In this document: positions 1 to 64,000 of the stretch, piece by piece
Layout of the letters: every line of letters starts with the position of its first letter
Position numbering within the stretch: position 1 is the stretch's first letter
Assembly: GCA_012964335.1 (NCBI GenBank)
Contig: DTUF01000033.1
Span: 27,306 to 91,305, forward strand
Direction of reading: 5' to 3'
Length of the DNA: 64,000 nt
From: Candidatus Poseidoniales archaeon
GTDB taxonomy: Archaea; Thermoplasmatota; Poseidoniia; Poseidoniales; Thalassarchaeaceae
Program-made: the position numbers and the translations under genes
The notes under the pieces: model-generated
Seen by the model: only the letters and a program-made list of their open reading frames with translations
What the model was told of the DNA's origin: nothing
Databases searched by the model: none

Positions 1-3000
1 GCCACCGGGCGCATTTGCGAAGTCTACTGTAAGAGTCCAGTGTTCTTCTCTCCAAACATGTTCTGGTATTTCGACTGGTCTTGCTGCCGGTGCTCCGGGT
101 GTTGTGAAAACAATCCATCCTGGTTGGAAGTGTTTGATGACATCAATGTCATAACTTGCACAATCACCTGGCAACACATATTCTGTAGTATCATAGATTT
201 CAAAGACAATATTACCGGTTGAGCGGATGCTGACATTAACATACAATTCCAATACATCCATTGTACCTGAAGCAACAGACTTACGCGGTTCTCCCATTGA
301 CCACCCCTTCAAGAACAGGGCAAATGTTCCAGGCTCTTGCGTCGTTGGCACGCTAATCTCGAGATTCTTAGTAACTGACTGGCCGGGATCAAGTGATACT
401 TGTAGAGGGAACCGAATCTGCCAACCAAATGGAAGTAACCATTCTTGTTGCCCTTCAATCGTATTTGGATCGTAGAAAGCAAAGCTGTCAAACACATTTC
501 CAATGTTTGTTATGGTAATAGAGAAAATTGCGGTTTGACCCTGTTCAACATCGGACCTTTCGTGCGAGGTGTCAAGTTGTATTCCGTGAACCACATCCAT
601 CATTGTCAGAGTCAATCTATCCGAACGAATAGCAGGATCTTTGTGAGATACCGCTGAAACCGTAACATACGAATTTTCGTCATGATGTGCCTGATAAACT
701 GATGGCGCCCTTACTCTCAAATATATTCTCGCAGACTCTCCACCTTTTAGGTAAATATCTGTATCTGGGAAGATTGCGGTGTGGTTGTTAGCAAAGAACA
801 TCGTCATGGTCCAGTTTCCTGAGTTGCATTGTTGAGAAATACTGTGTGCTTCAGCAATTTCTTGCGGTACAATACACATCATGCTGAGATTCACAGAATA
901 TGTGTCAGCAACCAAGTCAACTGGTCCAGGTGTTGTGTTGTTGATTGTCATATTGAAGATGGTCTCTTCTCCAGGCTCAATAATGTGTAACCAATCAGCT
1001 TCTCCGTTTTCAAGGAAAACATCAACTTGACCAGTCAAAATATGTGTATAACATATCGTGTACATGTTGTTGTTTGAAGAACCATCACACTTTGTTGTGT
1101 CAGACCATGCCATGTGTGCACCACTGCCAAGGTCGTTTGCAAATGCTGGTGGTTGTCCCATTTCAGGTGCACGACCACTATTGGGACCTAACTTATCAGA
1201 TGCCCACTTTGTTACTGGAGTTGGCTCCCATTCATCAAGAATGTATGAAGCCAATGAGTTGAGAGGAATTCCATCTGGGTATGCATCGTTGGTGTGATTC
1301 AAGCGAGTATACATCACTTCTTCTCCAGCAGTTACATTTGAATTCTCTAACCATGCGATGTGGATGTTATCTTGTGCGTCTGCAAGAATAGAAGGCATGT
1401 AAGATGATGGACCCCATGGCCGTGATGGTGGAATGTTATTCTTACCTTCAAATTCAGAAATTGGGTAATCGTAAATCTGTTTGATACCATATGTTGGTAG
1501 TCCACCAGGGACACCATTCCATTCACTTGAGCCACGTAGCCTTAGGCGCGAGTACCAAACTTCGTAGTTGTCATCTTTGTCAAATCCATAACCGCGAGCA
1601 TCCATCCAAGCAAGGTGAGTGTTTCCACTTGAATCAATTGCAATTGATGGATGTAGACTGAATGCATCATCAATAGTGATTCTGGTATCATTCACCACGA
1701 CAAGGCTGCCGTCTCCATTAGAGTCGACCGATGGGCCGATTCTCTCATAGTATGAGTTTCCAGTGACTGAATGTCCTGGGTCCCCATATCCCCAAGAGTT
1801 TGGCGGGTTATCAATGAGTGAATGAGGGTCTAGAACTGTTAGATAGATTTCACGAGAGTTGTTAGTAGCAAGATAAATCATTGCCTCAACTAGAAGGCTC
1901 ATTGAATTTGAACCGCCGGACGGGAAAGCATGGGCTTGCCCACCTGCATCCGTATTACGAATGGTTGAGCCGGGGCAAATTCTCGGCCCTGTTGATGTTT
2001 GTCCATTCGGGCATTTTGCCATGTCAATACTTGCAGAAGCGACACCTTGGTTGTTTCCAGAATACAATGGAACTGGGGTTACTCCAGCAAGAACACAAGC
2101 GTCGTGTGCTTCGTTAATGCTCTGTGAATCTTGTTGGTCAATTGGGTGACCTCCATATGGTCCTTCATCAGAAATCGGCATTACAATCTTAGTTGCATTA
2201 GGATTCCATTTGTGGTCGCGCTGAGTTGGTGGGTTACCAGGTACATTACCACCTGCATCCTTCCATGATAGACAAGCCCATGTTGAACCAGGGCCCCAAA
2301 ATTCAGAGTAGTAGCCACCATCTGAAGGGAGATTCGTTGCGGCACCACCGTAGACAACTTCTGTCAACTTTCGAATACCACCTGAATGATCAGATGGGTT
2401 AAGTCCAAGTGCGGTTGGGCGAACATTTCCACCTGAACCACCGGTTGCATAAGCAGTTGCGCAAGTGCCACCACTAGCAGCACTTGGAGTATTACCACTG
2501 AGAAGATACAATGTTTCGTAAACCGAGATGTTTGCATCCATCAGCATTGGTTTGATACCACGGAAATAACCACCGCTTGACCATTGGCCACCATAAAACA
2601 CAGTGCACATGTCACCCCATTCTTGGTACATTGAACCTGATGTATCAATTGGTGCTGCGAATTCCACTTTTCCGCCACGTGTATCATCCCATACAATCTG
2701 AACGAAGTCGTTCGCGTCAACAGCTATGTCTGGATGTCCTTTATGACCAATAATTGGTGTTAGTAGGGTGTCATCAATTGCAGTTATTGCTTCTCGGGTA
2801 GAGAGGTCAATGTCTAGCATTGTGTAGTATATCTGTGGTTGTTGGTAAAATTTGTCAAGTTGCTCATACGAATCCTGCCAAACAATGTGAACTGAGCCAA
2901 GCGAGTCGAGTGCTATGGCTGGCCATCCTCTGTCTTGGTTTCGTTGGCTAACTATGAAATCATCAATCATTGAAAGAGTTGAATCGTCACCCGGTGAACC

Positions 3001-3420
3001 GTCTTGAGGGTGGAATGAAGGGTCTAGGAGAGTGTACACAATTGAGTGCTGACCAGCAGTGTTAGTCCATACAACATGCACCATTCCACTGTCATCAACC
3101 TCAATATCTGGGTTCCATGCACGGTGAGCACCTGTATTGGATATCTGAGTTGCAGAAATTACTGTCTGCGCTCTTGCATCTAACATTGTATAAAACAAAT
3201 GTTGGGTGTTCCTACTCCACACAATGTGGATATTACCGGCTGCGTCAGAATCAACTGCCGCCATTCTATCATTCACTTGGCCACCATCGACCACTTGTAC
3301 TGCATCTGTGATGACCACTTGGGCTGCTTCTACATCTCCAATTGCTGGTGAATAGCCTGCCAAAAGGCTACTCATCACCATCAGTAAAACCATCATCACA
3401 CTCTTATTTGTGTCATTCAT
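1..3420 (-). CDS. Large secreted surface protein, 3'-truncated by the window edge (at least ~1140 aa). It has a signal peptide, propeller-like repeats, an inserted vWA/MIDAS domain and C-terminal CARDB/Ig-like domains.
   Basis: It is absent from the ORF track because no stop codon lies in the window. Hand translation of the minus strand from ATG (3420-3418) stays open to position 1. GGAG (3430-3433, minus strand) lies 9 nt upstream of the ATG. The N-terminus MNDTNKSVMMVLLMVMSSLLAGYSPA is hydrophobic. Blades of the type GNIHIVW...YTMLD, GMVHVVW...YTLLD, GSVHIVW...YYTMLD, GNTHLAWMD and DNIHIAWLE recur. A MIDAS motif IDTSGSM is at ~2632-2646, followed by ISDEGP. The distal part, QGQTAIFSITITNIGNVFDSF, looks CARDB-like. 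Confidence 0.75.
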   Translation of the reverse strand, partial: MNDTNKSVMMVLLMVMSSLLAGYSPAIGDVEAAQVVITDAVQVVDGGQVNDRMAAVDSDAAGNIHIVWSRNTQHLFYTMLDARAQTVISATQISNTGAHRAWNPDIEVDDSGMVHVVWTNTAGQHSIVYTLLDPSFHPQDGSPGDDSTLSMIDDFIVSQRNQDRGWPAIALDSLGSVHIVWQDSYEQLDKFYQQPQIYYTMLDIDLSTREAITAIDDTLLTPIIGHKGHPDIAVDANDFVQIVWDDTRGGKVEFAAPIDTSGSMYQEWGDMCTVFYGGQWSSGGYFRGIKPMLMDANISVYETLYLLSGNTPSAASGGTCATAYATGGSGGNVRPTALGLNPSDHSGGIRKLTEVVYGGAATNLPSDGGYYSEFWGPGSTWACLSWKDAGGNVPGNPPTQRDHKWNPNATKIVMPISDEGPYGGHPIDQQDSQSINEAHDACVLAGVTPVPLYSGNNQGVASASIDMAKCPNGQTSTGPRICPGSTIRNTDAGGQAHAFPSGGSNSMSLLVEAMIYLATNNSREIYLTVLDPHSLIDNPPNSWGYGDPGHSVTGNSYYERIGPSVDSNGDGSLVVVNDTRITIDDAFSLHPSIAIDSSGNTHLAWMDARGYGFDKDDNYEVWYSRLRLRGSSEWNGVPGGLPTYGIKQIYDYPISEFEGKNNIPPSRPWGPSSYMPSILADAQDNIHIAWLENSNVTAGEEVMYTRLNHTNDAYPDGIPLNSLASYILDEWEPTPVTKWASDKLGPNSGRAPEMGQPPAFANDLGSGAHMAWSDTTKCDGSSNNNMYTICYTHILTGQVDVFLENGEADWLHIIEPGEETIFNMTINNTTPGPVDLVADTYSVNLSMMCIVPQEIAEAHSISQQCNSGNWTMTMFFANNHTAIFPDTDIYLKGGESARIYLRVRAPSVYQAHHDENSYVTVSAVSHKDPAIRSDRLTLTMMDVVHGIQLDTSHERSDVEQGQTAIFSITITNIGNVFDSFAFYDPNTIEGQQEWLLPFGWQIRFPLQVSLDPGQSVTKNLEISVPTTQEPGTFALFLKGWSMGEPRKSVASGTMDVLELYVNVSIRSTGNIVFEIYDTTEYVLPGDCASYDIDVIKHFQPGWIVFTTPGAPAARPVEIPEHVWREEHWTLTVDFANAPGG

Positions 3421-3573
3421 TTTTATCGACTCCTTCAGTATCACTACTGTGTTATCGTGAATGTCATAGATTTGGTACTTAACCGCGACGCTTTGCGGTC
3501 AAATTTTGATTTAAATTATCCAATAAAAAATCAAGCCTTAAATCAACAGATTCAACCACGATTATTTCGTCTT

Positions 3574-4191
3574 TCATTGCCATTCTGATGGATCAAAACC
3601 AGAACCGAAAGAACCGCCTTCATCGGTTGACACTACATTGTCTCGTTGTGGGGGTAAACGTTGTACTCCTTGCTGTTGTTGCCAGTCATCAACCGGCCCG
3701 GGTTTACCAACCCCTGGGCCAAATGAATACTTTATTTCATGGATTAATGCTAATTTTGTGAGCCATAAATGACGAAGTGTTTGCATCAACTCATTTTGAC
3801 TCAATCCATCTGTCCAAATTGGTTTACTAAGATTAAACGCTTGAAGTGGGCCGGGTGGACTCTCTGTAGAATTTCGAACATGTAAAACCCAATCAACTCC
3901 ACTACGGGTTAAGTGAAGGCGGCTTTCGTGTAACCAACCCTCCCAACCAGAATCGTCTTCTTCACTTCGCTTAGACATTGCATCTTGTTGACCTGCATCT
4001 ACTTGAGTGACTGTTGATACTACTACCAAATTCCGCTGTTTTGGTGATGCGATATTGAACACGTGACCATGTGGTGTTGGTGGGTAACGCACCATCAGAT
4101 GAAAATCAGCGCGCTGGTCGGGTCGCTCCCTGACCTCAAGCCCTTCACTGATTAGCCAATCGCGTATATTGGCCTCGTAATCACCACTCAT
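3574..4191 (-). CDS. Hypothetical cytoplasmic protein with a Gly/Gln-rich C-terminal tail. It may be a small archaeal DUF family, but I do not recognise it securely.
   Basis: Intact 205-aa ORF in the same orientation as its neighbours. No catalytic motif recognised. Confidence 0.6.
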   Translation of the reverse strand: MSGDYEANIRDWLISEGLEVRERPDQRADFHLMVRYPPTPHGHVFNIASPKQRNLVVVSTVTQVDAGQQDAMSKRSEEDDSGWEGWLHESRLHLTRSGVDWVLHVRNSTESPPGPLQAFNLSKPIWTDGLSQNELMQTLRHLWLTKLALIHEIKYSFGPGVGKPGPVDDWQQQQGVQRLPPQRDNVVSTDEGGSFGSGFDPSEWQ

Positions 4192-4212
4192 AGAAGTCGT
4201 GAGGATGGCACA

Positions 4213-5781
4213 CTATTTGAGCGCACCGAGCATCTCAGATAAATTATCAAATTCAGTTTTGAGAGAATCCCAACCCTTTGTACGGGATGATGAATATGTG
4301 TGAAAATTTCTTCTAATGTCAATAGTAATACGAAGAAAGGCCCTACACGCGAAAGAACTCACATCGGTGATAAACCAAAGGAAAAGAAAGAGGGTTGGCA
4401 CCATAATGTAAGCTGAATATTCTGGGAAATAACCCATCCGCAATAACACCAAAGCTGTGCCAAAGTGAATTAGTGGGCGAATAAAGACGGTGCCAAGCAG
4501 GTTTGACATCATATGGAAAGTTGTTCTTTTATCAACCGCTTCGCCATTGAATTTAGCAAGCAAGAACCCAATGAGAGATTGAATACCATTACCAACAATT
4601 GAGAAAGGTAATGCAAGAGCGATTAGAGGTATGAGAATCAATGCCAATGCTATATTTTTCCAGTTTATCTCGGCAGAGGTAGGGTGGGCTGCGCGCGCGT
4701 CTAGCCCCATTTCATGAAGTGTTTTAGCGGCTTTTCGCGCCGGTTCAGTTAGTTTTGAAGTGACCGCTAAATCCTCCTCGCCACACGCCTCTGGCCCATG
4801 CCATACTTTGTTTTTTGAACCGCGCATTTGGTCGCGGATTTCGCGCCCGTGTAATACTTCTTGTTGCCAAGTAGTCAAGCGTTCTCCTGCTAATCCAGCA
4901 TCAAGGTGACCAAGCAATAACCACGCTCGCCATGTCTCAATATCGGGAGCATCAGGGGTTAAGTAACCTAACCTATCTCTCATCTCATTTCGAACGCTGA
5001 TGGTTGTTTCTTTATCCGGCTCAACCCATTCACCAGCGAGTAATTTAGCTCCATGGTTTTTATCAGGAAGTTCAGGAAGATGAATAGGCTCAGCAAATTC
5101 AACCAAGACTTCTGAAAACCACGCGTGAGGGTCACGAAAAGTAAGTCCTACCGGTAAAATTACTGGAATATCATTACCAATTTCTCTTGCTAAGGCTGCA
5201 GCATTGAGGGCTGAACGAACTGGTCCTGTTCGTAAACGGATAAGGTGGGACTCGCTGTGGGAATGTCCTTCAGGTAACAATATTGATGCTTGACCATGAG
5301 CGAGTTTTGATGCAACAGTCAACATACTTGCAGTATTAACACGGGTTGCTACTTCATCATCAACAAACCCTCTCAATCTCTCTGCTTGGCGAAGCAATGG
5401 TTGGACCCCCATTCTCCTACCCCACCAACCAATAATAGGCCCTGTTAGGACATCTTGTCGACCTGCGAAAACAAATGGCTTGTTTATTTTTAGAACTATC
5501 ACTAGTGGATCTATCAAACCTGCAGTGTGCCATGCAACGGCAAGTACCCCTGGTCCATCGTTGGGATCTTCGCCATGATAATGGTACCAAGTTTTACTCA
5601 TCACATGATCATGACCATATTGCATCATCTGGCGGATGATTGGCCAAAAACCAGCAGTTGTAAGATGGGTATCAGAAAAATCAGGTTTGTGATATTTGAG
5701 AATACGCTCAAGATTTACATTGCTTGAACGCTTTGTCAGTGGGGGTAATTCATCGCCACGATGGTCAACACCCTCTTCCAT
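4213..5781 (-). CDS. Glycerolipid acyltransferase of the PlsC/LPLAT superfamily, with a C-terminal multi-pass membrane region.
   Basis: Acyltransferase block I-like WHTAGLIDP (the H..D box), block III-like LLPEGHSHSESHLIRLRTGPVRSAL, and hydrophobic C-terminal segments (IALALILIPLIALALPFSIVG, VPTLFLFLWFI). Confidence 0.65.
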   Translation of the reverse strand: MEEGVDHRGDELPPLTKRSSNVNLERILKYHKPDFSDTHLTTAGFWPIIRQMMQYGHDHVMSKTWYHYHGEDPNDGPGVLAVAWHTAGLIDPLVIVLKINKPFVFAGRQDVLTGPIIGWWGRRMGVQPLLRQAERLRGFVDDEVATRVNTASMLTVASKLAHGQASILLPEGHSHSESHLIRLRTGPVRSALNAAALAREIGNDIPVILPVGLTFRDPHAWFSEVLVEFAEPIHLPELPDKNHGAKLLAGEWVEPDKETTISVRNEMRDRLGYLTPDAPDIETWRAWLLLGHLDAGLAGERLTTWQQEVLHGREIRDQMRGSKNKVWHGPEACGEEDLAVTSKLTEPARKAAKTLHEMGLDARAAHPTSAEINWKNIALALILIPLIALALPFSIVGNGIQSLIGFLLAKFNGEAVDKRTTFHMMSNLLGTVFIRPLIHFGTALVLLRMGYFPEYSAYIMVPTLFLFLWFITDVSSFACRAFLRITIDIRRNFHTYSSSRTKGWDSLKTEFDNLSEMLGALK

Positions 5782-5823
5782 ACACCTTCGGAGACAGCAT
5801 CAAACCATCAATTCGCCGGGTGT

Positions 5824-6258
5824 TTAATTTTCGGATAATTCATCTGCAAGATTTGCTAGCGCAGCAAAATCAGGGTCTACTGAGCCAGGTGGAGGCGTGT
5901 TGGGGAACATAGCCAATGCACTCTTGCCACCATCTCCGTGTTTTCTGGGAATGACATGAATATGGACGTGTGGTATTTCTTGACCCGCTGCTGGCCCATC
6001 ATGAACAACAATTGTGCAATCCTGTGTCCCAAAATGATTACACAACTTTTCTGAAACTATTGCTACGCCCTCCATCAAAGAGTGTTGGCTCTCTTTACTC
6101 AAATCCCTAAGCCTCTGCTTTTGCTCAACCGGAACTACGAGTGTGTGGCCTTCTGCGCGTGGATTAATGTCAAGAAATGCAACCCATAACTCATTCTTAG
6201 AAATGAAGGATGCTGGGATTTCTCCTTCGATTATCTTACTGAATAAACTGGGCTCCAT
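5824..6258 (-). CDS. hinT: HIT-family nucleotide hydrolase/transferase.
   Basis: Histidine triad HVHIHVIPR and an N-terminus MEPSLFSKIIEGEIPA. I chose the start at ATG 6258 because it overlaps the upstream stop as TAATG. The track ORF extends to 6285. Confidence 0.85.
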   Translation of the reverse strand: MEPSLFSKIIEGEIPASFISKNELWVAFLDINPRAEGHTLVVPVEQKQRLRDLSKESQHSLMEGVAIVSEKLCNHFGTQDCTIVVHDGPAAGQEIPHVHIHVIPRKHGDGGKSALAMFPNTPPPGSVDPDFAALANLADELSEN

Positions 6259-7517
6259 TATGCACAACTCCCGGGAGGAGTCCACACATATTCGATACCT
6301 TTGTGACTAGGCCCTTCCCAACTAATACGGTGGCTCCCTCCAATCAAATCAATAGTGCCATCACCATCAATATCACCTGAATCAAATGTCATTACATATC
6401 TCAAAATTTGAGTGGATTCGTGGCGAGTAAATTGCTCATTGCCATCATTCTCTAATATCACAATATCAATACGGTCCCAACCAGGAAAGAACTCTGTAAT
6501 CTGTAACGTTCCAACCACGATGTCAAGGTCGCCATCATCATCAATGTCAACCGCGTGACCAGTAAATGCACCCCATACATTGGTTAATCGGTGACGAATG
6601 AATTCCCCTGAGCCATCATTCTCTAACCAATTCACACCATGATAAGAATGGGGGTCAATTTCTGCTGGTAAATCCATATCAAGGGTGTCACCATTAGAAT
6701 AAATAATGTCTGAATCACCATCTTGGTCAAGGTCAACTACCTCTAATCCAGACATTCCGTAGAACGTTTCATCTTCGTTCACCAGAGAATGCTTCGTGAA
6801 GTTACCCTCGCCATTATTTCGATAAATGTTGATTTCTTCTGATACCTGAGAAAGAGAGACCGCGATGTCCAAATCTCCATCACCATCAAGGTCAAATGGG
6901 AATGCGTGGATTACGCCTGAGCGCTCATCGATATTATGTCTGACCCAAGTATTGTTTTCACTTTGCTCTAACCAGAATAAGCTACCCTCTAGATTGCCAA
7001 ACTCACAGACTACTAAATCTAAATCACCATCAAGGTCAAAATCACCTGATTCGGCACATACTGTTCGACCAATTCCATCTATCAATGTAATCGGTTGAAA
7101 CTCATCGTCTGCAAGTCCTTTCAACATCACGACTTTACCAACTAATTCGTCTGCGGGAGGGAGAATACCAATATCTGCAACGATGATATCAGTGAAACCA
7201 TCCTCATCTAAATCCACAATATGAGTTCTAACTGGAGCAATGAAACCATCGCTGAACACCTGCTCAACACAGCCGTCTTCGTCACAAATTACCCTAGTAA
7301 TTGTCCCATCCAAAGGATGGGTTGAGAATATTTCATCCACCCCATTACCATCTAAATCTGCCAATCTAATGTTAGCTGTTGTCACACCATCGGGGTCAGG
7401 TAAATATTCTATTGTTGAAAGCCCCTCTTCACACGGTTCTTCTTTTGGAGGGGAAACACAACCTGAAAAAAATACACCCAAAATCATCAGCATGATTAGA
7501 ATTGAGTGTAGTCGCAT
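6258..7517 (-). CDS. Secreted or lipid-anchored FG-GAP/VCBS-repeat (integrin-alpha-like beta-propeller) protein.
   Basis: Repeated DLDGDGDLD, DIDDDGDLDIVVG and DLDQDGDSDIIY calcium-binding FG-GAP motifs. The internal start MRLHSILIMLMILGVFFSGC (ATG at 7517) gives a signal peptide with a lipobox-like Cys and avoids overlap with the upstream gene. Confidence 0.8.
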   Translation of the reverse strand: MRLHSILIMLMILGVFFSGCVSPPKEEPCEEGLSTIEYLPDPDGVTTANIRLADLDGNGVDEIFSTHPLDGTITRVICDEDGCVEQVFSDGFIAPVRTHIVDLDEDGFTDIIVADIGILPPADELVGKVVMLKGLADDEFQPITLIDGIGRTVCAESGDFDLDGDLDLVVCEFGNLEGSLFWLEQSENNTWVRHNIDERSGVIHAFPFDLDGDGDLDIAVSLSQVSEEINIYRNNGEGNFTKHSLVNEDETFYGMSGLEVVDLDQDGDSDIIYSNGDTLDMDLPAEIDPHSYHGVNWLENDGSGEFIRHRLTNVWGAFTGHAVDIDDDGDLDIVVGTLQITEFFPGWDRIDIVILENDGNEQFTRHESTQILRYVMTFDSGDIDGDGTIDLIGGSHRISWEGPSHKGIEYVWTPPGSCA

Positions 7518-7572
7518 GGTTGTCGCAGGTTGGCAGAGATGGTCAACATTGCGGCTATTCAATGAATACGAA

Positions 7573-9072
7573 TTACTCGTCACTGCGTTGATGACTGCCA
7601 CACGATTCAACTCGACCCATTGCTGACTCAACCGCATTTTGGGAGACTCTTACCATTCCTTCAAGACGAAATACCTCAACTAATTCAGTATTCATTACCG
7701 GACTCTCATCTGATAATGTGATTTGTGTCTCAGCAAGTTGTGAAAGTCGTTCTGCAGCACCAGTCAAGGAAGTCCCTTCACGACTTACCCCCATTGAATC
7801 CGACATAATTGAATTCAATTGGGTTGACACTTGGCCCCTTGTCATTCCAGAATCTGTTGCCGCTAATAATTTACCAAAGCGGTCTGCTGCTACTGTCAAA
7901 GCGGAATCAATCGCATCAGAATCTGAAAATTGTGAATCTGCAGCATGTTCTGCGGCAGAAGCACCTGCATTAGATCCACCATCAAGTGATTCTAACAACC
8001 TGTTACCAACAGCCATGTCAGCACCATGGAATCCACTACAAGCACAATCCCCAGCAGCAAATAATCCAGCGTGCGAAGATACTTTTCCAGTCTTATCACA
8101 AGGAACACCACCAATCGTGGTTGAAACTTGAGGGGAAATTGGAATCACTGTCTCACTCATTTGACCCCCAAGACGTGAAGATACTCTTTCTGAGGTATCA
8201 CCATACCACACAGGAGTGCCTCGAGTTAGGACACGGGCGTCCAACACACATTGTTCGCCTGAATTGAGTAGGGATTGGGAGGCTTCGGAAATGCCACCTT
8301 CAGATGAGAATTCAATGTCACTACCTGAAGCCGAACGCACCGCTGCGCCATCGTCTAAGATTGCAAATGGTAGTTGCAGGCCATGCATCTGCATGCTAAG
8401 AGGATTCCAGCCTACAAATTCAAGATTGTTGAGAGAGACTCCTGCATCGGAAGCTAACCAAAGACCTGTTCCACCACTACCACCATTCCATGCTGATTCA
8501 AAACCGTCAGTGGCTAGAATTAGTGATTTTGCCTTCAATGCAACCATTTCACCACGCTGTACATCTAAGGTGATTAGGCCAGTTACTTCATTTGATTCAG
8601 TTACAAGGGAAAGTGATTGCATATCCCCCCTTCTAGAAATCGTTCGCTTCATGCACTGCTCTTCAAGGAGTGAATGCAATTCTCGGCCAGTAGTATCGCC
8701 AGTTGTTGCTACTCGTGATTGAGTCTGACCTGGTCCGGAACTGAGGAGCGGTAAGCCATTTTTTCCGCGGCGGAGAACAAGCCCCCAACGCTCTAATTCT
8801 GCTAGATGATCAAAGGCAGAAGCGGTTCTGTGACGTACTGTTGTTTCGTCACATTGACCTAATCCAACGGCAATTGTATCCTTTGCATGGCCATCATAAT
8901 TGGTCTCGTTTAGTGATACAGCAAAGCCTTCAACTGATGTTGATGCGCCGCCTGAGCCTATTGCACCCTCTTCTAAAATTGTCACCGATGCCCCAGCATC
9001 ATGAGCCGCGATAGCCGCTCGTAATCCGGCTACAGTGCCGCCTACAACAACTACATCCCAAGCTTCCATCAA
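7573..9072 (-). CDS. FAD flavoprotein of the succinate dehydrogenase/fumarate reductase/L-aspartate oxidase family. No partner subunits are adjacent.
   Basis: VVVVGGTVAGLRAAIAAHDAG dinucleotide fold, HAKDTIAVGLGQCDE, GLFAAGDCACSGFHGA, and ESCGSHQRSD at the C-terminus. GGAGG lies upstream of the ATG at 9072. Confidence 0.7.
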   Translation of the reverse strand: MMEAWDVVVVGGTVAGLRAAIAAHDAGASVTILEEGAIGSGGASTSVEGFAVSLNETNYDGHAKDTIAVGLGQCDETTVRHRTASAFDHLAELERWGLVLRRGKNGLPLLSSGPGQTQSRVATTGDTTGRELHSLLEEQCMKRTISRRGDMQSLSLVTESNEVTGLITLDVQRGEMVALKAKSLILATDGFESAWNGGSGGTGLWLASDAGVSLNNLEFVGWNPLSMQMHGLQLPFAILDDGAAVRSASGSDIEFSSEGGISEASQSLLNSGEQCVLDARVLTRGTPVWYGDTSERVSSRLGGQMSETVIPISPQVSTTIGGVPCDKTGKVSSHAGLFAAGDCACSGFHGADMAVGNRLLESLDGGSNAGASAAEHAADSQFSDSDAIDSALTVAADRFGKLLAATDSGMTRGQVSTQLNSIMSDSMGVSREGTSLTGAAERLSQLAETQITLSDESPVMNTELVEVFRLEGMVRVSQNAVESAMGRVESCGSHQRSDE

Positions 9073-9188
9073 AGCCCTCCACTAGCCGCCGCATCATAAA
9101 GCCCGCGCCGGGCGTCTCTACGAGACGCTGTGGGGTTTGACAACAATTTAATTTCTACAACTTAGTTTGCAACTGAGGGTATTTGATA

Positions 9189-9262
9189 CGAGCGCGGCAG
9201 GATTTGAACCCGCGATCTGCGGCTTAGGAAGCCGCCGCCTTATCCAGCTGGGCCACGCGCCC
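9189..9262 (-). tRNA. tRNA-Arg (anticodon CCU).
   Basis: The reverse complement folds as a cloverleaf. Acceptor is GGGCGCG/CGCGCTC, anticodon stem GCGGC/GCCGC with loop TTCCTAA, and T-arm GCGGG-TTCAAAT-CCTGC. No CCA is encoded. Confidence 0.9.
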
Positions 9263-9302
9263 GACTATTCGACCGGCCCACCTTAGATGACGGTTGTGGC
9301 AG

Positions 9303-10448
9303 TTAAGCCATTACCATACCATGCCGTAACCCTGCTTCAGAAACTTGGTGTAGGAATCTTTCAAACTGAATCCGAGGATACGAACTACGACTAAGTCGCG
9401 CATCACACTCTGAAAGACGATTGAGAAGTTCTCCTTGCAATTCTGATGGTAACATCAAACGTCCAGAAGTAAGGACTCTATGTAATTGCGATACCACGTC
9501 ATCCTTGTCTAAAGACAACTCTCCCATTAGGCGGTCAAGTTCAGCCATTGCACCAGATAGAACCTTCTTCTTACGACCATATTCGGTCTCCCACCGCCAT
9601 TCAATAATGCGGCCACGCAGAGCCATTTCCACCATTAATCTCCCACCTTGGAGGGTAGATGCTGCTACTAACTTGTGAACTGAAGAACGGTCCTCAATCT
9701 GGTCCGTACGTGTGAGAAGTTCTAGAGTGAATAACGCCTTTCTGAGATTACCGCCACTTACATGAATAATGTCTCCAAGAATTCCTGGTGCTGGCTCAAC
9801 CCTTTCTTTGGCTGATATTTGTTTTAGAATTGATTCGATTCGCTCCGGCTCGACAGATGCAATTCGAACGTGTTTACTACGACTCCTCAAAGCATCCATG
9901 ATTCTACTTGGTGCTCTAGCAGTGAAAATAAATCGCGAGGTTGCTGAATCTGATTCCATCATTCGGCGCAAATATGGTTGTCGCTTTGGGCCGAGATGGT
10001 CGGCATCTTCTATCACAATTAAACGACTGACTGGCGTTACCCCTTTTTCGGGTGGTTGTAATTCCACCCCGGCTGGTGGTGGGTCATCGGTTTCTGATGT
10101 CTCCCACATTGAGCGATCAAACGCCTCCAAGCTTGTTCTGCCTGCTAATGTATCTCTTGATGTTCTTCCAGATGGGCGTAGAAAATCCTCAAATTTTTGC
10201 ATCGCGCCAGCTGTTCCAACTAAATCTCTTGCTTGCAATACGTGGGCCGTAGATTTCCAACCCGGCCCCAAAACTTGACGCGCCACTAATCTCCATGCCG
10301 CAGTCTTTCCAACTCCTGCTGGACCTGTAATCAGCAGGTGTGGTGGGCTTCCTGAAAGACTGACAGTAGTAAGTGCACGCCTGACTTGCTTGGAAACTGC
10401 CAATTCATCAAAGCGGCGAGGAGCGTGCTTCTCTAACCAACTCGGCAT
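9303..10448 (-). CDS. rfc: Replication factor C (clamp loader) AAA+ subunit, divergent.
   Basis: Walker A TGPAGVGKT, Walker B-like VIEDADHL, sensor region SRFIFTA, and an SRC-like motif SRSKHVRI. There is an acidic/Pro-rich insertion. Confidence 0.7.
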   Translation of the reverse strand: MPSWLEKHAPRRFDELAVSKQVRRALTTVSLSGSPPHLLITGPAGVGKTAAWRLVARQVLGPGWKSTAHVLQARDLVGTAGAMQKFEDFLRPSGRTSRDTLAGRTSLEAFDRSMWETSETDDPPPAGVELQPPEKGVTPVSRLIVIEDADHLGPKRQPYLRRMMESDSATSRFIFTARAPSRIMDALRSRSKHVRIASVEPERIESILKQISAKERVEPAPGILGDIIHVSGGNLRKALFTLELLTRTDQIEDRSSVHKLVAASTLQGGRLMVEMALRGRIIEWRWETEYGRKKKVLSGAMAELDRLMGELSLDKDDVVSQLHRVLTSGRLMLPSELQGELLNRLSECDARLSRSSYPRIQFERFLHQVSEAGLRHGMVMA

Positions 10449-10630
10449 AGGACTAACTCAGGTGTTAGGCCCACAGTCTTTGAACTCAGCGATGGGATTG
10501 CTTTGTTTAGCCTACTCCGCCAATCAATTGTGGTTCACTCTTCCTCTAGGATTTCTTCAACCGTTTCACCGGCTCCGAACATGGACGCCACAATGGATGA
10601 TATCCAATCAAACATGCTTTCACTAACCAA

Positions 10631-11026
10631 TTAGGATTGAGCCAATGCTTCAACTTCAATTTCAAGCAACATCTCTGGATTAACTAACTCATGTACAACT
10701 ACGAGGGTTGAAGCTGGCCTAATATCACTGAAGAATTCGCCATGAACTCGCATGATTTCGTCGCAGTCCTTTGCCCTCGTTGCATACATTCTAGTTCTTA
10801 CCACGTCGTTTAGTGATGAATTCAGTTTCCCTAAAGCAGTCTCAATTCTTCCAAATATAATTCTGCATTGCTCAACAGGGTCGCCTTTAGCCAGTACGTT
10901 ACCATCTGAATCGGTGGCTGTTGTTCCCGCAACATGGATTACATCCCCCACCCTAATCGCTCTTGAATAGCCTGCTATTCGTTCAAACGGGGTGCCACTT
11001 GACACCAACTCACGCCTCACCATCAA
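10631..11026 (-). CDS. RidA/YjgF/L-PSP family protein.
   Basis: 131 aa. GYSRAIRVGDVIHVAGTTA and a C-terminal EIEVEA pattern are typical of the family. Confidence 0.75.
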   Translation of the reverse strand: MMVRRELVSSGTPFERIAGYSRAIRVGDVIHVAGTTATDSDGNVLAKGDPVEQCRIIFGRIETALGKLNSSLNDVVRTRMYATRAKDCDEIMRVHGEFFSDIRPASTLVVVHELVNPEMLLEIEVEALAQS

Positions 11027-11059
11027 AAGGTGAAAGGGTGTGACAATAGATGACCTTTG

Positions 11060-11371
11060 TCAATCTGCCTTGAGCATTTTGTACGCGCCTTCGCCACCTT
11101 GTTCAGGGTCTGTACCAGAGCGACGGGGTTTGACAAATATACGGAAACCGCAACTTCGGCAGGACACGCCATTCTTCTCTTGGCTAAAAGCTTCCAAAGC
11201 ACCGCACTTCAAGCAACGGTAGAGAACTTCTGTTGGTAGAGCATCTGCACCACATGCTTCACAGTTAATCCACTGTGTCCACCCTTTGATTCGGTGGTTC
11301 TCTTTACAGTTGATGTTGATGCACCGGTAGGTGAACATTCGGTCGTCTAGAAAGGTGTAAACTCGCTCCAT
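11060..11371 (-). CDS. Double zinc-ribbon protein whose C-terminal half resembles RNA polymerase subunit P (RpoP/Rpb12).
   Basis: YRCLKCGA-x13-CRSCGFRIFVKPR matches the RpoP signature. An extra CxxC...CxxC ribbon (CININC...CEAC) lies N-terminal. Confidence 0.45.
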   Translation of the reverse strand: MERVYTFLDDRMFTYRCININCKENHRIKGWTQWINCEACGADALPTEVLYRCLKCGALEAFSQEKNGVSCRSCGFRIFVKPRRSGTDPEQGGEGAYKMLKAD

Positions 11372-11425
11372 ACGAAGGCGCCGACCGGCCCGCCCTTTTT
11401 CAACCTCGCCCTTTGAGTGAAAGTC

Positions 11426-12019
11426 TTAATTACGCGATTGATGGCATATTTCAACAAAATTTTCCATTATTTTTGCACCATATTCTGAATCATTCACTTC
11501 TGGGTGAAACTGTAGACCAAAGCGGTTACCATCGTCATTTTCCATCGCTTGTACTTGACATGAAGGGCTACTAGCAGTAATGAAAAATCCATCTGGAACT
11601 ATTGTCACTTCGTCGTTATGACTTTCCCAAACAACTTGAGTTTCTGGAGTTTCTTTGAATAATGTTCCACCTCCGTCATTGAGAGTGATTTCCATCGCCC
11701 CAAACTCGGGTGATTCTGCTTCTCCACAATCACCACCATAATGTCGAGCCATGAACTGGTGGCCAGCACAAATGCCAAGAATGGGTAATTCAAGTTCAAG
11801 TAATTCAGCACAATTTCCTAGTTTGCCAGTCAACCCTACACGTGCGGCTCCGCCTGAAAGAAGTAAGCCATCAAGTTCTCTAAGATCGCCAGAAAGTGTG
11901 TCATTGTGAATTATTTGAGTGTCTACTCCAAGGTAACGAAGCATCCTCCATTCTCTATGAGTCCACTGCCCACCGTTATCAACGACATCAATAACGAGAG
12001 GCGCATCCATGGCTATCAA
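11426..12019 (-). CDS. guaAA: GMP synthase, glutamine amidotransferase subunit A.
   Basis: VDNGGQWTHREWRMLRYLGV N-terminus, GATase-1 nucleophile elbow GICAGHQ, and HPEV near the C-terminus. The ~190-aa size matches the archaeal split GuaA. Confidence 0.8.
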   Translation of the reverse strand: MIAMDAPLVIDVVDNGGQWTHREWRMLRYLGVDTQIIHNDTLSGDLRELDGLLLSGGAARVGLTGKLGNCAELLELELPILGICAGHQFMARHYGGDCGEAESPEFGAMEITLNDGGGTLFKETPETQVVWESHNDEVTIVPDGFFITASSPSCQVQAMENDDGNRFGLQFHPEVNDSEYGAKIMENFVEICHQSRN

Positions 12020-12058
12020 CCTCTTGGCGCTTGCCTGAATTCAATGAACTTGCCGCTT

Positions 12059-13189
12059 TCATTCTATGTCAGCGAGGCGAGTTAAGAATAATATTTTCAT
12101 GCTGTGTTCTATCGCCGCGGCATTATCCCAGGCTTCGTTAAAATTAGCGCCAACAGCATATACCCCGCCGCCTCGGACAACGATTGCTTTGCATTTTGAT
12201 TGCGCCAATCCTTCTGAAAGTTGACGCAAGAAATCATCCTCTGATACATCATCAGAATCAACTATCACAACTGACTCAAATCTCTGCTTACCTGCAAGGT
12301 CGGAAGGGCGGAGAACAAACAAATCCTGTTCAAGTGACATTGCAGTAGTGTAAGGGGCTGGAAGGTGTGCGCAAGCGGCACTACCATTATGCTCAAGTGA
12401 AGTTACTGCAAGTAAAATTGTGTGAATTTTCCAAGCACTTCCTACATCCAGGGGTGCCATTTCACCTAGTCTTCCTGAGGCAACGTGGCGCTCATCTAAC
12501 TGACCTAGAGGAGATCCTTCTTTGGTGATATGAACAAGGTTTGGTTCATCAAGAGAGAGTGTGGAAATACTTCCAACAGTTGCATAGCAAAGACCATCCC
12601 GTTGTAATTGGCGCCCGATTCTGACAAAATCACTAACAACGTGGGCTGGAACTACAAAACCATCCCCAACTATTGGCGGCATCGGTTGAGTATCCATTTC
12701 ATTGATTATACTTGTAGCATTTGTTAGCGCATTTCGCATTGAAAGATTTTCTGCCTGAAGAGCCTCAACATCTGACATTGGTGTTGCTGCCATTGATTGA
12801 CCAATCATACCACCAATATCTACTGAAGGGGTGGGGGGTTCATCTGAAAATTCATCATCATCATCATTAACAGGTGTATCAACATCAGCACCTGACTCTG
12901 TATCATATTCTTGCTCTGCATTATTTTGTTGAACTTCAAGAGGGGTTCCGGCAGTTCGTTGTGGTGGTGCACTGCTGGCAGTAATTCCTGGAAACATTCC
13001 CATTGGCATCCCCATTGGCGCATCTTTTGGTGGCCCACTCGGTGGGCCGGTAGGCGGCCCTTTTGGTGAGGATTTTTCTTCTTCATTATCAGCCGCGCTG
13101 GGTGATGAATCTCCTTTCTTGGCCATGTCTCTCATTACGGCGAGTTGGGTTCTCATTAAATACAGGTTGGCTTTGGCCGAGCCATTCAC
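12059..13189 (-). CDS. Protein with a disordered Pro/Gly/Asp-rich N-terminal half and a class II aldolase/adducin-like C-terminal domain.
   Basis: PPTGPPSGPPKDAPMGMPMGMFPG low-complexity region. The C-terminal part resembles the aldolase-II fold: ATVGSIS, KIHTILL, ACAHLPAPYTTA, VVRGGGVYAVGANFNEAWDNAAAIEHS. The start is uncertain because ATG 13189 sits 3 nt from tRNA-Asp. Confidence 0.5.
   Translation of the reverse strand: MNGSAKANLYLMRTQLAVMRDMAKKGDSSPSAADNEEEKSSPKGPPTGPPSGPPKDAPMGMPMGMFPGITASSAPPQRTAGTPLEVQQNNAEQEYDTESGADVDTPVNDDDDEFSDEPPTPSVDIGGMIGQSMAATPMSDVEALQAENLSMRNALTNATSIINEMDTQPMPPIVGDGFVVPAHVVSDFVRIGRQLQRDGLCYATVGSISTLSLDEPNLVHITKEGSPLGQLDERHVASGRLGEMAPLDVGSAWKIHTILLAVTSLEHNGSAACAHLPAPYTTAMSLEQDLFVLRPSDLAGKQRFESVVIVDSDDVSEDDFLRQLSEGLAQSKCKAIVVRGGGVYAVGANFNEAWDNAAAIEHSMKILFLTRLADIE
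13156..13162 (+). promoter_or_regulatory. Putative TATA box (TTAAATA) for tRNA-Asp.
   Basis: TTAAATA lies 31-37 nt upstream of the mature tRNA 5' end at 13193, the expected archaeal spacing. Confidence 0.4.
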
Positions 13190-13192
13190 TTA

Positions 13193-13268
13193 GCCCCGGT
13201 AGTGTAGTGGTCTATCATGAAGCCCTGTCGAGGCTTCGACCCGGATTCAAATTCCGGTCGGGGCGCCA
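13193..13268 (+). tRNA. tRNA-Asp (anticodon GUC), CCA encoded.
   Basis: Acceptor GCCCCGG/TCGGGGC, anticodon stem AAGCC/GGCTT with loop CTGTCGA, T-arm CCGGA-TTCAAAT-TCCGG, discriminator G, then CCA. Confidence 0.9.
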
Positions 13269-13270
13269 CG

Positions 13271-13290
13271 TGGTTTTTTGTTGTATTTTC
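13271..13290 (+). terminator. Oligo-T tract downstream of tRNA-Asp, a possible archaeal terminator.
   Basis: TGGTTTTTTGTTGTATTTT lies directly after the tRNA 3' end, in a convergent gap with the adhesin gene. Confidence 0.35.
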
Positions 13291-13326
13291 AGGGGCTTCC
13301 CTCTCCTATATCCCAAATAATGTAAA

Positions 13327-16300
13327 TTACTCTACAGGCCAAGTTTTCCATTCATCGGTTGTACCGACCTCTCTGAAATAATTTTGACCACTACTTTCTG
13401 GCCATTCAACCCATTCAAAACCATCTGAAATAACCGGGTTTTCAACCACAAGCGGTGGGCCTTTCACTTCTTGTGTGCCTGAAACTTCGCTTTCAGGTAA
13501 TGAATTCACTCTCCTTTCAGTTTCTATTTCAAAATCTTCTTGCTCATCAACAACCACACCAGTATGATCCACTTCATCAAACAATTCTTGTTCTACTAAC
13601 ATACTCTCTGGCGGCCCTGCAGGAACCATTGGTTTCTTTACAAGATGTAATGCTTGAACAAAGAGGAGCAATACCATCAACGCTACAACAACTAAGGGTA
13701 ACCAAGTCAATCCGGTGGATGTTTCTCCTTCTGGTGTTGTTTCTACTTGCTGCTCCCCGCTATTGTTGACTAAATCACCTTCATTTATCGTCTGATTAAG
13801 ATTCGTAGTGTTTGAGAAAGATTGATTTTGGAAAGTATCGTTGTTGTATGAATTATTCTGGAAAGATTGATTTTGATATGTCTCATTATCAAATGTATTG
13901 TTTTGGTATGTGTTGTTCACATACGTGTTATTCACATATGTATTGTTGACATAGGTGTTATTCTCAGTATAATTCACTGATGAACTACCTCCACCACCAT
14001 TCCCATCAGGAATTTGCCCTGGAGCACATCCCTCAGCGTTGGGACTCGCTCCTGCAGATGTCCTAGAACACTCATCAATTAGGTCAGAAATACCATCACC
14101 ATCATCATCAGAATCTTCGTTCCAATCATGACAGCCATCAGCATCAAAATCCACAGTGGGGTTAGTAACCCACCCCATCACTCCAGTTGGACAGTTATCA
14201 TCTACATCTAGAATGCCATCCGCATCATCATCCAAATCTTCATCTGAATCTCTGCACCCGTCTCCATCGTAATCTGTAATACTTCCAGAATACCAACCAA
14301 CAGAACCGTTTGGACATGAATCATCGTAATCTTGGTAATGGTCATCATCATCATTGAGGTCTTCAGTAGCATCAAGACAGCCATCACCATCATTGTCAGT
14401 GATATTAGAGGATGTCCAGTTCAATTCACCACGGCCACAGGAGTCGTATTCATCTCTAATTCCATCATCATCGTCATCAACATCTTCAACACTATCTAAA
14501 CAACCATCTCCGTCATGATCAGTTGAAGGGGTTGATATCCAGCCCAAACTACCCTTGGGGCAAGAGTCTACGGTGTCGTTGACCGAGTCATCATCATCGT
14601 CTAAATCTTCATTAGAATCCTTACAACCATCTGTATCATAATCGGTTGTGCCATTAGAAGACCAGTTTAGGGTACCAGCCATGCATGCATCATTGCTGTC
14701 AAGAAGACCATCGTTATCATCATCCAAATCCTCAACATCATCTTTGCAACCATCTGTATCGTGGTCGGTGGTGTTGTTTGAGGTCCAACCTAGTACCCCC
14801 ATTGGGCAACTATCCACTGAATCTGCAATACCCTCTGCATCATCATCACCATCACAAATATCTCCTTGACTATCGCCATCATAATTTGTCTGGCTCGGAT
14901 TGTAAATTTGCTGACAGTTGTCGCGGTTGTCTGTGATTCCATCGGCATCTGCATCCGCACTCATGCGCGCTAAAAATATGTCATCACCATCTGATGAATT
15001 AAGTGAATCAAGACCGAAAGTTCGAGCAGATGTTGAATAATGTAATTGGCCAGCTGCAGCCACCGTTCCATTACCTGTCGCGGTAACTTGTCGGACGGTT
15101 GCACTACCAGTCGGTTGTGCCGCCCATTCCCATGTGCCTAATGTAGAGGCCATAGCAACAAAGCCAGTGCCTGCTGAAGAGAGTGTAGTAAGTCCAACAC
15201 TGATTACACCGTTTTTCTCCCCAACTACTACAACACTACTGTTCCCAACCATGTTGATGTCGTAAATATAGTCATTAGATACCCCGCCAAGAGCAATTGA
15301 CCAATCCCAAACACCGCTGTTGTTGAATTTCGCGACGAATCCATCTCTACCCCCCCCAGAGTTCACCGAGCAACAATTAGGGAATGATACCGAGTTCTCA
15401 AAATGGCCTGCTAGATAGATGTCGCCAGTTGATGTAGTTTCAATAGACTCGATGAAGATACAATAGGTGGAACAGGTGGGAGCCCCCAACCACCACATTG
15501 AGGAATTATTAGGAATGAGGCGAATCAGTGCACCGGGGTAATTTCCTGGATATGATGTCCCGCCACTTGGATTACTAAAATATCCCGACTTTGCCCAAAA
15601 CACCACACCCCCATTTGGATGCTCTGTCATCACTTCCATAGTTGCTGTACCTGAAGGTCCAGAGCGATGAAGGTTGATCCAACTACTTGTTGCCGCATGG
15701 CGCTGGGCGATGCAGATGTTCCAACTACCACTACCAGTAAATTGTGTCCCATGTATTGTGGTTGTACCCGAACAAGCCCCTGAAAAAAACACATCACCAT
15801 TCATATCTACGGCGATGTCGAGGTTGACATATTGACTGGTGCTGAATCCAATCGTATCAGCAGACATCCAACCATTGACAGGGGACCAACTTGCAACCAT
15901 GAATCCAGAACCACTATTACGACTTGTAAGACCAGAGATATCGACCCAACCATTCCAGTGAAAGCCAACCCATATCGTTCCATTCGGTCCAATAGCCATT
16001 GCCGCGAAATCCTTCTCATTGGTGTTGGAAGCTGTTGAACTACTCATTCTCGCCCCCATCTTAATTTGAGCAACATCAGTCCAAGTTCCGTTGTCACTAG
16101 CAACGGCCAAGAACAAGCGTGATTGAGTTGAGGTGAAACTTTGGTCAGCGATGGATGTGTTTCCACCAAGGACGTCATTGCCGAAGCGAAGATTGTGAGA
16201 AAATGAATTTGTGACACCCATCATAACGGTGGCTGTTGAATTCAATGGTTCAAGATCAATGATATCTTCTGTGCCAGTATGACCAATCATTTTGTAGAAT

Positions 16301-17823
16301 CGTTGAGATTGTGGCCGCCCATTAGACCATGAGTATTGGTATGTGGTGGTCGCAGGTGCATCAGAATAGACATTGTAATCGTAATCTTGGCGGGCTTGGT
16401 GATTAATTGGTGCAACAACATCTGGATAGGCGCTCCCAATATCCACCCAAGCAACATCATCGATTGTAGCAAAGCCAGACCTAATGCAATAATTAGAGTA
16501 AGATACCACGCTACCAGTATTTGTCAATTCAACTACAATTGCATTGTCATAACCGTTCGTTTCTATGTTAATTTGGTTATTGTTTGAACTACCGCGGAAA
16601 TAGAAGTAATAATTCGCTACGAGTCCAATTAATATTTTACTACCAAATACATCGATAGAAGGATTCGAATATCTTTTGTAGTTACTAGAACCTTGAGTTT
16701 CGAGTGCCCATCCAATTGCTCCTACATTGGAGAATTTTACCACATATACAGACTCATAATCTCGGCCGTTGTTGATTTGAATTGAGCCCCAGGTAATCGA
16801 ATGATAATTTGAGGTGTTAGCCATTAACTCACCGACAACGAATACATTTCCCGCACTATCTACATCGAGTTTCCACGCTCGGTCATTATAGTTACAAATT
16901 GGTTTGCGGACCCACTCAACACCTGCATGAGCAACTCGCATTACAAGGCTGTCTGAACCAGTGCCACCCCCATGAGAAATTGTGGTCTGGTCAAGGGTTA
17001 GAGAGGGGGTGGAGAATTCGGCTGCGACCATTACCTTACCATTTTGATCGGCTACAATATCATGTGCCTGTTCCTTACCTGCACCACCATAAATTCGCCC
17101 TTGGTCCCAAGTTCCATTAGCAAGCCCCCAAAGAACGAGGAAATCTGTATCCCCACTATTGTTGAGAACGGTTCCGTTCACAGTGAGTGTGGGACTAGCC
17201 GTCCAACCAGAATATGCAAAATGACCATGCGAATCTTTTGTCACACCAGTGATGTTGTCAAATCCGGCTCCGTTGATTGAATTGCCCCAATCAATCGCAC
17301 CATTACTTGCATCAATTTGAATTGCGTATCCATCTCGACTTCCCGAATTAGTCAATACATCAGTGCTGGCGTTGAATTGAGGAGAATCATAACTACCGAC
17401 AACAACAACATTTCCTGAACCATCAACAAGCATATCTTCAACGTATTCATTTAGAACGCCTCCGAATGATGTGAGCCACAGCACGCTACCACTTGAATCG
17501 AATTTAGCAACGAATGCATCTAATCCACCTTCATTGAGTGCATGTTGATTGTCAATAGAAAGACTACCTCCTCTGAAAATACCTGCAATATAGGAATTCT
17601 GAGAAGAATCTGTCTCAACACTTCGTGTCCAGACAAAACCCGCATCAGTATCTTTGGCGACCCACTCCCAACCAAGCGGATTAGTAGCTACTTTCGCACT
17701 GTTAAGTGCCTCATCATCTTCACCTAATACCGTTGATTCATCCGCCATCTCATTGTTTATTGAGAGTGCTACAAGCGGTGCCGCCAACATTAGAATCGCT
17801 AAGAACAGTGCTCGGTGCATCAA
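13327..17823 (-). CDS. Giant type-I membrane-anchored adhesin-like surface protein (1498 aa). Domain order is signal peptide, beta-propeller repeats, thrombospondin-type-3-like calcium-binding repeats, an Asn-rich sequon stalk, a C-terminal TM helix and a cytoplasmic tail.
   Basis: N-terminal MMHRALFLAILMLAAPLVALS. Repeats of the type DAFVAKFDSSGSVLWLTSFGG, DGYAIQIDASNGAIDWG and DGFVAKFNNSGVWDWSIALGG. DxDxDGxxD repeats, the NNTYV stalk, and TM LTWLPLVVVALMVLLLFVQAL. Confidence 0.9.
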   Translation of the reverse strand: MMHRALFLAILMLAAPLVALSINNEMADESTVLGEDDEALNSAKVATNPLGWEWVAKDTDAGFVWTRSVETDSSQNSYIAGIFRGGSLSIDNQHALNEGGLDAFVAKFDSSGSVLWLTSFGGVLNEYVEDMLVDGSGNVVVVGSYDSPQFNASTDVLTNSGSRDGYAIQIDASNGAIDWGNSINGAGFDNITGVTKDSHGHFAYSGWTASPTLTVNGTVLNNSGDTDFLVLWGLANGTWDQGRIYGGAGKEQAHDIVADQNGKVMVAAEFSTPSLTLDQTTISHGGGTGSDSLVMRVAHAGVEWVRKPICNYNDRAWKLDVDSAGNVFVVGELMANTSNYHSITWGSIQINNGRDYESVYVVKFSNVGAIGWALETQGSSNYKRYSNPSIDVFGSKILIGLVANYYFYFRGSSNNNQINIETNGYDNAIVVELTNTGSVVSYSNYCIRSGFATIDDVAWVDIGSAYPDVVAPINHQARQDYDYNVYSDAPATTTYQYSWSNGRPQSQRFYKMIGHTGTEDIIDLEPLNSTATVMMGVTNSFSHNLRFGNDVLGGNTSIADQSFTSTQSRLFLAVASDNGTWTDVAQIKMGARMSSSTASNTNEKDFAAMAIGPNGTIWVGFHWNGWVDISGLTSRNSGSGFMVASWSPVNGWMSADTIGFSTSQYVNLDIAVDMNGDVFFSGACSGTTTIHGTQFTGSGSWNICIAQRHAATSSWINLHRSGPSGTATMEVMTEHPNGGVVFWAKSGYFSNPSGGTSYPGNYPGALIRLIPNNSSMWWLGAPTCSTYCIFIESIETTSTGDIYLAGHFENSVSFPNCCSVNSGGGRDGFVAKFNNSGVWDWSIALGGVSNDYIYDINMVGNSSVVVVGEKNGVISVGLTTLSSAGTGFVAMASTLGTWEWAAQPTGSATVRQVTATGNGTVAAAGQLHYSTSARTFGLDSLNSSDGDDIFLARMSADADADGITDNRDNCQQIYNPSQTNYDGDSQGDICDGDDDAEGIADSVDSCPMGVLGWTSNNTTDHDTDGCKDDVEDLDDDNDGLLDSNDACMAGTLNWSSNGTTDYDTDGCKDSNEDLDDDDDSVNDTVDSCPKGSLGWISTPSTDHDGDGCLDSVEDVDDDDDGIRDEYDSCGRGELNWTSSNITDNDGDGCLDATEDLNDDDDHYQDYDDSCPNGSVGWYSGSITDYDGDGCRDSDEDLDDDADGILDVDDNCPTGVMGWVTNPTVDFDADGCHDWNEDSDDDGDGISDLIDECSRTSAGASPNAEGCAPGQIPDGNGGGGSSSVNYTENNTYVNNTYVNNTYVNNTYQNNTFDNETYQNQSFQNNSYNNDTFQNQSFSNTTNLNQTINEGDLVNNSGEQQVETTPEGETSTGLTWLPLVVVALMVLLLFVQALHLVKKPMVPAGPPESMLVEQELFDEVDHTGVVVDEQEDFEIETERRVNSLPESEVSGTQEVKGPPLVVENPVISDGFEWVEWPESSGQNYFREVGTTDEWKTWPVE
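13760..13980 (-). repeat. Asn-rich low-complexity stalk dense in N-x-S/T sequons, including about three 15-nt NNTYV units.
   Basis: The protein reads VNYTENNTYVNNTYVNNTYVNNTYQNNTFDNETYQNQSFQNNSYNNDTFQNQSFSNTTNLNQT. Confidence 0.85.
14071..14808 (-). repeat. Six tandem 123-nt (41-aa) Cys-bracketed Asp-rich calcium-binding repeat units inside the adhesin gene.
   Basis: Unit consensus is C-P-x-G-x-L/V-G-W-x-S-x3-T-D-x-D-x-D-G-C-x-D-x2-E-D-L-D-D-D-x-D-G-x2-D-x2-D-x. I read it six times, from CPMGVLGW to the unit before CSRTSAG. Confidence 0.85.
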
Positions 17824-17871
17824 CGGGGAGAATCCCCGCGCGTTAATACCTGTTTCGCCGGAGAAAAATTT

Positions 17872-19062
17872 CTATTCAAGGGGGAAATTCAACCACGCTT
17901 CAAAACGGCAAAGCCAATCTGATGAACTGTATTGCCGACGAGGAGTAATCTCAACCATTTGTTGGCCTTCAAGTGTTGGGGTTAGCAGGTTTTGTAACTC
18001 ATTTTGGAGTCTTGATATCTCATTCTCAGGTGTGACAAGCCAACCACGAACCAAGGTGGGTGAATCCCTTTTTAGTAGACTCAACAAGTGTGGTAAATGG
18101 TTCATTGTGTCATGCGGTAAGTTGACGAGTAACATGTCAAATTGGCCAGTAAACCGCTCATCATTTTTTAATTCCAACGCGTCTTGGATGCCAACGAAAT
18201 TGCCGTCTGCTAAGGTGGTTAAGCCATCAATTTGGCTGGCCTCAACTTTGATTCCATTGCGGCTCAAATTCTCGACAAGAAGTGGAATTGCATCTCCATT
18301 CAAGTCACTTGCAAGCAAATCACCAACCAAGTCGTCAACTTGTAGTAAATGGACTATAGCAGGGCCAACACCACAATACGGATCTGCGATATTTAGCGGC
18401 CGGCCTAACATCTCCCTGAGTTTTTTAGCAGCCTCAACATTTCTCACCCGCTCACCTTGTAGCCTAGGTGAAAAAAATGCTAATTGTGGATCTATCTGGA
18501 TTTGAACACCAAATTCCCGCACCAGCATTTTTGTTACCAACAAATTTTCCCTAGTAACATCTGCAAGTGATTCGATTGCATTCTTATCAAGGATTTCCCC
18601 ATCTAGTCTTGCCGCCAACGGCTGTAAATCTCGGATGCGGAATTCACCTGTTACCCCATGGTCACGAAAAACCGCGCGCACGGTTTTATGGTGGCTAATT
18701 TTCGCTAAGGCAACAGCTTGAGAAAACTCTTCAATTTGCCTTTCAATTTTGAAAACCAAAATATCTCCAAGTGGCTCTTGGGCATTGGGCCAAACCCCGT
18801 CGTGGAGGGTGATGGTCTGCTCATCGAGGAACTTTGGTAGGTGTTCTAACCAGTGTTGAGGGGGTCGTTCGGGTTGTTCTGCCTGTACTACTTCAAAATC
18901 ACTCAAAGACTCGGGAAGTTGACTTGGTGAATTATCTCCTAGAGGTAATAATCGATACTCTCCATCACTAATGACTCTCGACCATTCAGGGGCCCATTCA
19001 TAGCCATTGATGCACTCTAAAATAGACTGCGTTTGACGCTTCGGTACCCTCAAATGACGCAT
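17872..19062 (-). CDS. Trm5/Tyw2-family SAM-dependent tRNA methyltransferase.
   Basis: SAM-binding ADPYCGVGP, ASDLN, and the family NLP motif in FDMLLVNLPH. Confidence 0.6.
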   Translation of the reverse strand: MRHLRVPKRQTQSILECINGYEWAPEWSRVISDGEYRLLPLGDNSPSQLPESLSDFEVVQAEQPERPPQHWLEHLPKFLDEQTITLHDGVWPNAQEPLGDILVFKIERQIEEFSQAVALAKISHHKTVRAVFRDHGVTGEFRIRDLQPLAARLDGEILDKNAIESLADVTRENLLVTKMLVREFGVQIQIDPQLAFFSPRLQGERVRNVEAAKKLREMLGRPLNIADPYCGVGPAIVHLLQVDDLVGDLLASDLNGDAIPLLVENLSRNGIKVEASQIDGLTTLADGNFVGIQDALELKNDERFTGQFDMLLVNLPHDTMNHLPHLLSLLKRDSPTLVRGWLVTPENEISRLQNELQNLLTPTLEGQQMVEITPRRQYSSSDWLCRFEAWLNFPLE

Positions 19063-19116
19063 CTGTCTCGAACACGCGAGAAGCCTTGCTCGCTTGACGA
19101 TGACGGAGGATTGGTA

Positions 19117-19896
19117 ATGGTTGAATTAGACTCCGGATTGTGGTTAATTGGTCTAGGACCAGGGGATTTATCAGCCATGACTACTGCTGCTATTGAATCC
19201 GCAAAATCTTGTAAATATCGGTTTTTAGAGGGATATACCGCATTATTACCGCCAGATGAAGAGGGTAAACTTAGCGATATGGTGGGTGAATATGAGTTGC
19301 TAATGCGGCCAGATGTTGAAAACCCTGACCAATTATTGAAACTTGCTAGTAAATCTGCGGTTGCTTTGATGATAGTTGGGGACCCATTGCAAGCAACAAC
19401 TCATGTGGATTTACAGTTAAGGGCTAAGGCTGCTGGAATTACCTGCCATGTGGTTCATGGAATTTCAATTACAACAATTGTTACTGGTGCGGTTGGTTTG
19501 CAATCATACAGATTTGGTAGGCAAGTTACACTGGCATATCCCTACGGTGATTACCTCGCTACTTCACCGTTTGAATTAATTTTAGATAACCTACAGCGTG
19601 ACCTACACTCTCTTGTTCTACTCGACCTAGACCCAACAGGGATGGGTATTGATGAGCAAAAACCGATGAGTCCTGCTGTAGCTGTTGATGTACTACGGCG
19701 CTCTGCTGAAAAAGTGGGTGAAAATATTCAACAGTGGAAAATTGTTCTTTGCAGTGATATGGGGCGACCTGAACAACGTATTTTTTATGGTACTTTAGAT
19801 GATGTGAAATCCATCAATGATGGGTCAATTCATTGCGTTGTTATTCCAGGAAGATTGGATGAATTAGAGGCCGAAGCGCTATCCCGTTGGAATTAA
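19117..19896 (+). CDS. dphB: Diphthine synthase.
   Basis: Tetrapyrrole-methylase fold: LIGLGPGDLSAMT, VALMIVGDPLQATTH, HVVHGISI. ATG 19117 has GGAGG upstream and avoids overlap with the divergent Trm5 gene. The track ORF begins at 19033. Confidence 0.85.
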   Translation: MVELDSGLWLIGLGPGDLSAMTTAAIESAKSCKYRFLEGYTALLPPDEEGKLSDMVGEYELLMRPDVENPDQLLKLASKSAVALMIVGDPLQATTHVDLQLRAKAAGITCHVVHGISITTIVTGAVGLQSYRFGRQVTLAYPYGDYLATSPFELILDNLQRDLHSLVLLDLDPTGMGIDEQKPMSPAVAVDVLRRSAEKVGENIQQWKIVLCSDMGRPEQRIFYGTLDDVKSINDGSIHCVVIPGRLDELEAEALSRWN

Positions 19897-19952
19897 TGAG
19901 AGCCGTTGCCCTCAAGGGAGATGGGTGACTCGGAGGCTCGCGGGGAACTAAT

Positions 19953-21623
19953 ATGGCTGGACCTTCAGAAGTAGAATTCCCTGGTAAGAAAAAACAGAGA
20001 ATACGAATGCGTGGCACGAAAAGAGCTTCTGATTCGGTACAAAAACGCTTGCGAAAGAACCTAGATGTTATGTTAGAAGAGCCACATTCAATTCTCCCTA
20101 CAATTTCTGGTCGAACCTCTCGTGGTTTTGGTAGGCCAGATAAATTAAAAGCTTGTCTTAAAGATATTGAGAAAGTCATCAATAAACGAGAAGATAGGTC
20201 ATGGCTGCACAAACGGATGGCGGCGAGAAAGGGGGACCTAATTGCTCGAGCATTTGCTGGTTGTTTAGCAGCTGCACATGAAGATGAGTTTGAAACCGTG
20301 GCGATATTCAAGCATCCCGTATACGGTTCCTCCTCCTTTATTCGCCGTGGTAGTGGGAGGCCTGCTCATTTACTCGGCTTGCAGATGCACACCCATACTC
20401 GATTTAGATTGCTTGCATGGGAAGAATTAGCAAGGTCAGGTTACTGGTTTTTTTCATGGTCAAAGGATTTGATTTGCACGGGGCTTGAACCAACACCACC
20501 TGAAGAATGGGTGACCGAAGGGCTTTCCTCTTCGCCCTTAAAATTTGAAATAAATGATGAAGGGGTTTGGCATGCGGGAAATAGTGCAAGCAACATAGTG
20601 ATGAATTATTCAAATGGCTTGGTCGCTGAAATTAGCCTTGATGAATTAGCAAAAAACAAGGAATCGTTTGTGCAAAGTATTGCTCTTACTATGTCACCAC
20701 CGCGATTATCTGAAATAATGGAAGTTGAAGCTAATTATCGTCCTAATGGGTGGCCAGAAGGCTTGGAAATTAATCAAGAAACAATGGATTCATTGGCTAC
20801 AGTAATCCAACACTGGTTGCGTCTAGAAATTCCTGACGCTGGCCTTAAAACCCTTCTTCACAGTGCTTTTTGTGAAGAATTAGAAGAAGGATTAGTACTC
20901 AAAGAGGACTGGTTTGCAAATGATGATAAGGAAGGATTCTTACAAGCCCTGCAAGGAAGTAAGATTGAGTTAGAAGCTGTATCAATATTAATTGACGCGT
21001 TAGATGGTGGGGTTAGAGTAGATGCTGCTGGAGAAGCACATTGGCTGGCTAGCGAAGTGGTTCTCATGGCTGATGATAGCGCCCATTCCCTGCTCAAAGC
21101 GGCGTGGGGTAAATGCGGTTTAGATATCCTTGAGCAAATGTTTGACCTCACTGGAGATAAGGCCGAAAATATCTATGAACAACAACTGAACAGCCGTAAA
21201 GCCTTCAGCGGATTCTTAAGAAATCTTGACGAAAAACAGAGTAGTGTAAGAATGATGAGGAAATTCCCTTACGATTCAGAATCGCTACCTTCACCACTTA
21301 GTTTTGCTGATTCATTAATCAAAAGAGCCCACTCTGAAGGGGTCGGAAAAACCACAACAATGGCTAGGAAATCTGGTGGGGGGAGAAAATCTTCAATGGG
21401 TTGGGCATGGGTTTGCGTTCATGGTAAAGATGAGGGGGAATCGTGGCACTATGAACCAACAGTTCGCGACCTTGGAGGGGATTGGGTGCCAGCGCTAAGA
21501 TCGTTATGGGAAGCTAGTCAGATTATCATCAATGATGAAGGTAGTGATGATTATGTCAAGGCTATGGAATCTCTACGGAATGTTACTGGTACTATGGAAA
21601 ATCTACCAGAGCTGGTTCTCTAG
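19953..21623 (+). CDS. Hypothetical 556-aa protein with a strongly basic N-terminus. No recognisable domain.
   Basis: Long intact ORF. N-terminus KKKQRIRMRGTKRASDSVQKRLRK. I saw no catalytic or binding motif. Confidence 0.7.
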   Translation: MAGPSEVEFPGKKKQRIRMRGTKRASDSVQKRLRKNLDVMLEEPHSILPTISGRTSRGFGRPDKLKACLKDIEKVINKREDRSWLHKRMAARKGDLIARAFAGCLAAAHEDEFETVAIFKHPVYGSSSFIRRGSGRPAHLLGLQMHTHTRFRLLAWEELARSGYWFFSWSKDLICTGLEPTPPEEWVTEGLSSSPLKFEINDEGVWHAGNSASNIVMNYSNGLVAEISLDELAKNKESFVQSIALTMSPPRLSEIMEVEANYRPNGWPEGLEINQETMDSLATVIQHWLRLEIPDAGLKTLLHSAFCEELEEGLVLKEDWFANDDKEGFLQALQGSKIELEAVSILIDALDGGVRVDAAGEAHWLASEVVLMADDSAHSLLKAAWGKCGLDILEQMFDLTGDKAENIYEQQLNSRKAFSGFLRNLDEKQSSVRMMRKFPYDSESLPSPLSFADSLIKRAHSEGVGKTTTMARKSGGGRKSSMGWAWVCVHGKDEGESWHYEPTVRDLGGDWVPALRSLWEASQIIINDEGSDDYVKAMESLRNVTGTMENLPELVL

Positions 21624-21628
21624 TTCAT

Positions 21629-21955
21629 TTATCCGCCAACCTGTTTTTTAACCCAATCAGAGTATTCTGAACTTGATTGTTCAATTCTGTGAACTATTTG
21701 TGGTACCTCATAAGGATGATTTTCAATTAAAGTTGAAATTACAGATTCTTGACGATTGATTGTCGTTTTGATAGTTAAACGCCATTCATCCTCAGACACA
21801 ATTTCACCTTCCCATGAATATGTTGAATTGATTTTTTCACTTTGAACACAAGCCGCTAATTGTTGAGATATTAATTTCGTTTTCAACTCTGTAATTTGTT
21901 CTGTAGACCATTCAATTGGCAGAGTGGTGGTAACTACTACGATACTCGCCATCAA
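21629..21955 (-). CDS. cutA: CutA divalent-cation tolerance protein.
   Basis: 108 aa. AACVQ...STYSWEGEI...EWRLTIKT...HPYEVPQIV matches the CutA1 pattern. Confidence 0.85.
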   Translation of the reverse strand: MMASIVVVTTTLPIEWSTEQITELKTKLISQQLAACVQSEKINSTYSWEGEIVSEDEWRLTIKTTINRQESVISTLIENHPYEVPQIVHRIEQSSSEYSDWVKKQVGG

Positions 21956-22133
21956 TCATTAGCGGGAAGTAGGTAGTGCATCAATCTACGCTATCTGAAA
22001 AGAGGAATCAAGCGAACCATTGAAGGGCGATGTGCGGGCGTAGGTTGGAAGGGTGAAACGATGAAGGCTTCGTGGACCAAGCCAATCATCACTGGGGATG
22101 TGCCAAATGATGGTTCATCTTTCGATGTAATCG

Positions 22134-23438
22134 TTGTTGGGGGGGGGGCCTGGTGGCTCTGCTGCCGCGGCCTATGCAGCAATAGATGGATGTCGCGTAC
22201 TTTTACTTGAAAAGGCAGTCTATCCAAGAGACAAGATTTGCGGCGATGCAGTGGGTGGAAAGTCCCTCAAACACGTCGAAGAACTTGGAGTCAAACCATT
22301 AGTTGAATCTACACCACACAACCGAGTAACTGGAATTGTATTTTCATCTGCAAATGGTCAGCAAATACATTGCTCGTTGCCCGAAGAAGAAATTGAAAAT
22401 AAAGAGGCTGGTTATGCTCTACCCCGTATACAGTTTGACTACATGATGTTCTCCCGGGCGAATGATTTAGTGTTGGAAAATGGTGGCTCGGTAATTCAAG
22501 ATTTTCCGGTAACAAATGTTGATGTGATTGGCGAAGGAGATTCACAGAAAATAGTTGGAGTCACTGGAACTATTGGAGGGAAGCGCTCAAAAAATGATCC
22601 TCTCACTTTTACTGCACCACTTACTATCGGGGCTGGTGGTTACACCTGCCCAGTAGCAAAAGCCGTTACTGAAATCTGCCATAATGAACCGATGCGAGAT
22701 GACCTGCACTATTGTGGCGCATATCGTGAATATTGGGTTGATGTTGGGGGTTGTGAAGGTAATAAAATGCCAATTGAAATACATTTCATCAAAGAGGTAA
22801 TTCCAGGTTATTGGTGGATTTTCCCTGTTGGAGTTAATGATGAAGGTAAGACTGTAGTCAATGTTGGAATTGGTATGGTCATCAATGAGATGAATAAACA
22901 ATCAGTGAAACTTAAGAAACTGCAAAAGTGGGTAATTGAGGAGCACCCTGTCTTCTCAGAGCGATTCAAGAATGCAACCATGATCAAAGGAAGTGGAAAG
23001 GGGCATCAGTTACCATTTGGGAGCCCAAGAAAAGATGCCCCATCCTTCCAACCCCGGCGCTCGGCCATGGCTGGTGCAATTTGTGTGGGCGACGCTGCTT
23101 CACTCGTTGATCCATTCTCTGGAGAAGGAATTGGAAATGCCCTTGTTAGTTCCAAAATCGCTGTTTCGATTTTTGATAAAGAGAAACATGCGGATGGATT
23201 ACCAATAGAAGTTGCTGACGCATATATGCAAGAGTTATGGGAAACTCTTGGGGCTGAATTAACTAACAGTTTCAAAATGCAAAAAATGGTGAGAAAAACT
23301 TGGTTAATGAATTGGGTTCTGAAGAAAGCGAATAAGAAGGCTGCGGTCAAAGACATGCTAGAACAATCTCTTTCATCGAAGGAAGCACAAGAAGAAATGA
23401 AGAGCACCTGGAATCTTATAAAATTACTATTATTCTGA
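22134..23438 (+). CDS. Geranylgeranyl reductase family flavoprotein (digeranylgeranylglycerophospholipid reductase-like). Its true N-terminus appears to lie in another frame starting at ATG 22061.
   Basis: GGGPGGSAAAAYA, KICGDAVGG, PGYWWIFP and VGDAASLVDPFSGEGIGNAL. See the frameshift feature below. Confidence 0.85.
   Translation: MLGGGPGGSAAAAYAAIDGCRVLLLEKAVYPRDKICGDAVGGKSLKHVEELGVKPLVESTPHNRVTGIVFSSANGQQIHCSLPEEEIENKEAGYALPRIQFDYMMFSRANDLVLENGGSVIQDFPVTNVDVIGEGDSQKIVGVTGTIGGKRSKNDPLTFTAPLTIGAGGYTCPVAKAVTEICHNEPMRDDLHYCGAYREYWVDVGGCEGNKMPIEIHFIKEVIPGYWWIFPVGVNDEGKTVVNVGIGMVINEMNKQSVKLKKLQKWVIEEHPVFSERFKNATMIKGSGKGHQLPFGSPRKDAPSFQPRRSAMAGAICVGDAASLVDPFSGEGIGNALVSSKIAVSIFDKEKHADGLPIEVADAYMQELWETLGAELTNSFKMQKMVRKTWLMNWVLKKANKKAAVKDMLEQSLSSKEAQEEMKSTWNLIKLLLF
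22139..22148 (+). other. G10 homopolymer causing an apparent +1 frameshift in the geranylgeranyl reductase gene.
   Basis: ATG 22061, with GGTGA at 22052-22056, reads MKASWTKPIITGDVPNDGSSFDVIVVGGG and then runs out of frame to TGA at 22208-22210. The main ORF continues GGGPGGSAAAAY in the other frame. Removing one G restores DVIVVGGGPGGSAAA. Confidence 0.85.
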
Positions 23439-23447
23439 GGTAATAGA

Positions 23448-24221
23448 ATGGATAAATCACTGGATGGAATTAGGGTAGTTTTCCTTGACCTTGATGGAAC
23501 CATCTATCTTGGAGATAACTTAATTGATGGTTCACTTGAATTTCTAAATAGATGTGAAAAAAAAGGTATTCAACGCTTCTTTCTGTCAAATAATTCCTCA
23601 AAATCTGTTGCTGAATATTTGGCAAAATTGCATGGACTTGGAATCCCTGCAGAAGCAAATGATGTGTTACTCTCAACTCACGACCTACTCTCCTGGTTAG
23701 GTAATGAAGAGGTTACTGAAACCTTCCTCGTTGGTACCGGGGGGATGCGTTCAATGCTTGAAGCGGTTGGGATTTCAACACGTAGTAACGAGCCTCAATA
23801 CGTAGTACTTGGCTATGACACTCAAATTGATTATGAGAAATTAGCAACGGCATCAATTCACCTTCACAATAAGGTTCCCTTAGTAGCATCACACCCTGAT
23901 ATGGTCTGCCCTTCTCCTGATGGGGAGCTGCCGGATGTTGGCGCTTATCTCGCTCTTTTCAAAGCTACGACGGGGGTTGAACCAACTCATATTTGTGGCA
24001 AACCAAACGCTGGAATGATACTGCACAAGATTGAGGAATTGGATTTACAACCTTCACAGTGTGCAATGGTGGGAGACCGCCTTTACACTGACATGGAAAT
24101 GGCTGAACGTGCCGGTGCTGTTGGTGTTCTCGTTCTTTCAGGTGAAGCAACTCTTGATGATTTAGAAACAGCACTACAAACTCCAGCCGTTGTGGTGAAT
24201 TCTGTTGCTGAATTACTCTAG
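23448..24221 (+). CDS. HAD-superfamily subfamily IIA phosphatase (NagD-like).
   Basis: FLDLDGTIY, SNNSS, GKPN and MVGDRLYTDMEMA motifs. Confidence 0.8.
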   Translation: MDKSLDGIRVVFLDLDGTIYLGDNLIDGSLEFLNRCEKKGIQRFFLSNNSSKSVAEYLAKLHGLGIPAEANDVLLSTHDLLSWLGNEEVTETFLVGTGGMRSMLEAVGISTRSNEPQYVVLGYDTQIDYEKLATASIHLHNKVPLVASHPDMVCPSPDGELPDVGAYLALFKATTGVEPTHICGKPNAGMILHKIEELDLQPSQCAMVGDRLYTDMEMAERAGAVGVLVLSGEATLDDLETALQTPAVVVNSVAELL

Positions 24222-24242
24222 ACTCTGTGGCGTTGGGTTTTC

Positions 24243-25295
24243 ATGCTACAAGGATTGCGCGTGGCAATGGACGAAGTAGTGTTGGTCACCGGTGCTAGTG
24301 GATATATTGGTAGTCACATTGTTGCTAATCTACTTGCTAGGGGACGAATTGTACGTGCGGCACTAAGGGCACCGGATGACCCAGAAAGGGTGGACCATTT
24401 ACTGGCTCTTCCTATTGGCGAAGGTGGTTCACTAGATGTTGTCAAAATGGATCTTTTTGATGCTGATGAAGTAAATGCTGCGGTCGCTGGTTGCAGTGAT
24501 GTGATACACGCTGCTGCTGCTCTTTATGTCGGTAAATCTGACCCGCAAAAAGATGTGGTGGACCCATCATTAATTGGTACTCAAAATATCTGTGATGCAA
24601 TTGATGCAACAGATTCTGTAAAACGACTTGTTCACACCTCATCTACTGCCGCTATTAGGCCAACAAAATATGAAGATGGAGTTTGTTTTACATCTGAATC
24701 TTGGGCTGATGATGCGACTGTTGAGAATAATGCGTATGGATTAGCCAAGGCTGGTGCTGAAAAATTGGTCAGAGAATGGCACGCCAACAAGGATGAAAAT
24801 ACTCGCCCTCGGCTTGTCACCATTCACCCGTGTGTTGTATTTGGTCCTCCATTATCAAAGCGACATTTGGGAGGTAGCCTTTCGTATATTGAAGCGCTGT
24901 ATAAGCGCACGATGCCAAAATCACTTCCAGTTCATATCAACATTGTAGATGTTCGAGATGTTGCTGAATCACACGTTCGAGCACTGACTGAAGGCGAGCC
25001 CTGCGGTAGATATTTGGTAATTGGTGGCGACATGTGGATGAAGGATGTGGCTGATATTTTACGAACTGCTTACCCAGAGAGAAAATGGCCAAAGGGGGTT
25101 CTTCCTTACTCTATCTGCTTGATTGCGGCTATGTTTCACCCAAAAATTAGTATGAAATGGGCTAGGGAGTCACTACGGCGGCATTGCACATATGATGCGA
25201 CTCCAGCAAAACAAGAGTTATCAATGGTGTTCAGACCAATAAATGAATCAATAATTGACTCAATCCCACCAATTATTGACAATAGCTGGGCATGA
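24243..25295 (+). CDS. Extended-SDR NAD(P)-dependent reductase/epimerase (cinnamoyl-CoA/dihydroflavonol reductase-like).
   Basis: VTGASGYIGSH Rossmann motif and YGLAKAGAEK (YxxxK). Confidence 0.75.
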   Translation: MLQGLRVAMDEVVLVTGASGYIGSHIVANLLARGRIVRAALRAPDDPERVDHLLALPIGEGGSLDVVKMDLFDADEVNAAVAGCSDVIHAAAALYVGKSDPQKDVVDPSLIGTQNICDAIDATDSVKRLVHTSSTAAIRPTKYEDGVCFTSESWADDATVENNAYGLAKAGAEKLVREWHANKDENTRPRLVTIHPCVVFGPPLSKRHLGGSLSYIEALYKRTMPKSLPVHINIVDVRDVAESHVRALTEGEPCGRYLVIGGDMWMKDVADILRTAYPERKWPKGVLPYSICLIAAMFHPKISMKWARESLRRHCTYDATPAKQELSMVFRPINESIIDSIPPIIDNSWA

Positions 25296-25332
25296 GGAAA
25301 CTTTGAGGGATGTCGCCCTGCCCACTCGCTTG

Positions 25333-26139
25333 ATGCAACCTAGCGAAGTGTGGGGTGAGCGATGGAATTCAAACCCTAATCCACTAGCAAGGCAATGGAT
25401 GGAAACTGTAGTCAGTAAACAAAGCATGGTGGTCTTAGCGGCTGACCGCTATACTATGGCAGGCCTAACTGAATTGCTTGAGGATGTTAGCCCATATGTG
25501 GCGGCGCTCAAAACTCATGTTGATTTAGTTGAAGATTGGAAAGCAGAAAGTTGGGCTGAATTTTGTAATAAGGCTAAAGACGCTGACATGTTAATATTTG
25601 AAGATAGGAAACATGGTGATATTGGTAAAATTGCTCGTGACCAAATGGGTGGGGTGTATGACTCTCGCTCTTGGGCTGACTTGATGACTGCTCACTTAAT
25701 CTCTGGTCCATCTGTACTTGATGGAATGGCTGAAGGGTGGGGAAATGTTGGACGGCATGGTGGAGTTCTTTTGCTTGCTCAGATGAGTAGTGCTGGCAAT
25801 CTTTTGGAGATTCCAGGATATACTGATGCTGTTGTTGAAGCTGGAAAAGAACATCCTGCTTGCTTTGGTTTCATTGGCAATGGTTCGCGGGCTGATGAGT
25901 TAGCAGAATTACGTAAAAAAGTTGGTGAAGTCAAGATGATTTGGACACCAGGTGTTAATCTAGTAACCGGAGATGCTGAACTTGGTCAGCGATATGGTGA
26001 CCCGACTGAAGCAGTTTTAGCGGGTTCTGATGGAATCATTGTTGGAAGCGGAATTCATCGCGCGGACAATCCAACTGAGGCGGCAAAATCGTATGCAGAT
26101 GTTTCTTGGAATGCTTTACTTCAGCGCAGTGGTCTTTGA
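25333..26139 (+). CDS. pyrF: Orotidine 5'-phosphate decarboxylase (eukaryote/URA3-like type).
   Basis: ALKTHVDLV, FEDRKHGDIGKIA and LLLAQMSSAGNL. ATG 25333 removes the overlap with the preceding gene. The track ORF starts at 25255. Confidence 0.85.
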   Translation: MQPSEVWGERWNSNPNPLARQWMETVVSKQSMVVLAADRYTMAGLTELLEDVSPYVAALKTHVDLVEDWKAESWAEFCNKAKDADMLIFEDRKHGDIGKIARDQMGGVYDSRSWADLMTAHLISGPSVLDGMAEGWGNVGRHGGVLLLAQMSSAGNLLEIPGYTDAVVEAGKEHPACFGFIGNGSRADELAELRKKVGEVKMIWTPGVNLVTGDAELGQRYGDPTEAVLAGSDGIIVGSGIHRADNPTEAAKSYADVSWNALLQRSGL

Positions 26140-26148
26140 AGCGGAAGA

Positions 26149-26487
26149 TTGACAGGAGTCTATGCTTCTCCAATTCTCATGGGGGAAGGTGATATTGTGC
26201 TGTGGATGGTTGCCGCTGCTATCACTGTTGGACTCATTTTAGTCGCCGGATGGCAAGTTTGGATTCACAGCCAATTAGACGCAAGAATTGCCGCTTGTGA
26301 CCCTGGGTTACTGAGTAGTGTGTCACATAAAGTGGAAACTTCAACTGATGCTCCTGTTGGTTCTGTTGTTGTACCTTATGTTCCAGTTCAATTAGTTCCA
26401 CTCAATGTACTGAATACCCCTATTGAGGTCCATCAACCACAACTTGAATCACACCAACAATCGTTGTTGAATGAACCTAAATTCTGA
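26149..26487 (+). CDS. Small single-pass membrane protein, hypothetical.
   Basis: 112-aa ORF with TM segment IVLWMVAAAITVGLILVAGWQVW and a non-ATG start in the track. Confidence 0.4.
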   Translation: MTGVYASPILMGEGDIVLWMVAAAITVGLILVAGWQVWIHSQLDARIAACDPGLLSSVSHKVETSTDAPVGSVVVPYVPVQLVPLNVLNTPIEVHQPQLESHQQSLLNEPKF

Positions 26488-27171
26488 CTACAATGGGATA
26501 TATCCCATAGTATACAACCCATAACTAATCGCTCCAGCAGAACCGAAGAACAACAATATTGCCAGCATTAACAATCTTTTACCCTTCTTTCTTCGCTTAG
26601 GTGGTGGGCCCAATGCCGGTAAAGCAGAGGGGGGTGGGGGTTCGGGTAACCCATCTAATTCAATGGTTACCTCAACATCAGCATCAACATCTGGATACAA
26701 CTGGTCAAGATCTTCAATCCCCGGTGCATCTGGTATGTCTCCCATAACCAAATCCCAAACCTCATCTATTGAAGATTGAGTAACCGGTTTTTGAAGTAAT
26801 GCAACAGCGCCGGCACTAAATGCTGCATCTTCAGCTAACTCTAACTTGTTTCGTGGTGTGGTAAAAATGACTCTTGTGTCCTGCCTAGATTCTCTCATTT
26901 CTAAAGCTGCTACATGACCATCAAGGCCTGGGATATCCAAAGAAATGATGACTAAATCGGGTTGCTCCGTGATGAAAAGGTCAACTGCTTTATCTCCGTT
27001 TTTGCATTCTATTATACGATAATTTCTCTGCCGGAATATCTCATTCATGCGATATAATGCCATCTCGTTGTTATCAACTAACAGCGCGAGGGGGGCTTCT
27101 TCATCGGTGACTTCAGTAACTCGGACCATTGGCTCCCCTCCTTTACAGGCCACAATTGTTGTACACATCAA
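26488..27171 (-). CDS. Stand-alone response-regulator receiver (CheY-like) domain with a C-terminal membrane anchor.
   Basis: Phospho-acceptor region DLVIISLDIPGLDG, VIFTT, and LLQKP. These are followed by a Pro-rich linker, KRRKKGKR, and TM LLMLAILLFFGSAGAISYGLY. Confidence 0.65.
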   Translation of the reverse strand: MMCTTIVACKGGEPMVRVTEVTDEEAPLALLVDNNEMALYRMNEIFRQRNYRIIECKNGDKAVDLFITEQPDLVIISLDIPGLDGHVAALEMRESRQDTRVIFTTPRNKLELAEDAAFSAGAVALLQKPVTQSSIDEVWDLVMGDIPDAPGIEDLDQLYPDVDADVEVTIELDGLPEPPPPSALPALGPPPKRRKKGKRLLMLAILLFFGSAGAISYGLYTMGYIPL

Positions 27172-27181
27172 AGGAACGGTA

Positions 27182-27565
27182 TCATTCCTCTTCTGATTTC
27201 ACTTCATCAGTGAGTACTTCTGCAGGTGCTTCAGATGGTTCTGTGAAAGTCTTTTTCAATTCTTCAGCATCTTGTTCTTCGGCTTTTTTGGTAGCAATAT
27301 CTTTGGGTGCTTGCACAAATGTCATACGCATTTCAGTAACGATTCCTTTGAGCAAATTGGTTTCCATTTCGTCAATATTTCCTTCAGTTCGCTTCTGAAT
27401 AACTGCAATCAAATCAATGGCCGCTTTTGCTTCTGCGATGTTTACTGAATGATTTCCTTCGTGGTCCGGCATTTTACCAAGCGCAACTAGGGCTGAGCGT
27501 TGTAACATTTGGATTAAACCAAAGAATTGTTGGCTTTCTTCGCTCTGTAAAAATTCATCAGCCAT
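27182..27565 (-). CDS. DUF1844-like small acidic protein.
   Basis: FFGLIQMLQRSALVALG...AEAKAAIDLIAVIQKRTEGNI resembles the DUF1844 pattern (from memory). Confidence 0.55.
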   Translation of the reverse strand: MADEFLQSEESQQFFGLIQMLQRSALVALGKMPDHEGNHSVNIAEAKAAIDLIAVIQKRTEGNIDEMETNLLKGIVTEMRMTFVQAPKDIATKKAEEQDAEELKKTFTEPSEAPAEVLTDEVKSEEE

Positions 27566-27598
27566 TGTTAATCACCTTCAAAACATGCTAATCTTCAC

Positions 27599-29026
27599 TT
27601 ATGTAAAAACCTCTTCAATCAGCCAATCAGGGTCAAATTGTTTCAAATCATCGTATTCTTGGCCAACCCCAGCAAGCACAATTGGCTTATCTGTGGCATG
27701 AGCGATTGAAAGCGCGGCCCCGCCTTTTGCGTCGGTGTCTAATTTGCACAGAACTGCGCCATCGAACTTGAGCATTCTTTGGAATTCTTTGGCCTGTTCA
27801 ACTGCGTCGTTGCCGGCCAATGCATCTCCTACAAACAAAACAAGGTGTGGTTTTGTTACGCGGTGGACCTTGCGTAACTCCTCCATCAAATTTAACTTAT
27901 TTTGCATTCTACCTGCGGTATCAACTATGACTACATCCATTTTCCGGGCTTTAGCATGTTCAATAGCATCGCGAGCTATTGCTGCTGCGTCTCCACCGCG
28001 CTGGCTGCTTATACAACGAATATCTAGCCTTTCAGCATGAATTTCTAATTGATCAATTGCTCCTGCCCTAAAGGTATCAGATGCCGCTAAGACCACTTTT
28101 CGGCCCTTGTTTTTCAAGCGGTATGCAATTTTCGCTGTGGTCGTTGTCTTGCCTGTTCCATTGACTCCCACCATCATGATTACAACTGGTAAATCACCGG
28201 ATTCTAGCAATGAGTCTACTGTTGCATCAAAGTCCCAATAACCTGCAGATAGCAGAGTACGAAGTGCTCTCTTTAGTGATGCTTCAACTACTTTGGAAAG
28301 GTCAGCGCCTTTCCGCAGACGGTTGCCAACCAACTCGTTACGAAGGGCTGTAATTACCTCCTCAATTGATGCTCGGCCCATGTCTGCCTCTAACATCACA
28401 AGTTCTAGTTCTTCGAGCATGGCATCAAGTGCTTCTCCGCCTTTGATAATTTTCCCACCAGTCTCAACTACCCCCCCGCCAAGATCAATCTCAAGGGTTT
28501 TTCCAGTTTCAGTTTCAACAGCTGTTGGGCCAGTGGAACCACGTGGTGCACTCTTCACCTCAACCAACTTCCTACCAGTGGTAGAACGCATAATTTGCAA
28601 GTCTACTTTTGAACCATCGGGACGAACTTCTTGGTCAACATCAAACCCTTCCTTTTTGAGGCGTTGGCGTTCTTTTTTGGCCTCTTTTGCTTCTTTTTCA
28701 AGACGTTTACGTTGTTTTTTGTCAAGTGATGGAGAGATTGGTTCTGGAATCGGTTCATCCTCCAAATCATCCCACTCTTCCTCTTCTACTTGGGGCGCGG
28801 ATATTGCTTCAATTTCCTCAACATCTTCCCAATCATCATCTGATGAAGTCACAACTTCTGCTTCCGGTGTTTCTGATTGTTTCTCTTGCTCTTCTTTGAT
28901 TTGTTGACGTTTAGCGATTGCTTCCTGTGCTTCTTCAGAGTCTTCATCAACAGTTAATGAATCAAGGTCTGTATCATCAGCAACCTCTTTCACGCGTTTG
29001 CGAAATCTGTCAAAAAATCCCATCAA
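27599..29026 (-). CDS. ftsY: Signal recognition particle receptor FtsY with a long charged N-terminal A-domain.
   Basis: GVNGTGKTTT, DTFRAGAIDQL, DTAGR, KLDTDAKGG and GVGQ motifs. The first ~190 aa are E/K/D-rich. Confidence 0.92.
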   Translation of the reverse strand: MMGFFDRFRKRVKEVADDTDLDSLTVDEDSEEAQEAIAKRQQIKEEQEKQSETPEAEVVTSSDDDWEDVEEIEAISAPQVEEEEWDDLEDEPIPEPISPSLDKKQRKRLEKEAKEAKKERQRLKKEGFDVDQEVRPDGSKVDLQIMRSTTGRKLVEVKSAPRGSTGPTAVETETGKTLEIDLGGGVVETGGKIIKGGEALDAMLEELELVMLEADMGRASIEEVITALRNELVGNRLRKGADLSKVVEASLKRALRTLLSAGYWDFDATVDSLLESGDLPVVIMMVGVNGTGKTTTTAKIAYRLKNKGRKVVLAASDTFRAGAIDQLEIHAERLDIRCISSQRGGDAAAIARDAIEHAKARKMDVVIVDTAGRMQNKLNLMEELRKVHRVTKPHLVLFVGDALAGNDAVEQAKEFQRMLKFDGAVLCKLDTDAKGGAALSIAHATDKPIVLAGVGQEYDDLKQFDPDWLIEEVFT

Positions 29027-29032
29027 ATCACT

Positions 29033-29557
29033 TCAATCGTCTAATGTCAATTCGCCCGATACATTGCGCCTCCGGCGCTTTGGAGTGGTTTTGGAAGAGG
29101 TTGGTTCTTCTGTCTCTTCTTTAGAGGGTTGTTCATTTTCTTCAGCCTGTAGTTCTTCTGCATCATTTGTGAATTTAGCTGCTAAATCCTTTACTTTCAA
29201 TTCCGTATCGTTGAATTCTGATTGTAATGTAGAAATTAATTCTTCAATGTCAGCAATTCTTTTCTTTAATATTTCAATTGCTTCTGATACCTTTTTTTCG
29301 GCTTGAATCCCACTTCCAATATCAACAACTACACCTGGGTTATTTGGTTGATCTACCAGTAATTGTGTTCCCGAACCTAATGGAATCATGATTCTTGGTA
29401 ATGATTCATCGTCAAGAGATTTAAGGGCCTGTATCACCTCTTGGTGTTCAACTGATGCTTGACTAAGGCGTTCTATTTGCTCACCAAGCGCAGTTAATTG
29501 TTGCCTGTACATCTCTACAAGACGGGCCAATCGTTGCAATTCCGCGGCGTCACTCAT
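29033..29557 (-). CDS. pfdA: Prefoldin alpha subunit.
   Basis: Coiled-coil / beta-hairpin / coiled-coil layout: LVEMYRQQLTALGEQIERL ... IPLGSGTQLLV ... VVVDIGSGIQAEK ... IEILKKRIADIEE. Start taken at ATG 29557. The track ORF extends to 29653. Sits immediately upstream of ftsY. Confidence 0.8.
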   Translation of the reverse strand: MSDAAELQRLARLVEMYRQQLTALGEQIERLSQASVEHQEVIQALKSLDDESLPRIMIPLGSGTQLLVDQPNNPGVVVDIGSGIQAEKKVSEAIEILKKRIADIEELISTLQSEFNDTELKVKDLAAKFTNDAEELQAEENEQPSKEETEEPTSSKTTPKRRRRNVSGELTLDD

Positions 29558-29672
29558 GGCTCTCCCTCGTTCGCTTCGGCACGCCCAAGGGTCATGAAGG
29601 CGTCGCCAAGGGTTTATCGGTGGGTTATCTCCATAACTAATACCCAAACTCAATGATTTGGAGGACAGTTAG

Positions 29673-30668
29673 ATGCGCATAGAGGGGAGCCGGGTCTTAG
29701 TAACAGGTGGGACTGGTTCAATTGGTTCTGAAATCGTTCGGCAATTGTTGAACCGTAACCCTTCTCATGTGGTGATTTTCTCACGTGATGACTCTAAACA
29801 CTTCTATTTCCAGCAAGAACTTGCAAAGCACGATAACATCACTTTCATCATTGGAGATGTGCGAGATAGGGAAGCTTTGGCTCGGGCTTTTGTAGGTGGA
29901 ATTGACATTGTGATTCATGCTGCTGCGCTAAAGCATGTGCTTATTTGTGAACAAAACCCAACCGAAGCGGTGAAAACTAATATTTTGGGGACTCAAAATG
30001 TTGTTGATATGGCTAAGGAAAATGGGGCTAAGGTGATGATGACCATTTCAACTGACAAGGCTGTCGCACCCACATCAACGATGGGGGCAACCAAATATGT
30101 TGCAGAGAAACTGACTATCGATGGTAATCTAACTGGCACCACTAACTGCGCGTGTGTTCGTTTTGGTAATGTTCTTGGAAGCAGGGGGTCAGTTATCCCT
30201 GCAATGATAAAGGGTATTCGTGAAAGAGGAGAAATTTGGATTTCAGATGAAAATATAACCCGTTTTGCTATGCCAATACCAGACGCGGCTACTTTGGTGA
30301 TTGATGCCGTTGACATTTGTGCTGGGGGGGAAATTTTCGTGTTGAAGATGAAATCATTTAGCCTCAAACAACTTGTAGAAGTAATGAGAGGAATGCCATT
30401 TGCTGCATCTGGTTTCGATATAGATGTTCGTGGACTTATTCGTGCTGAAAAGTTGCATGAAGATCTAGTGACTAGTGACGAAATTGGTCGGTTGTGGGAA
30501 TCGGATTCACACTATATTGTCGCACCCCCAGTTGGTGACTGGAAACCTAGCACTGGGTTGTCAAAAATTGAACTTGACGATTATAATTCAAGTAGCGGTT
30601 CAGTATTTTCTAATGATGAGTTAGCACAGCATATTGAAGAGTGTGTTGTTGCTCTTGGCCTTGATTGA
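29673..30668 (+). CDS. UDP-sugar 4,6-dehydratase of the PseB/FlaA1/CapD family.
   Basis: VTGGTGSIGSE, IHAAALKHV, STDKAV, GATKYVAEK and RFGNVLGSRGSVIP. Confidence 0.8.
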   Translation: MRIEGSRVLVTGGTGSIGSEIVRQLLNRNPSHVVIFSRDDSKHFYFQQELAKHDNITFIIGDVRDREALARAFVGGIDIVIHAAALKHVLICEQNPTEAVKTNILGTQNVVDMAKENGAKVMMTISTDKAVAPTSTMGATKYVAEKLTIDGNLTGTTNCACVRFGNVLGSRGSVIPAMIKGIRERGEIWISDENITRFAMPIPDAATLVIDAVDICAGGEIFVLKMKSFSLKQLVEVMRGMPFAASGFDIDVRGLIRAEKLHEDLVTSDEIGRLWESDSHYIVAPPVGDWKPSTGLSKIELDDYNSSSGSVFSNDELAQHIEECVVALGLD

Positions 30669-30677
30669 TGTGAGATT

Positions 30678-31514
30678 ATGATTGGCGTTACCGGGGCGAC
30701 CGGATTCATTGGTTCTCATCTAATGAATGCGCTTGGTAACAATGGACTTCAAATAGACTTGAGAAATTCAACAAATGAAGAAGTCCGCAATTTAATCAAT
30801 AGACATAATTGCCATACGATTGTTCATTTAGCAAATCCAACGCCATCAAATTTTGATGAAAATAGTGGGGAGATGAGAGAAAAAGCCAGAAATCTTGCTA
30901 ATCGTTTGATTGAGATTATTGAACCAATGCAAAACATTCACATCCTTGCTCTTTCTTCAATTAGAGTTTATCCAAATGGGTTGCCGTTTTTTACTAGTAA
31001 TTCCCCTTTGAACCCAATTGATGATTATGGGCAGGGGAAAGTCGAGATGGAAGAGGCTTTCAAATCATCAAAACATACGGTTACGGCGTTGCGTTGTTCG
31101 AGTGTTCAAGGGGTTGGCCAAGACGGTTTGCCTCGAGGAATTGTTGGTATTTTTGCCAAACAACTTCATGAAAATGGTAAACTGAGTATAATGGGTGATG
31201 GTTTAGCAACCAAGGATTTGATTCATGTTCAAAATTTGGTTTCCTTGTTAGTTAAACTTGCATCAATGGGTGCGCCTGACACTGATGTGTTTCTTCCTGT
31301 TGGTGGGGGGTCGCCCCTCACTGTCACCGAACTTGCTAAATTATTCACCACTGGAACTGATTGTAAAACAGAAACTATTGGACCGGCAAATTTTGAATTA
31401 TCAGGCCATGTTGATAATTCTGAAATCACATCCCATGCTGATTGGACTCCAACGTGGTCTGTTGAAAATATGATTGAAGAATCTCTCAAAGCTACGAGAG
31501 GTGCGATGCAATGA
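30678..31514 (+). CDS. NAD-dependent sugar epimerase/reductase (extended SDR).
   Basis: VTGATGFIGSH and YGQGKVEME. Its stop overlaps the next start as ATGA. Confidence 0.7.
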   Translation: MIGVTGATGFIGSHLMNALGNNGLQIDLRNSTNEEVRNLINRHNCHTIVHLANPTPSNFDENSGEMREKARNLANRLIEIIEPMQNIHILALSSIRVYPNGLPFFTSNSPLNPIDDYGQGKVEMEEAFKSSKHTVTALRCSSVQGVGQDGLPRGIVGIFAKQLHENGKLSIMGDGLATKDLIHVQNLVSLLVKLASMGAPDTDVFLPVGGGSPLTVTELAKLFTTGTDCKTETIGPANFELSGHVDNSEITSHADWTPTWSVENMIEESLKATRGAMQ

Positions 31515-33643
31515 TTGGAGCAAGAAACTCCACGACAATTATCCACCTATTCAGAGGACAAAATGATGAGGTTGTGAACGCAGTTCAACGATACGAAGAA
31601 CAGTATGGTGTAGGCCCAATTTGGGTAATTCAGGTTCCTGCTAGAATTTGTTTGGCCGCGGACCACACCGATTATTGGCCTGGGTTTACCTCAGAACTTG
31701 TTGTGATGGCAAGCGATTCACAAATTATGACCGCAGTTATTGGACCCCGTGATGATGGGTTTGTTTATTGTAATTCAATGGATGAGGAGTTTGACCCATG
31801 GGAAGAAAATTTAGGAGAAAATATCCCTATTGGTGATGAGTGGTTAACATGGCTTGAGATGTTGGGGGCACCAATACCAAATTGGTCAAATTATGTGATG
31901 GGTTCTGTTAGACATACACAGATGTTTGAAGAAGTGAAATTTGGATTCAATATGTCAATCACATCTACTATCCCACCAGATTCTGGGGCTTCTTCCTCCT
32001 CCGCATTAGCAATTTGTGGGATGTTTGCAATTCGATTATCAAATCAACTTGCAACAGATGCTGAAGTCATGACGTTCACTACTGCTGAGGCTGAATGGTT
32101 TTGTGGCACTAGAGGTGGCATGATGGACCATGCTACAATGATGTACAGTTGTAGTGATTCTGTATTGAGATTGACCTTCAATCCATTTACCCAAAAAGCA
32201 ATTGAATTACCAAAGGAGATGGGTGGTGTGAAATTTACAACGCTGTTTACACATCCATCAAAGAAGGGTGGGGAGATAAAAAGAGCTTTCAACGAACTTG
32301 CTTTCGTGGCCCGCGAAGTTATCCCAAGATTAGTACCAAAAGATTGGCAAGATAATTGGGGAGAGGTGGCCGAAGAATTACCTGAAAAAATGTCTCGGGA
32401 GGATATAACCAACCGTTGGCTGGATGATTGTGTTGTATTTGAAAAAATGTATCCTGCCCTTTTTGAGACTGATTTTAAAATCAAGGTGGCGAATAGATTT
32501 AGATTCGCAATGCGTGAATTAGATAGGAGTAAACGTATGCAATCCTTACTAACAAGCGGTAATTGCACCGCTGAACAAATTGGCAACATTATGAATGAAG
32601 CATGGGTTGATGCTGGTGATTTATATGACATAAGAACCCGCGAAATGGATCAATTTGCAAACCAAGCACGAAAGATTCCTGGCGTTCATGGAATCAAAGT
32701 AATGGGGGCTGGATTTGGTGGTAATCTACTATTACTAACTGACAATGACGCTGACCTCTCTTCATTAGGCAAGGGGAGAATCCAAGAATGCTCTGCTGGA
32801 CCAGCCGCATCAATAATTGATGCTAAAGAGATGATGCCTACACTAAATAATTCAACGCCGCCACTAGCAGCGGTATTGTTGTGTGGCGGCAAAGGTAGTC
32901 GAATGTTAGAACACGGAATTGCTACACATAAGCCACTATTAAATTTGAATGAGGTGCCTTCAACTAAACTTGTCATTCAACAACTACTTAATTCACAACT
33001 AAATTTTTCGCAAATATTAGTTGTTGTTCCGCCAGGAAGAGAACCTGATTATGAGGAAGTTTTAGCTGGCTTAGGTGTGAAAATTGTTACCCAACACGAA
33101 GCATTGGGAACGGGAAATGCTGTGCATTGTATTATTGATGAATTGTTATCCCCAGTTGAACAAGTGTATGTCTCATTTGGTACTCAACCTTTGATTAGAA
33201 CTACAACAATTGAAGCTGCTTTGGCGCATCATTTGGCTTCGGGGGCAGGGTTCACTCTGCCAACCACTCTTCGGAAAGACCCCTATGCGCCATTAATTAG
33301 AGATGAAATGGGTAAAGTTATTGGTTCAATAGAAACCTATCTTGATAACGCTGAAATGCCAACCTTTGGTGAAACAAATGTTGGTGGTTATTGGAGTAGT
33401 AAATACGCATTGGAAAAAGTGTTGGGCGAACTACATTCAAACCTTTATGATGAAGAAAATAAGCGATATAACACAAACTCTGGAGAGTTAGGCTTCCCAA
33501 ATGAGATGACAAAGGGTTGTCTTGAAGCGGGTCTTGGAGTCGAGGGAATTGCAATTGCTGACCCTGAAGAGGTGGTTGGCCTCAAAACCCCCGAACACAT
33601 CGGAGAGGTTGAGCAGTGGCTAAACAAAGGTTGGCGGAGGTGA
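31511..33643 (+). CDS. Bifunctional fusion: N-terminal GHMP (galactokinase-like) sugar kinase plus C-terminal sugar-1-phosphate nucleotidyltransferase.
   Basis: Kinase motifs VPARICLAADHTDYW, PPDSGASSSSALAICG, GGMMDH and MGAGFGGN. NTP-transferase motifs LLCGGKGSRM, HKPLL and GTGNAV. Confidence 0.8.
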   Translation: MIGARNSTTIIHLFRGQNDEVVNAVQRYEEQYGVGPIWVIQVPARICLAADHTDYWPGFTSELVVMASDSQIMTAVIGPRDDGFVYCNSMDEEFDPWEENLGENIPIGDEWLTWLEMLGAPIPNWSNYVMGSVRHTQMFEEVKFGFNMSITSTIPPDSGASSSSALAICGMFAIRLSNQLATDAEVMTFTTAEAEWFCGTRGGMMDHATMMYSCSDSVLRLTFNPFTQKAIELPKEMGGVKFTTLFTHPSKKGGEIKRAFNELAFVAREVIPRLVPKDWQDNWGEVAEELPEKMSREDITNRWLDDCVVFEKMYPALFETDFKIKVANRFRFAMRELDRSKRMQSLLTSGNCTAEQIGNIMNEAWVDAGDLYDIRTREMDQFANQARKIPGVHGIKVMGAGFGGNLLLLTDNDADLSSLGKGRIQECSAGPAASIIDAKEMMPTLNNSTPPLAAVLLCGGKGSRMLEHGIATHKPLLNLNEVPSTKLVIQQLLNSQLNFSQILVVVPPGREPDYEEVLAGLGVKIVTQHEALGTGNAVHCIIDELLSPVEQVYVSFGTQPLIRTTTIEAALAHHLASGAGFTLPTTLRKDPYAPLIRDEMGKVIGSIETYLDNAEMPTFGETNVGGYWSSKYALEKVLGELHSNLYDEENKRYNTNSGELGFPNEMTKGCLEAGLGVEGIAIADPEEVVGLKTPEHIGEVEQWLNKGWRR

Positions 33644-33647
33644 TTAA

Positions 33648-34871
33648 ATGGCTGTACTTCTATATCTCACCGACCGTTGGCCATATCACCCTGGTGAGTC
33701 GTTTTTAACGAGGGAAATACGTGATTTAGCACCACATTTTGACAAGATCTTATTGCTCCCACTTGCTGAAATTATTGATGGGGACCGAGCACCTAGAGAA
33801 TATCCTGAAAATGTTGAGGTGTTAACAGAATTAAGAGAGGAAATTTGGAAATTGTGGGGGAAAAGTGGTTCTTTCTCAAGACTGGTTGGAGGGATTTCTA
33901 GACCGCTAATTTCTTGCAAAGAAAGTTTGCTATCAAAACCGTTCAAACCAAGGGAAGTTATTGGTGAAATCGCCCAAGTAAGGCTAATCTGTAATCAAAT
34001 AGAGAAAAAAACCGATATCAAAGCTGTTGATGCTTGTGCTTCTTTTTGGTTGAATAGGGGTGCCTCTGTTTGTGCAGAATTAAAACGACGCAATCAGCAT
34101 CTCGTTGCCTTTTCACGAGGCCATGGGGGAGATATTTATTCTGAAAGGAGAAATATGGCAAACTTACCACTTCAATCAACATCATTGAAAAATCTTGATG
34201 GAATTATCCCTGATTCAGCGGCAGGCGTTGATTACCTTGTCAAAAAATTCCCAAGTGTGAAGGAAAAAATTTCAGTTGGAAGGTTGGGTGTCGATAACAG
34301 TGAAGTTGTGAATAGTTCAACGGATGGAATATTGAGATTACTTTCTGTTTCCACTCTAGTGCCGGTTAAACGGGTTCACTTAATCGCTGAAGGATTGAAA
34401 ATGTGTTCGCGGGATGTGATTTGGACACACATTGGGGGTGGGGAATGTCTCGATGATGTTGAACAATCTCTGAAAAATATGGGTGAAAATATTGAGGTAC
34501 GTCTGTTAGGCCAGCTACCCCACCATGATGTTTTAGAATATTATCAAGATAATTCTGTTGATTTATTCATTAATGTCTCAAGTAGTGAAGGCTTACCAGT
34601 TAGTATAATGGAAGCGTTTGCAAACGGCATTCCTGTTATTGCAACTGCTGTTGGCGGTTGTCCTGAAATTGTTAGTGAGGATTGTGGATTTTTGTTAAAG
34701 CCGGATTTTGATGCAATAGAATTAGCAGGTATTATTGAAAATTATAGCATAAACTCTACTAAAATGCGAGTTTCCGCTTTAGAAAAGCAACGTGATGAAT
34801 ATTCGTCAGAAAAGAATCAAACCGCTTTCGCAAAATTGATTATCTCAAAAATTAACCAACAAAAGAGTTGA
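33648..34871 (+). CDS. Glycosyltransferase family 4 (GT-B).
   Basis: SSSEGLPVSIMEAFANGIPVIATAVGGCPEIV (the EX7E region). Confidence 0.8.
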   Translation: MAVLLYLTDRWPYHPGESFLTREIRDLAPHFDKILLLPLAEIIDGDRAPREYPENVEVLTELREEIWKLWGKSGSFSRLVGGISRPLISCKESLLSKPFKPREVIGEIAQVRLICNQIEKKTDIKAVDACASFWLNRGASVCAELKRRNQHLVAFSRGHGGDIYSERRNMANLPLQSTSLKNLDGIIPDSAAGVDYLVKKFPSVKEKISVGRLGVDNSEVVNSSTDGILRLLSVSTLVPVKRVHLIAEGLKMCSRDVIWTHIGGGECLDDVEQSLKNMGENIEVRLLGQLPHHDVLEYYQDNSVDLFINVSSSEGLPVSIMEAFANGIPVIATAVGGCPEIVSEDCGFLLKPDFDAIELAGIIENYSINSTKMRVSALEKQRDEYSSEKNQTAFAKLIISKINQQKS

Positions 34872-35144
34872 TTATTCTTCTTCGGATGAAGCAGCAGTCT
34901 CAACAACGGGCGGGGCTGCTCGCTCACGGAATGCCGATATTACCTTTGGTTCAGTTGAGGTTGATGGATCAATCTGCTCAATGCTTGCAATTTTCATTGC
35001 TCGGCGTGTGACTCTGTGCCGGCTTCCAAATGATGATTCTATACGATGACGTGCTTCATCTTCATCATTAGCCACAACATCTTGTGTAAATGACTGAATT
35101 ATCTTTCCATTGGGGAACTTTCCCACTACTCGGTAAGCCTTCAT
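34872..35144 (-). CDS. rplX: Ribosomal protein LX (eL20 family).
   Basis: MKAYRVVGKF...FTQDVVANDEDEARHRIESSFGSRHRVTRRAMKI matches archaeal LX. The internal ATG 35144 avoids overlap with the divergent protease start. The track ORF extends to 35324. Confidence 0.75.
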   Translation of the reverse strand: MKAYRVVGKFPNGKIIQSFTQDVVANDEDEARHRIESSFGSRHRVTRRAMKIASIEQIDPSTSTEPKVISAFRERAAPPVVETAASSEEE

Positions 35145-35196
35145 TGAGCCGCCGACTTGGGTTGTCGTCTTAAACGCGACGGGAGGTGACAAAATC

Positions 35197-37656
35197 ATGA
35201 CGCGAGGGCCTAGAGTCGTTTTCCTCGCACTCATTCTAATTATCCCACTACCACCATTACCACATGATGAACAGCAAATATTCGGTGAAATAGTACTCAA
35301 TTCTGACGACCCTTGGGATGTCAAAGGATGGAACTCATTGGTGGAACAGGGAATGACTCCTTTACGTCAATTAAATGCACATGAAATGTTAGTGTGGGCA
35401 CCTATTGATGAAGGAGACATACCACTTAGAATTACTGAATTTAGGGGATTAATAGATGAATATGAAACATATATTGTTGTGTTAGAACCCCGTTTAGATG
35501 TAAAAGAAAAGGATGAGATTAAAACCACTTTAAACATGATTGGATTGAATCCTAAAACGGTTTTCTCACCAATGGAAGGCTCCCCACTATCAGAAATTAT
35601 CCAAATCACCCCGAGCAATACATTTTCGGATTGGTGGCAATTTGTTGAGATTGTACATGGTATACATTGGGTAGAGCCAGTGCTTGAAACTGTTGGAAGA
35701 AATGATATCGCTGCGGCAATTATGCAACACGGAAATATTTCAGGCCAGCCAGCATGGTTGTTTGGATTAGATGGTTCTGGAGTAATTATTTCTAATGCAG
35801 ATTCTGGAATTGATCGAGATCATGCTTGCTTCCGCGAAGCAACAGAACCTGGCGCTTCGGGTAGTGAATGGAATAACGCAACTGGAACGCCAGGACAAAA
35901 TCATCGAAAAATTGTCTTCTTCAACGATACAATAGATGATTGGGATTCCCCGAATAATCAAAATTATCGTCATGGAACTCATGTAGCAGGAAGTTTAGCA
36001 TGCCGCTCTATTTGGGAATTTTCAGCAGAAAACAAAGGAGATTGGGTAAATGCTACCCCAGGCGAGGGGACTTCGATTTCTCATGGGGCTCGTCTTGTGA
36101 TTGAAGATGTTGTAGATGATGATGGTTGGCAAATACCAGAAATTGGTGAATTATTTTGGGAAGCTAGTTCACATGGTGGGGTAATTCGCTCTGATTCATG
36201 GGGGGATGACAGTACAGAATACACACTGCGAACAAGTAAATTTGATTCTTGGCTTTTCTCAGTACCATGGTCGGTTTCTTTTGTAGCACCAGGTAATACT
36301 GGGGCTGAGGTATTAGAACCTGCAAATGGATTGAATGTTGTATCTGTTGGTGCTTCGGCAAAAGACGGGACTAATGATTTGTGGACGCTCACCCCGCGTC
36401 AATCAACTGCTCAAGGAAGAATGGGTGTTACTATTGTTGTACCAGGAGAAACGATAATTTCTGCTAAAGGTGATGGGTTACATGATTCCAATAATGATGG
36501 TTGGAGGAGTTCAACGGGAACCTCAATGGCTACACCACAAGCAGCGGCTTTTGCAGCCGTTATACAACAAATGGTTGAAACTGGTTGGATTACTGGAAAT
36601 GATAGTAAGGTAGTAGTTTCATCAAATTCACTAAGACCTGATTGGGCTGAATCTGTTAATAATAATCTCACAGAAGGTAATCTATTATTGGCTAGTGGTT
36701 TTACTCCATCGGGACCACTTATCAGAGCGTTGATGGTATTGAGTGCAGATTCACTTGAAGGTGGTAGGCAAGCGGAGTTGACGCTTGGTGTGGCTCCTGA
36801 TAATCAACAAGGATGGGGGCGCCCAAATCTATCAAATCTTGTAGATTTCGAATATCTTAACAACCAAATGAATAATTCCACTGTAGACCCCACCACAAAT
36901 ATTTGGATTCATGATTCATTTAGAATGGTTGACAATAATTGGCAAAGCATGATTGAAAGTTGGGTAGAGGGAAATCCACTAGATTCTGTTTCAAACCACC
37001 ACTGGAAGGGGGAGGGGGCGGTGGGTCCTTTCCTTTCAACAACGCAGGATGTTGTTTGGAAAATGCCACTCGTGAATGGTGAAGATTTTGATGCCCGTCT
37101 TGTTTGGAACACCGCCCCAAATATTGATTCACGAGATGATTTAGATCTTGTCGTTACTTTGCCTGATGGGGAAATTTTCCTAGGAAATGATATGGTTGGA
37201 GATGGTGTTAGAGAAAATGTTGAGACAATAGAGGGGGTTCACATACCCTCTGAAAGTCTCAAGGATTTTGAGTATCTTGAATTGCGAATTATCGGACACC
37301 AAATAAACACGGGGCCTGAAAATGATGTGGTAGGATTGAATGGTGATAAGATTGGTTTTGCTTTAGCTGTAAAAGGGGTTGACAGAGAAGAGGTGGAAAC
37401 GATGACTCCTTGGTCAATAATAATTCAAGATGAAGGGGTAAATGTAGAGCAGGGTGGTGGTTCTTTGGATAAGTATTGGTTTGCTGTAATGATAATTATT
37501 GTCGTGTTTACAATCGGATTAATCATTATTGAAAGATATAAAATATCTACTCAAATGGAAGTTGATGAATTTATGACTGAAGGTGAACCTTCAAACCATG
37601 ATAGCGACTCCCTGCCAATAGCGGTAGCACCGCATATAGGTGATGACAATGAGTGA
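35197..37656 (+). CDS. Secreted, C-terminally membrane-anchored subtilisin-family (S8) serine protease.
   Basis: Signal peptide RVVFLALILIIPLPP. Catalytic Asp in NADSGIDRDH, His in HGTHVAGS, Ser in GTSMATPQAAA. C-terminal TM YWFAVMIIIVVFTIGLIII. Confidence 0.88.
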   Translation: MTRGPRVVFLALILIIPLPPLPHDEQQIFGEIVLNSDDPWDVKGWNSLVEQGMTPLRQLNAHEMLVWAPIDEGDIPLRITEFRGLIDEYETYIVVLEPRLDVKEKDEIKTTLNMIGLNPKTVFSPMEGSPLSEIIQITPSNTFSDWWQFVEIVHGIHWVEPVLETVGRNDIAAAIMQHGNISGQPAWLFGLDGSGVIISNADSGIDRDHACFREATEPGASGSEWNNATGTPGQNHRKIVFFNDTIDDWDSPNNQNYRHGTHVAGSLACRSIWEFSAENKGDWVNATPGEGTSISHGARLVIEDVVDDDGWQIPEIGELFWEASSHGGVIRSDSWGDDSTEYTLRTSKFDSWLFSVPWSVSFVAPGNTGAEVLEPANGLNVVSVGASAKDGTNDLWTLTPRQSTAQGRMGVTIVVPGETIISAKGDGLHDSNNDGWRSSTGTSMATPQAAAFAAVIQQMVETGWITGNDSKVVVSSNSLRPDWAESVNNNLTEGNLLLASGFTPSGPLIRALMVLSADSLEGGRQAELTLGVAPDNQQGWGRPNLSNLVDFEYLNNQMNNSTVDPTTNIWIHDSFRMVDNNWQSMIESWVEGNPLDSVSNHHWKGEGAVGPFLSTTQDVVWKMPLVNGEDFDARLVWNTAPNIDSRDDLDLVVTLPDGEIFLGNDMVGDGVRENVETIEGVHIPSESLKDFEYLELRIIGHQINTGPENDVVGLNGDKIGFALAVKGVDREEVETMTPWSIIIQDEGVNVEQGGGSLDKYWFAVMIIIVVFTIGLIIIERYKISTQMEVDEFMTEGEPSNHDSDSLPIAVAPHIGDDNE

Positions 37657-38653
37657 GAGACTGTACATCGGGATAGATTTGGGAACTTTTCAATCGACGA
37701 TTTCTGCGTCGAATGGAACGAGTGAAAGTGTATTGACAGTGGTTGGGAAACCTAAGGATCCCATCGCTCGTAACTTCTTGAAAAGAGATACTCTGTTTGG
37801 AAGCGAGGCTTTGAAAAATAAGTTGGCTTGTAATTTGTATTACCCTCTTTCAGCAGGAGTGGCACAAGATGATGAAAACAATTTGGCAGCGGCAAAATCG
37901 TTTGTTACGCACTTAGTTGAAGCAGTTGACCCCGAAGAATTCGATGAGGTTTTTGGTGTAATTTGTTCGCCATCTCATATTTCATTTGTTGACAAGAGCA
38001 ATTTAGTAAGTATTCTACGTGGTCAAGTTAACGCAATTATGGTTGTTAGCGAGCCATTTGCAGTTGCGTTCGGGCTTGATGAAATTGGGGGAAGTATTGT
38101 TGTTGACATCGGCGCGGGAACAACTGATGTTGCTCGTATCTATGGAACATTCCCTAGTGAAGAAGACCAAGTTACAATCTCAGAAGCTGGAGATTGGATT
38201 GATAATCGTTTGATGGAACTGGTTGCTAAGAAATTCACTGGTGCTCAATTAACAAAAGACATGGTTCGCCAATGGAAAGAAGCAGGGTCATATGTTGGTG
38301 GAGATGAAAAAGAACAGATGGTTGAACTTTCTGTTGATGGAAAGAAGCAAGTTGTTGATGTTGGAGATTTAGTTCAAATCGCATGTGAAGAATTAATACC
38401 ACATATTGTAAGGACTGTGAAGGGAATTGTGGCAGGTGCTGATCCCGAGTATCAATCATTACTTCGTAACAACATCATTCTCTCTGGTGGTGGTTCATTA
38501 ATTGGTGGTTTAGCCGACCGCGTGGCTGATGAACTAGCAGATATTGGTGATGTGCGTGTTTGGTGCGCTGATGACCCAATGATAAGAGTGGCTGATGGTG
38601 CGTTAAAACTGTCAATGGTGATGCCAGACGACCAATATACAGCAATCAGTTAA
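37649..38653 (+). CDS. Actin-superfamily filament ATPase, MamK/MreB-like.
   Basis: Actin motifs IGIDLGT (phosphate 1), VVSEPFAVAFGLD (connect 1), VVDIGAGTTD (phosphate 2), IILSGGGSLIGGL (adenosine) and DPMIRVADGA (connect 2). GGTGAT lies 4 nt upstream of ATG 37649, and that ATG overlaps the protease stop as ATGAGTGA. Confidence 0.85.
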   Translation: MSERLYIGIDLGTFQSTISASNGTSESVLTVVGKPKDPIARNFLKRDTLFGSEALKNKLACNLYYPLSAGVAQDDENNLAAAKSFVTHLVEAVDPEEFDEVFGVICSPSHISFVDKSNLVSILRGQVNAIMVVSEPFAVAFGLDEIGGSIVVDIGAGTTDVARIYGTFPSEEDQVTISEAGDWIDNRLMELVAKKFTGAQLTKDMVRQWKEAGSYVGGDEKEQMVELSVDGKKQVVDVGDLVQIACEELIPHIVRTVKGIVAGADPEYQSLLRNNIILSGGGSLIGGLADRVADELADIGDVRVWCADDPMIRVADGALKLSMVMPDDQYTAIS

Positions 38654-38758
38654 TGCTAATTCGGTGACCTTGAAAAGGGTTCAAGAATGACTCGCTTTGA
38701 CTAATGCCAAGGTGAAAGTTCAAGAATGGTTCTCTCGCGATAGGGTATTTGATTGAGT

Positions 38759-39925
38759 ATGGGGCCAGCGAAGACCACTAATGGAAAAGCTACTGCAGGG
38801 AATGATATAGACCGTGCGGCATTGGCAGGAATGCTGTCTGGATATGGGCCAGAACAACTTGTTGATGAAGTAATTACTGCTTGGGAGGAATTGGCTTCTG
38901 CAAACAAAGAATTAGCAAATTCAAACCAAAGAAACAGAGTGATAGAACTAGATTTGTCTGAACGAGAAGAATTGGGTGCACCAGACCGGGCTCGTTTAAT
39001 GAAAGTAGATGAAGATCTAAGAGATAGAGAAGCAAGAATTATTCATCTCGAAAGAATGCTTGATGATACAAGAAGGGAAAAAGAAGCAATTGCTAATTCA
39101 GTGGGAGCGATTAGAATTGACGAATTGGAACGGAATGAGAATGACCTTTCAGAAAAAGTAGAATCACAAACAAATATAATTGGTGAATTAGAAGCGAAAT
39201 TAGACCAATTAGTAGATGCATTGGAAAAGGCTGCTGAAGCTGGTTTAACTTCAATTACTGCTGATGAAGTCAGACACCTAAATCATGAATTAGAAGATGC
39301 ACATCGTAAAATTGAAGCTGAGCAAATAGAAAACAACACTGTTGCAGAAGAGAGAGACAAACTTAGAGAAATGGTAACACAAACTAAGTCTTTGTTGGAG
39401 CAAAGAGATCTCCGCCTGAAAGAATTGGATGGGCAAATGCAGAGAATGATGGATGGGCCTCGCTCTATTTCTGCAGAACATGATTATCTTGTCGAGCAAA
39501 TTGAAGAATTAAAACGACGCTTACTTGAAAGAAACAGAGAGTATGAAGCTCTTCGAAGGAGAGAGAGGAGATTGCATAGGGATGTCTTTGAGCGAGATGA
39601 AAGAATTCAACAAATGCAACTCACGATTAGTGATATTGAAGGTGGTTTGTCAGATCGCACAGCAGAACTGAAAAGTTTAGAAGAAGTTTATGAGAAAATG
39701 GCAGCTGAAGTTGATGGGTTGCGTAAATCTGAAAGAACTAGGGGTGTAGTTAGTGGTGCATTCCAAGATTCTCTTGGTGTTTTGCGAACACATGAACAAA
39801 GTAAAGCAAGACGTGAGGGGTTAGGAATTGATGTTGATGACTCAATACCAGAACCGGGGGAAGGAAGTTCACCTGGTGGTTCTGCTGCACCTGCTCTGAA
39901 AGATATTGATGAACTTGATGAATAA
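38759..39925 (+). CDS. Long coiled-coil protein (~389 aa), hypothetical.
   Basis: Almost entirely charged, heptad-like sequence rich in E, R, L and K (e.g. LRDREARIIHLERMLDDTRREKEA, KLDQLVDALEKAAEAG), with an acidic tail DIDELDE. No enzymatic motif. Confidence 0.75.
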   Translation: MGPAKTTNGKATAGNDIDRAALAGMLSGYGPEQLVDEVITAWEELASANKELANSNQRNRVIELDLSEREELGAPDRARLMKVDEDLRDREARIIHLERMLDDTRREKEAIANSVGAIRIDELERNENDLSEKVESQTNIIGELEAKLDQLVDALEKAAEAGLTSITADEVRHLNHELEDAHRKIEAEQIENNTVAEERDKLREMVTQTKSLLEQRDLRLKELDGQMQRMMDGPRSISAEHDYLVEQIEELKRRLLERNREYEALRRRERRLHRDVFERDERIQQMQLTISDIEGGLSDRTAELKSLEEVYEKMAAEVDGLRKSERTRGVVSGAFQDSLGVLRTHEQSKARREGLGIDVDDSIPEPGEGSSPGGSAAPALKDIDELDE

Positions 39926-39966
39926 TTCTAGGTTCGTGACTGACAAAATGTTTGGCGCGAGTTCTT

Positions 39967-40779
39967 TCATGAATTCATTTCTGTGATGAATGTTTGAAGA
40001 GTTGTTTGTAGCTCATGGGAATCTGAAAATCCTTCTGTTAAATTCCCAGTAACTATCCAATCCGCACCAGCATCAACTGCTATGCTCGCTGATTTACCAT
40101 CTCTAATTCCACCACCAACAAGCAGAGTTAGGTTACAAGATTTTCTTACTGCTCTAATTAATTCAGGTGAAACGGGTTGATTAGCACCACTACCCGCTTC
40201 TAAGTAAATTGTAGAAAAACCATAAGATTCGGCACATATTGCATAACTTGTAATAAGTTCAATATCATTTTTTGTGATTAGATTCGCTTCGCCAACTTCG
40301 CCGACCTTACCACCAGGGGCACAAACAACATAACCCATCGAAATTGGAGTTACATTTGCTTGTTTTATCGGGGTTGCGCCTTTTAGTTGCTCTTCAATTA
40401 GAAACTTTGGTGATGTGCTATTCATCAACATCATGAAAGTGATTCCGTCTGCTGCGGGTGAAAATGCATTTGCTGCAGCAGGAAATAAAACCACAGGTAT
40501 TTCCCACATTTCAGAATCTGATGAAGAATCTTGAGAAGCATTCCAAGAACATAATTCGAGGGTTTCTTGAATTGCTTTTACTGTTTCATGGACATTATTG
40601 CTATCAGTTCCTGTTGAACCTCCAACAAATATCATTTTACTTCCAGCAATTACTGCAGCAACACATCTTTTAGCTGCTTCTTCACTAGTTTGAGAATCTG
40701 GATCAATCAAAATAATATGTCTAGCAACACTAGAAGTGTGAACATAGTTTAACAAATCAGACCCCTCTGAAGACCACAT
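39967..40779 (-). CDS. Geranylgeranylglyceryl phosphate synthase (PcrB/GGGPS family).
   Basis: ILIDPD, IFVGGSTG, IYLEAGSGA, and LLVGGGIRDGKSASIAVDAGADWIVTGN. Confidence 0.8.
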   Translation of the reverse strand: MWSSEGSDLLNYVHTSSVARHIILIDPDSQTSEEAAKRCVAAVIAGSKMIFVGGSTGTDSNNVHETVKAIQETLELCSWNASQDSSSDSEMWEIPVVLFPAAANAFSPAADGITFMMLMNSTSPKFLIEEQLKGATPIKQANVTPISMGYVVCAPGGKVGEVGEANLITKNDIELITSYAICAESYGFSTIYLEAGSGANQPVSPELIRAVRKSCNLTLLVGGGIRDGKSASIAVDAGADWIVTGNLTEGFSDSHELQTTLQTFITEMNS

Positions 40780-40812
40780 TAGACCATCCGAGGGGTGGCT
40801 TGTCCTTTTGCA

Positions 40813-41448
40813 TTACCCATTAGAATAAACGTTTGAAATTTTTTCAAAATTCTTTTTCGCTAATTCAAGAGAAAAATCTATTCCATTTTCAGTGATAATT
40901 GATGATGATGAGTCGAGTATTTGTAATATATTAAAATCAGTGGGTAAATTTTCATACCACCCCTCCCAAGTACCATCGTTTCTTTGCCAACCTCTTTCTT
41001 GGGGAGAATTGGAAACAACACCAATAAGAGTTGATTTTGATTCTATTCGACAATCAATTACAATATCACCTTCCCATATTGAAGAACGACCCCCAACTCC
41101 TACAAGAGTAAGAGATGTTTTGGTTTGAGAAACAACTGTTGTTCGAACATCAATTGTAATATCTTTACTTACTAAAGAAAGTGCTAGATCTTTTTCTAAC
41201 CAATCACGTCTAAAAGCTAAACCAAACTCTTGATTTAATTTTGGTAAAAATGTAGGGGATGTTAGCCAGGTATCTAATATTTCAACCCATTTTTTATGAT
41301 TTTCTAGTAATCCAGAGCCTGAACAAGGAAAACCAATTTCTGCTCTCTCTTCTACAATATAAATAGAATAATCATCATGATATTTTTCATGTAATAAATG
41401 AGCAAGGCCAAGCCCAAATATATTGGCTCCGATAATTGCAATTTTCAT
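40813..41448 (-). CDS. Hypothetical protein with a degenerate Rossmann-like N-terminus (weakly like the N-terminal half of geranylgeranyl reductase).
   Basis: MKIAIIGANIFGLGLAHLL...IYIVEE. There is no full GxGxxG motif and the protein is only 211 aa. Confidence 0.55.
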   Translation of the reverse strand: MKIAIIGANIFGLGLAHLLHEKYHDDYSIYIVEERAEIGFPCSGSGLLENHKKWVEILDTWLTSPTFLPKLNQEFGLAFRRDWLEKDLALSLVSKDITIDVRTTVVSQTKTSLTLVGVGGRSSIWEGDIVIDCRIESKSTLIGVVSNSPQERGWQRNDGTWEGWYENLPTDFNILQILDSSSSIITENGIDFSLELAKKNFEKISNVYSNG

Positions 41449-41455
41449 TTTCTCA

Positions 41456-41695
41456 CTAAACCTTCTCTAAAGATAATGCAAATACAGGACAGGAGGGGAT
41501 ACAAAGTTCACAATGTGTACATGTAGGTTCATCTACGATCACGAGAAGTTCATCCAAAATTAATGCATCAACTGGACATAGTGCAATACAAGCTGCACAG
41601 CCAAAACAACGTGTTTCATCAACAACAAACAGTGTGTCTGGTATACGTGCCACATGTAGTCGAAGCGACACTGCACTTTCAATGATGTTACCCAC
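41456..41695 (-). CDS. fdx: 2x[4Fe-4S] ferredoxin.
   Basis: CFGCAACIALCP and CTHCELCIPSCP clusters. GTG start. Confidence 0.8.
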   Translation of the reverse strand: MGNIIESAVSLRLHVARIPDTLFVVDETRCFGCAACIALCPVDALILDELLVIVDEPTCTHCELCIPSCPVFALSLEKV

Positions 41696-41904
41696 CCCTA
41701 TATTTCCACTGCAACACTAAGAAAAGAAAAGCAACACAAGATTTAGTATGTAAATTAGTGTGAAAAGCAATACGTGTTCAAGTCAGGTCGCGGACAGAAC
41801 ATAATAGTTAGTAAGAGAAATAATTAAAATTTATATTTCCTAAATTGGCTTTTTAATTTTCTACTGGAAAGGAAGGGGGCTCAACCCATTATTACCCAAG
41901 GTTG

Positions 41905-43251
41905 ATGACACATTGGAGTCACGGGAAAATCGTTCATATGGTTCTCTACACACCAGGTTCAACTACCAATTATGATTCGAGTCCTATTGAAGAAGGAAAA
42001 TTTCGTTATCATTTTCTTGGTGGAGGTCCAGAAGTTGGTAATGTTGGCTGTATTCTTGAAGATAGTTCTGGAACTCGTTTACAAATTGATTATGGTTTTG
42101 TACCTAAAAAACCACCAACTTATCCTGAAGAAGGTCCTCCGGTTTCTGATGTAATTTTAACACATTCACATATTGATCATGTTGGTCTTGCTCCGTGGGT
42201 TGTTGCTTCTCATGGAGCAAAGTTACATTGTACAGAGTTAACAGCTGATGTCCTTGAAATGATTTGGAGAGATACTTACAAAGTGAGTTCAATAGAAGGA
42301 CAACCACTGCCTTGGGATAAAAGAGATTTAGAAGAAGCTCTAGACCAAATTGTCACCCATCCTTTTGATGAATGGGTTGAACATGGTGATTGGAAATGGC
42401 GTTTTTTACCTGCAGGACACATTCCTGGTGCTGCAATGGTAGAGATTCAATTAGGCGAACGGAATATTTTATGGTCTGGTGATATTGATACAAGAACGTC
42501 ACCTTGTGTTGTGGGTGCTAAACCTATAAAAAGTGATATTTTATTTCTTGAATCAACTTATGCTGGTAGAGAACAACCTGATCGTGAATCAGAGGTACAA
42601 CGTTTTCTTGAGAGAGTTGTAGAAGTTGTTGAAAGAGGAGGTACATGTCTAATTCCATCTTTTGCTAATGGGAGAGGGCAAGATATGCTCAGATATCTTT
42701 GGGAAAGCAATCTTGATTTGGATGTTCATTATGATGGTATGGGGAAACGCATACTCAATCATTACCTCAATCACCCAGATTATATTAGAGATGTAGACGT
42801 ATTTAGAAAAATTAAGCGGTGGGCACGATTAGTGTCCAGTAAATCTGATCGTAAAAAAGCGATTAATGCAGATGTTATTGTAACTACTAGTGGGATGTTA
42901 GATGGGGGTCCTGCACATTGGTATCTTAATCGATTGAGACATGACCAAAGAAATGCAATATTACTCACAGGGTATCAAGCTGAAGGAAGTGGTGGTCGCC
43001 AAATGCTTGATGATTCACGATTGAAAATTTTTGGGAAACTAGTTGATATTAATTTAGAAGTAGACCAATTTTCTTTCTCTAATCACGCTGATAATCCTCT
43101 TCTTGTTGATTTTGCAAAACAAGTTTGCGCAGATGATGTAATATTATTTCATGGGAATCGAGATGATGGCCAAGAATTATTAAAAAATGAGTTAGAAAAT
43201 GAGGGAATGACCATCCATCAACCTGAAAACTGCCAATCATATTTACTATAG
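41905..43251 (+). CDS. Metallo-beta-lactamase/beta-CASP ribonuclease (short aCPSF2/RNase J-like).
   Basis: ILTHSHIDHVG (HxHxDH), GDIDT, and ESTYAGR. The size and layout fit beta-CASP proteins that lack KH domains. Confidence 0.75.
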   Translation: MTHWSHGKIVHMVLYTPGSTTNYDSSPIEEGKFRYHFLGGGPEVGNVGCILEDSSGTRLQIDYGFVPKKPPTYPEEGPPVSDVILTHSHIDHVGLAPWVVASHGAKLHCTELTADVLEMIWRDTYKVSSIEGQPLPWDKRDLEEALDQIVTHPFDEWVEHGDWKWRFLPAGHIPGAAMVEIQLGERNILWSGDIDTRTSPCVVGAKPIKSDILFLESTYAGREQPDRESEVQRFLERVVEVVERGGTCLIPSFANGRGQDMLRYLWESNLDLDVHYDGMGKRILNHYLNHPDYIRDVDVFRKIKRWARLVSSKSDRKKAINADVIVTTSGMLDGGPAHWYLNRLRHDQRNAILLTGYQAEGSGGRQMLDDSRLKIFGKLVDINLEVDQFSFSNHADNPLLVDFAKQVCADDVILFHGNRDDGQELLKNELENEGMTIHQPENCQSYLL

Positions 43252-43305
43252 AATCAATCACTCTTTCTATGCCAATTATCTAATAGGATAGGCTGTGTGC
43301 AGTAA

Positions 43306-43620
43306 ATGGTTAACATGGCAAAGAAACCAACAGGGAAGAAGGCAGGCAAACCAAAACGCCGCCGACGCCGAAAGATGAAACTTACTCTTCGTAGTAAAAA
43401 AATGAGAGGTAAAGAGAGTTACAAGGATAAAGTGGGTTGGTCAACTCAAAACACTGGTAGAGTTCTTGATGGTGGTTCTGATATTGAAGAAGTGACGGAA
43501 GTTGAACATCAATGCAGTTTGTGTGGCTCAATGAATAGAATTCCGCGACCAAAGACAGACAAGTACAAGGTTTTGTGTGCTCACCCAGAATGTGGTCATG
43601 AAGATGTAGTTGGTTTCTAA
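43306..43620 (+). CDS. Small protein with a basic N-terminus and a C-terminal zinc ribbon, hypothetical.
   Basis: KKPTGKKAGKPKRRRRRKMK followed by CSLCGS...CAHPECGH. Confidence 0.5.
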   Translation: MVNMAKKPTGKKAGKPKRRRRRKMKLTLRSKKMRGKESYKDKVGWSTQNTGRVLDGGSDIEEVTEVEHQCSLCGSMNRIPRPKTDKYKVLCAHPECGHEDVVGF

Positions 43621-44408
43621 AATAATAGAATCAATAAACTAAATATTCGTTTGGTTGCAGCAACTAGTATTACTATTACTAGTAATTTTTGAATCGTAGA
43701 TTGTGATGAAATTTTGGAGCCATAAAAAGATCCAATAAAACCACCAATTAATACAACTAATGCAAAAGAAAACAATATTTCTAAATCTAAATCTAATTGT
43801 CCCGAGAATCCCGCTCCAGCCAATCCAGCAATTGAATTTACCCAAATAAAAACCGCAGATGTAGCTGCAACTTTTTTTGGTGTTGCCCACCTTTTCAAAA
43901 GAACAATTGGTGAAAGGAAAATTCCACCTCCAACCCCAACAATCCCACTTACTAAACCAATTCCAACACCCCATGGAATTGCTTGTTGAAATGTTGGTAT
44001 TGTTGTTTTTTCTTTTTCATCAAATGACATAGTACCATACAATTTCCAAGCAGCTAACACTAAAGTTAGTGAAAGTAGTAAATCATATGCAGCCCCATCA
44101 ATAAACAAATACCCCCCAATAAATGCCATTGGTATACTTGCAATAACAAATGGCATAGTTAATTTAATATCATGAAAACCCTCTTTTCTATAATAATAAA
44201 AAGCAAGACTTGCCACTATGATATTTAAGAACCAGGCGTGTTGTTTTAGCCAAGCACTTTCCATTAACCCATATGATGTTAAAGACATAATTGCAAGATA
44301 ACCAGACGCCCCTCCATGTCCTACACTAGAGTATAATATAGCCATAATAAAAAGGCCAATTAACAAAAAGGTAAATTCAACACCACTCACGTCTTCCCCT
44401 CCCGTCAA
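43617..44408 (-). CDS. TauE/SafE (TSUP, DUF81) family anion exporter.
   Basis: Multi-pass membrane protein with GHGGASGYLAIMSL and GVGGGIFLSPIVLL repeats. Confidence 0.75.
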   Translation of the reverse strand: MTGGEDVSGVEFTFLLIGLFIMAILYSSVGHGGASGYLAIMSLTSYGLMESAWLKQHAWFLNIIVASLAFYYYRKEGFHDIKLTMPFVIASIPMAFIGGYLFIDGAAYDLLLSLTLVLAAWKLYGTMSFDEKEKTTIPTFQQAIPWGVGIGLVSGIVGVGGGIFLSPIVLLKRWATPKKVAATSAVFIWVNSIAGLAGAGFSGQLDLDLEILFSFALVVLIGGFIGSFYGSKISSQSTIQKLLVIVILVAATKRIFSLLILLF

Positions 44409-44463
44409 TTATTTTTGATATGTTCGGCGACTAACTCAAGGCCAACTACACGCTCGCAGAACC

Positions 44464-45672
44464 ATGGAGGTGGGCGTGTCTATTGAACGAGCGATTGAAT
44501 TAGCCAATGAAATCCCTCTTTTATTTGGGACAGAAATCCAATCCCTCGCAGATGCTCATGATGTGGTGTTAGCTAAATCATTAGAGTCAATGGTCGATGA
44601 TCCACGGTTCGATAATTCGGCAATGGATGGTTGGGCAGTGAAAGAAGCGGATTGCACAAATTCCAATTCTAAATTAGAAATTATTGGCACTATTCAAGCT
44701 GGGAGTTCAGAAGAAATAGAAGTAAAACATGGCCAAGCATGTCGTATAATGACTGGTGCACCAATACCACCAGGCGCAGATTCAATCGTTATGATAGAGG
44801 ATAGCGTTGTCATGGATGGATATGTTACTATCAACGGTCCCGCTCGCCCTCATTTCATAAGGAAGCAAGGAGAAAACATAACTGCAGGTGAAGTTGGTTT
44901 ACAATCTGGTTCAAAGTTAAAACCAGCACATTTAGCGATGGTTGCAATGATGGGATACGCGGAAATCCCTGTTATCAAACCACCAAAAATTGCGATTATA
45001 GGAACTGGTGATGAATTAGTAGAACCAGGTCAGCCCTTACAATCCGGCCAAATTTATGAATCAAATACAACGGCTTTAGTGGGTTTAGTTTCGGAAATTG
45101 GTTGTGAACCAGTCAAATATCCATTTGTTACTGATGATTTAGATGGTCTAAGAAAGACATTTGATTTGGCCGCATCAGAATGTGATGCAATTCTCACAAG
45201 TGGTGGTGTGAGTATGGGTGAATGGGATTTAGTCCGTCGTTTGATGGAAGAAGAAGGAGAAGTAAAATTCTGGAGAGTTCTAATCAAACCAGGGGGCCCA
45301 CTGTTGTTTGGTTCTTGGAAAGGTACACCTCTTTTTGGTTTACCAGGCAATCCAGTAAGTAGTCAAATTGTATTTCTCTCTATTGTGGTTCCATGGATTT
45401 CTAATTCATGTGGATATCATCCAACCCATGGTCCGAAATTGTATGATAAAGTTAGAGTAAAATTGTTGTCAGCAGCAGCGGGTACAAAGAGTAAAGTCAC
45501 ATTACGCAGGATTCAAATTATAGAGCAGGGTAACATTCTTGTTGGTGATGTCCCCAAAAATCAAGGTAGTGGTAATTTACGAAGTATGGTTAATTGTAAT
45601 GGCTTGACTTTTCTTCCAATTGGTGTTGATGGTAAATCGGGCGACATTATTGATGCGCTTTGGTTGAGATGA
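44464..45672 (+). CDS. moeA: Molybdopterin molybdenumtransferase.
   Basis: NSAMDGWAV, IMTGAPIPPGADSIVMIED, IGTGDELVEPG, TSGGVSMGEWD, IKPGGPLLFG and GLPGNPVSS. Confidence 0.88.
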   Translation: MEVGVSIERAIELANEIPLLFGTEIQSLADAHDVVLAKSLESMVDDPRFDNSAMDGWAVKEADCTNSNSKLEIIGTIQAGSSEEIEVKHGQACRIMTGAPIPPGADSIVMIEDSVVMDGYVTINGPARPHFIRKQGENITAGEVGLQSGSKLKPAHLAMVAMMGYAEIPVIKPPKIAIIGTGDELVEPGQPLQSGQIYESNTTALVGLVSEIGCEPVKYPFVTDDLDGLRKTFDLAASECDAILTSGGVSMGEWDLVRRLMEEEGEVKFWRVLIKPGGPLLFGSWKGTPLFGLPGNPVSSQIVFLSIVVPWISNSCGYHPTHGPKLYDKVRVKLLSAAAGTKSKVTLRRIQIIEQGNILVGDVPKNQGSGNLRSMVNCNGLTFLPIGVDGKSGDIIDALWLR

Positions 45673-45744
45673 CACCCACTATATCCTACAAACCATCAAT
45701 TCAAGAACGGTGAACTCGCGCTTGCAATTAGCGGAGGTGTGTAA

Positions 45745-48726
45745 ATGGCCGAGGAAAGTACAGGACCTCGCCATGATGATGGTTGGATTGTGGTCAAAGG
45801 TGCAAGGACCCATAACCTACGTGATATTGATGTAAAAATTCCAAGAGGAAGATTTGTTGTAGTATCTGGAGTTTCAGGTTCTGGTAAATCCAGTCTTGCT
45901 TTTGATACACTTTACGCAGAGGGTCAGCGAAGATATGTAGAATCACTTTCATCTTATGCTAGACAATTTCTAGGCCAAATGAAAAAGCCTGATTGTGATA
46001 GTATTGAAGGGCTTTCCCCAGCAATTTCCATCGATCAAAAGCAAGGTTCTCACAATCCTCGTTCAACCGTTGCAACCACAACTGAAATTCAAGATTATTT
46101 ACGTCTTCTCTATGCTAGAGTTGGTAAACCTCATTGCCCAGAATGTGGTAAAGAAGTCGCTCGTCGAACTGTTCAGGAGATTGTTGATGATATTGAATGG
46201 CGTATGGAACGCCATGCGGTTGCTGTGTGGTGTCCAACCATCCGTAATCGTAAAGGGACTCATTCAGATTTGTTCAAACAATTAGTGGAACAAGGATTCG
46301 TGTTTGGTAAGGTGAATGGAAGGGAAGTAGAGTTTGAAGACCCACCAACCTTGGAAAAAAACCTGCGCCACGATATAGATATTAGAATAGATAGATTAAG
46401 AATATCACGCGAAAATCGTCAACGCTTGACAGAAGCAGTCGAATCTGGTTTGAGACTTGGTGGAGGAACAGTCGCTATTGAGAGTATTTCTGGTTGTGAT
46501 ACACCCCAAAAATTACCAACAGGCTCAATATCATCCACTACTGAAAAGGGGGCTGTAATCCCCTATAGCGAAGAATTCGCTTGTCCAACTCATGGTTCAT
46601 TCATGCCAGAAATGTCACCACGGATATTTTCTTTCAACAACCCCTTAGGAGCTTGTACATCTTGCCAAGGATTGGGTGTTGATAGAGCTTTTTCGTATGA
46701 ATTATTGATGAATGAAGAACGTTCTCTAGATGGTGGTTGTGTGAAGCCATTTCAATCATCAATGATGGCTGGTTGGTACCGTAATCAAATGTGTCAGGTA
46801 GCTGAAAAATATGGTTTTGAATCAGATATACCTTTTTCTCAATTAGATGATGATGCAAAAGATATCATCTTAAATGGCTCTGGTTCAACAGAAATCAAAT
46901 TCAAATTTGAAAGCGAAAAGGGTTCCGTTTACCAAATGGTGAAACCATGGGAAGGGGTGTATAAACGATTAATGCGAACTTATCGCGATACAGATAGTGA
47001 ACGTAATCGTAACCGCTTACAATCATACATGATTGACCAGCCATGTGCTGAATGTGATGGCCAAAAATTGAATCCAGCAGTAAGGGCTGTTACTGTTGGT
47101 GGCTTATCTTTACCAGACCTTTCTCAATCAACAGTACTAGAATCCTTAGCGATATTACAGCGCTGGCGACTTGGTAATTCAGAACAAGAAATATGGTCAA
47201 AGTTGGCTCGAGAACCATCAACAAGTGGTTCAGTTAGTAAATCTGGGAAATTAGGGGAGAGAGACCTTTTCATTGCTCGTGAATTGCTCAAAGAAATCGA
47301 ATCAAGAATAAAATTCCTAGCTTTAGTGGGTCTTGACTATCTGACGTTAGACCGTCGTTCAAACACTCTTTCAGGTGGTGAGAGTCAAAGAATTAGGCTA
47401 GCATCTCAAATTGGCACACGTTTGACGGGAGTAACTTACGTACTTGATGAGCCAAGTATTGGCCTGCACGCGCGTGATAATCAACGCCTTCTCTCAACCC
47501 TTCGAGAATTGTGTGAAATAGGAAACACATTACTGGTAATTGAACACGATGAAGAAACCCTTCGCCAAGCAGATTGGTTAGTGGATCTTGGGCCAGGTGC
47601 TGGCCGTGAAGGGGGTCGCCTTCTCGTTAGTGGACCATTAGAGGATTTACTTGAACATGAAGAAAGTGTGACAGGAGCATATCTAGCGGGTAGGCGTAAG
47701 ATTGCTGTACCATCCTCAAGAGTGAAACCCAACGGAGAGTGGTTGAAAGTTGTTGGTGCCGAGGCGAATAATTTGCGCCGAATAAATGTCAAATTTCCAC
47801 TTGGATGTATGGTTGCAGTTACAGGCGTGTCAGGTTCAGGAAAGTCAACTTTAGTTTCTGATATTCTTGCACCTGTTCTGTTGCACGAATTGAATGGCAG
47901 TGAAAGCACACCAGGTAAACATGGAAGTGTGTCTGGGTTTGATGATATTGACAAGGTAATCGTCATCAATCAATCACCAATTGGCCGCACACCGCGGTCC
48001 AATACAGTAACTTATACGAAGGGTTTTGATGAAATCAGAAAGTTGTTTGCTACTACACCATTAGCGAAACAACGAGGCTACAAACCAGGTCAATTTTCCT
48101 TCAATGTAAGGGGTGGAAGGTGTGAATCTTGTGCGGGTGCGGGTTCGGTTAAAATGGAAATGCATTTCCTTGCTGATGTTTGGGTAACTTGTGAAGTGTG
48201 TGAAGGTTCACGATACACACGAGAAACCTTGGAAGTAACTTGGAAACAGAAGACCATCTCAGACGTACTGGATATGACGGTCCACGAGGCATGCGAATTC
48301 TTCGCGAGTCACAAAAAACTTCATCGTATTCTCAAAACACTACAAGATGTGGGTTTGGGTTACATTCGTCTTGGCCAACCAGCCACAACACTGTCTGGCG
48401 GGGAAGCTCAAAGAGTAAAATTAGCAACCCAATTGCATCGTCCCACAACCCGCCACACAGTCTACATTCTTGATGAGCCTACAACCGGTCTCGCTCTCTC
48501 AGATATTGAACAATTAATCGAAGTTTTGTTGAGAATTCGTTCAAATGGGCACACAGTCATTGTAATTGAACATCATCTTGATGTCATTAAAAGTGCGGAT
48601 TGGGTGATTGATTTAGGCCCAGATGGTGGTGATGGTGGTGGTGATGTTGTCGCAATTGGGACGCCCGAAGAAATCATCACAAACCCCAATTCTTTCACAG
48701 GTCAGTACTTGAAAAAAGCACTTTAG
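45745..48726 (+). CDS. uvrA: Excinuclease ABC subunit A.
   Basis: Two ABC modules (GVSGSGKSSLAF, GVSGSGKSTLV; LSGGESQRIRLA, LSGGEAQRVKLA) and zinc-finger Cys clusters. GGAGGTG SD upstream. Confidence 0.95.
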   Translation: MAEESTGPRHDDGWIVVKGARTHNLRDIDVKIPRGRFVVVSGVSGSGKSSLAFDTLYAEGQRRYVESLSSYARQFLGQMKKPDCDSIEGLSPAISIDQKQGSHNPRSTVATTTEIQDYLRLLYARVGKPHCPECGKEVARRTVQEIVDDIEWRMERHAVAVWCPTIRNRKGTHSDLFKQLVEQGFVFGKVNGREVEFEDPPTLEKNLRHDIDIRIDRLRISRENRQRLTEAVESGLRLGGGTVAIESISGCDTPQKLPTGSISSTTEKGAVIPYSEEFACPTHGSFMPEMSPRIFSFNNPLGACTSCQGLGVDRAFSYELLMNEERSLDGGCVKPFQSSMMAGWYRNQMCQVAEKYGFESDIPFSQLDDDAKDIILNGSGSTEIKFKFESEKGSVYQMVKPWEGVYKRLMRTYRDTDSERNRNRLQSYMIDQPCAECDGQKLNPAVRAVTVGGLSLPDLSQSTVLESLAILQRWRLGNSEQEIWSKLAREPSTSGSVSKSGKLGERDLFIARELLKEIESRIKFLALVGLDYLTLDRRSNTLSGGESQRIRLASQIGTRLTGVTYVLDEPSIGLHARDNQRLLSTLRELCEIGNTLLVIEHDEETLRQADWLVDLGPGAGREGGRLLVSGPLEDLLEHEESVTGAYLAGRRKIAVPSSRVKPNGEWLKVVGAEANNLRRINVKFPLGCMVAVTGVSGSGKSTLVSDILAPVLLHELNGSESTPGKHGSVSGFDDIDKVIVINQSPIGRTPRSNTVTYTKGFDEIRKLFATTPLAKQRGYKPGQFSFNVRGGRCESCAGAGSVKMEMHFLADVWVTCEVCEGSRYTRETLEVTWKQKTISDVLDMTVHEACEFFASHKKLHRILKTLQDVGLGYIRLGQPATTLSGGEAQRVKLATQLHRPTTRHTVYILDEPTTGLALSDIEQLIEVLLRIRSNGHTVIVIEHHLDVIKSADWVIDLGPDGGDGGGDVVAIGTPEEIITNPNSFTGQYLKKAL

Positions 48727-48807
48727 AACATATCAGCCCTGTAGGGCTGACAGCCGCTTCATTGATGGACGGTCGGCAAGACGGCACAATCAGAAGAGGT
48801 GGTCGAG

Positions 48808-51800
48808 ATGACAGCATCACAACCCCAAAGAGTTGAAGTGACCCCCAAATCTCTAACTGGATTGAAGGATACTAGAGGAGAATCTATCCGCCGACAATTA
48901 TCTTCTGACCATGGTTTAGAAATTTCAGAAGTACGTTCAATTACGGGTTATCTTGTGAAGGGAAATTTCAACGAAACACACCATGAGAAAATGATTTCAG
49001 ATTTGTTTTGCGACCCAATCATTGAGCATGGTGTAGTCAATCAGCATATCTTAAATGACTCTAATATTTTCTCGCAAAAACCAGACGCTGCAATACAAAT
49101 CGGATTCAAACCAGGAGTTACAGATAATGCTGCTCAAGCAGGCCTTGACGGTTTGAAGACCCTTTTCCCCTCACAATCAATAGATGCAGAAGTATCCACT
49201 ACCATGACTTACACATTTTATGGGCTACCCGATAATGTCGACTGTCAATGGCTTGCAAATCAACTACACAACCCAATGATTGAGAGAGCTATAATATCTG
49301 ATAAATCATCATGCGCAAATAATCAGTGGCCATCACTTGATTTTCCTGAACCACCAGTGAATATTTTTGGTAAACCAGCAACCATTGATTTAGAGGTTGA
49401 AGATGATACTTTGATTGAAATTAGTGAAAAAGGCCTACTCGCTCTTAATTTGGAAGAAATGCAAACAATTCAAGCACACTTCCGAAATCCAACAGTGAGG
49501 GCAACAAGGGAGAAAGTTGGATTACCTCCGATGGCCCCAACAGATGTAGAATTAGAGTGCCTTGCTCAGACTTGGTCAGAACATTGTAAGCACAAAATAT
49601 TCTCAGCAAAAATTCATCATGTAGACACTGAAACAGGAGAAGACTCCTACATTGATTCCTTATTCAAAACACACATTATGAAGCCGACTTTTGACATTGC
49701 CAAGAAAGTTGATTGGCTTCTAAGTCTGTTCCATGATAATTCAGGAGTAATAGAGTGGAATCCTGATTGGAGTCTTTGTATTAAAGCTGAAACTCATAAT
49801 TCTCCAAGTGCATTAGATCCATTTGGTGGAGCGATGACGGGTATTGTTGGTGTTAATCGAGATATTTTGGGAACAGGATTAGGGGCCCGCCCAATCGCAA
49901 ACACAGATGTCTTCTGTTTTGGGCCACCAAATTATGAAGGAGAAATACCAGAGGGATTATTTCACCCAAATAGAGTATTTCGCGGAGTTCATGCAGGCGT
50001 ACGTTCGGGTGGTAATGAATCAGGTATTCCAACAGTCAATGGTGCGATGGTGTTTGAGGAAAGATATCTCGGTAAACCACTCGTCTATTGCGGTACCGTT
50101 GGGATAATGCCACGTCGTTTAGCAGATGGCAGGGAAAGCCACGATAAAACCCCCAGCCCGGGTGATGTCATCTACATGGTTGGTGGGCGTGTTGGTAGTG
50201 ATGGAATACACGGTGCAACGTTTTCTAGCCTAGAATTAACCGAAGAATCCCCATCTTCTGCAGTTCAAATTGGCGACCCAATTACTCAGAAAAAGATGGT
50301 TGATATGCTCCTCAAAGCCAGAGACGATGGCCTTCTTCAAGTCACGACAGATAATGGCGCAGGTGGGCTTTCGAGTAGTATTGGTGAAATGGCAGAGTTA
50401 ACTGGTGGGGCTAAAGTAGACCTTTCACAAGTCCCTCTCAAACAAGTTGGTCTTTCTTCTTGGGAAATATTAGTTTCAGAATCTCAGGAGAGAATGACTG
50501 TTGGCGTTAGACCCGAAGAGTGTCAAGAGTTTGAGAAGTTAGCTAGTTTACACGAAGTTGAAGCAACTGCTGTGGGTACTTTCACCGATTCGGGGGATTT
50601 TCATATTTTACACGGTGAACATACAGTTGCGTTACTACCAATTGAATTCCTGCACGATGGGGTACCCCAATTACAACTTGAGAGCGAATGGATACCTCCC
50701 ACCAATGAAGAGCCATCATATCCAGATGTGAATGCAACAGAAATGGGGGGTGTTCTATCCCGTCTTCTTGCCCGTCCAAACATCGCATCAAAAGAGTGGT
50801 GGGTTCGCTCATACGACCACGAGGTGATTGCTCAGACGGTAATCAAACCATTTTGTGGTGTGAATCACGATGCACCGGGTGACGCAGCCGTTATTGCCCC
50901 AATACATGGTGAAACACAAGGTGCCGTGATATCTTGTGGAATTATACCTAGATATTCAGATATTGATACTTATGCAATGGTTGCTGGTTGTATTGACGAA
51001 GCAGTTCGTAATGCGGTTTGTGTTGGCGTTGATCTCGATAGGATGGCGGGATTGGATAATTTCTGTTGGCCCGATTCTGTTGAATCTGAAAAGACTCCCG
51101 ATGGCCGATACAAACTCGCCCAATTAGTGCGCGCTAACAGGGCTTTAGATGATGTTTGTAGGGCTTATCAATTACCTTGTATTAGTGGAAAAGATTCTAT
51201 GAAAAATGATGTGATAATGAATGGAGAAAAAATAAGCGTTCCTCCAACATTATTGTTCACATTGTTGGGTAATCATGAGGATGTTCGTAAAGCAGTTTCA
51301 AGTGATTTCAAGAATAGCGGCGATATCATTTACTTACTGGGGCAATCCCACCAAGAATTGGGTGCAAGCGAATTAGTCACGATGTTTAGAGACGAGTGTG
51401 GTGGTGGAATTGGTGGTAAAGTGCCAGCAATAGATACCACAAGGAATCTTGCACTTTATCGTGACCTTACAGCAGCAATGCGCCAAGAGTTAGTTGTCAG
51501 CGCTCACGATTGTAGCGACGGTGGTTTTGCTGTTGCTTTAGCAGAAGCTTGTTTTGGGGCTGACACTGGTTGTAGTGTTGACATATCAGAAATATTCAGT
51601 GATAACAACGGCCTTGACAAGTGGGGGATGTTATTTGGTGAGAGCCTTGGCCGTATTTTAGTGAGTGTAAAGGCTGAACAGAGTGCCGAATTTGAAGCAG
51701 CAATGGTAAGCAACGCTTGTTTCCGATTAGGTGAAGTTGGTGTCGGAGATGAAATCAGCATTTCACTATCTGGTGAAACCATTCTCGAAGCCAGCATGTC

Positions 51801-51849
51801 TGCTCTCAAACAATCTTGGCAAGCAACCCTAGACGGAGGTGGTGCTTGA
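48808..51849 (+). CDS. purL: Phosphoribosylformylglycinamidine synthase II with two N-terminal PurS-like domains fused (PurS-PurS-PurL).
   Basis: PurL core motifs KAETHNSPSALDPFGGA and GGRVGSDGIHGATFSS. About 250 extra N-terminal residues carry two PurS-like units (VEVTPKSLTGLKDTRGESI..., IGFKPGVTDNAAQAG...). GAGGTGG SD lies before ATG 48808. Confidence 0.88.
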   Translation: MTASQPQRVEVTPKSLTGLKDTRGESIRRQLSSDHGLEISEVRSITGYLVKGNFNETHHEKMISDLFCDPIIEHGVVNQHILNDSNIFSQKPDAAIQIGFKPGVTDNAAQAGLDGLKTLFPSQSIDAEVSTTMTYTFYGLPDNVDCQWLANQLHNPMIERAIISDKSSCANNQWPSLDFPEPPVNIFGKPATIDLEVEDDTLIEISEKGLLALNLEEMQTIQAHFRNPTVRATREKVGLPPMAPTDVELECLAQTWSEHCKHKIFSAKIHHVDTETGEDSYIDSLFKTHIMKPTFDIAKKVDWLLSLFHDNSGVIEWNPDWSLCIKAETHNSPSALDPFGGAMTGIVGVNRDILGTGLGARPIANTDVFCFGPPNYEGEIPEGLFHPNRVFRGVHAGVRSGGNESGIPTVNGAMVFEERYLGKPLVYCGTVGIMPRRLADGRESHDKTPSPGDVIYMVGGRVGSDGIHGATFSSLELTEESPSSAVQIGDPITQKKMVDMLLKARDDGLLQVTTDNGAGGLSSSIGEMAELTGGAKVDLSQVPLKQVGLSSWEILVSESQERMTVGVRPEECQEFEKLASLHEVEATAVGTFTDSGDFHILHGEHTVALLPIEFLHDGVPQLQLESEWIPPTNEEPSYPDVNATEMGGVLSRLLARPNIASKEWWVRSYDHEVIAQTVIKPFCGVNHDAPGDAAVIAPIHGETQGAVISCGIIPRYSDIDTYAMVAGCIDEAVRNAVCVGVDLDRMAGLDNFCWPDSVESEKTPDGRYKLAQLVRANRALDDVCRAYQLPCISGKDSMKNDVIMNGEKISVPPTLLFTLLGNHEDVRKAVSSDFKNSGDIIYLLGQSHQELGASELVTMFRDECGGGIGGKVPAIDTTRNLALYRDLTAAMRQELVVSAHDCSDGGFAVALAEACFGADTGCSVDISEIFSDNNGLDKWGMLFGESLGRILVSVKAEQSAEFEAAMVSNACFRLGEVGVGDEISISLSGETILEASMSALKQSWQATLDGGGA

Positions 51850-52668
51850 ATGGTTGAAATCCCTCAAGTAGCAGTCCTAACAGGATTCGGAATTAATTGT
51901 GATTTAGAAACTATGGCGGTGTTTGAGATGGCGGGGGCAAAAGCCCACCGTATTCATATCAATAGTTTAGTTAACGGCGACGATTCATTAGAAAATTATC
52001 ATATTATGGCGATTCCCGGCGGTTTTTCCTTTGGCGACCACCTTGGTAGTGGGCGTTTACTTGGAAACAGACTTCGATTTGGAATAAGAGAACAAGTTCG
52101 ACAATTCGTCAAAGATGGCAAACCAGTTATTGGGATTTGTAATGGTTTCCAAGTGTTAGTAAAAATGGGATTATTACCTGGTGATGATGACGTTTCACTA
52201 CAACAAACCGCGTCCCTTACACTGAATGATTCAGGCCATTATGAAGATAGATGGGTGAGTTTGGAATTTAATTCAAACAGCCCTTGTATCTGGACAAAGG
52301 GTTTGTCTCGTATGCGTACACCTGTAAGGCACGGTGAAGGAAAATTTGTGGTTCCAGACCAGTCTGTACTCGACCAATTCGAACAACAACAACAGATTGT
52401 AGCACGGTATATTGATCCCAGTGACAAGTATCCTAGCGCATCAAATGAACTCTTATCTTATCCATTATGTCCAAATGCTAGCATGCGCAATATTGCTGGT
52501 GTGTGCGACCCTTCAGGATTAGTATTCGGACTAATGCCACATCCAGAAGCTAACCATTCAAAGTGGCTTGGTGCTACATGGACGCGCGAAGAGATTGGTG
52601 ATGATTGGAAAGGCGAAGGTATGGCGGTGTTTGAGAATGGCGTTAGATATGCGAAAGAGAACCTTTGA
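51850..52668 (+). CDS. purQ: Phosphoribosylformylglycinamidine synthase I (glutaminase subunit).
   Basis: GICNGFQVLVKMGLLPG, HGEGKF and MPHPE. The ATG directly abuts the purL stop. Confidence 0.88.
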   Translation: MVEIPQVAVLTGFGINCDLETMAVFEMAGAKAHRIHINSLVNGDDSLENYHIMAIPGGFSFGDHLGSGRLLGNRLRFGIREQVRQFVKDGKPVIGICNGFQVLVKMGLLPGDDDVSLQQTASLTLNDSGHYEDRWVSLEFNSNSPCIWTKGLSRMRTPVRHGEGKFVVPDQSVLDQFEQQQQIVARYIDPSDKYPSASNELLSYPLCPNASMRNIAGVCDPSGLVFGLMPHPEANHSKWLGATWTREEIGDDWKGEGMAVFENGVRYAKENL

Positions 52669-52672
52669 TAAT

Positions 52673-53368
52673 TTAATCAAAAAGATCCTCAACATCGTCA
52701 ACAATATCTTTCCATTGCTTCTTTTCAGCACGTTTTTCCCCTACTTTCAAGTCAACCATCAAATCTTTCAAATCATCAGGTGTATCTTGATTTGAAGCAC
52801 TTGCTTGCACTCTAGCAGTTAACTCATGATCTTCACCAGGGCGCTCGGAACGGTCAACTCGGGTTATTTCTTTACTAGGAACCGTCCTGATGCCCGACTT
52901 ATCAACAATATCTGTTGGTAATTCTTGTGATAAATCATGTAGTTCTTTTTCAGTTGGTTCGACATCTTTCCATTTAGATTGGTTAGCCATTTCTCTTAAT
53001 GTGTTCATCCTTTTCTTCTGCCGAGCAGCTTCAAAAGCAGCCGCAACATCTTCTTGAGTTGTGGCCCGAGGTTTTTTGGATTGGCCATGTAATAATTGTG
53101 CATACGCAGTCATCCACTCGCCGTGAGTATCATCATGTTCGTAGGCGCTAGGTCTAGCAAGCATCTGAAACAATTCTTTGGACCATTGGCTTACTAGTGA
53201 TTGTGCTGGTAATTCAGAAACCCTCTCTCTTACACCCTTGTGTGTGGCTATACACTGTCGACAACGATTCGAACCCGCTTCATCAGGTGCGTCGCAGAGC
53301 ACGCAACAAGTGGCTAACCCCATCTCGAGCATTGCCCTTCTAACACCTGACATCAAATTCCAGCACAC
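52673..53368 (-). CDS. Hypothetical protein with an N-terminal CxxC...CxxC zinc ribbon and a charged C-terminal region.
   Basis: CCVLCDAPDEAGSNRCRQC, then a low-complexity K/E/D-rich sequence. Confidence 0.5.
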   Translation of the reverse strand: MCWNLMSGVRRAMLEMGLATCCVLCDAPDEAGSNRCRQCIATHKGVRERVSELPAQSLVSQWSKELFQMLARPSAYEHDDTHGEWMTAYAQLLHGQSKKPRATTQEDVAAAFEAARQKKRMNTLREMANQSKWKDVEPTEKELHDLSQELPTDIVDKSGIRTVPSKEITRVDRSERPGEDHELTARVQASASNQDTPDDLKDLMVDLKVGEKRAEKKQWKDIVDDVEDLFD

Positions 53369-53432
53369 ACTGCCCCCCCTTCAACTCTCCCGGCTTGCGA
53401 ACCCTCAAAGAGGCTGAACAATTCGCCACACT

Positions 53433-54299
53433 ATGGCTAGGGACCCAAGGGCGTCTCGTCTGGATGATGACCCCTTTGCAAAGATAGATGATAATCAGCC
53501 TGCAAGCAAGGGCACATCCCAGCATATTCGGGTTGTAATTCAGCCTGGGCAACCAAATCCATTTGAGCCATTTCTCAAAGGTTTCTTTGATGTTGGTGGT
53601 CCTAGAGTTGTTAAGCACGAAGGCTCACTTTTTCACTTTTCACAACGTGAATTGAAGGATTTAGCAATGGCAACATTTGCCTTTAGTTTTGCAATTTCTA
53701 TTGTATTACATGGGGGTATTTTCGGTATGCTGGAATTGCCGTTGGGAGTATTAGTAATCAGTTTAATTTCAAGTATGATGTTTGCACTTGCTGCCCTTGC
53801 GCCCGCCTTCATCCTTCATGAGTTGGCTCACAAATATGTGGCGCGTCATTTTGGTTGCTGGGCGGAGTTTAGAGCCGACCCCCGCGGTCTAAAGATTGGA
53901 ATTCTCATTGCCCTAGCTATTGGCTTTGTATTCATGGCTCCAGGCGCAGTAATGGTCGCTGGGAGGGTTGGTCGCAAAGAAAATGGAATAATTTCAGTAG
54001 CAGGACCAGCAACGAATATCACCTTATTTTTCATTGGAATGATTGGAGGTGGTTTACTTCTCTCAATGTTTTATCATAATATTTTAGTTGAACTAATAAT
54101 ATTCTGGATGTGGGGAAATGCAATTCTTGGGGCATTCAATATGCTTCCATTCGGGCCGCTTGATGGTGCGAAAGTGAAAATGTGGTCTGAACCCATTTTT
54201 TGGCTTTTCATGGCAATAACTGTAGCACTGGTAGCCTCTGTTTTCAATGGTTATGCATTTACACTTGTTGCTACTATTGCAGGCCTGCCTACCTTGTGA
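53433..54299 (+). CDS. Site-2 protease family (M50) intramembrane metalloprotease.
   Basis: HELAHKYVA (HExxH) in a TM segment and NAILGAFNMLPFGPLDG (the NxxPxxxLDG motif). Confidence 0.82.
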   Translation: MARDPRASRLDDDPFAKIDDNQPASKGTSQHIRVVIQPGQPNPFEPFLKGFFDVGGPRVVKHEGSLFHFSQRELKDLAMATFAFSFAISIVLHGGIFGMLELPLGVLVISLISSMMFALAALAPAFILHELAHKYVARHFGCWAEFRADPRGLKIGILIALAIGFVFMAPGAVMVAGRVGRKENGIISVAGPATNITLFFIGMIGGGLLLSMFYHNILVELIIFWMWGNAILGAFNMLPFGPLDGAKVKMWSEPIFWLFMAITVALVASVFNGYAFTLVATIAGLPTL

Positions 54300-54319
54300 A
54301 TGCAGTTAAAATATTTGCA

Positions 54320-56044
54320 TCAGAGCAAGGTATTTTCAATCGGTGCTTCATCAAGATGGAAGAATGAGTAAACAGCCCACCAAGTAATAAAATCAAGGCT
54401 GTTTACTAGGTTAGTTACACCCGTATTATCTTCACCGTAATCCTTACCAGAAGTATCCATCCAATCTTCCATTTCTTCTAATGTGTCACAGACTTGGTGG
54501 TAACACCAATACCCATCAACAAGACCACCAAAACCGATTGTCACAGTTCCTAGATTATCTTGGAACGCGGCATGATCTGAGCGTGCAGTAGTGTCTTCAT
54601 AGATGATAATCTCTGGTCGGTCAGCAGCTATCCAAGAATTGTATTTCCAAGTATTTTCTTCAAAACCAGCACCTTCCAATGTACCAATCTGTTGTTCAAC
54701 ACCCAATGCATCAGAACCAATCCATTCTTGTAATCCTACGAGTTCTTTTTGACTTAGATTTTCAAAAGATTCGGTTGGCCCGATATAGACTCGCATCGGC
54801 CAAACTTCCTCATCCTTTGGATATCCAGTTTCGTCAATAGATGGTTCAGGGTCACCATGTGGTGCACCACCACCACCTGGCCAATTTACTCCAGCCATAT
54901 CCAAATTGATGTAATTGGTAACGGTTACTTCAGGGTGGTCTTCTTTGACATAGAAATCAGTCCAATAATCGCTTCCTCGCTTTCCACCCTCTTCGCCTGA
55001 CCAGAGGCAGAAAACCATGGACCGTCTTGAATCAAAACCAGACATCATTTTTGCAGTTTCCAACACCATGCTTGTTCCCGCGGTGTTATCATAAGCACCT
55101 ACACGAGTCCCATAAGTTCTACTTCCCGTAATATGGGGGTCAAGGAATGGGAGAGCACTATTTGCTGGAGGGGCAATATCAAAATGAGCACCAAAAACCA
55201 ACCACTCGTTTGGCACTTCTTTACCCCAACGATAACCACACACATTTAGTGCCTCAGGATTTTGTTTACTGAAGAAATCAGTGAATTCAAAACGATGTTT
55301 AATGACTTCTAATCCAAAGGACTCTAATTCAGCAACCAAGTAGTTTGCAGCATCTTCGTAAGCTGGATTTCCCTGGCCCGCCCAGCGGTCCCAATAACCC
55401 ATTCTCCTATCAATATCTGTTGCATCAGGGGTTGGATCAGTTATCTCATGTAAGCGGTCGTAAACCATTCTACCATTCATTATTCCAGTAGCAAAATCAC
55501 CACCAGCATCAGGTCCAAATCCCGGTGCTGAAGGTCTGATCACTGAAAAGCTCTGAAATGAGACAGAGCCGCCATTTTCAGTTGACATATTGATGGTATT
55601 AAATGAACTATTTTCTCCAACAACGCGAGTGATTCCCCCATCAGAGGGAGAGTTTGCACCACCTTTCCCAATCCATGTATTCCATGAGATGTTTGATTCT
55701 CTTGTAGGCCAATCAGTACGTCCTAGTTCACCTATCATAAATAATGCAATTTCAGCCCGCGGCGGAGCAAGAATTGAAACTTCAACTGAATTTCCTTTTT
55801 TGATATCAATTATTGTAGAGTTTTGCACATACCCACTATCTGGGTTCATGATCAAATAAGGGATATAGACAGACAAGTCATTACTGGCAGAGAATTTTAC
55901 ATTTTGAAATATCCCACCAACCAATGTTTGGACGCCAACATCCAAGTCATCAGCACTGGGTAAGTTTGCATCATCTGAGCCCAAGCAACCAGCAAACATA
56001 GAGGTCGCAAAGAGCAGGGTGAGTAGCACCGCCTTGACGCGCAT
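54320..56044 (-). CDS. Secreted or lipid-anchored M28-family aminopeptidase.
   Basis: ATG 56044 gives MRVKAVLLTLLFATSMFAGC (signal plus lipobox-like Cys). Metal-ligand blocks GAHFD, GAYDNTAGTSMVLE, SGEEGGKRGS and SDHAAF. Confidence 0.78.
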   Translation of the reverse strand: MRVKAVLLTLLFATSMFAGCLGSDDANLPSADDLDVGVQTLVGGIFQNVKFSASNDLSVYIPYLIMNPDSGYVQNSTIIDIKKGNSVEVSILAPPRAEIALFMIGELGRTDWPTRESNISWNTWIGKGGANSPSDGGITRVVGENSSFNTINMSTENGGSVSFQSFSVIRPSAPGFGPDAGGDFATGIMNGRMVYDRLHEITDPTPDATDIDRRMGYWDRWAGQGNPAYEDAANYLVAELESFGLEVIKHRFEFTDFFSKQNPEALNVCGYRWGKEVPNEWLVFGAHFDIAPPANSALPFLDPHITGSRTYGTRVGAYDNTAGTSMVLETAKMMSGFDSRRSMVFCLWSGEEGGKRGSDYWTDFYVKEDHPEVTVTNYINLDMAGVNWPGGGGAPHGDPEPSIDETGYPKDEEVWPMRVYIGPTESFENLSQKELVGLQEWIGSDALGVEQQIGTLEGAGFEENTWKYNSWIAADRPEIIIYEDTTARSDHAAFQDNLGTVTIGFGGLVDGYWCYHQVCDTLEEMEDWMDTSGKDYGEDNTGVTNLVNSLDFITWWAVYSFFHLDEAPIENTLL

Positions 56045-56100
56045 TAACAATGCGAACAACAATTCCCTGTTGAACCCAACGATTGACAGAGCGCGCGTTT

Positions 56101-56916
56101 TTATCTGAAGAATAGACGTAAACAGGTGAGTGAGCCGTCAGCACAACGAATGTGCTCCATGTCAATAGTTGTGACACTGAATCCATGTTGAGATAGTAAA
56201 TCCGCAGTTTTCGGGTAGCCTTCTGAGACGATTACACACCCATTTTCAAATCCAATCGTGTTTGCTGCGTAAGATTCTTCATTTGGCACCCAAATTATAT
56301 CGGCAGTAATCCCATCAAATTGTTCTGGACGCAAGTGCCCCTCTGCTGTGACTAGAATACCGGGTGCTGGTGAAGAACAGATAGTTGAAAGGTGAAGTGT
56401 AGACGATGGGACGTCAAAAACAAAAGTTTTGAACCCTCTCTTATGACATATATTTTCCATAAATTCGACACCCCTAGCATTTGTTCGTGTTGAACGACCA
56501 ATGAGGAAATAATCGTCATAAAAAACAACATCCCCACCATCTAATTTTGTCCCCTCTGGCATAACAATAGTTTCCAAATGTTGAGAAAGAGCTTCTTCAA
56601 TACTTCCAACTTCCCCTTGGCGACTCGGGTGGCCAAGATTACAGATTACCGCCGCACCATCTACGATAACAGCGGCATCTTCTACAAAACAACAATCAGG
56701 ATAATCTGCTAAGCTAGGAAGGATAGTAACTTCCAAACCATTATCCTGGAGGCAATTTACATAATTATCATGGGCTTGAATTGAAGCATCAACATCTGTT
56801 GGCCCAGTTCCAAAATAATTTGCTATAGCCTTAGGAAAATTTGGAGATATTTTACGAACCAAGACGCCCGCTCTACGGCGTCTACTCCAATCTTCCATCA
56901 TTTTCCCGGCTACCAT
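56101..56916 (-). CDS. Guanidino-group-modifying enzyme (dimethylarginine dimethylaminohydrolase/amidinotransferase-like).
   Basis: CFVEDAAV, LDGGDVVF...IGRSTRTN, TLHLSTICS, and the C-terminal catalytic-Cys region ADGSLTCLRL. Confidence 0.65.
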   Translation of the reverse strand: MVAGKMMEDWSRRRRAGVLVRKISPNFPKAIANYFGTGPTDVDASIQAHDNYVNCLQDNGLEVTILPSLADYPDCCFVEDAAVIVDGAAVICNLGHPSRQGEVGSIEEALSQHLETIVMPEGTKLDGGDVVFYDDYFLIGRSTRTNARGVEFMENICHKRGFKTFVFDVPSSTLHLSTICSSPAPGILVTAEGHLRPEQFDGITADIIWVPNEESYAANTIGFENGCVIVSEGYPKTADLLSQHGFSVTTIDMEHIRCADGSLTCLRLFFR

Positions 56917-56996
56917 TCAGGTCATAAGGGTTCGGAATCCGGAAACAACCCACCAACAAACGGAAACACGAACCACTATTGAAATAAAAAACTAAT

Positions 56997-57959
56997 TTAA
57001 TTTTCCAAACCTTCCAAAAGGTAGCACAGAATCAATGGTAAAACAATAGTTGCATCAGATTCAATGACGAATCGTGGGGTGTTGATACCCAACTTTTCCC
57101 AACTTATTTTTTCATTTGGGGGTGCGCCTGAATACCCACCATAGGAGGGGGTTGATTCGGAAATTTGTGCGAACCAACCCCATAATTCAACCTCATCACC
57201 TAGGTCCTGTCGCAACATTGGTACAACACAAATTGGGAAATCTCCAGCAACCCCTCCTCCGACTTGTAAAATACCTAGCGAATATCCTTGTTCGTGGTAC
57301 CAAGAAGCAATATCCCCCATCCTTTGTAAGTCAGTTGTGATGATATTGTCACTTGAAATTGTTCCATCTATTAATCGAGCGGAGAAAATATTTCCCAATG
57401 TGCTGTCAGCCCATGCTGGGGTAAAAATGGGGATTTGCATTTGTTGTGCTGCAACTAACCAACTATCCTCTGGATTAGCTTGAAATTCAATATCATCTGA
57501 ATTAATTACATCAAATAAGTAATGATGGGGTGGGTGGGTTTCGCCATTTTTTTCTGCTTTCAACCATTGTTGCAAAAGTATGCTTTCAACTACCCTAATT
57601 GCCTCAGATTCCGGAATACATGTATCAGTAACCCTGTTTAATCCTCTTTTTTGCAATTTCACATCATCTTCAGCAGTGAGATTCCGCCAATCTATTTTTT
57701 CATACGATTCATGAGCAATCAAATTGAACAAATCTTCTTCTAAATTTGCGCCTGTACATGAAATTGCGTGGACCAACCCTGCACGAATTGCTGGTGCTAA
57801 TGAGCGGCCGATTTCAGCGGTTGACATTGCCCCAGCAAGTGTGACAATTAGTTTCCCACCATGGCTAAGAAACTCCTCGAGCGAACGAACACAATCAGCT
57901 AGTGCACCGGAATTGAAATGGTGGTAATTTCGGTCAATAAATTGACGTACACCAGACAC
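56997..57959 (-). CDS. dys: Deoxyhypusine synthase (or DHS-like homospermidine synthase).
   Basis: ISCTGANLEEDLFN, VGGGVAGD, and the C-terminal EKISWEKL, which matches the catalytic-Lys region. Confidence 0.8.
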   Translation of the reverse strand: MSGVRQFIDRNYHHFNSGALADCVRSLEEFLSHGGKLIVTLAGAMSTAEIGRSLAPAIRAGLVHAISCTGANLEEDLFNLIAHESYEKIDWRNLTAEDDVKLQKRGLNRVTDTCIPESEAIRVVESILLQQWLKAEKNGETHPPHHYLFDVINSDDIEFQANPEDSWLVAAQQMQIPIFTPAWADSTLGNIFSARLIDGTISSDNIITTDLQRMGDIASWYHEQGYSLGILQVGGGVAGDFPICVVPMLRQDLGDEVELWGWFAQISESTPSYGGYSGAPPNEKISWEKLGINTPRFVIESDATIVLPLILCYLLEGLEN

Positions 57960-57963
57960 CTAA

Positions 57964-58392
57964 TCACTCCTTGTTTTGGGATAGATCATCGTGGAGAAAA
58001 CGTTGGACCACATTACGATTCATTAATTTCAAGTTTTCACAACCAGCAATCAGTTTAGCATGGATAACATCAGCTAAATCGTTTGGGTCATGGGCCCCAC
58101 AAGTGAAAGCATCAATTGCTAACCACCCCTTTTCAGAGTAACAGTGTGCGGTGACGTGACTCTCATCAATTAGTACAATTGCAGCAAATCCAGGAGGGCT
58201 TTCATCGCCATTAAAAACCTCACAATGAGCGTGTACTTCTTTGACGCCACATTCGTTTACACTTGACCGCAGTAGTGACAATACCCAATCATCTACACCT
58301 TCAACTTTAGGATTGAAATTGACGTAGTCAAGGTAGACATGTCGCCCATGGGCGAGCCTTACGTCCGAGTCACCAGTCAGCCTGTTCACCAC
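57964..58392 (-). CDS. speH: Pyruvoyl-dependent S-adenosylmethionine decarboxylase proenzyme family (SpeH-type). An arginine decarboxylase paralogue is also possible.
   Basis: Self-processing site LIDESHVTAHCYSE and downstream AIDAFTCG. Confidence 0.78.
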   Translation of the reverse strand: MVNRLTGDSDVRLAHGRHVYLDYVNFNPKVEGVDDWVLSLLRSSVNECGVKEVHAHCEVFNGDESPPGFAAIVLIDESHVTAHCYSEKGWLAIDAFTCGAHDPNDLADVIHAKLIAGCENLKLMNRNVVQRFLHDDLSQNKE

Positions 58393-58412
58393 TTACCGCG
58401 AGGTGGGCTGAT

Positions 58413-58425
58413 ATTTCAATTCAAC
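58413..58425 (-). promoter_or_regulatory. Putative promoter element (minus-strand GTTGAATTGAAAT) upstream of speH.
   Basis: Lies 21-33 nt upstream of the speH ATG. An identical 13-mer lies at promoter distance from tRNA-Leu. Confidence 0.35.
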
Positions 58426-58483
58426 ACTGTTCGTAAATAACAGATAACCACCTAATTATGGTGTAGTCAAGTGTGTGTTTTGA

Positions 58484-58567
58484 TGCAGAGGGCAGGATTT
58501 GAACCTGCGAACCACTGAGGACTGGGACCTCATCCCAGCGCCGTTGACCAAGCTTGGCAACCCCTGC
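58484..58567 (-). tRNA. tRNA-Leu (anticodon GAG), class II with a long variable arm.
   Basis: The reverse complement is GCAGGGGTTGCCAAGC...CTGGG-ATGAGGT-CCCAG-TCCTCAGTGGTTC-GCAGG-TTCAAAT-CCTGC-CCTCTGC-A. Confidence 0.9.
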
Positions 58568-58592
58568 GTAAGGTGAACGGAGTAACAGTTTG

Positions 58593-58605
58593 ATTTCAAT
58601 TCAAC
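58593..58605 (-). promoter_or_regulatory. Putative promoter element (minus-strand GTTGAATTGAAAT) upstream of tRNA-Leu.
   Basis: Lies 26-38 nt upstream of the mature tRNA 5' end at 58567, the expected BRE/TATA position. Confidence 0.4.
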
Positions 58606-58695
58606 GGTTATGCATATTTACTGTGTGTGAGAGTGTCTGTATTCCGCCTTGCTCAAGTAGGGAATACCTACCCGCGCAACTCAGAAGGTGAGACT

Positions 58696-59790
58696 TTGGC
58701 TGATAAAATTCCGCTCGGTCGAATGTTCATCAATGATGAGATGCGAGAGGTTGTAAGCGACGTTCTTGATTCAGGAAGATGGATAAAAGGTCCTCATTCC
58801 AAAGCATTTGGAGCAGAATGGGCGGCATACTGCGGCGCTCTCGCAGGAACCCCATGCTCAAATGGTTCAACCGCACTAATCGCAGCATTGCGGCTACTCA
58901 ATGTTGGGCATGGAGATGAAGTAATTGTTCCATCACACACTTTCATTGCTAGCGCTACTTGTATTGACCAAGTTGGCGCAACCCCTGTTTTTGTTGATGT
59001 TGAGGAAGATTATCACACACTTTGTCCCGATGAAGTTGAGAAGGCAATTACAGACTCAACAAAAGCAATCATCGCAGTCCATCTGTATGGGCAACCAATT
59101 TCACAACGCGTGTTTGAAATCGCAAAGAGTCACGATATTCCATTGATTGAAGATTCAGCCCAAGCTCACGGTGCAGAACTCAACGGTCAGAGAATTGGTA
59201 GCATAGGGGATTTGGCAACATTCTCATTTTTTCCAAGTAAGAACATGGCAGTTGGTGGTGATGGTGGCTCAATATTAGCAAACCGCGAAGATTTAGCGGA
59301 CAAAATTAGTATGGCAATAGATCATGGCCGTTTGGATAAATATCGTCATGATTTCCTTGGCTCAAATTTTCGTCTTTCAGAAATGCAATGTGCGGTAGGT
59401 CGTGTTCAACTCAAACACCTAGATGACTGGGTTGTTCGCCGTAATCAGATTGCTGCCCGATATAATGAGGCATTTTCATCTCTTGAATGGACCAGCCCTC
59501 CAGCAATTCGTGAAGGTGCATTACACGCTTGGCATCAGTACGTTTTGCGAGTGGACAATCGTGAAGATTTCCAGGCACACATGGATGAGCAAGGTGTTTC
59601 AACAGGAATTCACTACCCAATCCCCTGCCACCGCCAACCGCTGTACGAGAGTCACCCACAACACCAAGAGGGCTCGTTACCCATTACCGAAGCAATCTGT
59701 GCGAGTGTAGTTTCAATTCCAGTTCATCCCCACTTAACTGATGAGGAAGTTGAGCAGGTTATTTCTGCAGTCAAGTCATTTCAGTCTTAA
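58696..59790 (+). CDS. DegT/DnrJ/EryC1-family PLP-dependent sugar aminotransferase.
   Basis: IPLGRMFINDEMREVVSDVLDSGRWIKGP, DSAQAHGA, FSFFPSKNM (PLP Lys) and NFRLSEMQCAVG. The start is uncertain: TTG 58696 follows GGTGA, ATG 58723 is possible, and the track starts at 58627. Confidence 0.82.
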   Translation: MADKIPLGRMFINDEMREVVSDVLDSGRWIKGPHSKAFGAEWAAYCGALAGTPCSNGSTALIAALRLLNVGHGDEVIVPSHTFIASATCIDQVGATPVFVDVEEDYHTLCPDEVEKAITDSTKAIIAVHLYGQPISQRVFEIAKSHDIPLIEDSAQAHGAELNGQRIGSIGDLATFSFFPSKNMAVGGDGGSILANREDLADKISMAIDHGRLDKYRHDFLGSNFRLSEMQCAVGRVQLKHLDDWVVRRNQIAARYNEAFSSLEWTSPPAIREGALHAWHQYVLRVDNREDFQAHMDEQGVSTGIHYPIPCHRQPLYESHPQHQEGSLPITEAICASVVSIPVHPHLTDEEVEQVISAVKSFQS

Positions 59791-60310
59791 ATGGGCGCGG
59801 AAAATTTGCTAGCGCCTGGTTGGACCACACATCATCTTGCCCAGTAAGTTCACGACTAATCCAATCTGGTTTGGAGATTGGGTAATCGGGGGTTGGGATT
59901 TCGATTTCAGCGATGATTAAGCCCGAGTTTTTCCCTTCAAAAAAGTCAATTTCCCAAAACAAATTATCATTTGTTGGGATTTTGTAGCGAGTTTTTTCAA
60001 CGCTTGGATATTTTCCGGAACGAACAATTTCAAGCACAGATTCAATTGGTATTTCGCGTTCAAACTCCAATCTTGATGGTCCATCTGAATGGTTTTTTGC
60101 CGTGGTGATAGCGGTATTCCCATGCACTCGAAATCGGTATGCAGAGAGTGGGTCAGCTAACACCTGTTCTAATTCACTAATTTCTCCGGGCCAATACTTT
60201 AGCCAAACCTCAGACGGCAGATAACATTGAATCATCTTTACTCCATTTCCGAGTGAGGGTAGTAACGACGAATCTTCAATCAGAAATTTTCGCTCAATTT
60301 CAATACCCAC
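59771..60310 (-). CDS. CYTH-domain (triphosphate tunnel metalloenzyme) protein.
   Basis: N-terminal IEIERKFLI (the ExExK signature). 179 aa. GTG start. Confidence 0.75.
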   Translation of the reverse strand: MGIEIERKFLIEDSSLLPSLGNGVKMIQCYLPSEVWLKYWPGEISELEQVLADPLSAYRFRVHGNTAITTAKNHSDGPSRLEFEREIPIESVLEIVRSGKYPSVEKTRYKIPTNDNLFWEIDFFEGKNSGLIIAEIEIPTPDYPISKPDWISRELTGQDDVWSNQALANFPRPFKTEMT

Positions 60311-60396
60311 GCAATCACTCCAAGTCCTGCCATTACCCCTTCACAGTCAATCTTTCGGGCGTGGCGTTGAAGTGTCAACCGCTTGAGGCACATGAC

Positions 60397-60855
60397 ATGG
60401 GGGAACCCCGCCGCATCCAATCAGGAATTGTAGATGTAGAGTTCGGAGAAGGCGTCACAGTCATCGAACCAGTCAATATTTATGGTTGCAAAATTGCCGA
60501 TAACGTGTTTGTCGGGCCGTTTGTTGAAATTCAAAAAGATGTTACTGTAGGCGCTAGAACAAGAATTCAATCGCACGCATTCATCTGTGAGTTAGTAACA
60601 ATTGGTGAAGATTGTTTCATTTCCCATGGTGCGAAGTTCATCAACGACCCATTCAAAATCGGAGGCCCAGCAAGAGGCGATAAAACTCAATGGGATGAAA
60701 CCAATATTGGTGACCGAGTTTCAATCGGCACAAATGCTACAATAATGCCTGTTTCCATCTGCGATGATGTTGTCATCGGCGCAGGAGCTGTTGTTACCAA
60801 AGATATCACCGAATCGGCCACTTACGTTGGTAATCCAGCTAGAAAACTAAAATAA
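60397..60855 (+). CDS. Left-handed beta-helix (hexapeptide) sugar N-/O-acetyltransferase.
   Basis: Hexapeptide repeats (IADNVFVGPFVEIQKDVTVGARTRI..., IGTNATIMPVSICDDVVIGAGAVV). ATG 60397 removes the overlap with the CYTH gene. The track ORF starts at 60253. Confidence 0.8.
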   Translation: MGEPRRIQSGIVDVEFGEGVTVIEPVNIYGCKIADNVFVGPFVEIQKDVTVGARTRIQSHAFICELVTIGEDCFISHGAKFINDPFKIGGPARGDKTQWDETNIGDRVSIGTNATIMPVSICDDVVIGAGAVVTKDITESATYVGNPARKLK

Positions 60856-60914
60856 ATGTCTGAAGAAGATTCAGAAATGGCAACAGAATGAATAACCAAA
60901 CAGGTAAATTCAAC

Positions 60915-61835
60915 TCAAAATGGGAGAGTTTTGTCAAGCCGTTCAACCATCTCAACATACCTATTTGTGTGTTCAGTTCCTGGTATTTTTATGACGAATT
61001 GCCAATACCTCCATGCTGCAACAGCCAATACAGAATATCGATGTAGGTCGGGAAGCGCAGCTCTTTCAGCATCACTCAGGGGCCGAACAGATTCGTAGCC
61101 GGCAAGTAGCGAATGCCATAATTCACTGTCAGGCAGACCTTCTTCCCATCCAAATCCAACGAATGTTGTAACCAAATCCATAGCTAGTGATTCAATGCAA
61201 ATTTCTTCAAAATCTAGTATTGCTCGCACCTCACCTTCTACCCCAATCACATTGTCGGGATAGAGGTCCCCGTGAATAATTCCACGAGGTAAATCATCTG
61301 GAATACTTTCCTTTAATGCCACCATTTCTGTTTGCAACAATTCAATAAATGGTGTGGTAGTATTATTTTTCTTTGCATCATCAATAATTCGTTGCCAAAG
61401 AACATATCCAATTGAAAAAGTTGAAGAAATCCCATCACAAATTGGTACCTTGTGCAGATTTGCCTGCACCTTTCCCAAATCATAGAGTGATTTAGGGTCT
61501 GAAGGAAGCCATCCACCACTCACGAACGGCATTAGCATCCACGCTTGCCCATTCTTGACAACCATTCTTTCACCATTTTTTAGAATTAATGGGTTTGGTG
61601 TAGGAACCCCATGCTTTTCCAGCCAACAACATTGTTCAATTATGTTCTCAACTTCCACAGGGGGGCGCTCATCCCAGACTTTCAAAACCAGTTCGGTTTC
61701 ATCTGCTAAGGTGACTAAATAATTTGAATTTGCCCAGCCACCCTTAAGTGGTGTTATTTCTCTTAATTTAGCAATGTTTGCTAAGTTAACAAGGGCAGAA
61801 GCCTCGTCGAATGAGACTTCAGTATAAGCCATCAC
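60915..61835 (-). CDS. APH/choline-kinase-fold phosphotransferase (aminoglycoside phosphotransferase/homoserine kinase II-like).
   Basis: IHGDLYPDNV (HxDxxxxN) and ILDFEE (the DxE/DFG equivalent). Confidence 0.7.
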   Translation of the reverse strand: MMAYTEVSFDEASALVNLANIAKLREITPLKGGWANSNYLVTLADETELVLKVWDERPPVEVENIIEQCCWLEKHGVPTPNPLILKNGERMVVKNGQAWMLMPFVSGGWLPSDPKSLYDLGKVQANLHKVPICDGISSTFSIGYVLWQRIIDDAKKNNTTTPFIELLQTEMVALKESIPDDLPRGIIHGDLYPDNVIGVEGEVRAILDFEEICIESLAMDLVTTFVGFGWEEGLPDSELWHSLLAGYESVRPLSDAERAALPDLHRYSVLAVAAWRYWQFVIKIPGTEHTNRYVEMVERLDKTLPF

Positions 61836-63097
61836 AAGCCCTCAGAGAACTCCTTGATGACCGAGCGAAAGGCAGCAATAGAACGCCGATGGTCAACAAT
61901 CCCAGCATGTTTCCTTGCTAATTCACCCAACTCTTCTCGTTGGGTGTATGTGGTACGTAGGGCATTAACCCAAGCATCCAAATCAGCTGTTTTGTCAACA
62001 ATCATTCCACCCTCGCCAACTGCTTCAGGTTGGCTACCTATTGATATCGAAACAGAGGGAACACCAAACAACCCTGCCTCGTTGATGACTCGGCCCCAAG
62101 AACCAGTTGAAACTACTGTTAGGAGATGAACATCACAACGGCTGAAGACCTCACTTACAGAAGTGTGTCCATGCCATGTGGTATTGTCAAACTTGCCCAA
62201 TTCCTCAGCGTAAGCGCCACCCCCATAAACGTCAATCCGTGCTTCTGGCCAGAGGCTAGAGAGATGAGGTAAAAGGCGTTGGTAGAACTCATATCCCTTC
62301 TCAGGGGTCACACCGACAATTGAAATTCTTGGGATGTCAATATCATTATTTTTAACACGATTTGAAAGTCCCGCCGCCCTAGTTGTTTCAATTTCTTCAA
62401 TAGTTCCAAACCTGCTTGCGAAATCTACTGGTAGGCGAACATTTCTGATGGCTTTTACTTTGAATGTGCTAGCAACTTGTTGACCTAACCCTTCGCCTGC
62501 ACAGCATACTGCGGCAGCGCCCTCTAAACTTGACCGATAAAGATCAGGCTGAATGAATTGTAATTCATCTCTCACGAAAACCAAATATGGGATATTCAAT
62601 TCTTTGAAAACTTCTGACGCGCCTGCTGACCAATGTAATTGGGTGACACCAATCACAGGCAACCCACTCCTTTCAGTTTGTTCCTTTTCCTCGGCAATTT
62701 TCACCTTCAATAGCTTGGCAAATTTCTTGTTACAGTTTCTCAAATGCCGACTTTGAAACCATGAATTTGGTTGTCCACTTTTGCCTCTAAGACGCCAAGC
62801 AATCCCTGACCAAAAATCTTCAATTTTAAGATTAACACCTATCCTTTCTAATTCTGAATCTGAGGTGAGAAGAGTTGCTTCACCGCGTGCATTGGATTGG
62901 AATATTTTTGCCCGCCACGCTTGTTGAAGTAGCGCAGGGTCGACATGAGGCGCTTCATGACTTGGTAAATAGAGGACTTCAGCTTCAGAAAGTGGTCCAG
63001 GCTCGCACACCCCTTTGAGTAGTGTAGCGAGACTCATCTCGGCACCACCGGCTGGAGGGTCCAGGTCCCGAACAGCAGCAATTAACAGCCCGACCAT
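61832..63097 (-). CDS. Probable GT-B glycosyltransferase (GT4-like, divergent).
   Basis: N-terminal PPAGGAEMSLATLL and C-terminal GSWGRVINEAGLFGVPSVSISIGSQPEAVGEGG. Overlaps the downstream gene by 4 nt. Confidence 0.5.
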   Translation of the reverse strand: MVGLLIAAVRDLDPPAGGAEMSLATLLKGVCEPGPLSEAEVLYLPSHEAPHVDPALLQQAWRAKIFQSNARGEATLLTSDSELERIGVNLKIEDFWSGIAWRLRGKSGQPNSWFQSRHLRNCNKKFAKLLKVKIAEEKEQTERSGLPVIGVTQLHWSAGASEVFKELNIPYLVFVRDELQFIQPDLYRSSLEGAAAVCCAGEGLGQQVASTFKVKAIRNVRLPVDFASRFGTIEEIETTRAAGLSNRVKNNDIDIPRISIVGVTPEKGYEFYQRLLPHLSSLWPEARIDVYGGGAYAEELGKFDNTTWHGHTSVSEVFSRCDVHLLTVVSTGSWGRVINEAGLFGVPSVSISIGSQPEAVGEGGMIVDKTADLDAWVNALRTTYTQREELGELARKHAGIVDHRRSIAAFRSVIKEFSEGL

Positions 63098-63198
63098 GAT
63101 TTCCGCTTCAACTCACCCTATATCAGACAAACCACCGGCTTGAGTCATCAAAAGGGCATTCCGGTAGCGTGAAAGAGGGGGGCAGGTTCGCCCGGTCA

Positions 63199-64000
63199 AT
63201 GAGTTTGAAGATAGCAGTGGTCGGAACCGGCTATTGGGGGCGTAACCACGTCCGTACTCTTGCCGCTTTGAAATCAAGTGGCATAATATCTGATCTAATT
63301 GTATGTGATGTTGATGCAGAGCGTGCTGAAGGTATGGCATCAGAGTTTGATTGTCAGTGGTGTACAGATGCTAACGAACTCAAATCCCTAGGGGTTGGAG
63401 CCGCAACAATTGCTACACCAACTCCTCAACATGCTCCATTAGCAATTTCATTGATGGAACAAGGGATTGATGTCCTAGTTGAAAAACCATTAGCAATGAG
63501 TGAAGAGGAGGCCAAAGAAGTTCTAGATTGTGCAGAAAAAACTGGCCGTGTCTTGATGGTTGGCCATTTATTCCGATATCACGCTGCTGTGCGCAAAGCA
63601 GCAGAACTCATCGCCGACGGCACACTTGGCCCAATTCTTCACATTGAATCAGACCGCCTTTCCGTGAGGGAGCCAAGACCAGACATTGGAGTTATTGCGG
63701 CTTTAGCAATTCATGATATGGACATCATGAAGGATTTGATGGGTGATATTGAACCAAACAAAATAAATTGTTTGGCTTTACCCTCTGACAACCCAAAAAT
63801 TGAGGACCATGCAATCATTGAGATGGCTTTCCCAGAAAATTCAGGAGGCAACCTAAATGGTGTTTCAGCAGTAGTAACTGTATCATGGCGAAGCAGAATC
63901 CAAGGCAAAGTCAGGGTGTTGCGAATAATTGGCCAGGACGCATCTTTGGCTATTGATTACCTTGACCACTCAGGATTATGGATTCACCACCACCCCAATA
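63199..64000 (+). CDS. Gfo/Idh/MocA-family NAD-dependent sugar oxidoreductase, 3'-truncated by the window edge.
   Basis: It is absent from the ORF track because no stop lies in the window. Hand translation from ATG 63199 gives MSLKIAVVGTGYWGRNHVRTL...ATPTPQHAPLAISLMEQGIDVLVEKPLA...MVGHLFRYH, open to position 64000. Confidence 0.8.
   Translation, partial: MSLKIAVVGTGYWGRNHVRTLAALKSSGIISDLIVCDVDAERAEGMASEFDCQWCTDANELKSLGVGAATIATPTPQHAPLAISLMEQGIDVLVEKPLAMSEEEAKEVLDCAEKTGRVLMVGHLFRYHAAVRKAAELIADGTLGPILHIESDRLSVREPRPDIGVIAALAIHDMDIMKDLMGDIEPNKINCLALPSDNPKIEDHAIIEMAFPENSGGNLNGVSAVVTVSWRSRIQGKVRVLRIIGQDASLAIDYLDHSGLWIHHHPN

Follow-up and report, generated by a model that had tools for sequence, protein, structure and literature searches.

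Organization of the locus

The window (the whole 64-kb stretch of DNA analyzed here) is archaeal, as identified by its GGGP synthase and L18Ae genes, and homologs place the host in the Thalassarchaeaceae (MGIIb) of the Poseidoniales. The Poseidoniales (Marine Group II) are among the most abundant archaea of the surface ocean. Three genes in the same orientation are found at the locus, with a housekeeping gene on either side.

34872–35144, minus strand: L18Ae (LX) ribosomal protein (Pfam PF01775, NCBIfam NF001981)
35197–37656, plus strand: membrane-anchored S8 subtilase, 819 residues (Pfam Peptidase_S8 PF00082, E 3.9e-22)
37649–38653, plus strand: MamK-like actin-fold ATPase, 334 residues from the ATG (NCBIfam MamK, PDB, AF2, Foldseek)
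38759–39925, plus strand: coiled-coil rod protein, 388 residues from the ATG (AlphaFold2 helices, heptad periodicity)
39967–40779, minus strand: GGGP synthase, archaeal lipid synthesis (Pfam/NCBIfam)

The flanking genes lie outside the three-gene string. L18Ae is divergent from the S8 gene, and GGGP synthase (GGGPS) is convergent and adjoins the coiled-coil gene in most loci. L18Ae starts at the methionine of MKAYRVVG, and the long TTG-initiated reading frame reaching 35324 is therefore an over-extension. The actin gene has an alternative GTG start at 37640. It is separated by 105 nt from the coiled-coil gene, for which a TTG at 38753 would give 390 residues. An earlier note on this DNA had described the reading frames, the ATGAGTGA overlap, the GGTGAT and the gap of about 105 nt correctly, and had also recognized the coiled-coil gene; its length of 389 residues for the product is corrected here to 388 (ATG) or 390 (TTG).

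The order L18Ae, S8, actin, coiled-coil, GGGPS is kept in about 80 loci of both MGIIa and MGIIb. The S8 gene is adjacent to and co-oriented with the actin gene in every locus with sufficient flank, and the coiled-coil gene is directly downstream of the actin in 79 of 80, the sole exception being a contig end. Some loci carry 0.4–3.1 kb of unrelated genes, including a cupredoxin, inserted after the actin. The synteny that the earlier note proposed to test exists, but L18Ae (syntenic in nearly all loci) and GGGPS, both unrelated housekeeping genes, are kept equally well, so that synteny alone cannot tie S8, actin and coiled-coil protein together. Even between the last two, being neighbors throughout a single order is weak evidence for a link. 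As the note had also stated, no magnetosome (mam/mad), partition or peptidoglycan genes are found across the 64-kb window, and neither are mreC, mreD or rodZ.

Relationship of the actin to MamK

The product of 37649–38653 is, by sequence and predicted fold, a MamK-like actin, as the earlier note had proposed, and not MreB, ParM or crenactin. NCBIfam MamK (NF040964) is its top-scoring family by a wide margin, with a full-length match (E 3.6e-101, 338.6 bits) that stays below the curated cutoff of 400. The scores for the BeeR (206.6 bits, cutoff 530), salactin equivalog (45, cutoff 400), ParM (18.5, cutoff 417) and crenactin (16, cutoff 630) models are all below cutoff, as are those for the three MreB models (76.8, 68.7 and 60.2 bits, cutoffs 293, 365.75 and 515). 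The broad Pfam MreB_Mbl is the only MreB model passed (79.6 bits, above the gathering score), and the salactin/volactin-type Pfam and NCBIfam matches are weak (38.9–45 bits). The PDB sequence matches follow the same order, with MamK (5jyg) at E 2.7e-66, BeeR at 6e-36 and MreB at 7e-13; identity to MamK is 36–37%. The source annotation of the protein is 'rod shape-determining protein MreB'.

The AF2 model (pLDDT 91) has its best Foldseek match in the filament-state MamK subunit 5ljv_A, with TM scores of 0.94/0.96 and an RMSD of 1.5 Å. The TM scores are 0.87 for BeeR and about 0.82 for MreB. In the SEPF and VDIGAGTTD segments, E135 and D153 align with E143 and D161 of MamK, its ATPase residues. 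Moreover, VVGxPKD, YPLxxGV, VVSEPFxVxxGLD, EDQVT, IACExLxP, PEYQ and GGGSxIxGLA, which the earlier note had listed as MamK/Alp-type motifs, align residue-for-residue with MamK 5jyg. The first β-strand begins at residue 4.

A total of 422 tblastn-confirmed actin stretches were found in species-representative genomes, and the best 80 of these are all of the Poseidoniales type, from both families. They form one single cluster at 50% identity, with 73–100% identity inside the Poseidoniales and at most 45% to the next relatives. In the tree, the Poseidoniales-only clade has a bootstrap of 100%; its deep placement has an NJ bootstrap of 11%. MamK lies at a distance of 1.24 from this clade and MreB at 1.87, the most distant anchor. 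The actin is also the best-conserved protein of its neighborhood between MGIIa and MGIIb, with 73–75% identity compared to 52–57% for GGGPS, 46–53% for the coiled-coil protein, 43–51% for L18Ae and 34–41% for S8. No viral copies of the actin were found. Based on these comparisons, it is a Poseidoniales-specific subfamily on the MamK lineage, previously undescribed as far as the searchable literature shows. The note likewise knew of no characterized actin system with this gene context in planktonic marine Euryarchaeota.

The coiled-coil protein

AlphaFold2 predicts long helices at residues 31–160, 168–231 and 237–355, followed by a disordered acidic tail. The strongest hydrophobic period is exactly 3.5 residues (z scores of 3.8, 4.8 and 8.1 for the three helices and 9.3 overall; 1.1 for the actin as control). 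The earlier description as an almost pure coiled coil with an acidic tail is borne out. The helices are interrupted at the conserved motifs AEAGLTS and GPRSIS, and a core at residues 233–281 is near-invariant. The protein is, as modeled, a new family with an intermediate-filament-like build, having the short head, three heptad-periodic rod segments and disordered tail of such proteins.

No Pfam family, PDB sequence relative or fold relative was found for this protein, nor homologs beyond the Poseidoniales, nor homology to any known actin partner. Pfam, NCBIfam and AlphaFold2 reveal no recognizable DNA-binding domain. The matches to SMC models (about 30 bits, cutoffs 567–729) are typical coiled-coil noise; the source annotation is 'chromosome segregation ATPase'. 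The variable, disordered linker is closed by a conserved peptide.

39872–39922, plus strand: C-terminal peptide PGGSAAPALKDIDELDE of the coiled-coil protein (alignment)

Its run PGG-[ST]-x(2)-P-x-hydrophobic-x-acidic is kept in both MGIIb and MGIIa, which makes the peptide a candidate docking motif.

A cis-element shared by the actin and coiled-coil genes

The oriented motif GTGAA-SS-TTSAAR is found upstream of both genes.

37579–37595, plus strand: cis-element copy 1, GAAGGTGAACCTTCAAA, 66 nt upstream of the actin ATG
37621–37633, plus strand: actin leader hairpin GCGGT-AGC-ACCGC, directly upstream of the Shine-Dalgarno-like sequence
37639–37644, plus strand: Shine-Dalgarno-like GGTGAT, 5 nt before the actin ATG
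38663–38688, plus strand: degenerate extra motif copies GGTGACCTTGAA and GGGTTCAAGAATG in the spacer between the actin and coiled-coil genes (direct reading)
38712–38724, plus strand: cis-element copy 2, GTGAAAGTTCAAG, 47 nt upstream of the coiled-coil ATG

The motif precedes the actin gene in 69 of 77 loci, at –60 to –67, and the coiled-coil gene in 77 of 79, and is on the coding strand in every case. It stays with the coiled-coil gene where other genes separate this from the actin. Copy 1 is an inverted repeat, GAAGG-TGAA-CCTTC, with an outer pair that is G..C in MGIIb and C..G in MGIIa. The two extra copies in the spacer are a subclade-specific duplication, seen in the window and in two other loci (L001 and L004). 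One or two copies are found per site, and no iterated array.

Elsewhere the motif is rare. In the 64-kb window, it is found at the actin, at the coiled-coil gene and once within the uvrA coding sequence, and the remaining approximately 800 kb of flanks, which complete the scope of this specificity, give 71 weak matches. With so strict an orientation, a promoter or operator is a better fit than a centromere; the motif could also act at the level of RNA, or belong to a promoter type that serves other genes beyond the window. As both genes carry the same oriented element, they are most likely switched on together, and this sequence criterion links the actin and the coiled-coil gene only.

The actin leader has further signals of its own. 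Of 23 lineages, 22 have a GC-rich hairpin of 4–9 bp, with differing stem sequences (mean score 9.0 vs 6.5 in shuffles); in 17 of these its end is 8–16 nt from the ATG. GGTGA is kept at the Shine-Dalgarno position in nearly all loci.

The S8 protease and its overlap with the actin gene

The upstream protein is a predicted active, membrane-anchored subtilase. The S8 triad motifs are present at DSG-202, HGTH-259 and GTSMA-441 (D202, H259, S441), together with an N-terminal signal/anchor and a single C-terminal transmembrane helix (residues 757–784, nt 37465–37548). This anchor and the cytoplasmic tail behind it are conserved among the loci.

The S8 stop codon (TGA, 37654–37656) overlaps the actin ATG (37649–37651) by 8 nt as ATGAGTGA. 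The earlier note had taken this overlap, with the Shine-Dalgarno sequence, as a sign of translational coupling. Both features are real, but the weight placed on coupling is not supported, as the overlap is confined to the subclade of the window (L001–L010). Outside it, the S8 stop is 50–230 nt before the actin ATG, and the spacer carries the motif, hairpin and Shine-Dalgarno sequence, all belonging to the actin. In the window's subclade, the S8 tail is about 37 residues longer, and its frame in the window translates copy 1 as EGEPSN and the hairpin as AVAP. The conserved tail peptide EGEPSNH is thus the translated motif, the S8 frame having been read through the actin leader. This comparison of the loci shows the overlap to be derived: the S8 stop codon was lost, and the frame now crosses the actin motif, hairpin and Shine-Dalgarno sequence.

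The S8 gene itself has no copy of the shared element, is fast-evolving (34–41% between MGIIa and MGIIb, vs 73–75% for the actin) and is absent beside all six distant actin relatives examined. The three-gene module of the earlier note is not supported on these points, and S8 is a conserved neighbor and probably not a functional member.

Comparison with known actin systems

The MamK likeness extends from the best sequence and fold matches (E 1e-66 to 1e-101), signature motifs and ATPase residues to the absence of an N-terminal extension and of an MreB-type membrane helix. MamK also works with acidic or coiled-coil partners, and coiled-coil Mad proteins act with MamK/Mad28 (PMC12748827). There are clear differences, however. 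The Poseidoniales actin is below the NF040964 cutoff and forms a separate long-branch clade, its host is a non-magnetotactic archaeon without mam/mad genes in the 64 kb, it is found in the same housekeeping context in 80 loci instead of a magnetosome cluster, and its coiled-coil partner is unrelated to MamJ, McaA/B and the Mad proteins. Any likeness of this partner to MamJ or ParR is one of analogy.

The closest logic, in which an actin has a coiled-coil partner and docking takes place through a terminal peptide (here a candidate), is found in the crenactin/arcadin system, the 'arcade' cluster of Thermoproteales. Izore et al. reportedly found in 2016 that the C-terminal peptide of arcadin-2 binds crenactin. 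This is likewise an archaeal chromosomal actin beside partner genes, including the SMC-like coiled-coil arcadin-4, which is paired with crenactin (PMC10869688). However, there is no homology (16 bits vs 630), the partner is of another family, and in place of arcadins the actin here is flanked by S8 and a novel coiled-coil protein. The crenactin lineage is eukaryote-like, in contrast to the MamK lineage of the Poseidoniales actin.

Salactin and volactin, from haloarchaea and Methanotecta, are also archaeal actins outside the crenactin/Asgard lineage, and salactin, an archaeal MamK relative, is reported to be closest to MamK (PMC10746226). It is nevertheless far more distant than MamK from the Poseidoniales actin (45 bits vs 400), which lacks its long charged N-terminal tail; no conserved coiled-coil neighbor is described for salactin or volactin. 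BeeR of Verrucomicrobiota (three-stranded, tubular; PDB 8r2n) is MamK-related, non-magnetotactic and the second-best match. It is defined by a disordered N-terminal domain of 30–50 residues (PMC11929497); this domain and an insertion of about 12 residues in BeeR are absent here (206.6 vs 530). For the coiled-coil protein, crescentin and other bacterial coiled-coil-rich (IF-like) proteins (with MreB) and Mad20/23/25/26 (with MamK/Mad28) have a similar multi-segment heptad rod with short linkers, head and tail, encoded by a gene paired with that of a bacterial-type actin. There is no sequence relationship to them, however, and only the Poseidoniales family has the conserved C-terminal peptide and the invariant core of 50 residues.

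The nearest relatives of the actin show a recurrence of the actin and coiled-coil theme with non-homologous partners. An ANME-2 relative is followed by a coiled-coil protein of 1941 residues, in a KSB1 relative the actin itself carries a fused coiled-coil segment at its N-terminus, and a third (L084) has a helical neighbor of 1204 residues. The remaining distant contexts, three out of six (L085, L086 and L087), do not show the theme.

Proposed function and alternative readings

Throughout the Poseidoniales, the actin and coiled-coil pair belongs to the chromosomal core, and it is specific to this order; the coiled-coil protein is a credible partner of the actin. On balance, we favor a functional unit of two genes, a co-regulated cytoskeletal pair, instead of three. 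The actin would be an ATP-dependent, filament-forming member of the MamK lineage. The rod protein would dimerize or oligomerize through its coiled coil and bind the filament by its C-terminal peptide and/or invariant core, thereby bundling, anchoring or regulating it, with parallels in crenactin–arcadin-4/arcadin-2, MamK–coiled-coil Mad proteins and MreB–crescentin. The two genes have separate expression signals with GTGAA-SS-TTSAAR in common, and would most likely answer to a single factor or to one special kind of promoter. We suggest a role in general cell organization, as shape maintenance and/or chromosome segregation, not in an organelle or plasmid. S8 would be an extracellular membrane-anchored protease scavenging protein, with a place upstream that goes back to the order's ancestor.

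The lone-gene alternative, an ordinary MreB acting as rod-shape determinant beside an unrelated coiled-coil gene (for example an SMC-like fragment), would agree with both source annotations, the MreB_Mbl match and the MreB fold similarity. It is nonetheless very improbable given the NCBIfam MreB scores (60–77 bits vs cutoffs of 293–515, and 338.6 for MamK), the position of MreB as the farthest tree anchor, an archaeal host without mreC, mreD, rodZ or peptidoglycan machinery in the 64-kb window, the poor SMC matches, and a cis-element that ties both genes. A DNA segregation machine of the ParMRC/salactin type, in which the coiled-coil protein is an adaptor that binds the palindromic motifs (centromere and operator) and couples the chromosome to filaments, is a little less remote, and still improbable. 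In parC-parM-parR, the tail of ParR binds ParM, and the order of motif, actin, motif and adaptor-like protein with a C-terminal peptide recalls this system. The motif is an inverted repeat, and salactin affects chromosome partitioning (PMC10746226). However, each site has just one or two copies of the motif, the would-be adaptor has no recognizable DNA-binding domain, the ParM score of 18.5 bits is below its cutoff (417), and the motif orientation suits a centromere less well. A ParM/Alp type II partition system was rejected on the same ParM score and the missing repeat array, and also on the chromosomal core location and the absence of viral copies.

A three-part transmembrane module, with S8 and actin co-translated and the S8 tail tethered to the filament, so that the cytoskeleton positions a surface enzyme, is unlikely, if the least unlikely of these alternatives. 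S8 is constantly adjacent and co-oriented, its anchor and tail are conserved, with P-x-F (P-[PA]-F) and an acidic end in MGIIa, and the overlap and Shine-Dalgarno sequence are present in the window's subclade. On the other hand, that overlap arose from stop-codon loss over the actin leader, many MGIIb tails are just 5–7 basic residues with no motif, and L18Ae and GGGPS are equally syntenic. S8 also lacks the cis-element and is absent beside the six distant relatives. The tail resembles the coiled-coil peptide in 'P..F' only, a pattern that a few percent of tails would show by chance. That S8 is tethered through docking of its tail and the coiled-coil C-terminal peptide on the same filament, across the membrane, appears improbable to us as well. 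If true, it would mean that an archaeal cytoskeleton sets the place of a nutrient-scavenging enzyme on the cell surface, and translational coupling would reinforce this in the window's subclade.

The three genes and the lineage of the actin

Three co-oriented genes are found where the earlier note had placed them (all coordinates are those of the window, from ORF calls):

35197-37656, + strand: S8 subtilase, 819 aa
37649 (ATG) to 38653, + strand: actin, 334 aa
38759 (ATG) to 39925, + strand: coiled-coil protein, 388 aa (390 aa from a TTG at 38753)

The stop codon of the S8 gene overlaps the start codon of the actin gene (ATGAGTGA), an SD-like GGTGAT is located at 37639-37644, and the actin and coiled-coil genes are separated by 105 nt, all as the note had read them.

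The actin was described there as MamK-like from its motifs, and this assignment stands. Among the NCBIfam models, that of the MamK family gives the best score over the full length of the protein (338.6 bits, E 3.6e-101, below the curated cutoff of 400), ahead of BeeR (206.6), MreB (60-77), salactin (45), ParM (18.5) and crenactin (16). The same order is found against PDB sequences, with E values of 2.7e-66 for MamK, 6e-36 for the BeeR filament protein and 7e-13 for MreB. The motifs named in the note all align with MamK in the PDB alignment, including the SEPF and VDIGAGTTD segments, which hold the MamK ATPase residues E143 and D161. The AlphaFold2 model (pLDDT 91) superposes best on a subunit of MamK in the filament state (5ljv_A; TM 0.94/0.96, RMSD 1.5 Å), with weaker matches to BeeR (TM 0.87), MreB (about 0.82) and eukaryotic actin (about 0.80).

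The window actin is a sequence relative of MamK but fails the curated cutoff and lacks the defining magnetosome context; as the note had remarked, scans with family models find no magnetosome, partition or cell-wall genes in the 64-kb window. BeeR is defined by an N-terminal domain (PMC11929497), which is missing here, as the protein starts only four residues before the first strand. With salactin, a MamK-related actin is already on record from archaea (PMC10746226), yet salactin is much farther from the window actin than MamK is.

Distribution and phylogeny

Close homologs of the actin (73-100% identity), most of them annotated as 'MreB', are exclusively from Poseidoniales and occur in both the Thalassarchaeaceae (MGIIb) and the Poseidoniaceae (MGIIa). 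Across species-representative genomes, 422 related stretches were confirmed by the scan. When 1.8 billion cluster representatives were searched exhaustively, the Poseidoniales actins fell into a single 50%-identity cluster, with the next relatives outside it just 38-45% identical; these include long proteins from candidate division KSB1 bacteria and actins of ANME-2/Methanosarcinales.

In a distance-based neighbour-joining tree with PDB anchors and 100 bootstraps, the Poseidoniales actins form a clade with 100% bootstrap on a long branch. The distances from the window actin are about 0.96-1.0 to the KSB1-type proteins, 1.24 to MamK, 1.41 to BeeR and 1.87 to MreB. The actin does not fall inside MreB, Hsp70 or FtsA, the placement that the note had set against its own reading. 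The deep placement has a bootstrap of 11%, and neither a sister relationship with KSB1 nor a direction of transfer is claimed at this value. A viral origin was considered and rejected, as no Poseidoniales-type actin or coiled-coil gene is present on the viral contigs searched.

One 4-kb contig (L062, DLTU01000102.1) carries a Poseidoniales-type pair of actin (74% identical) and coiled-coil genes but is assigned to a 'Candidatus Microthrix' MAG, probably by mis-binning. In MAG ARS60, the module is found on two contigs (L033/L034; NYZH01000047 and NYZH01000020), which suggests a strain mixture or a duplication.

Gene order and the overlap with the S8 protease

The earlier note had grouped the three genes into one candidate cytoskeletal module, with translational coupling of the protease and the actin. 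The window proteins were compared by tblastn with 80 loci from both families (the best 80 of the 422 stretches). The order L18Ae(-), S8(+), actin(+), coiled-coil(+), GGGP synthase(-) is seen in essentially all loci with enough flank. The synteny of the three genes is therefore kept throughout the order, but the block includes a ribosomal-protein gene and a lipid-synthesis gene equally, so that it shows a stable region rather than joint function, and no functional link follows from it.

The S8 protein matches the Pfam S8 family (E 3.9e-22) with an intact catalytic triad (D202/H259/S441). A hydrophobic signal or anchor is read from the sequence at its N-terminus, and one TM helix (aa 757-784) is located in its C-terminal part. 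The simplest reading is that of a membrane-anchored protease acting outside the cell of a heterotroph that scavenges protein.

The 8-nt overlap between the S8 and actin genes is found only in L001-L010, the subclade of the window (at least 88% actin identity). In the other lineages the S8 stop is located 50-230 nt upstream of the actin ATG, except at two loci, where there is a gap or the spacing is larger. The cytoplasmic tail of the protease has 5-7 basic residues in many MGIIb lineages, compared to 35-39 residues in the clade of the window, where the frame is lengthened by about 37 codons (37549-37653, S8 codons about 785-819). These codons run over the upstream motif, leader hairpin and SD of the actin, which are translated there as EGEPSNH, AVAP and IGDD. 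The three peptides are conserved in this clade because the DNA is constrained, and the sequence of the tail is dictated by the hairpin and SD of the actin. The extra codons are former intergenic spacer, and the overlap is a derived state. The weight placed on translational coupling is thus not borne out, with the overlap confined to one subclade and arising by extension of a frame over the actin leader. The tail of the protease is a clean, naturally occurring example of a frame that overprints the 5′ region of its neighbor, in a manner that mimics translational coupling.

The S8 orthologs of MGIIa are longer, at about 1080 aa, and their cytoplasmic tails (for example, 5780-5887 in the MGIIa reference locus L039) contain a conserved P-[PA]-F motif, usually with E-N-E at the end.

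A sequence element common to the actin and coiled-coil genes

The 130 nt that precede the actin ATG and the spacers between the actin and coiled-coil genes, once aligned, revealed a common element, (G/C)AAGGTGAACCTT(C/G)AA before the actin and GGTGAA(G/A)GTTCAAG before the coiled-coil gene. All 80 loci were scanned with GTGAASSTTCAAG, allowing up to 2 mismatches. For the actin, 69 of 77 loci have the element at -60 to -67 relative to the ATG; for the coiled-coil gene, 77 of 79 loci have it upstream. Every match at these two positions is on the coding strand. The remaining roughly 800 kb contains 71 matches, mostly with two mismatches and with both strands counted. In the 64-kb window, copies are present at 37583 and 38712, together with one inside the uvrA coding sequence that is taken as chance. 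The element is therefore not a general promoter consensus, and a role as general promoter is rejected within the window; its specificity applies to the window and the locus flanks.

Before the actin, the element is an inverted repeat whose outer pair is G..C in one family and C..G in the other. In several MGIIb lineages (L016, L018, L020, L022, L024, L028 and L030), an insertion of 0.4-3.1 kb lies between the actin and coiled-coil genes, and the element stays with the coiled-coil gene. The inserted genes encode a plastocyanin/cupredoxin-type copper protein, a protein with a weak DUF4190 match and ORFs of no family (for example, L028 6469-9356).

A short GC-rich hairpin is found between the element and the SD in 22 of 23 lineages, ending 8-16 nt upstream of the actin ATG in 17 of them. 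Its stems vary (GCGGT/ACCGC, TCCGC/GCGGA, TCCGG/CCGGA, GCGCA/TGCGC and others). The hairpin is out of register between the families and was therefore scored per sequence, with a mean of 9.0 compared to 6.5 for shuffles. A conserved RNA leader structure would be expected to show this pattern. RNAalifold, run on the aligned leaders, recovered just the inverted repeat of the motif itself. A known RNA family and a centromere-like array were both rejected, as no Rfam family matches the actin or coiled-coil leader and no iterated centromere-like repeats were found.

Taken together, the actin and coiled-coil genes each have their own expression signals, and a specific element is common to these two genes and absent from the S8 gene.

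The coiled-coil partner

The third protein, which the earlier note had described as a coiled coil with an acidic tail, is a true coiled-coil rod. The AlphaFold2 model has three long helices (31-160, 168-231 and 237-355) followed by a disordered acidic tail. A hydrophobic period of 3.5 residues is observed in each helix (z 3.8, 4.8 and 8.1; 9.3 overall), with z 1.1 for the actin as control. The protein is restricted to Poseidoniales, has no Pfam family and has no PDB relative by sequence profile or by fold; its NCBIfam matches to SMC are coiled-coil noise.

The core of the protein is nearly invariant (GPRSISAEHDYLVEQIEELKRRLLERNREYEALRRRERRLHR-VFERDE), and the helix breaks coincide exactly with the conserved motifs AEAGLTS and GPRSIS. 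A variable disordered linker leads to a C-terminal peptide that is conserved throughout the order, as PGG-S/T-A-x-P-x-L/M-x-D-I-D-D/E in MGIIb and PSPGG-S/T-G-D-P-V-V-F-E-D-E-D in MGIIa. A terminal peptide on a flexible linker holds the filament in other systems, with ParR on ParM, arcadin-2 on crenactin and FtsZ on FtsA.

A short motif common to the S8 tail and this C-terminus was considered and rejected, as all that remains of it is 'P..F', which lacks significance. The idea of a conserved third gene downstream of the coiled-coil gene was likewise rejected: the GGGP synthase gene abuts it in most loci, and the insertions at this position vary (DUF4126, a TM2-like ORF and others).

Contexts of the distant actins

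Six distant loci were examined (KSB1, ANME-2 and L084-L087), and the S8 protease is absent from all of them. The KSB1 proteins, the nearest relatives outside Poseidoniales, are fusions, with an N-terminal coiled-coil segment, a long acidic disordered linker and a C-terminal MamK-like actin. In L081 (8001-14791, JAFGMA010000026.1), the fusion gene precedes a second actin in tandem, three Roadblock/LC7 genes and a Ras/Arf-like GTPase, and the locus resembles a bacterial polarity or cytoskeleton module not yet described. In ANME-2 (L083, 8001-14925), a MamK-like actin is followed 25 nt on by a 1941-aa E/K/L-rich coiled-coil protein with three repeats of YENFDEL(G/D)SFF-x-(T/S)LKK in its N-terminal region; this could be another archaeal actin-partner pair. 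The L084 actin has helical neighbors of 1204 and 541 aa. In L085 (1-4507), a MamK-like actin 41% identical to that of the window is located inside a chemotaxis (che) cluster, in the order CheA/CheW, CheC, CheD, actin, an unknown 291-aa protein and CheC. The L086 context, a magnetosome-type cluster, includes genes for a CDF transporter and a second actin along with an FtsA-like gene, and the context in L087 shows nothing notable.

A coiled-coil association is thus present in three of the six contexts, each with a non-homologous partner. Homology of the Poseidoniales protein to these partners was rejected with an HMM built from 69 of its sequences, which found no match (best E 0.23) in the KSB1 N-terminal extensions, the ANME-2 1941-aa protein or neighboring ORFs.

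Possible function of the actin/coiled-coil pair

From its fold, ATPase residues and extreme conservation, the actin would be expected to polymerise with ATP. The coiled-coil protein may form an elongated dimer or a higher assembly and bind the filament through its terminal peptide, its invariant core or both; the filament would thereby be bundled, anchored or regulated. The same operator or promoter element would drive both genes. The pair is chromosomal, single and order-wide, and no cargo genes are nearby. A role in general cell organisation, in shape and/or chromosome segregation, is most likely, as a reasoned guess.

The closest systems in logic include crenactin with arcadin-4 and arcadin-2 (the association with arcadin-4 is cited in PMC10869688), MamK/Mad28 with the coiled-coil Mad proteins (PMC12748827), and MreB with crescentin. 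The theme of a prokaryotic actin with a coiled-coil partner is therefore already known; what we rate as new is the order-specific MamK-like actin subfamily, the partner family and the regulatory element. No description of this actin or its partner was found in the open-access and bioRxiv literature on Marine Group II/Poseidoniales.

The Poseidoniales are among the most abundant archaea of the sunlit ocean and are uncultured, and their cell biology is, to our knowledge, almost wholly unexplored. An actin of the MamK lineage that is core and order-wide would extend the archaeal list of crenactin, Asgard actins, salactin and volactin, and would show MamK-type actins to be general-purpose filaments that predate or escaped magnetosome function. 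The actin, the partner with its candidate docking peptide and the shared motif would supply a two-protein system, all of it testable heterologously. The routine annotations of the two genes as 'MreB' and 'chromosome segregation ATPase' are corrected by the present analysis.

Other features of the window

The rest of the window is ordinary chromosome, with RFC, FtsY, prefoldin, pyrF, purL, uvrA, moeA, deoxyhypusine synthase and sugar-nucleotide/glycosyltransferase genes. The MoeA homolog (44464-45672; MoeA_N and MoCF_biosynth, E 2e-36) is located about 4.5 kb downstream of the three genes. MoeA is reported to be absent from most Poseidoniales, and a repurposed MoeA (Glp) to act in actinobacterial cell division (PMC11733289).

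Two large ORFs may encode surface proteins. The first (1498 aa, 13327-17823, - strand) has just a weak match to thrombospondin type-3 repeats and lies downstream of the gene for an FG-GAP repeat protein (6258-7637); the other (556 aa, 19953-21623, + strand) has no Pfam family.

A block at 29673-34871, flanked by prefoldin and L18Ae, consists of sugar-nucleotide and glycosyltransferase genes and encodes a Polysacc_synt_2 dehydratase, an epimerase, a GHMP-kinase/nucleotidyltransferase fusion and a GT1 enzyme. In L039, a 208-aa ORF taken as putative prefoldin alpha directly abuts L18Ae, which gives the block the look of a variable surface-glycan island.
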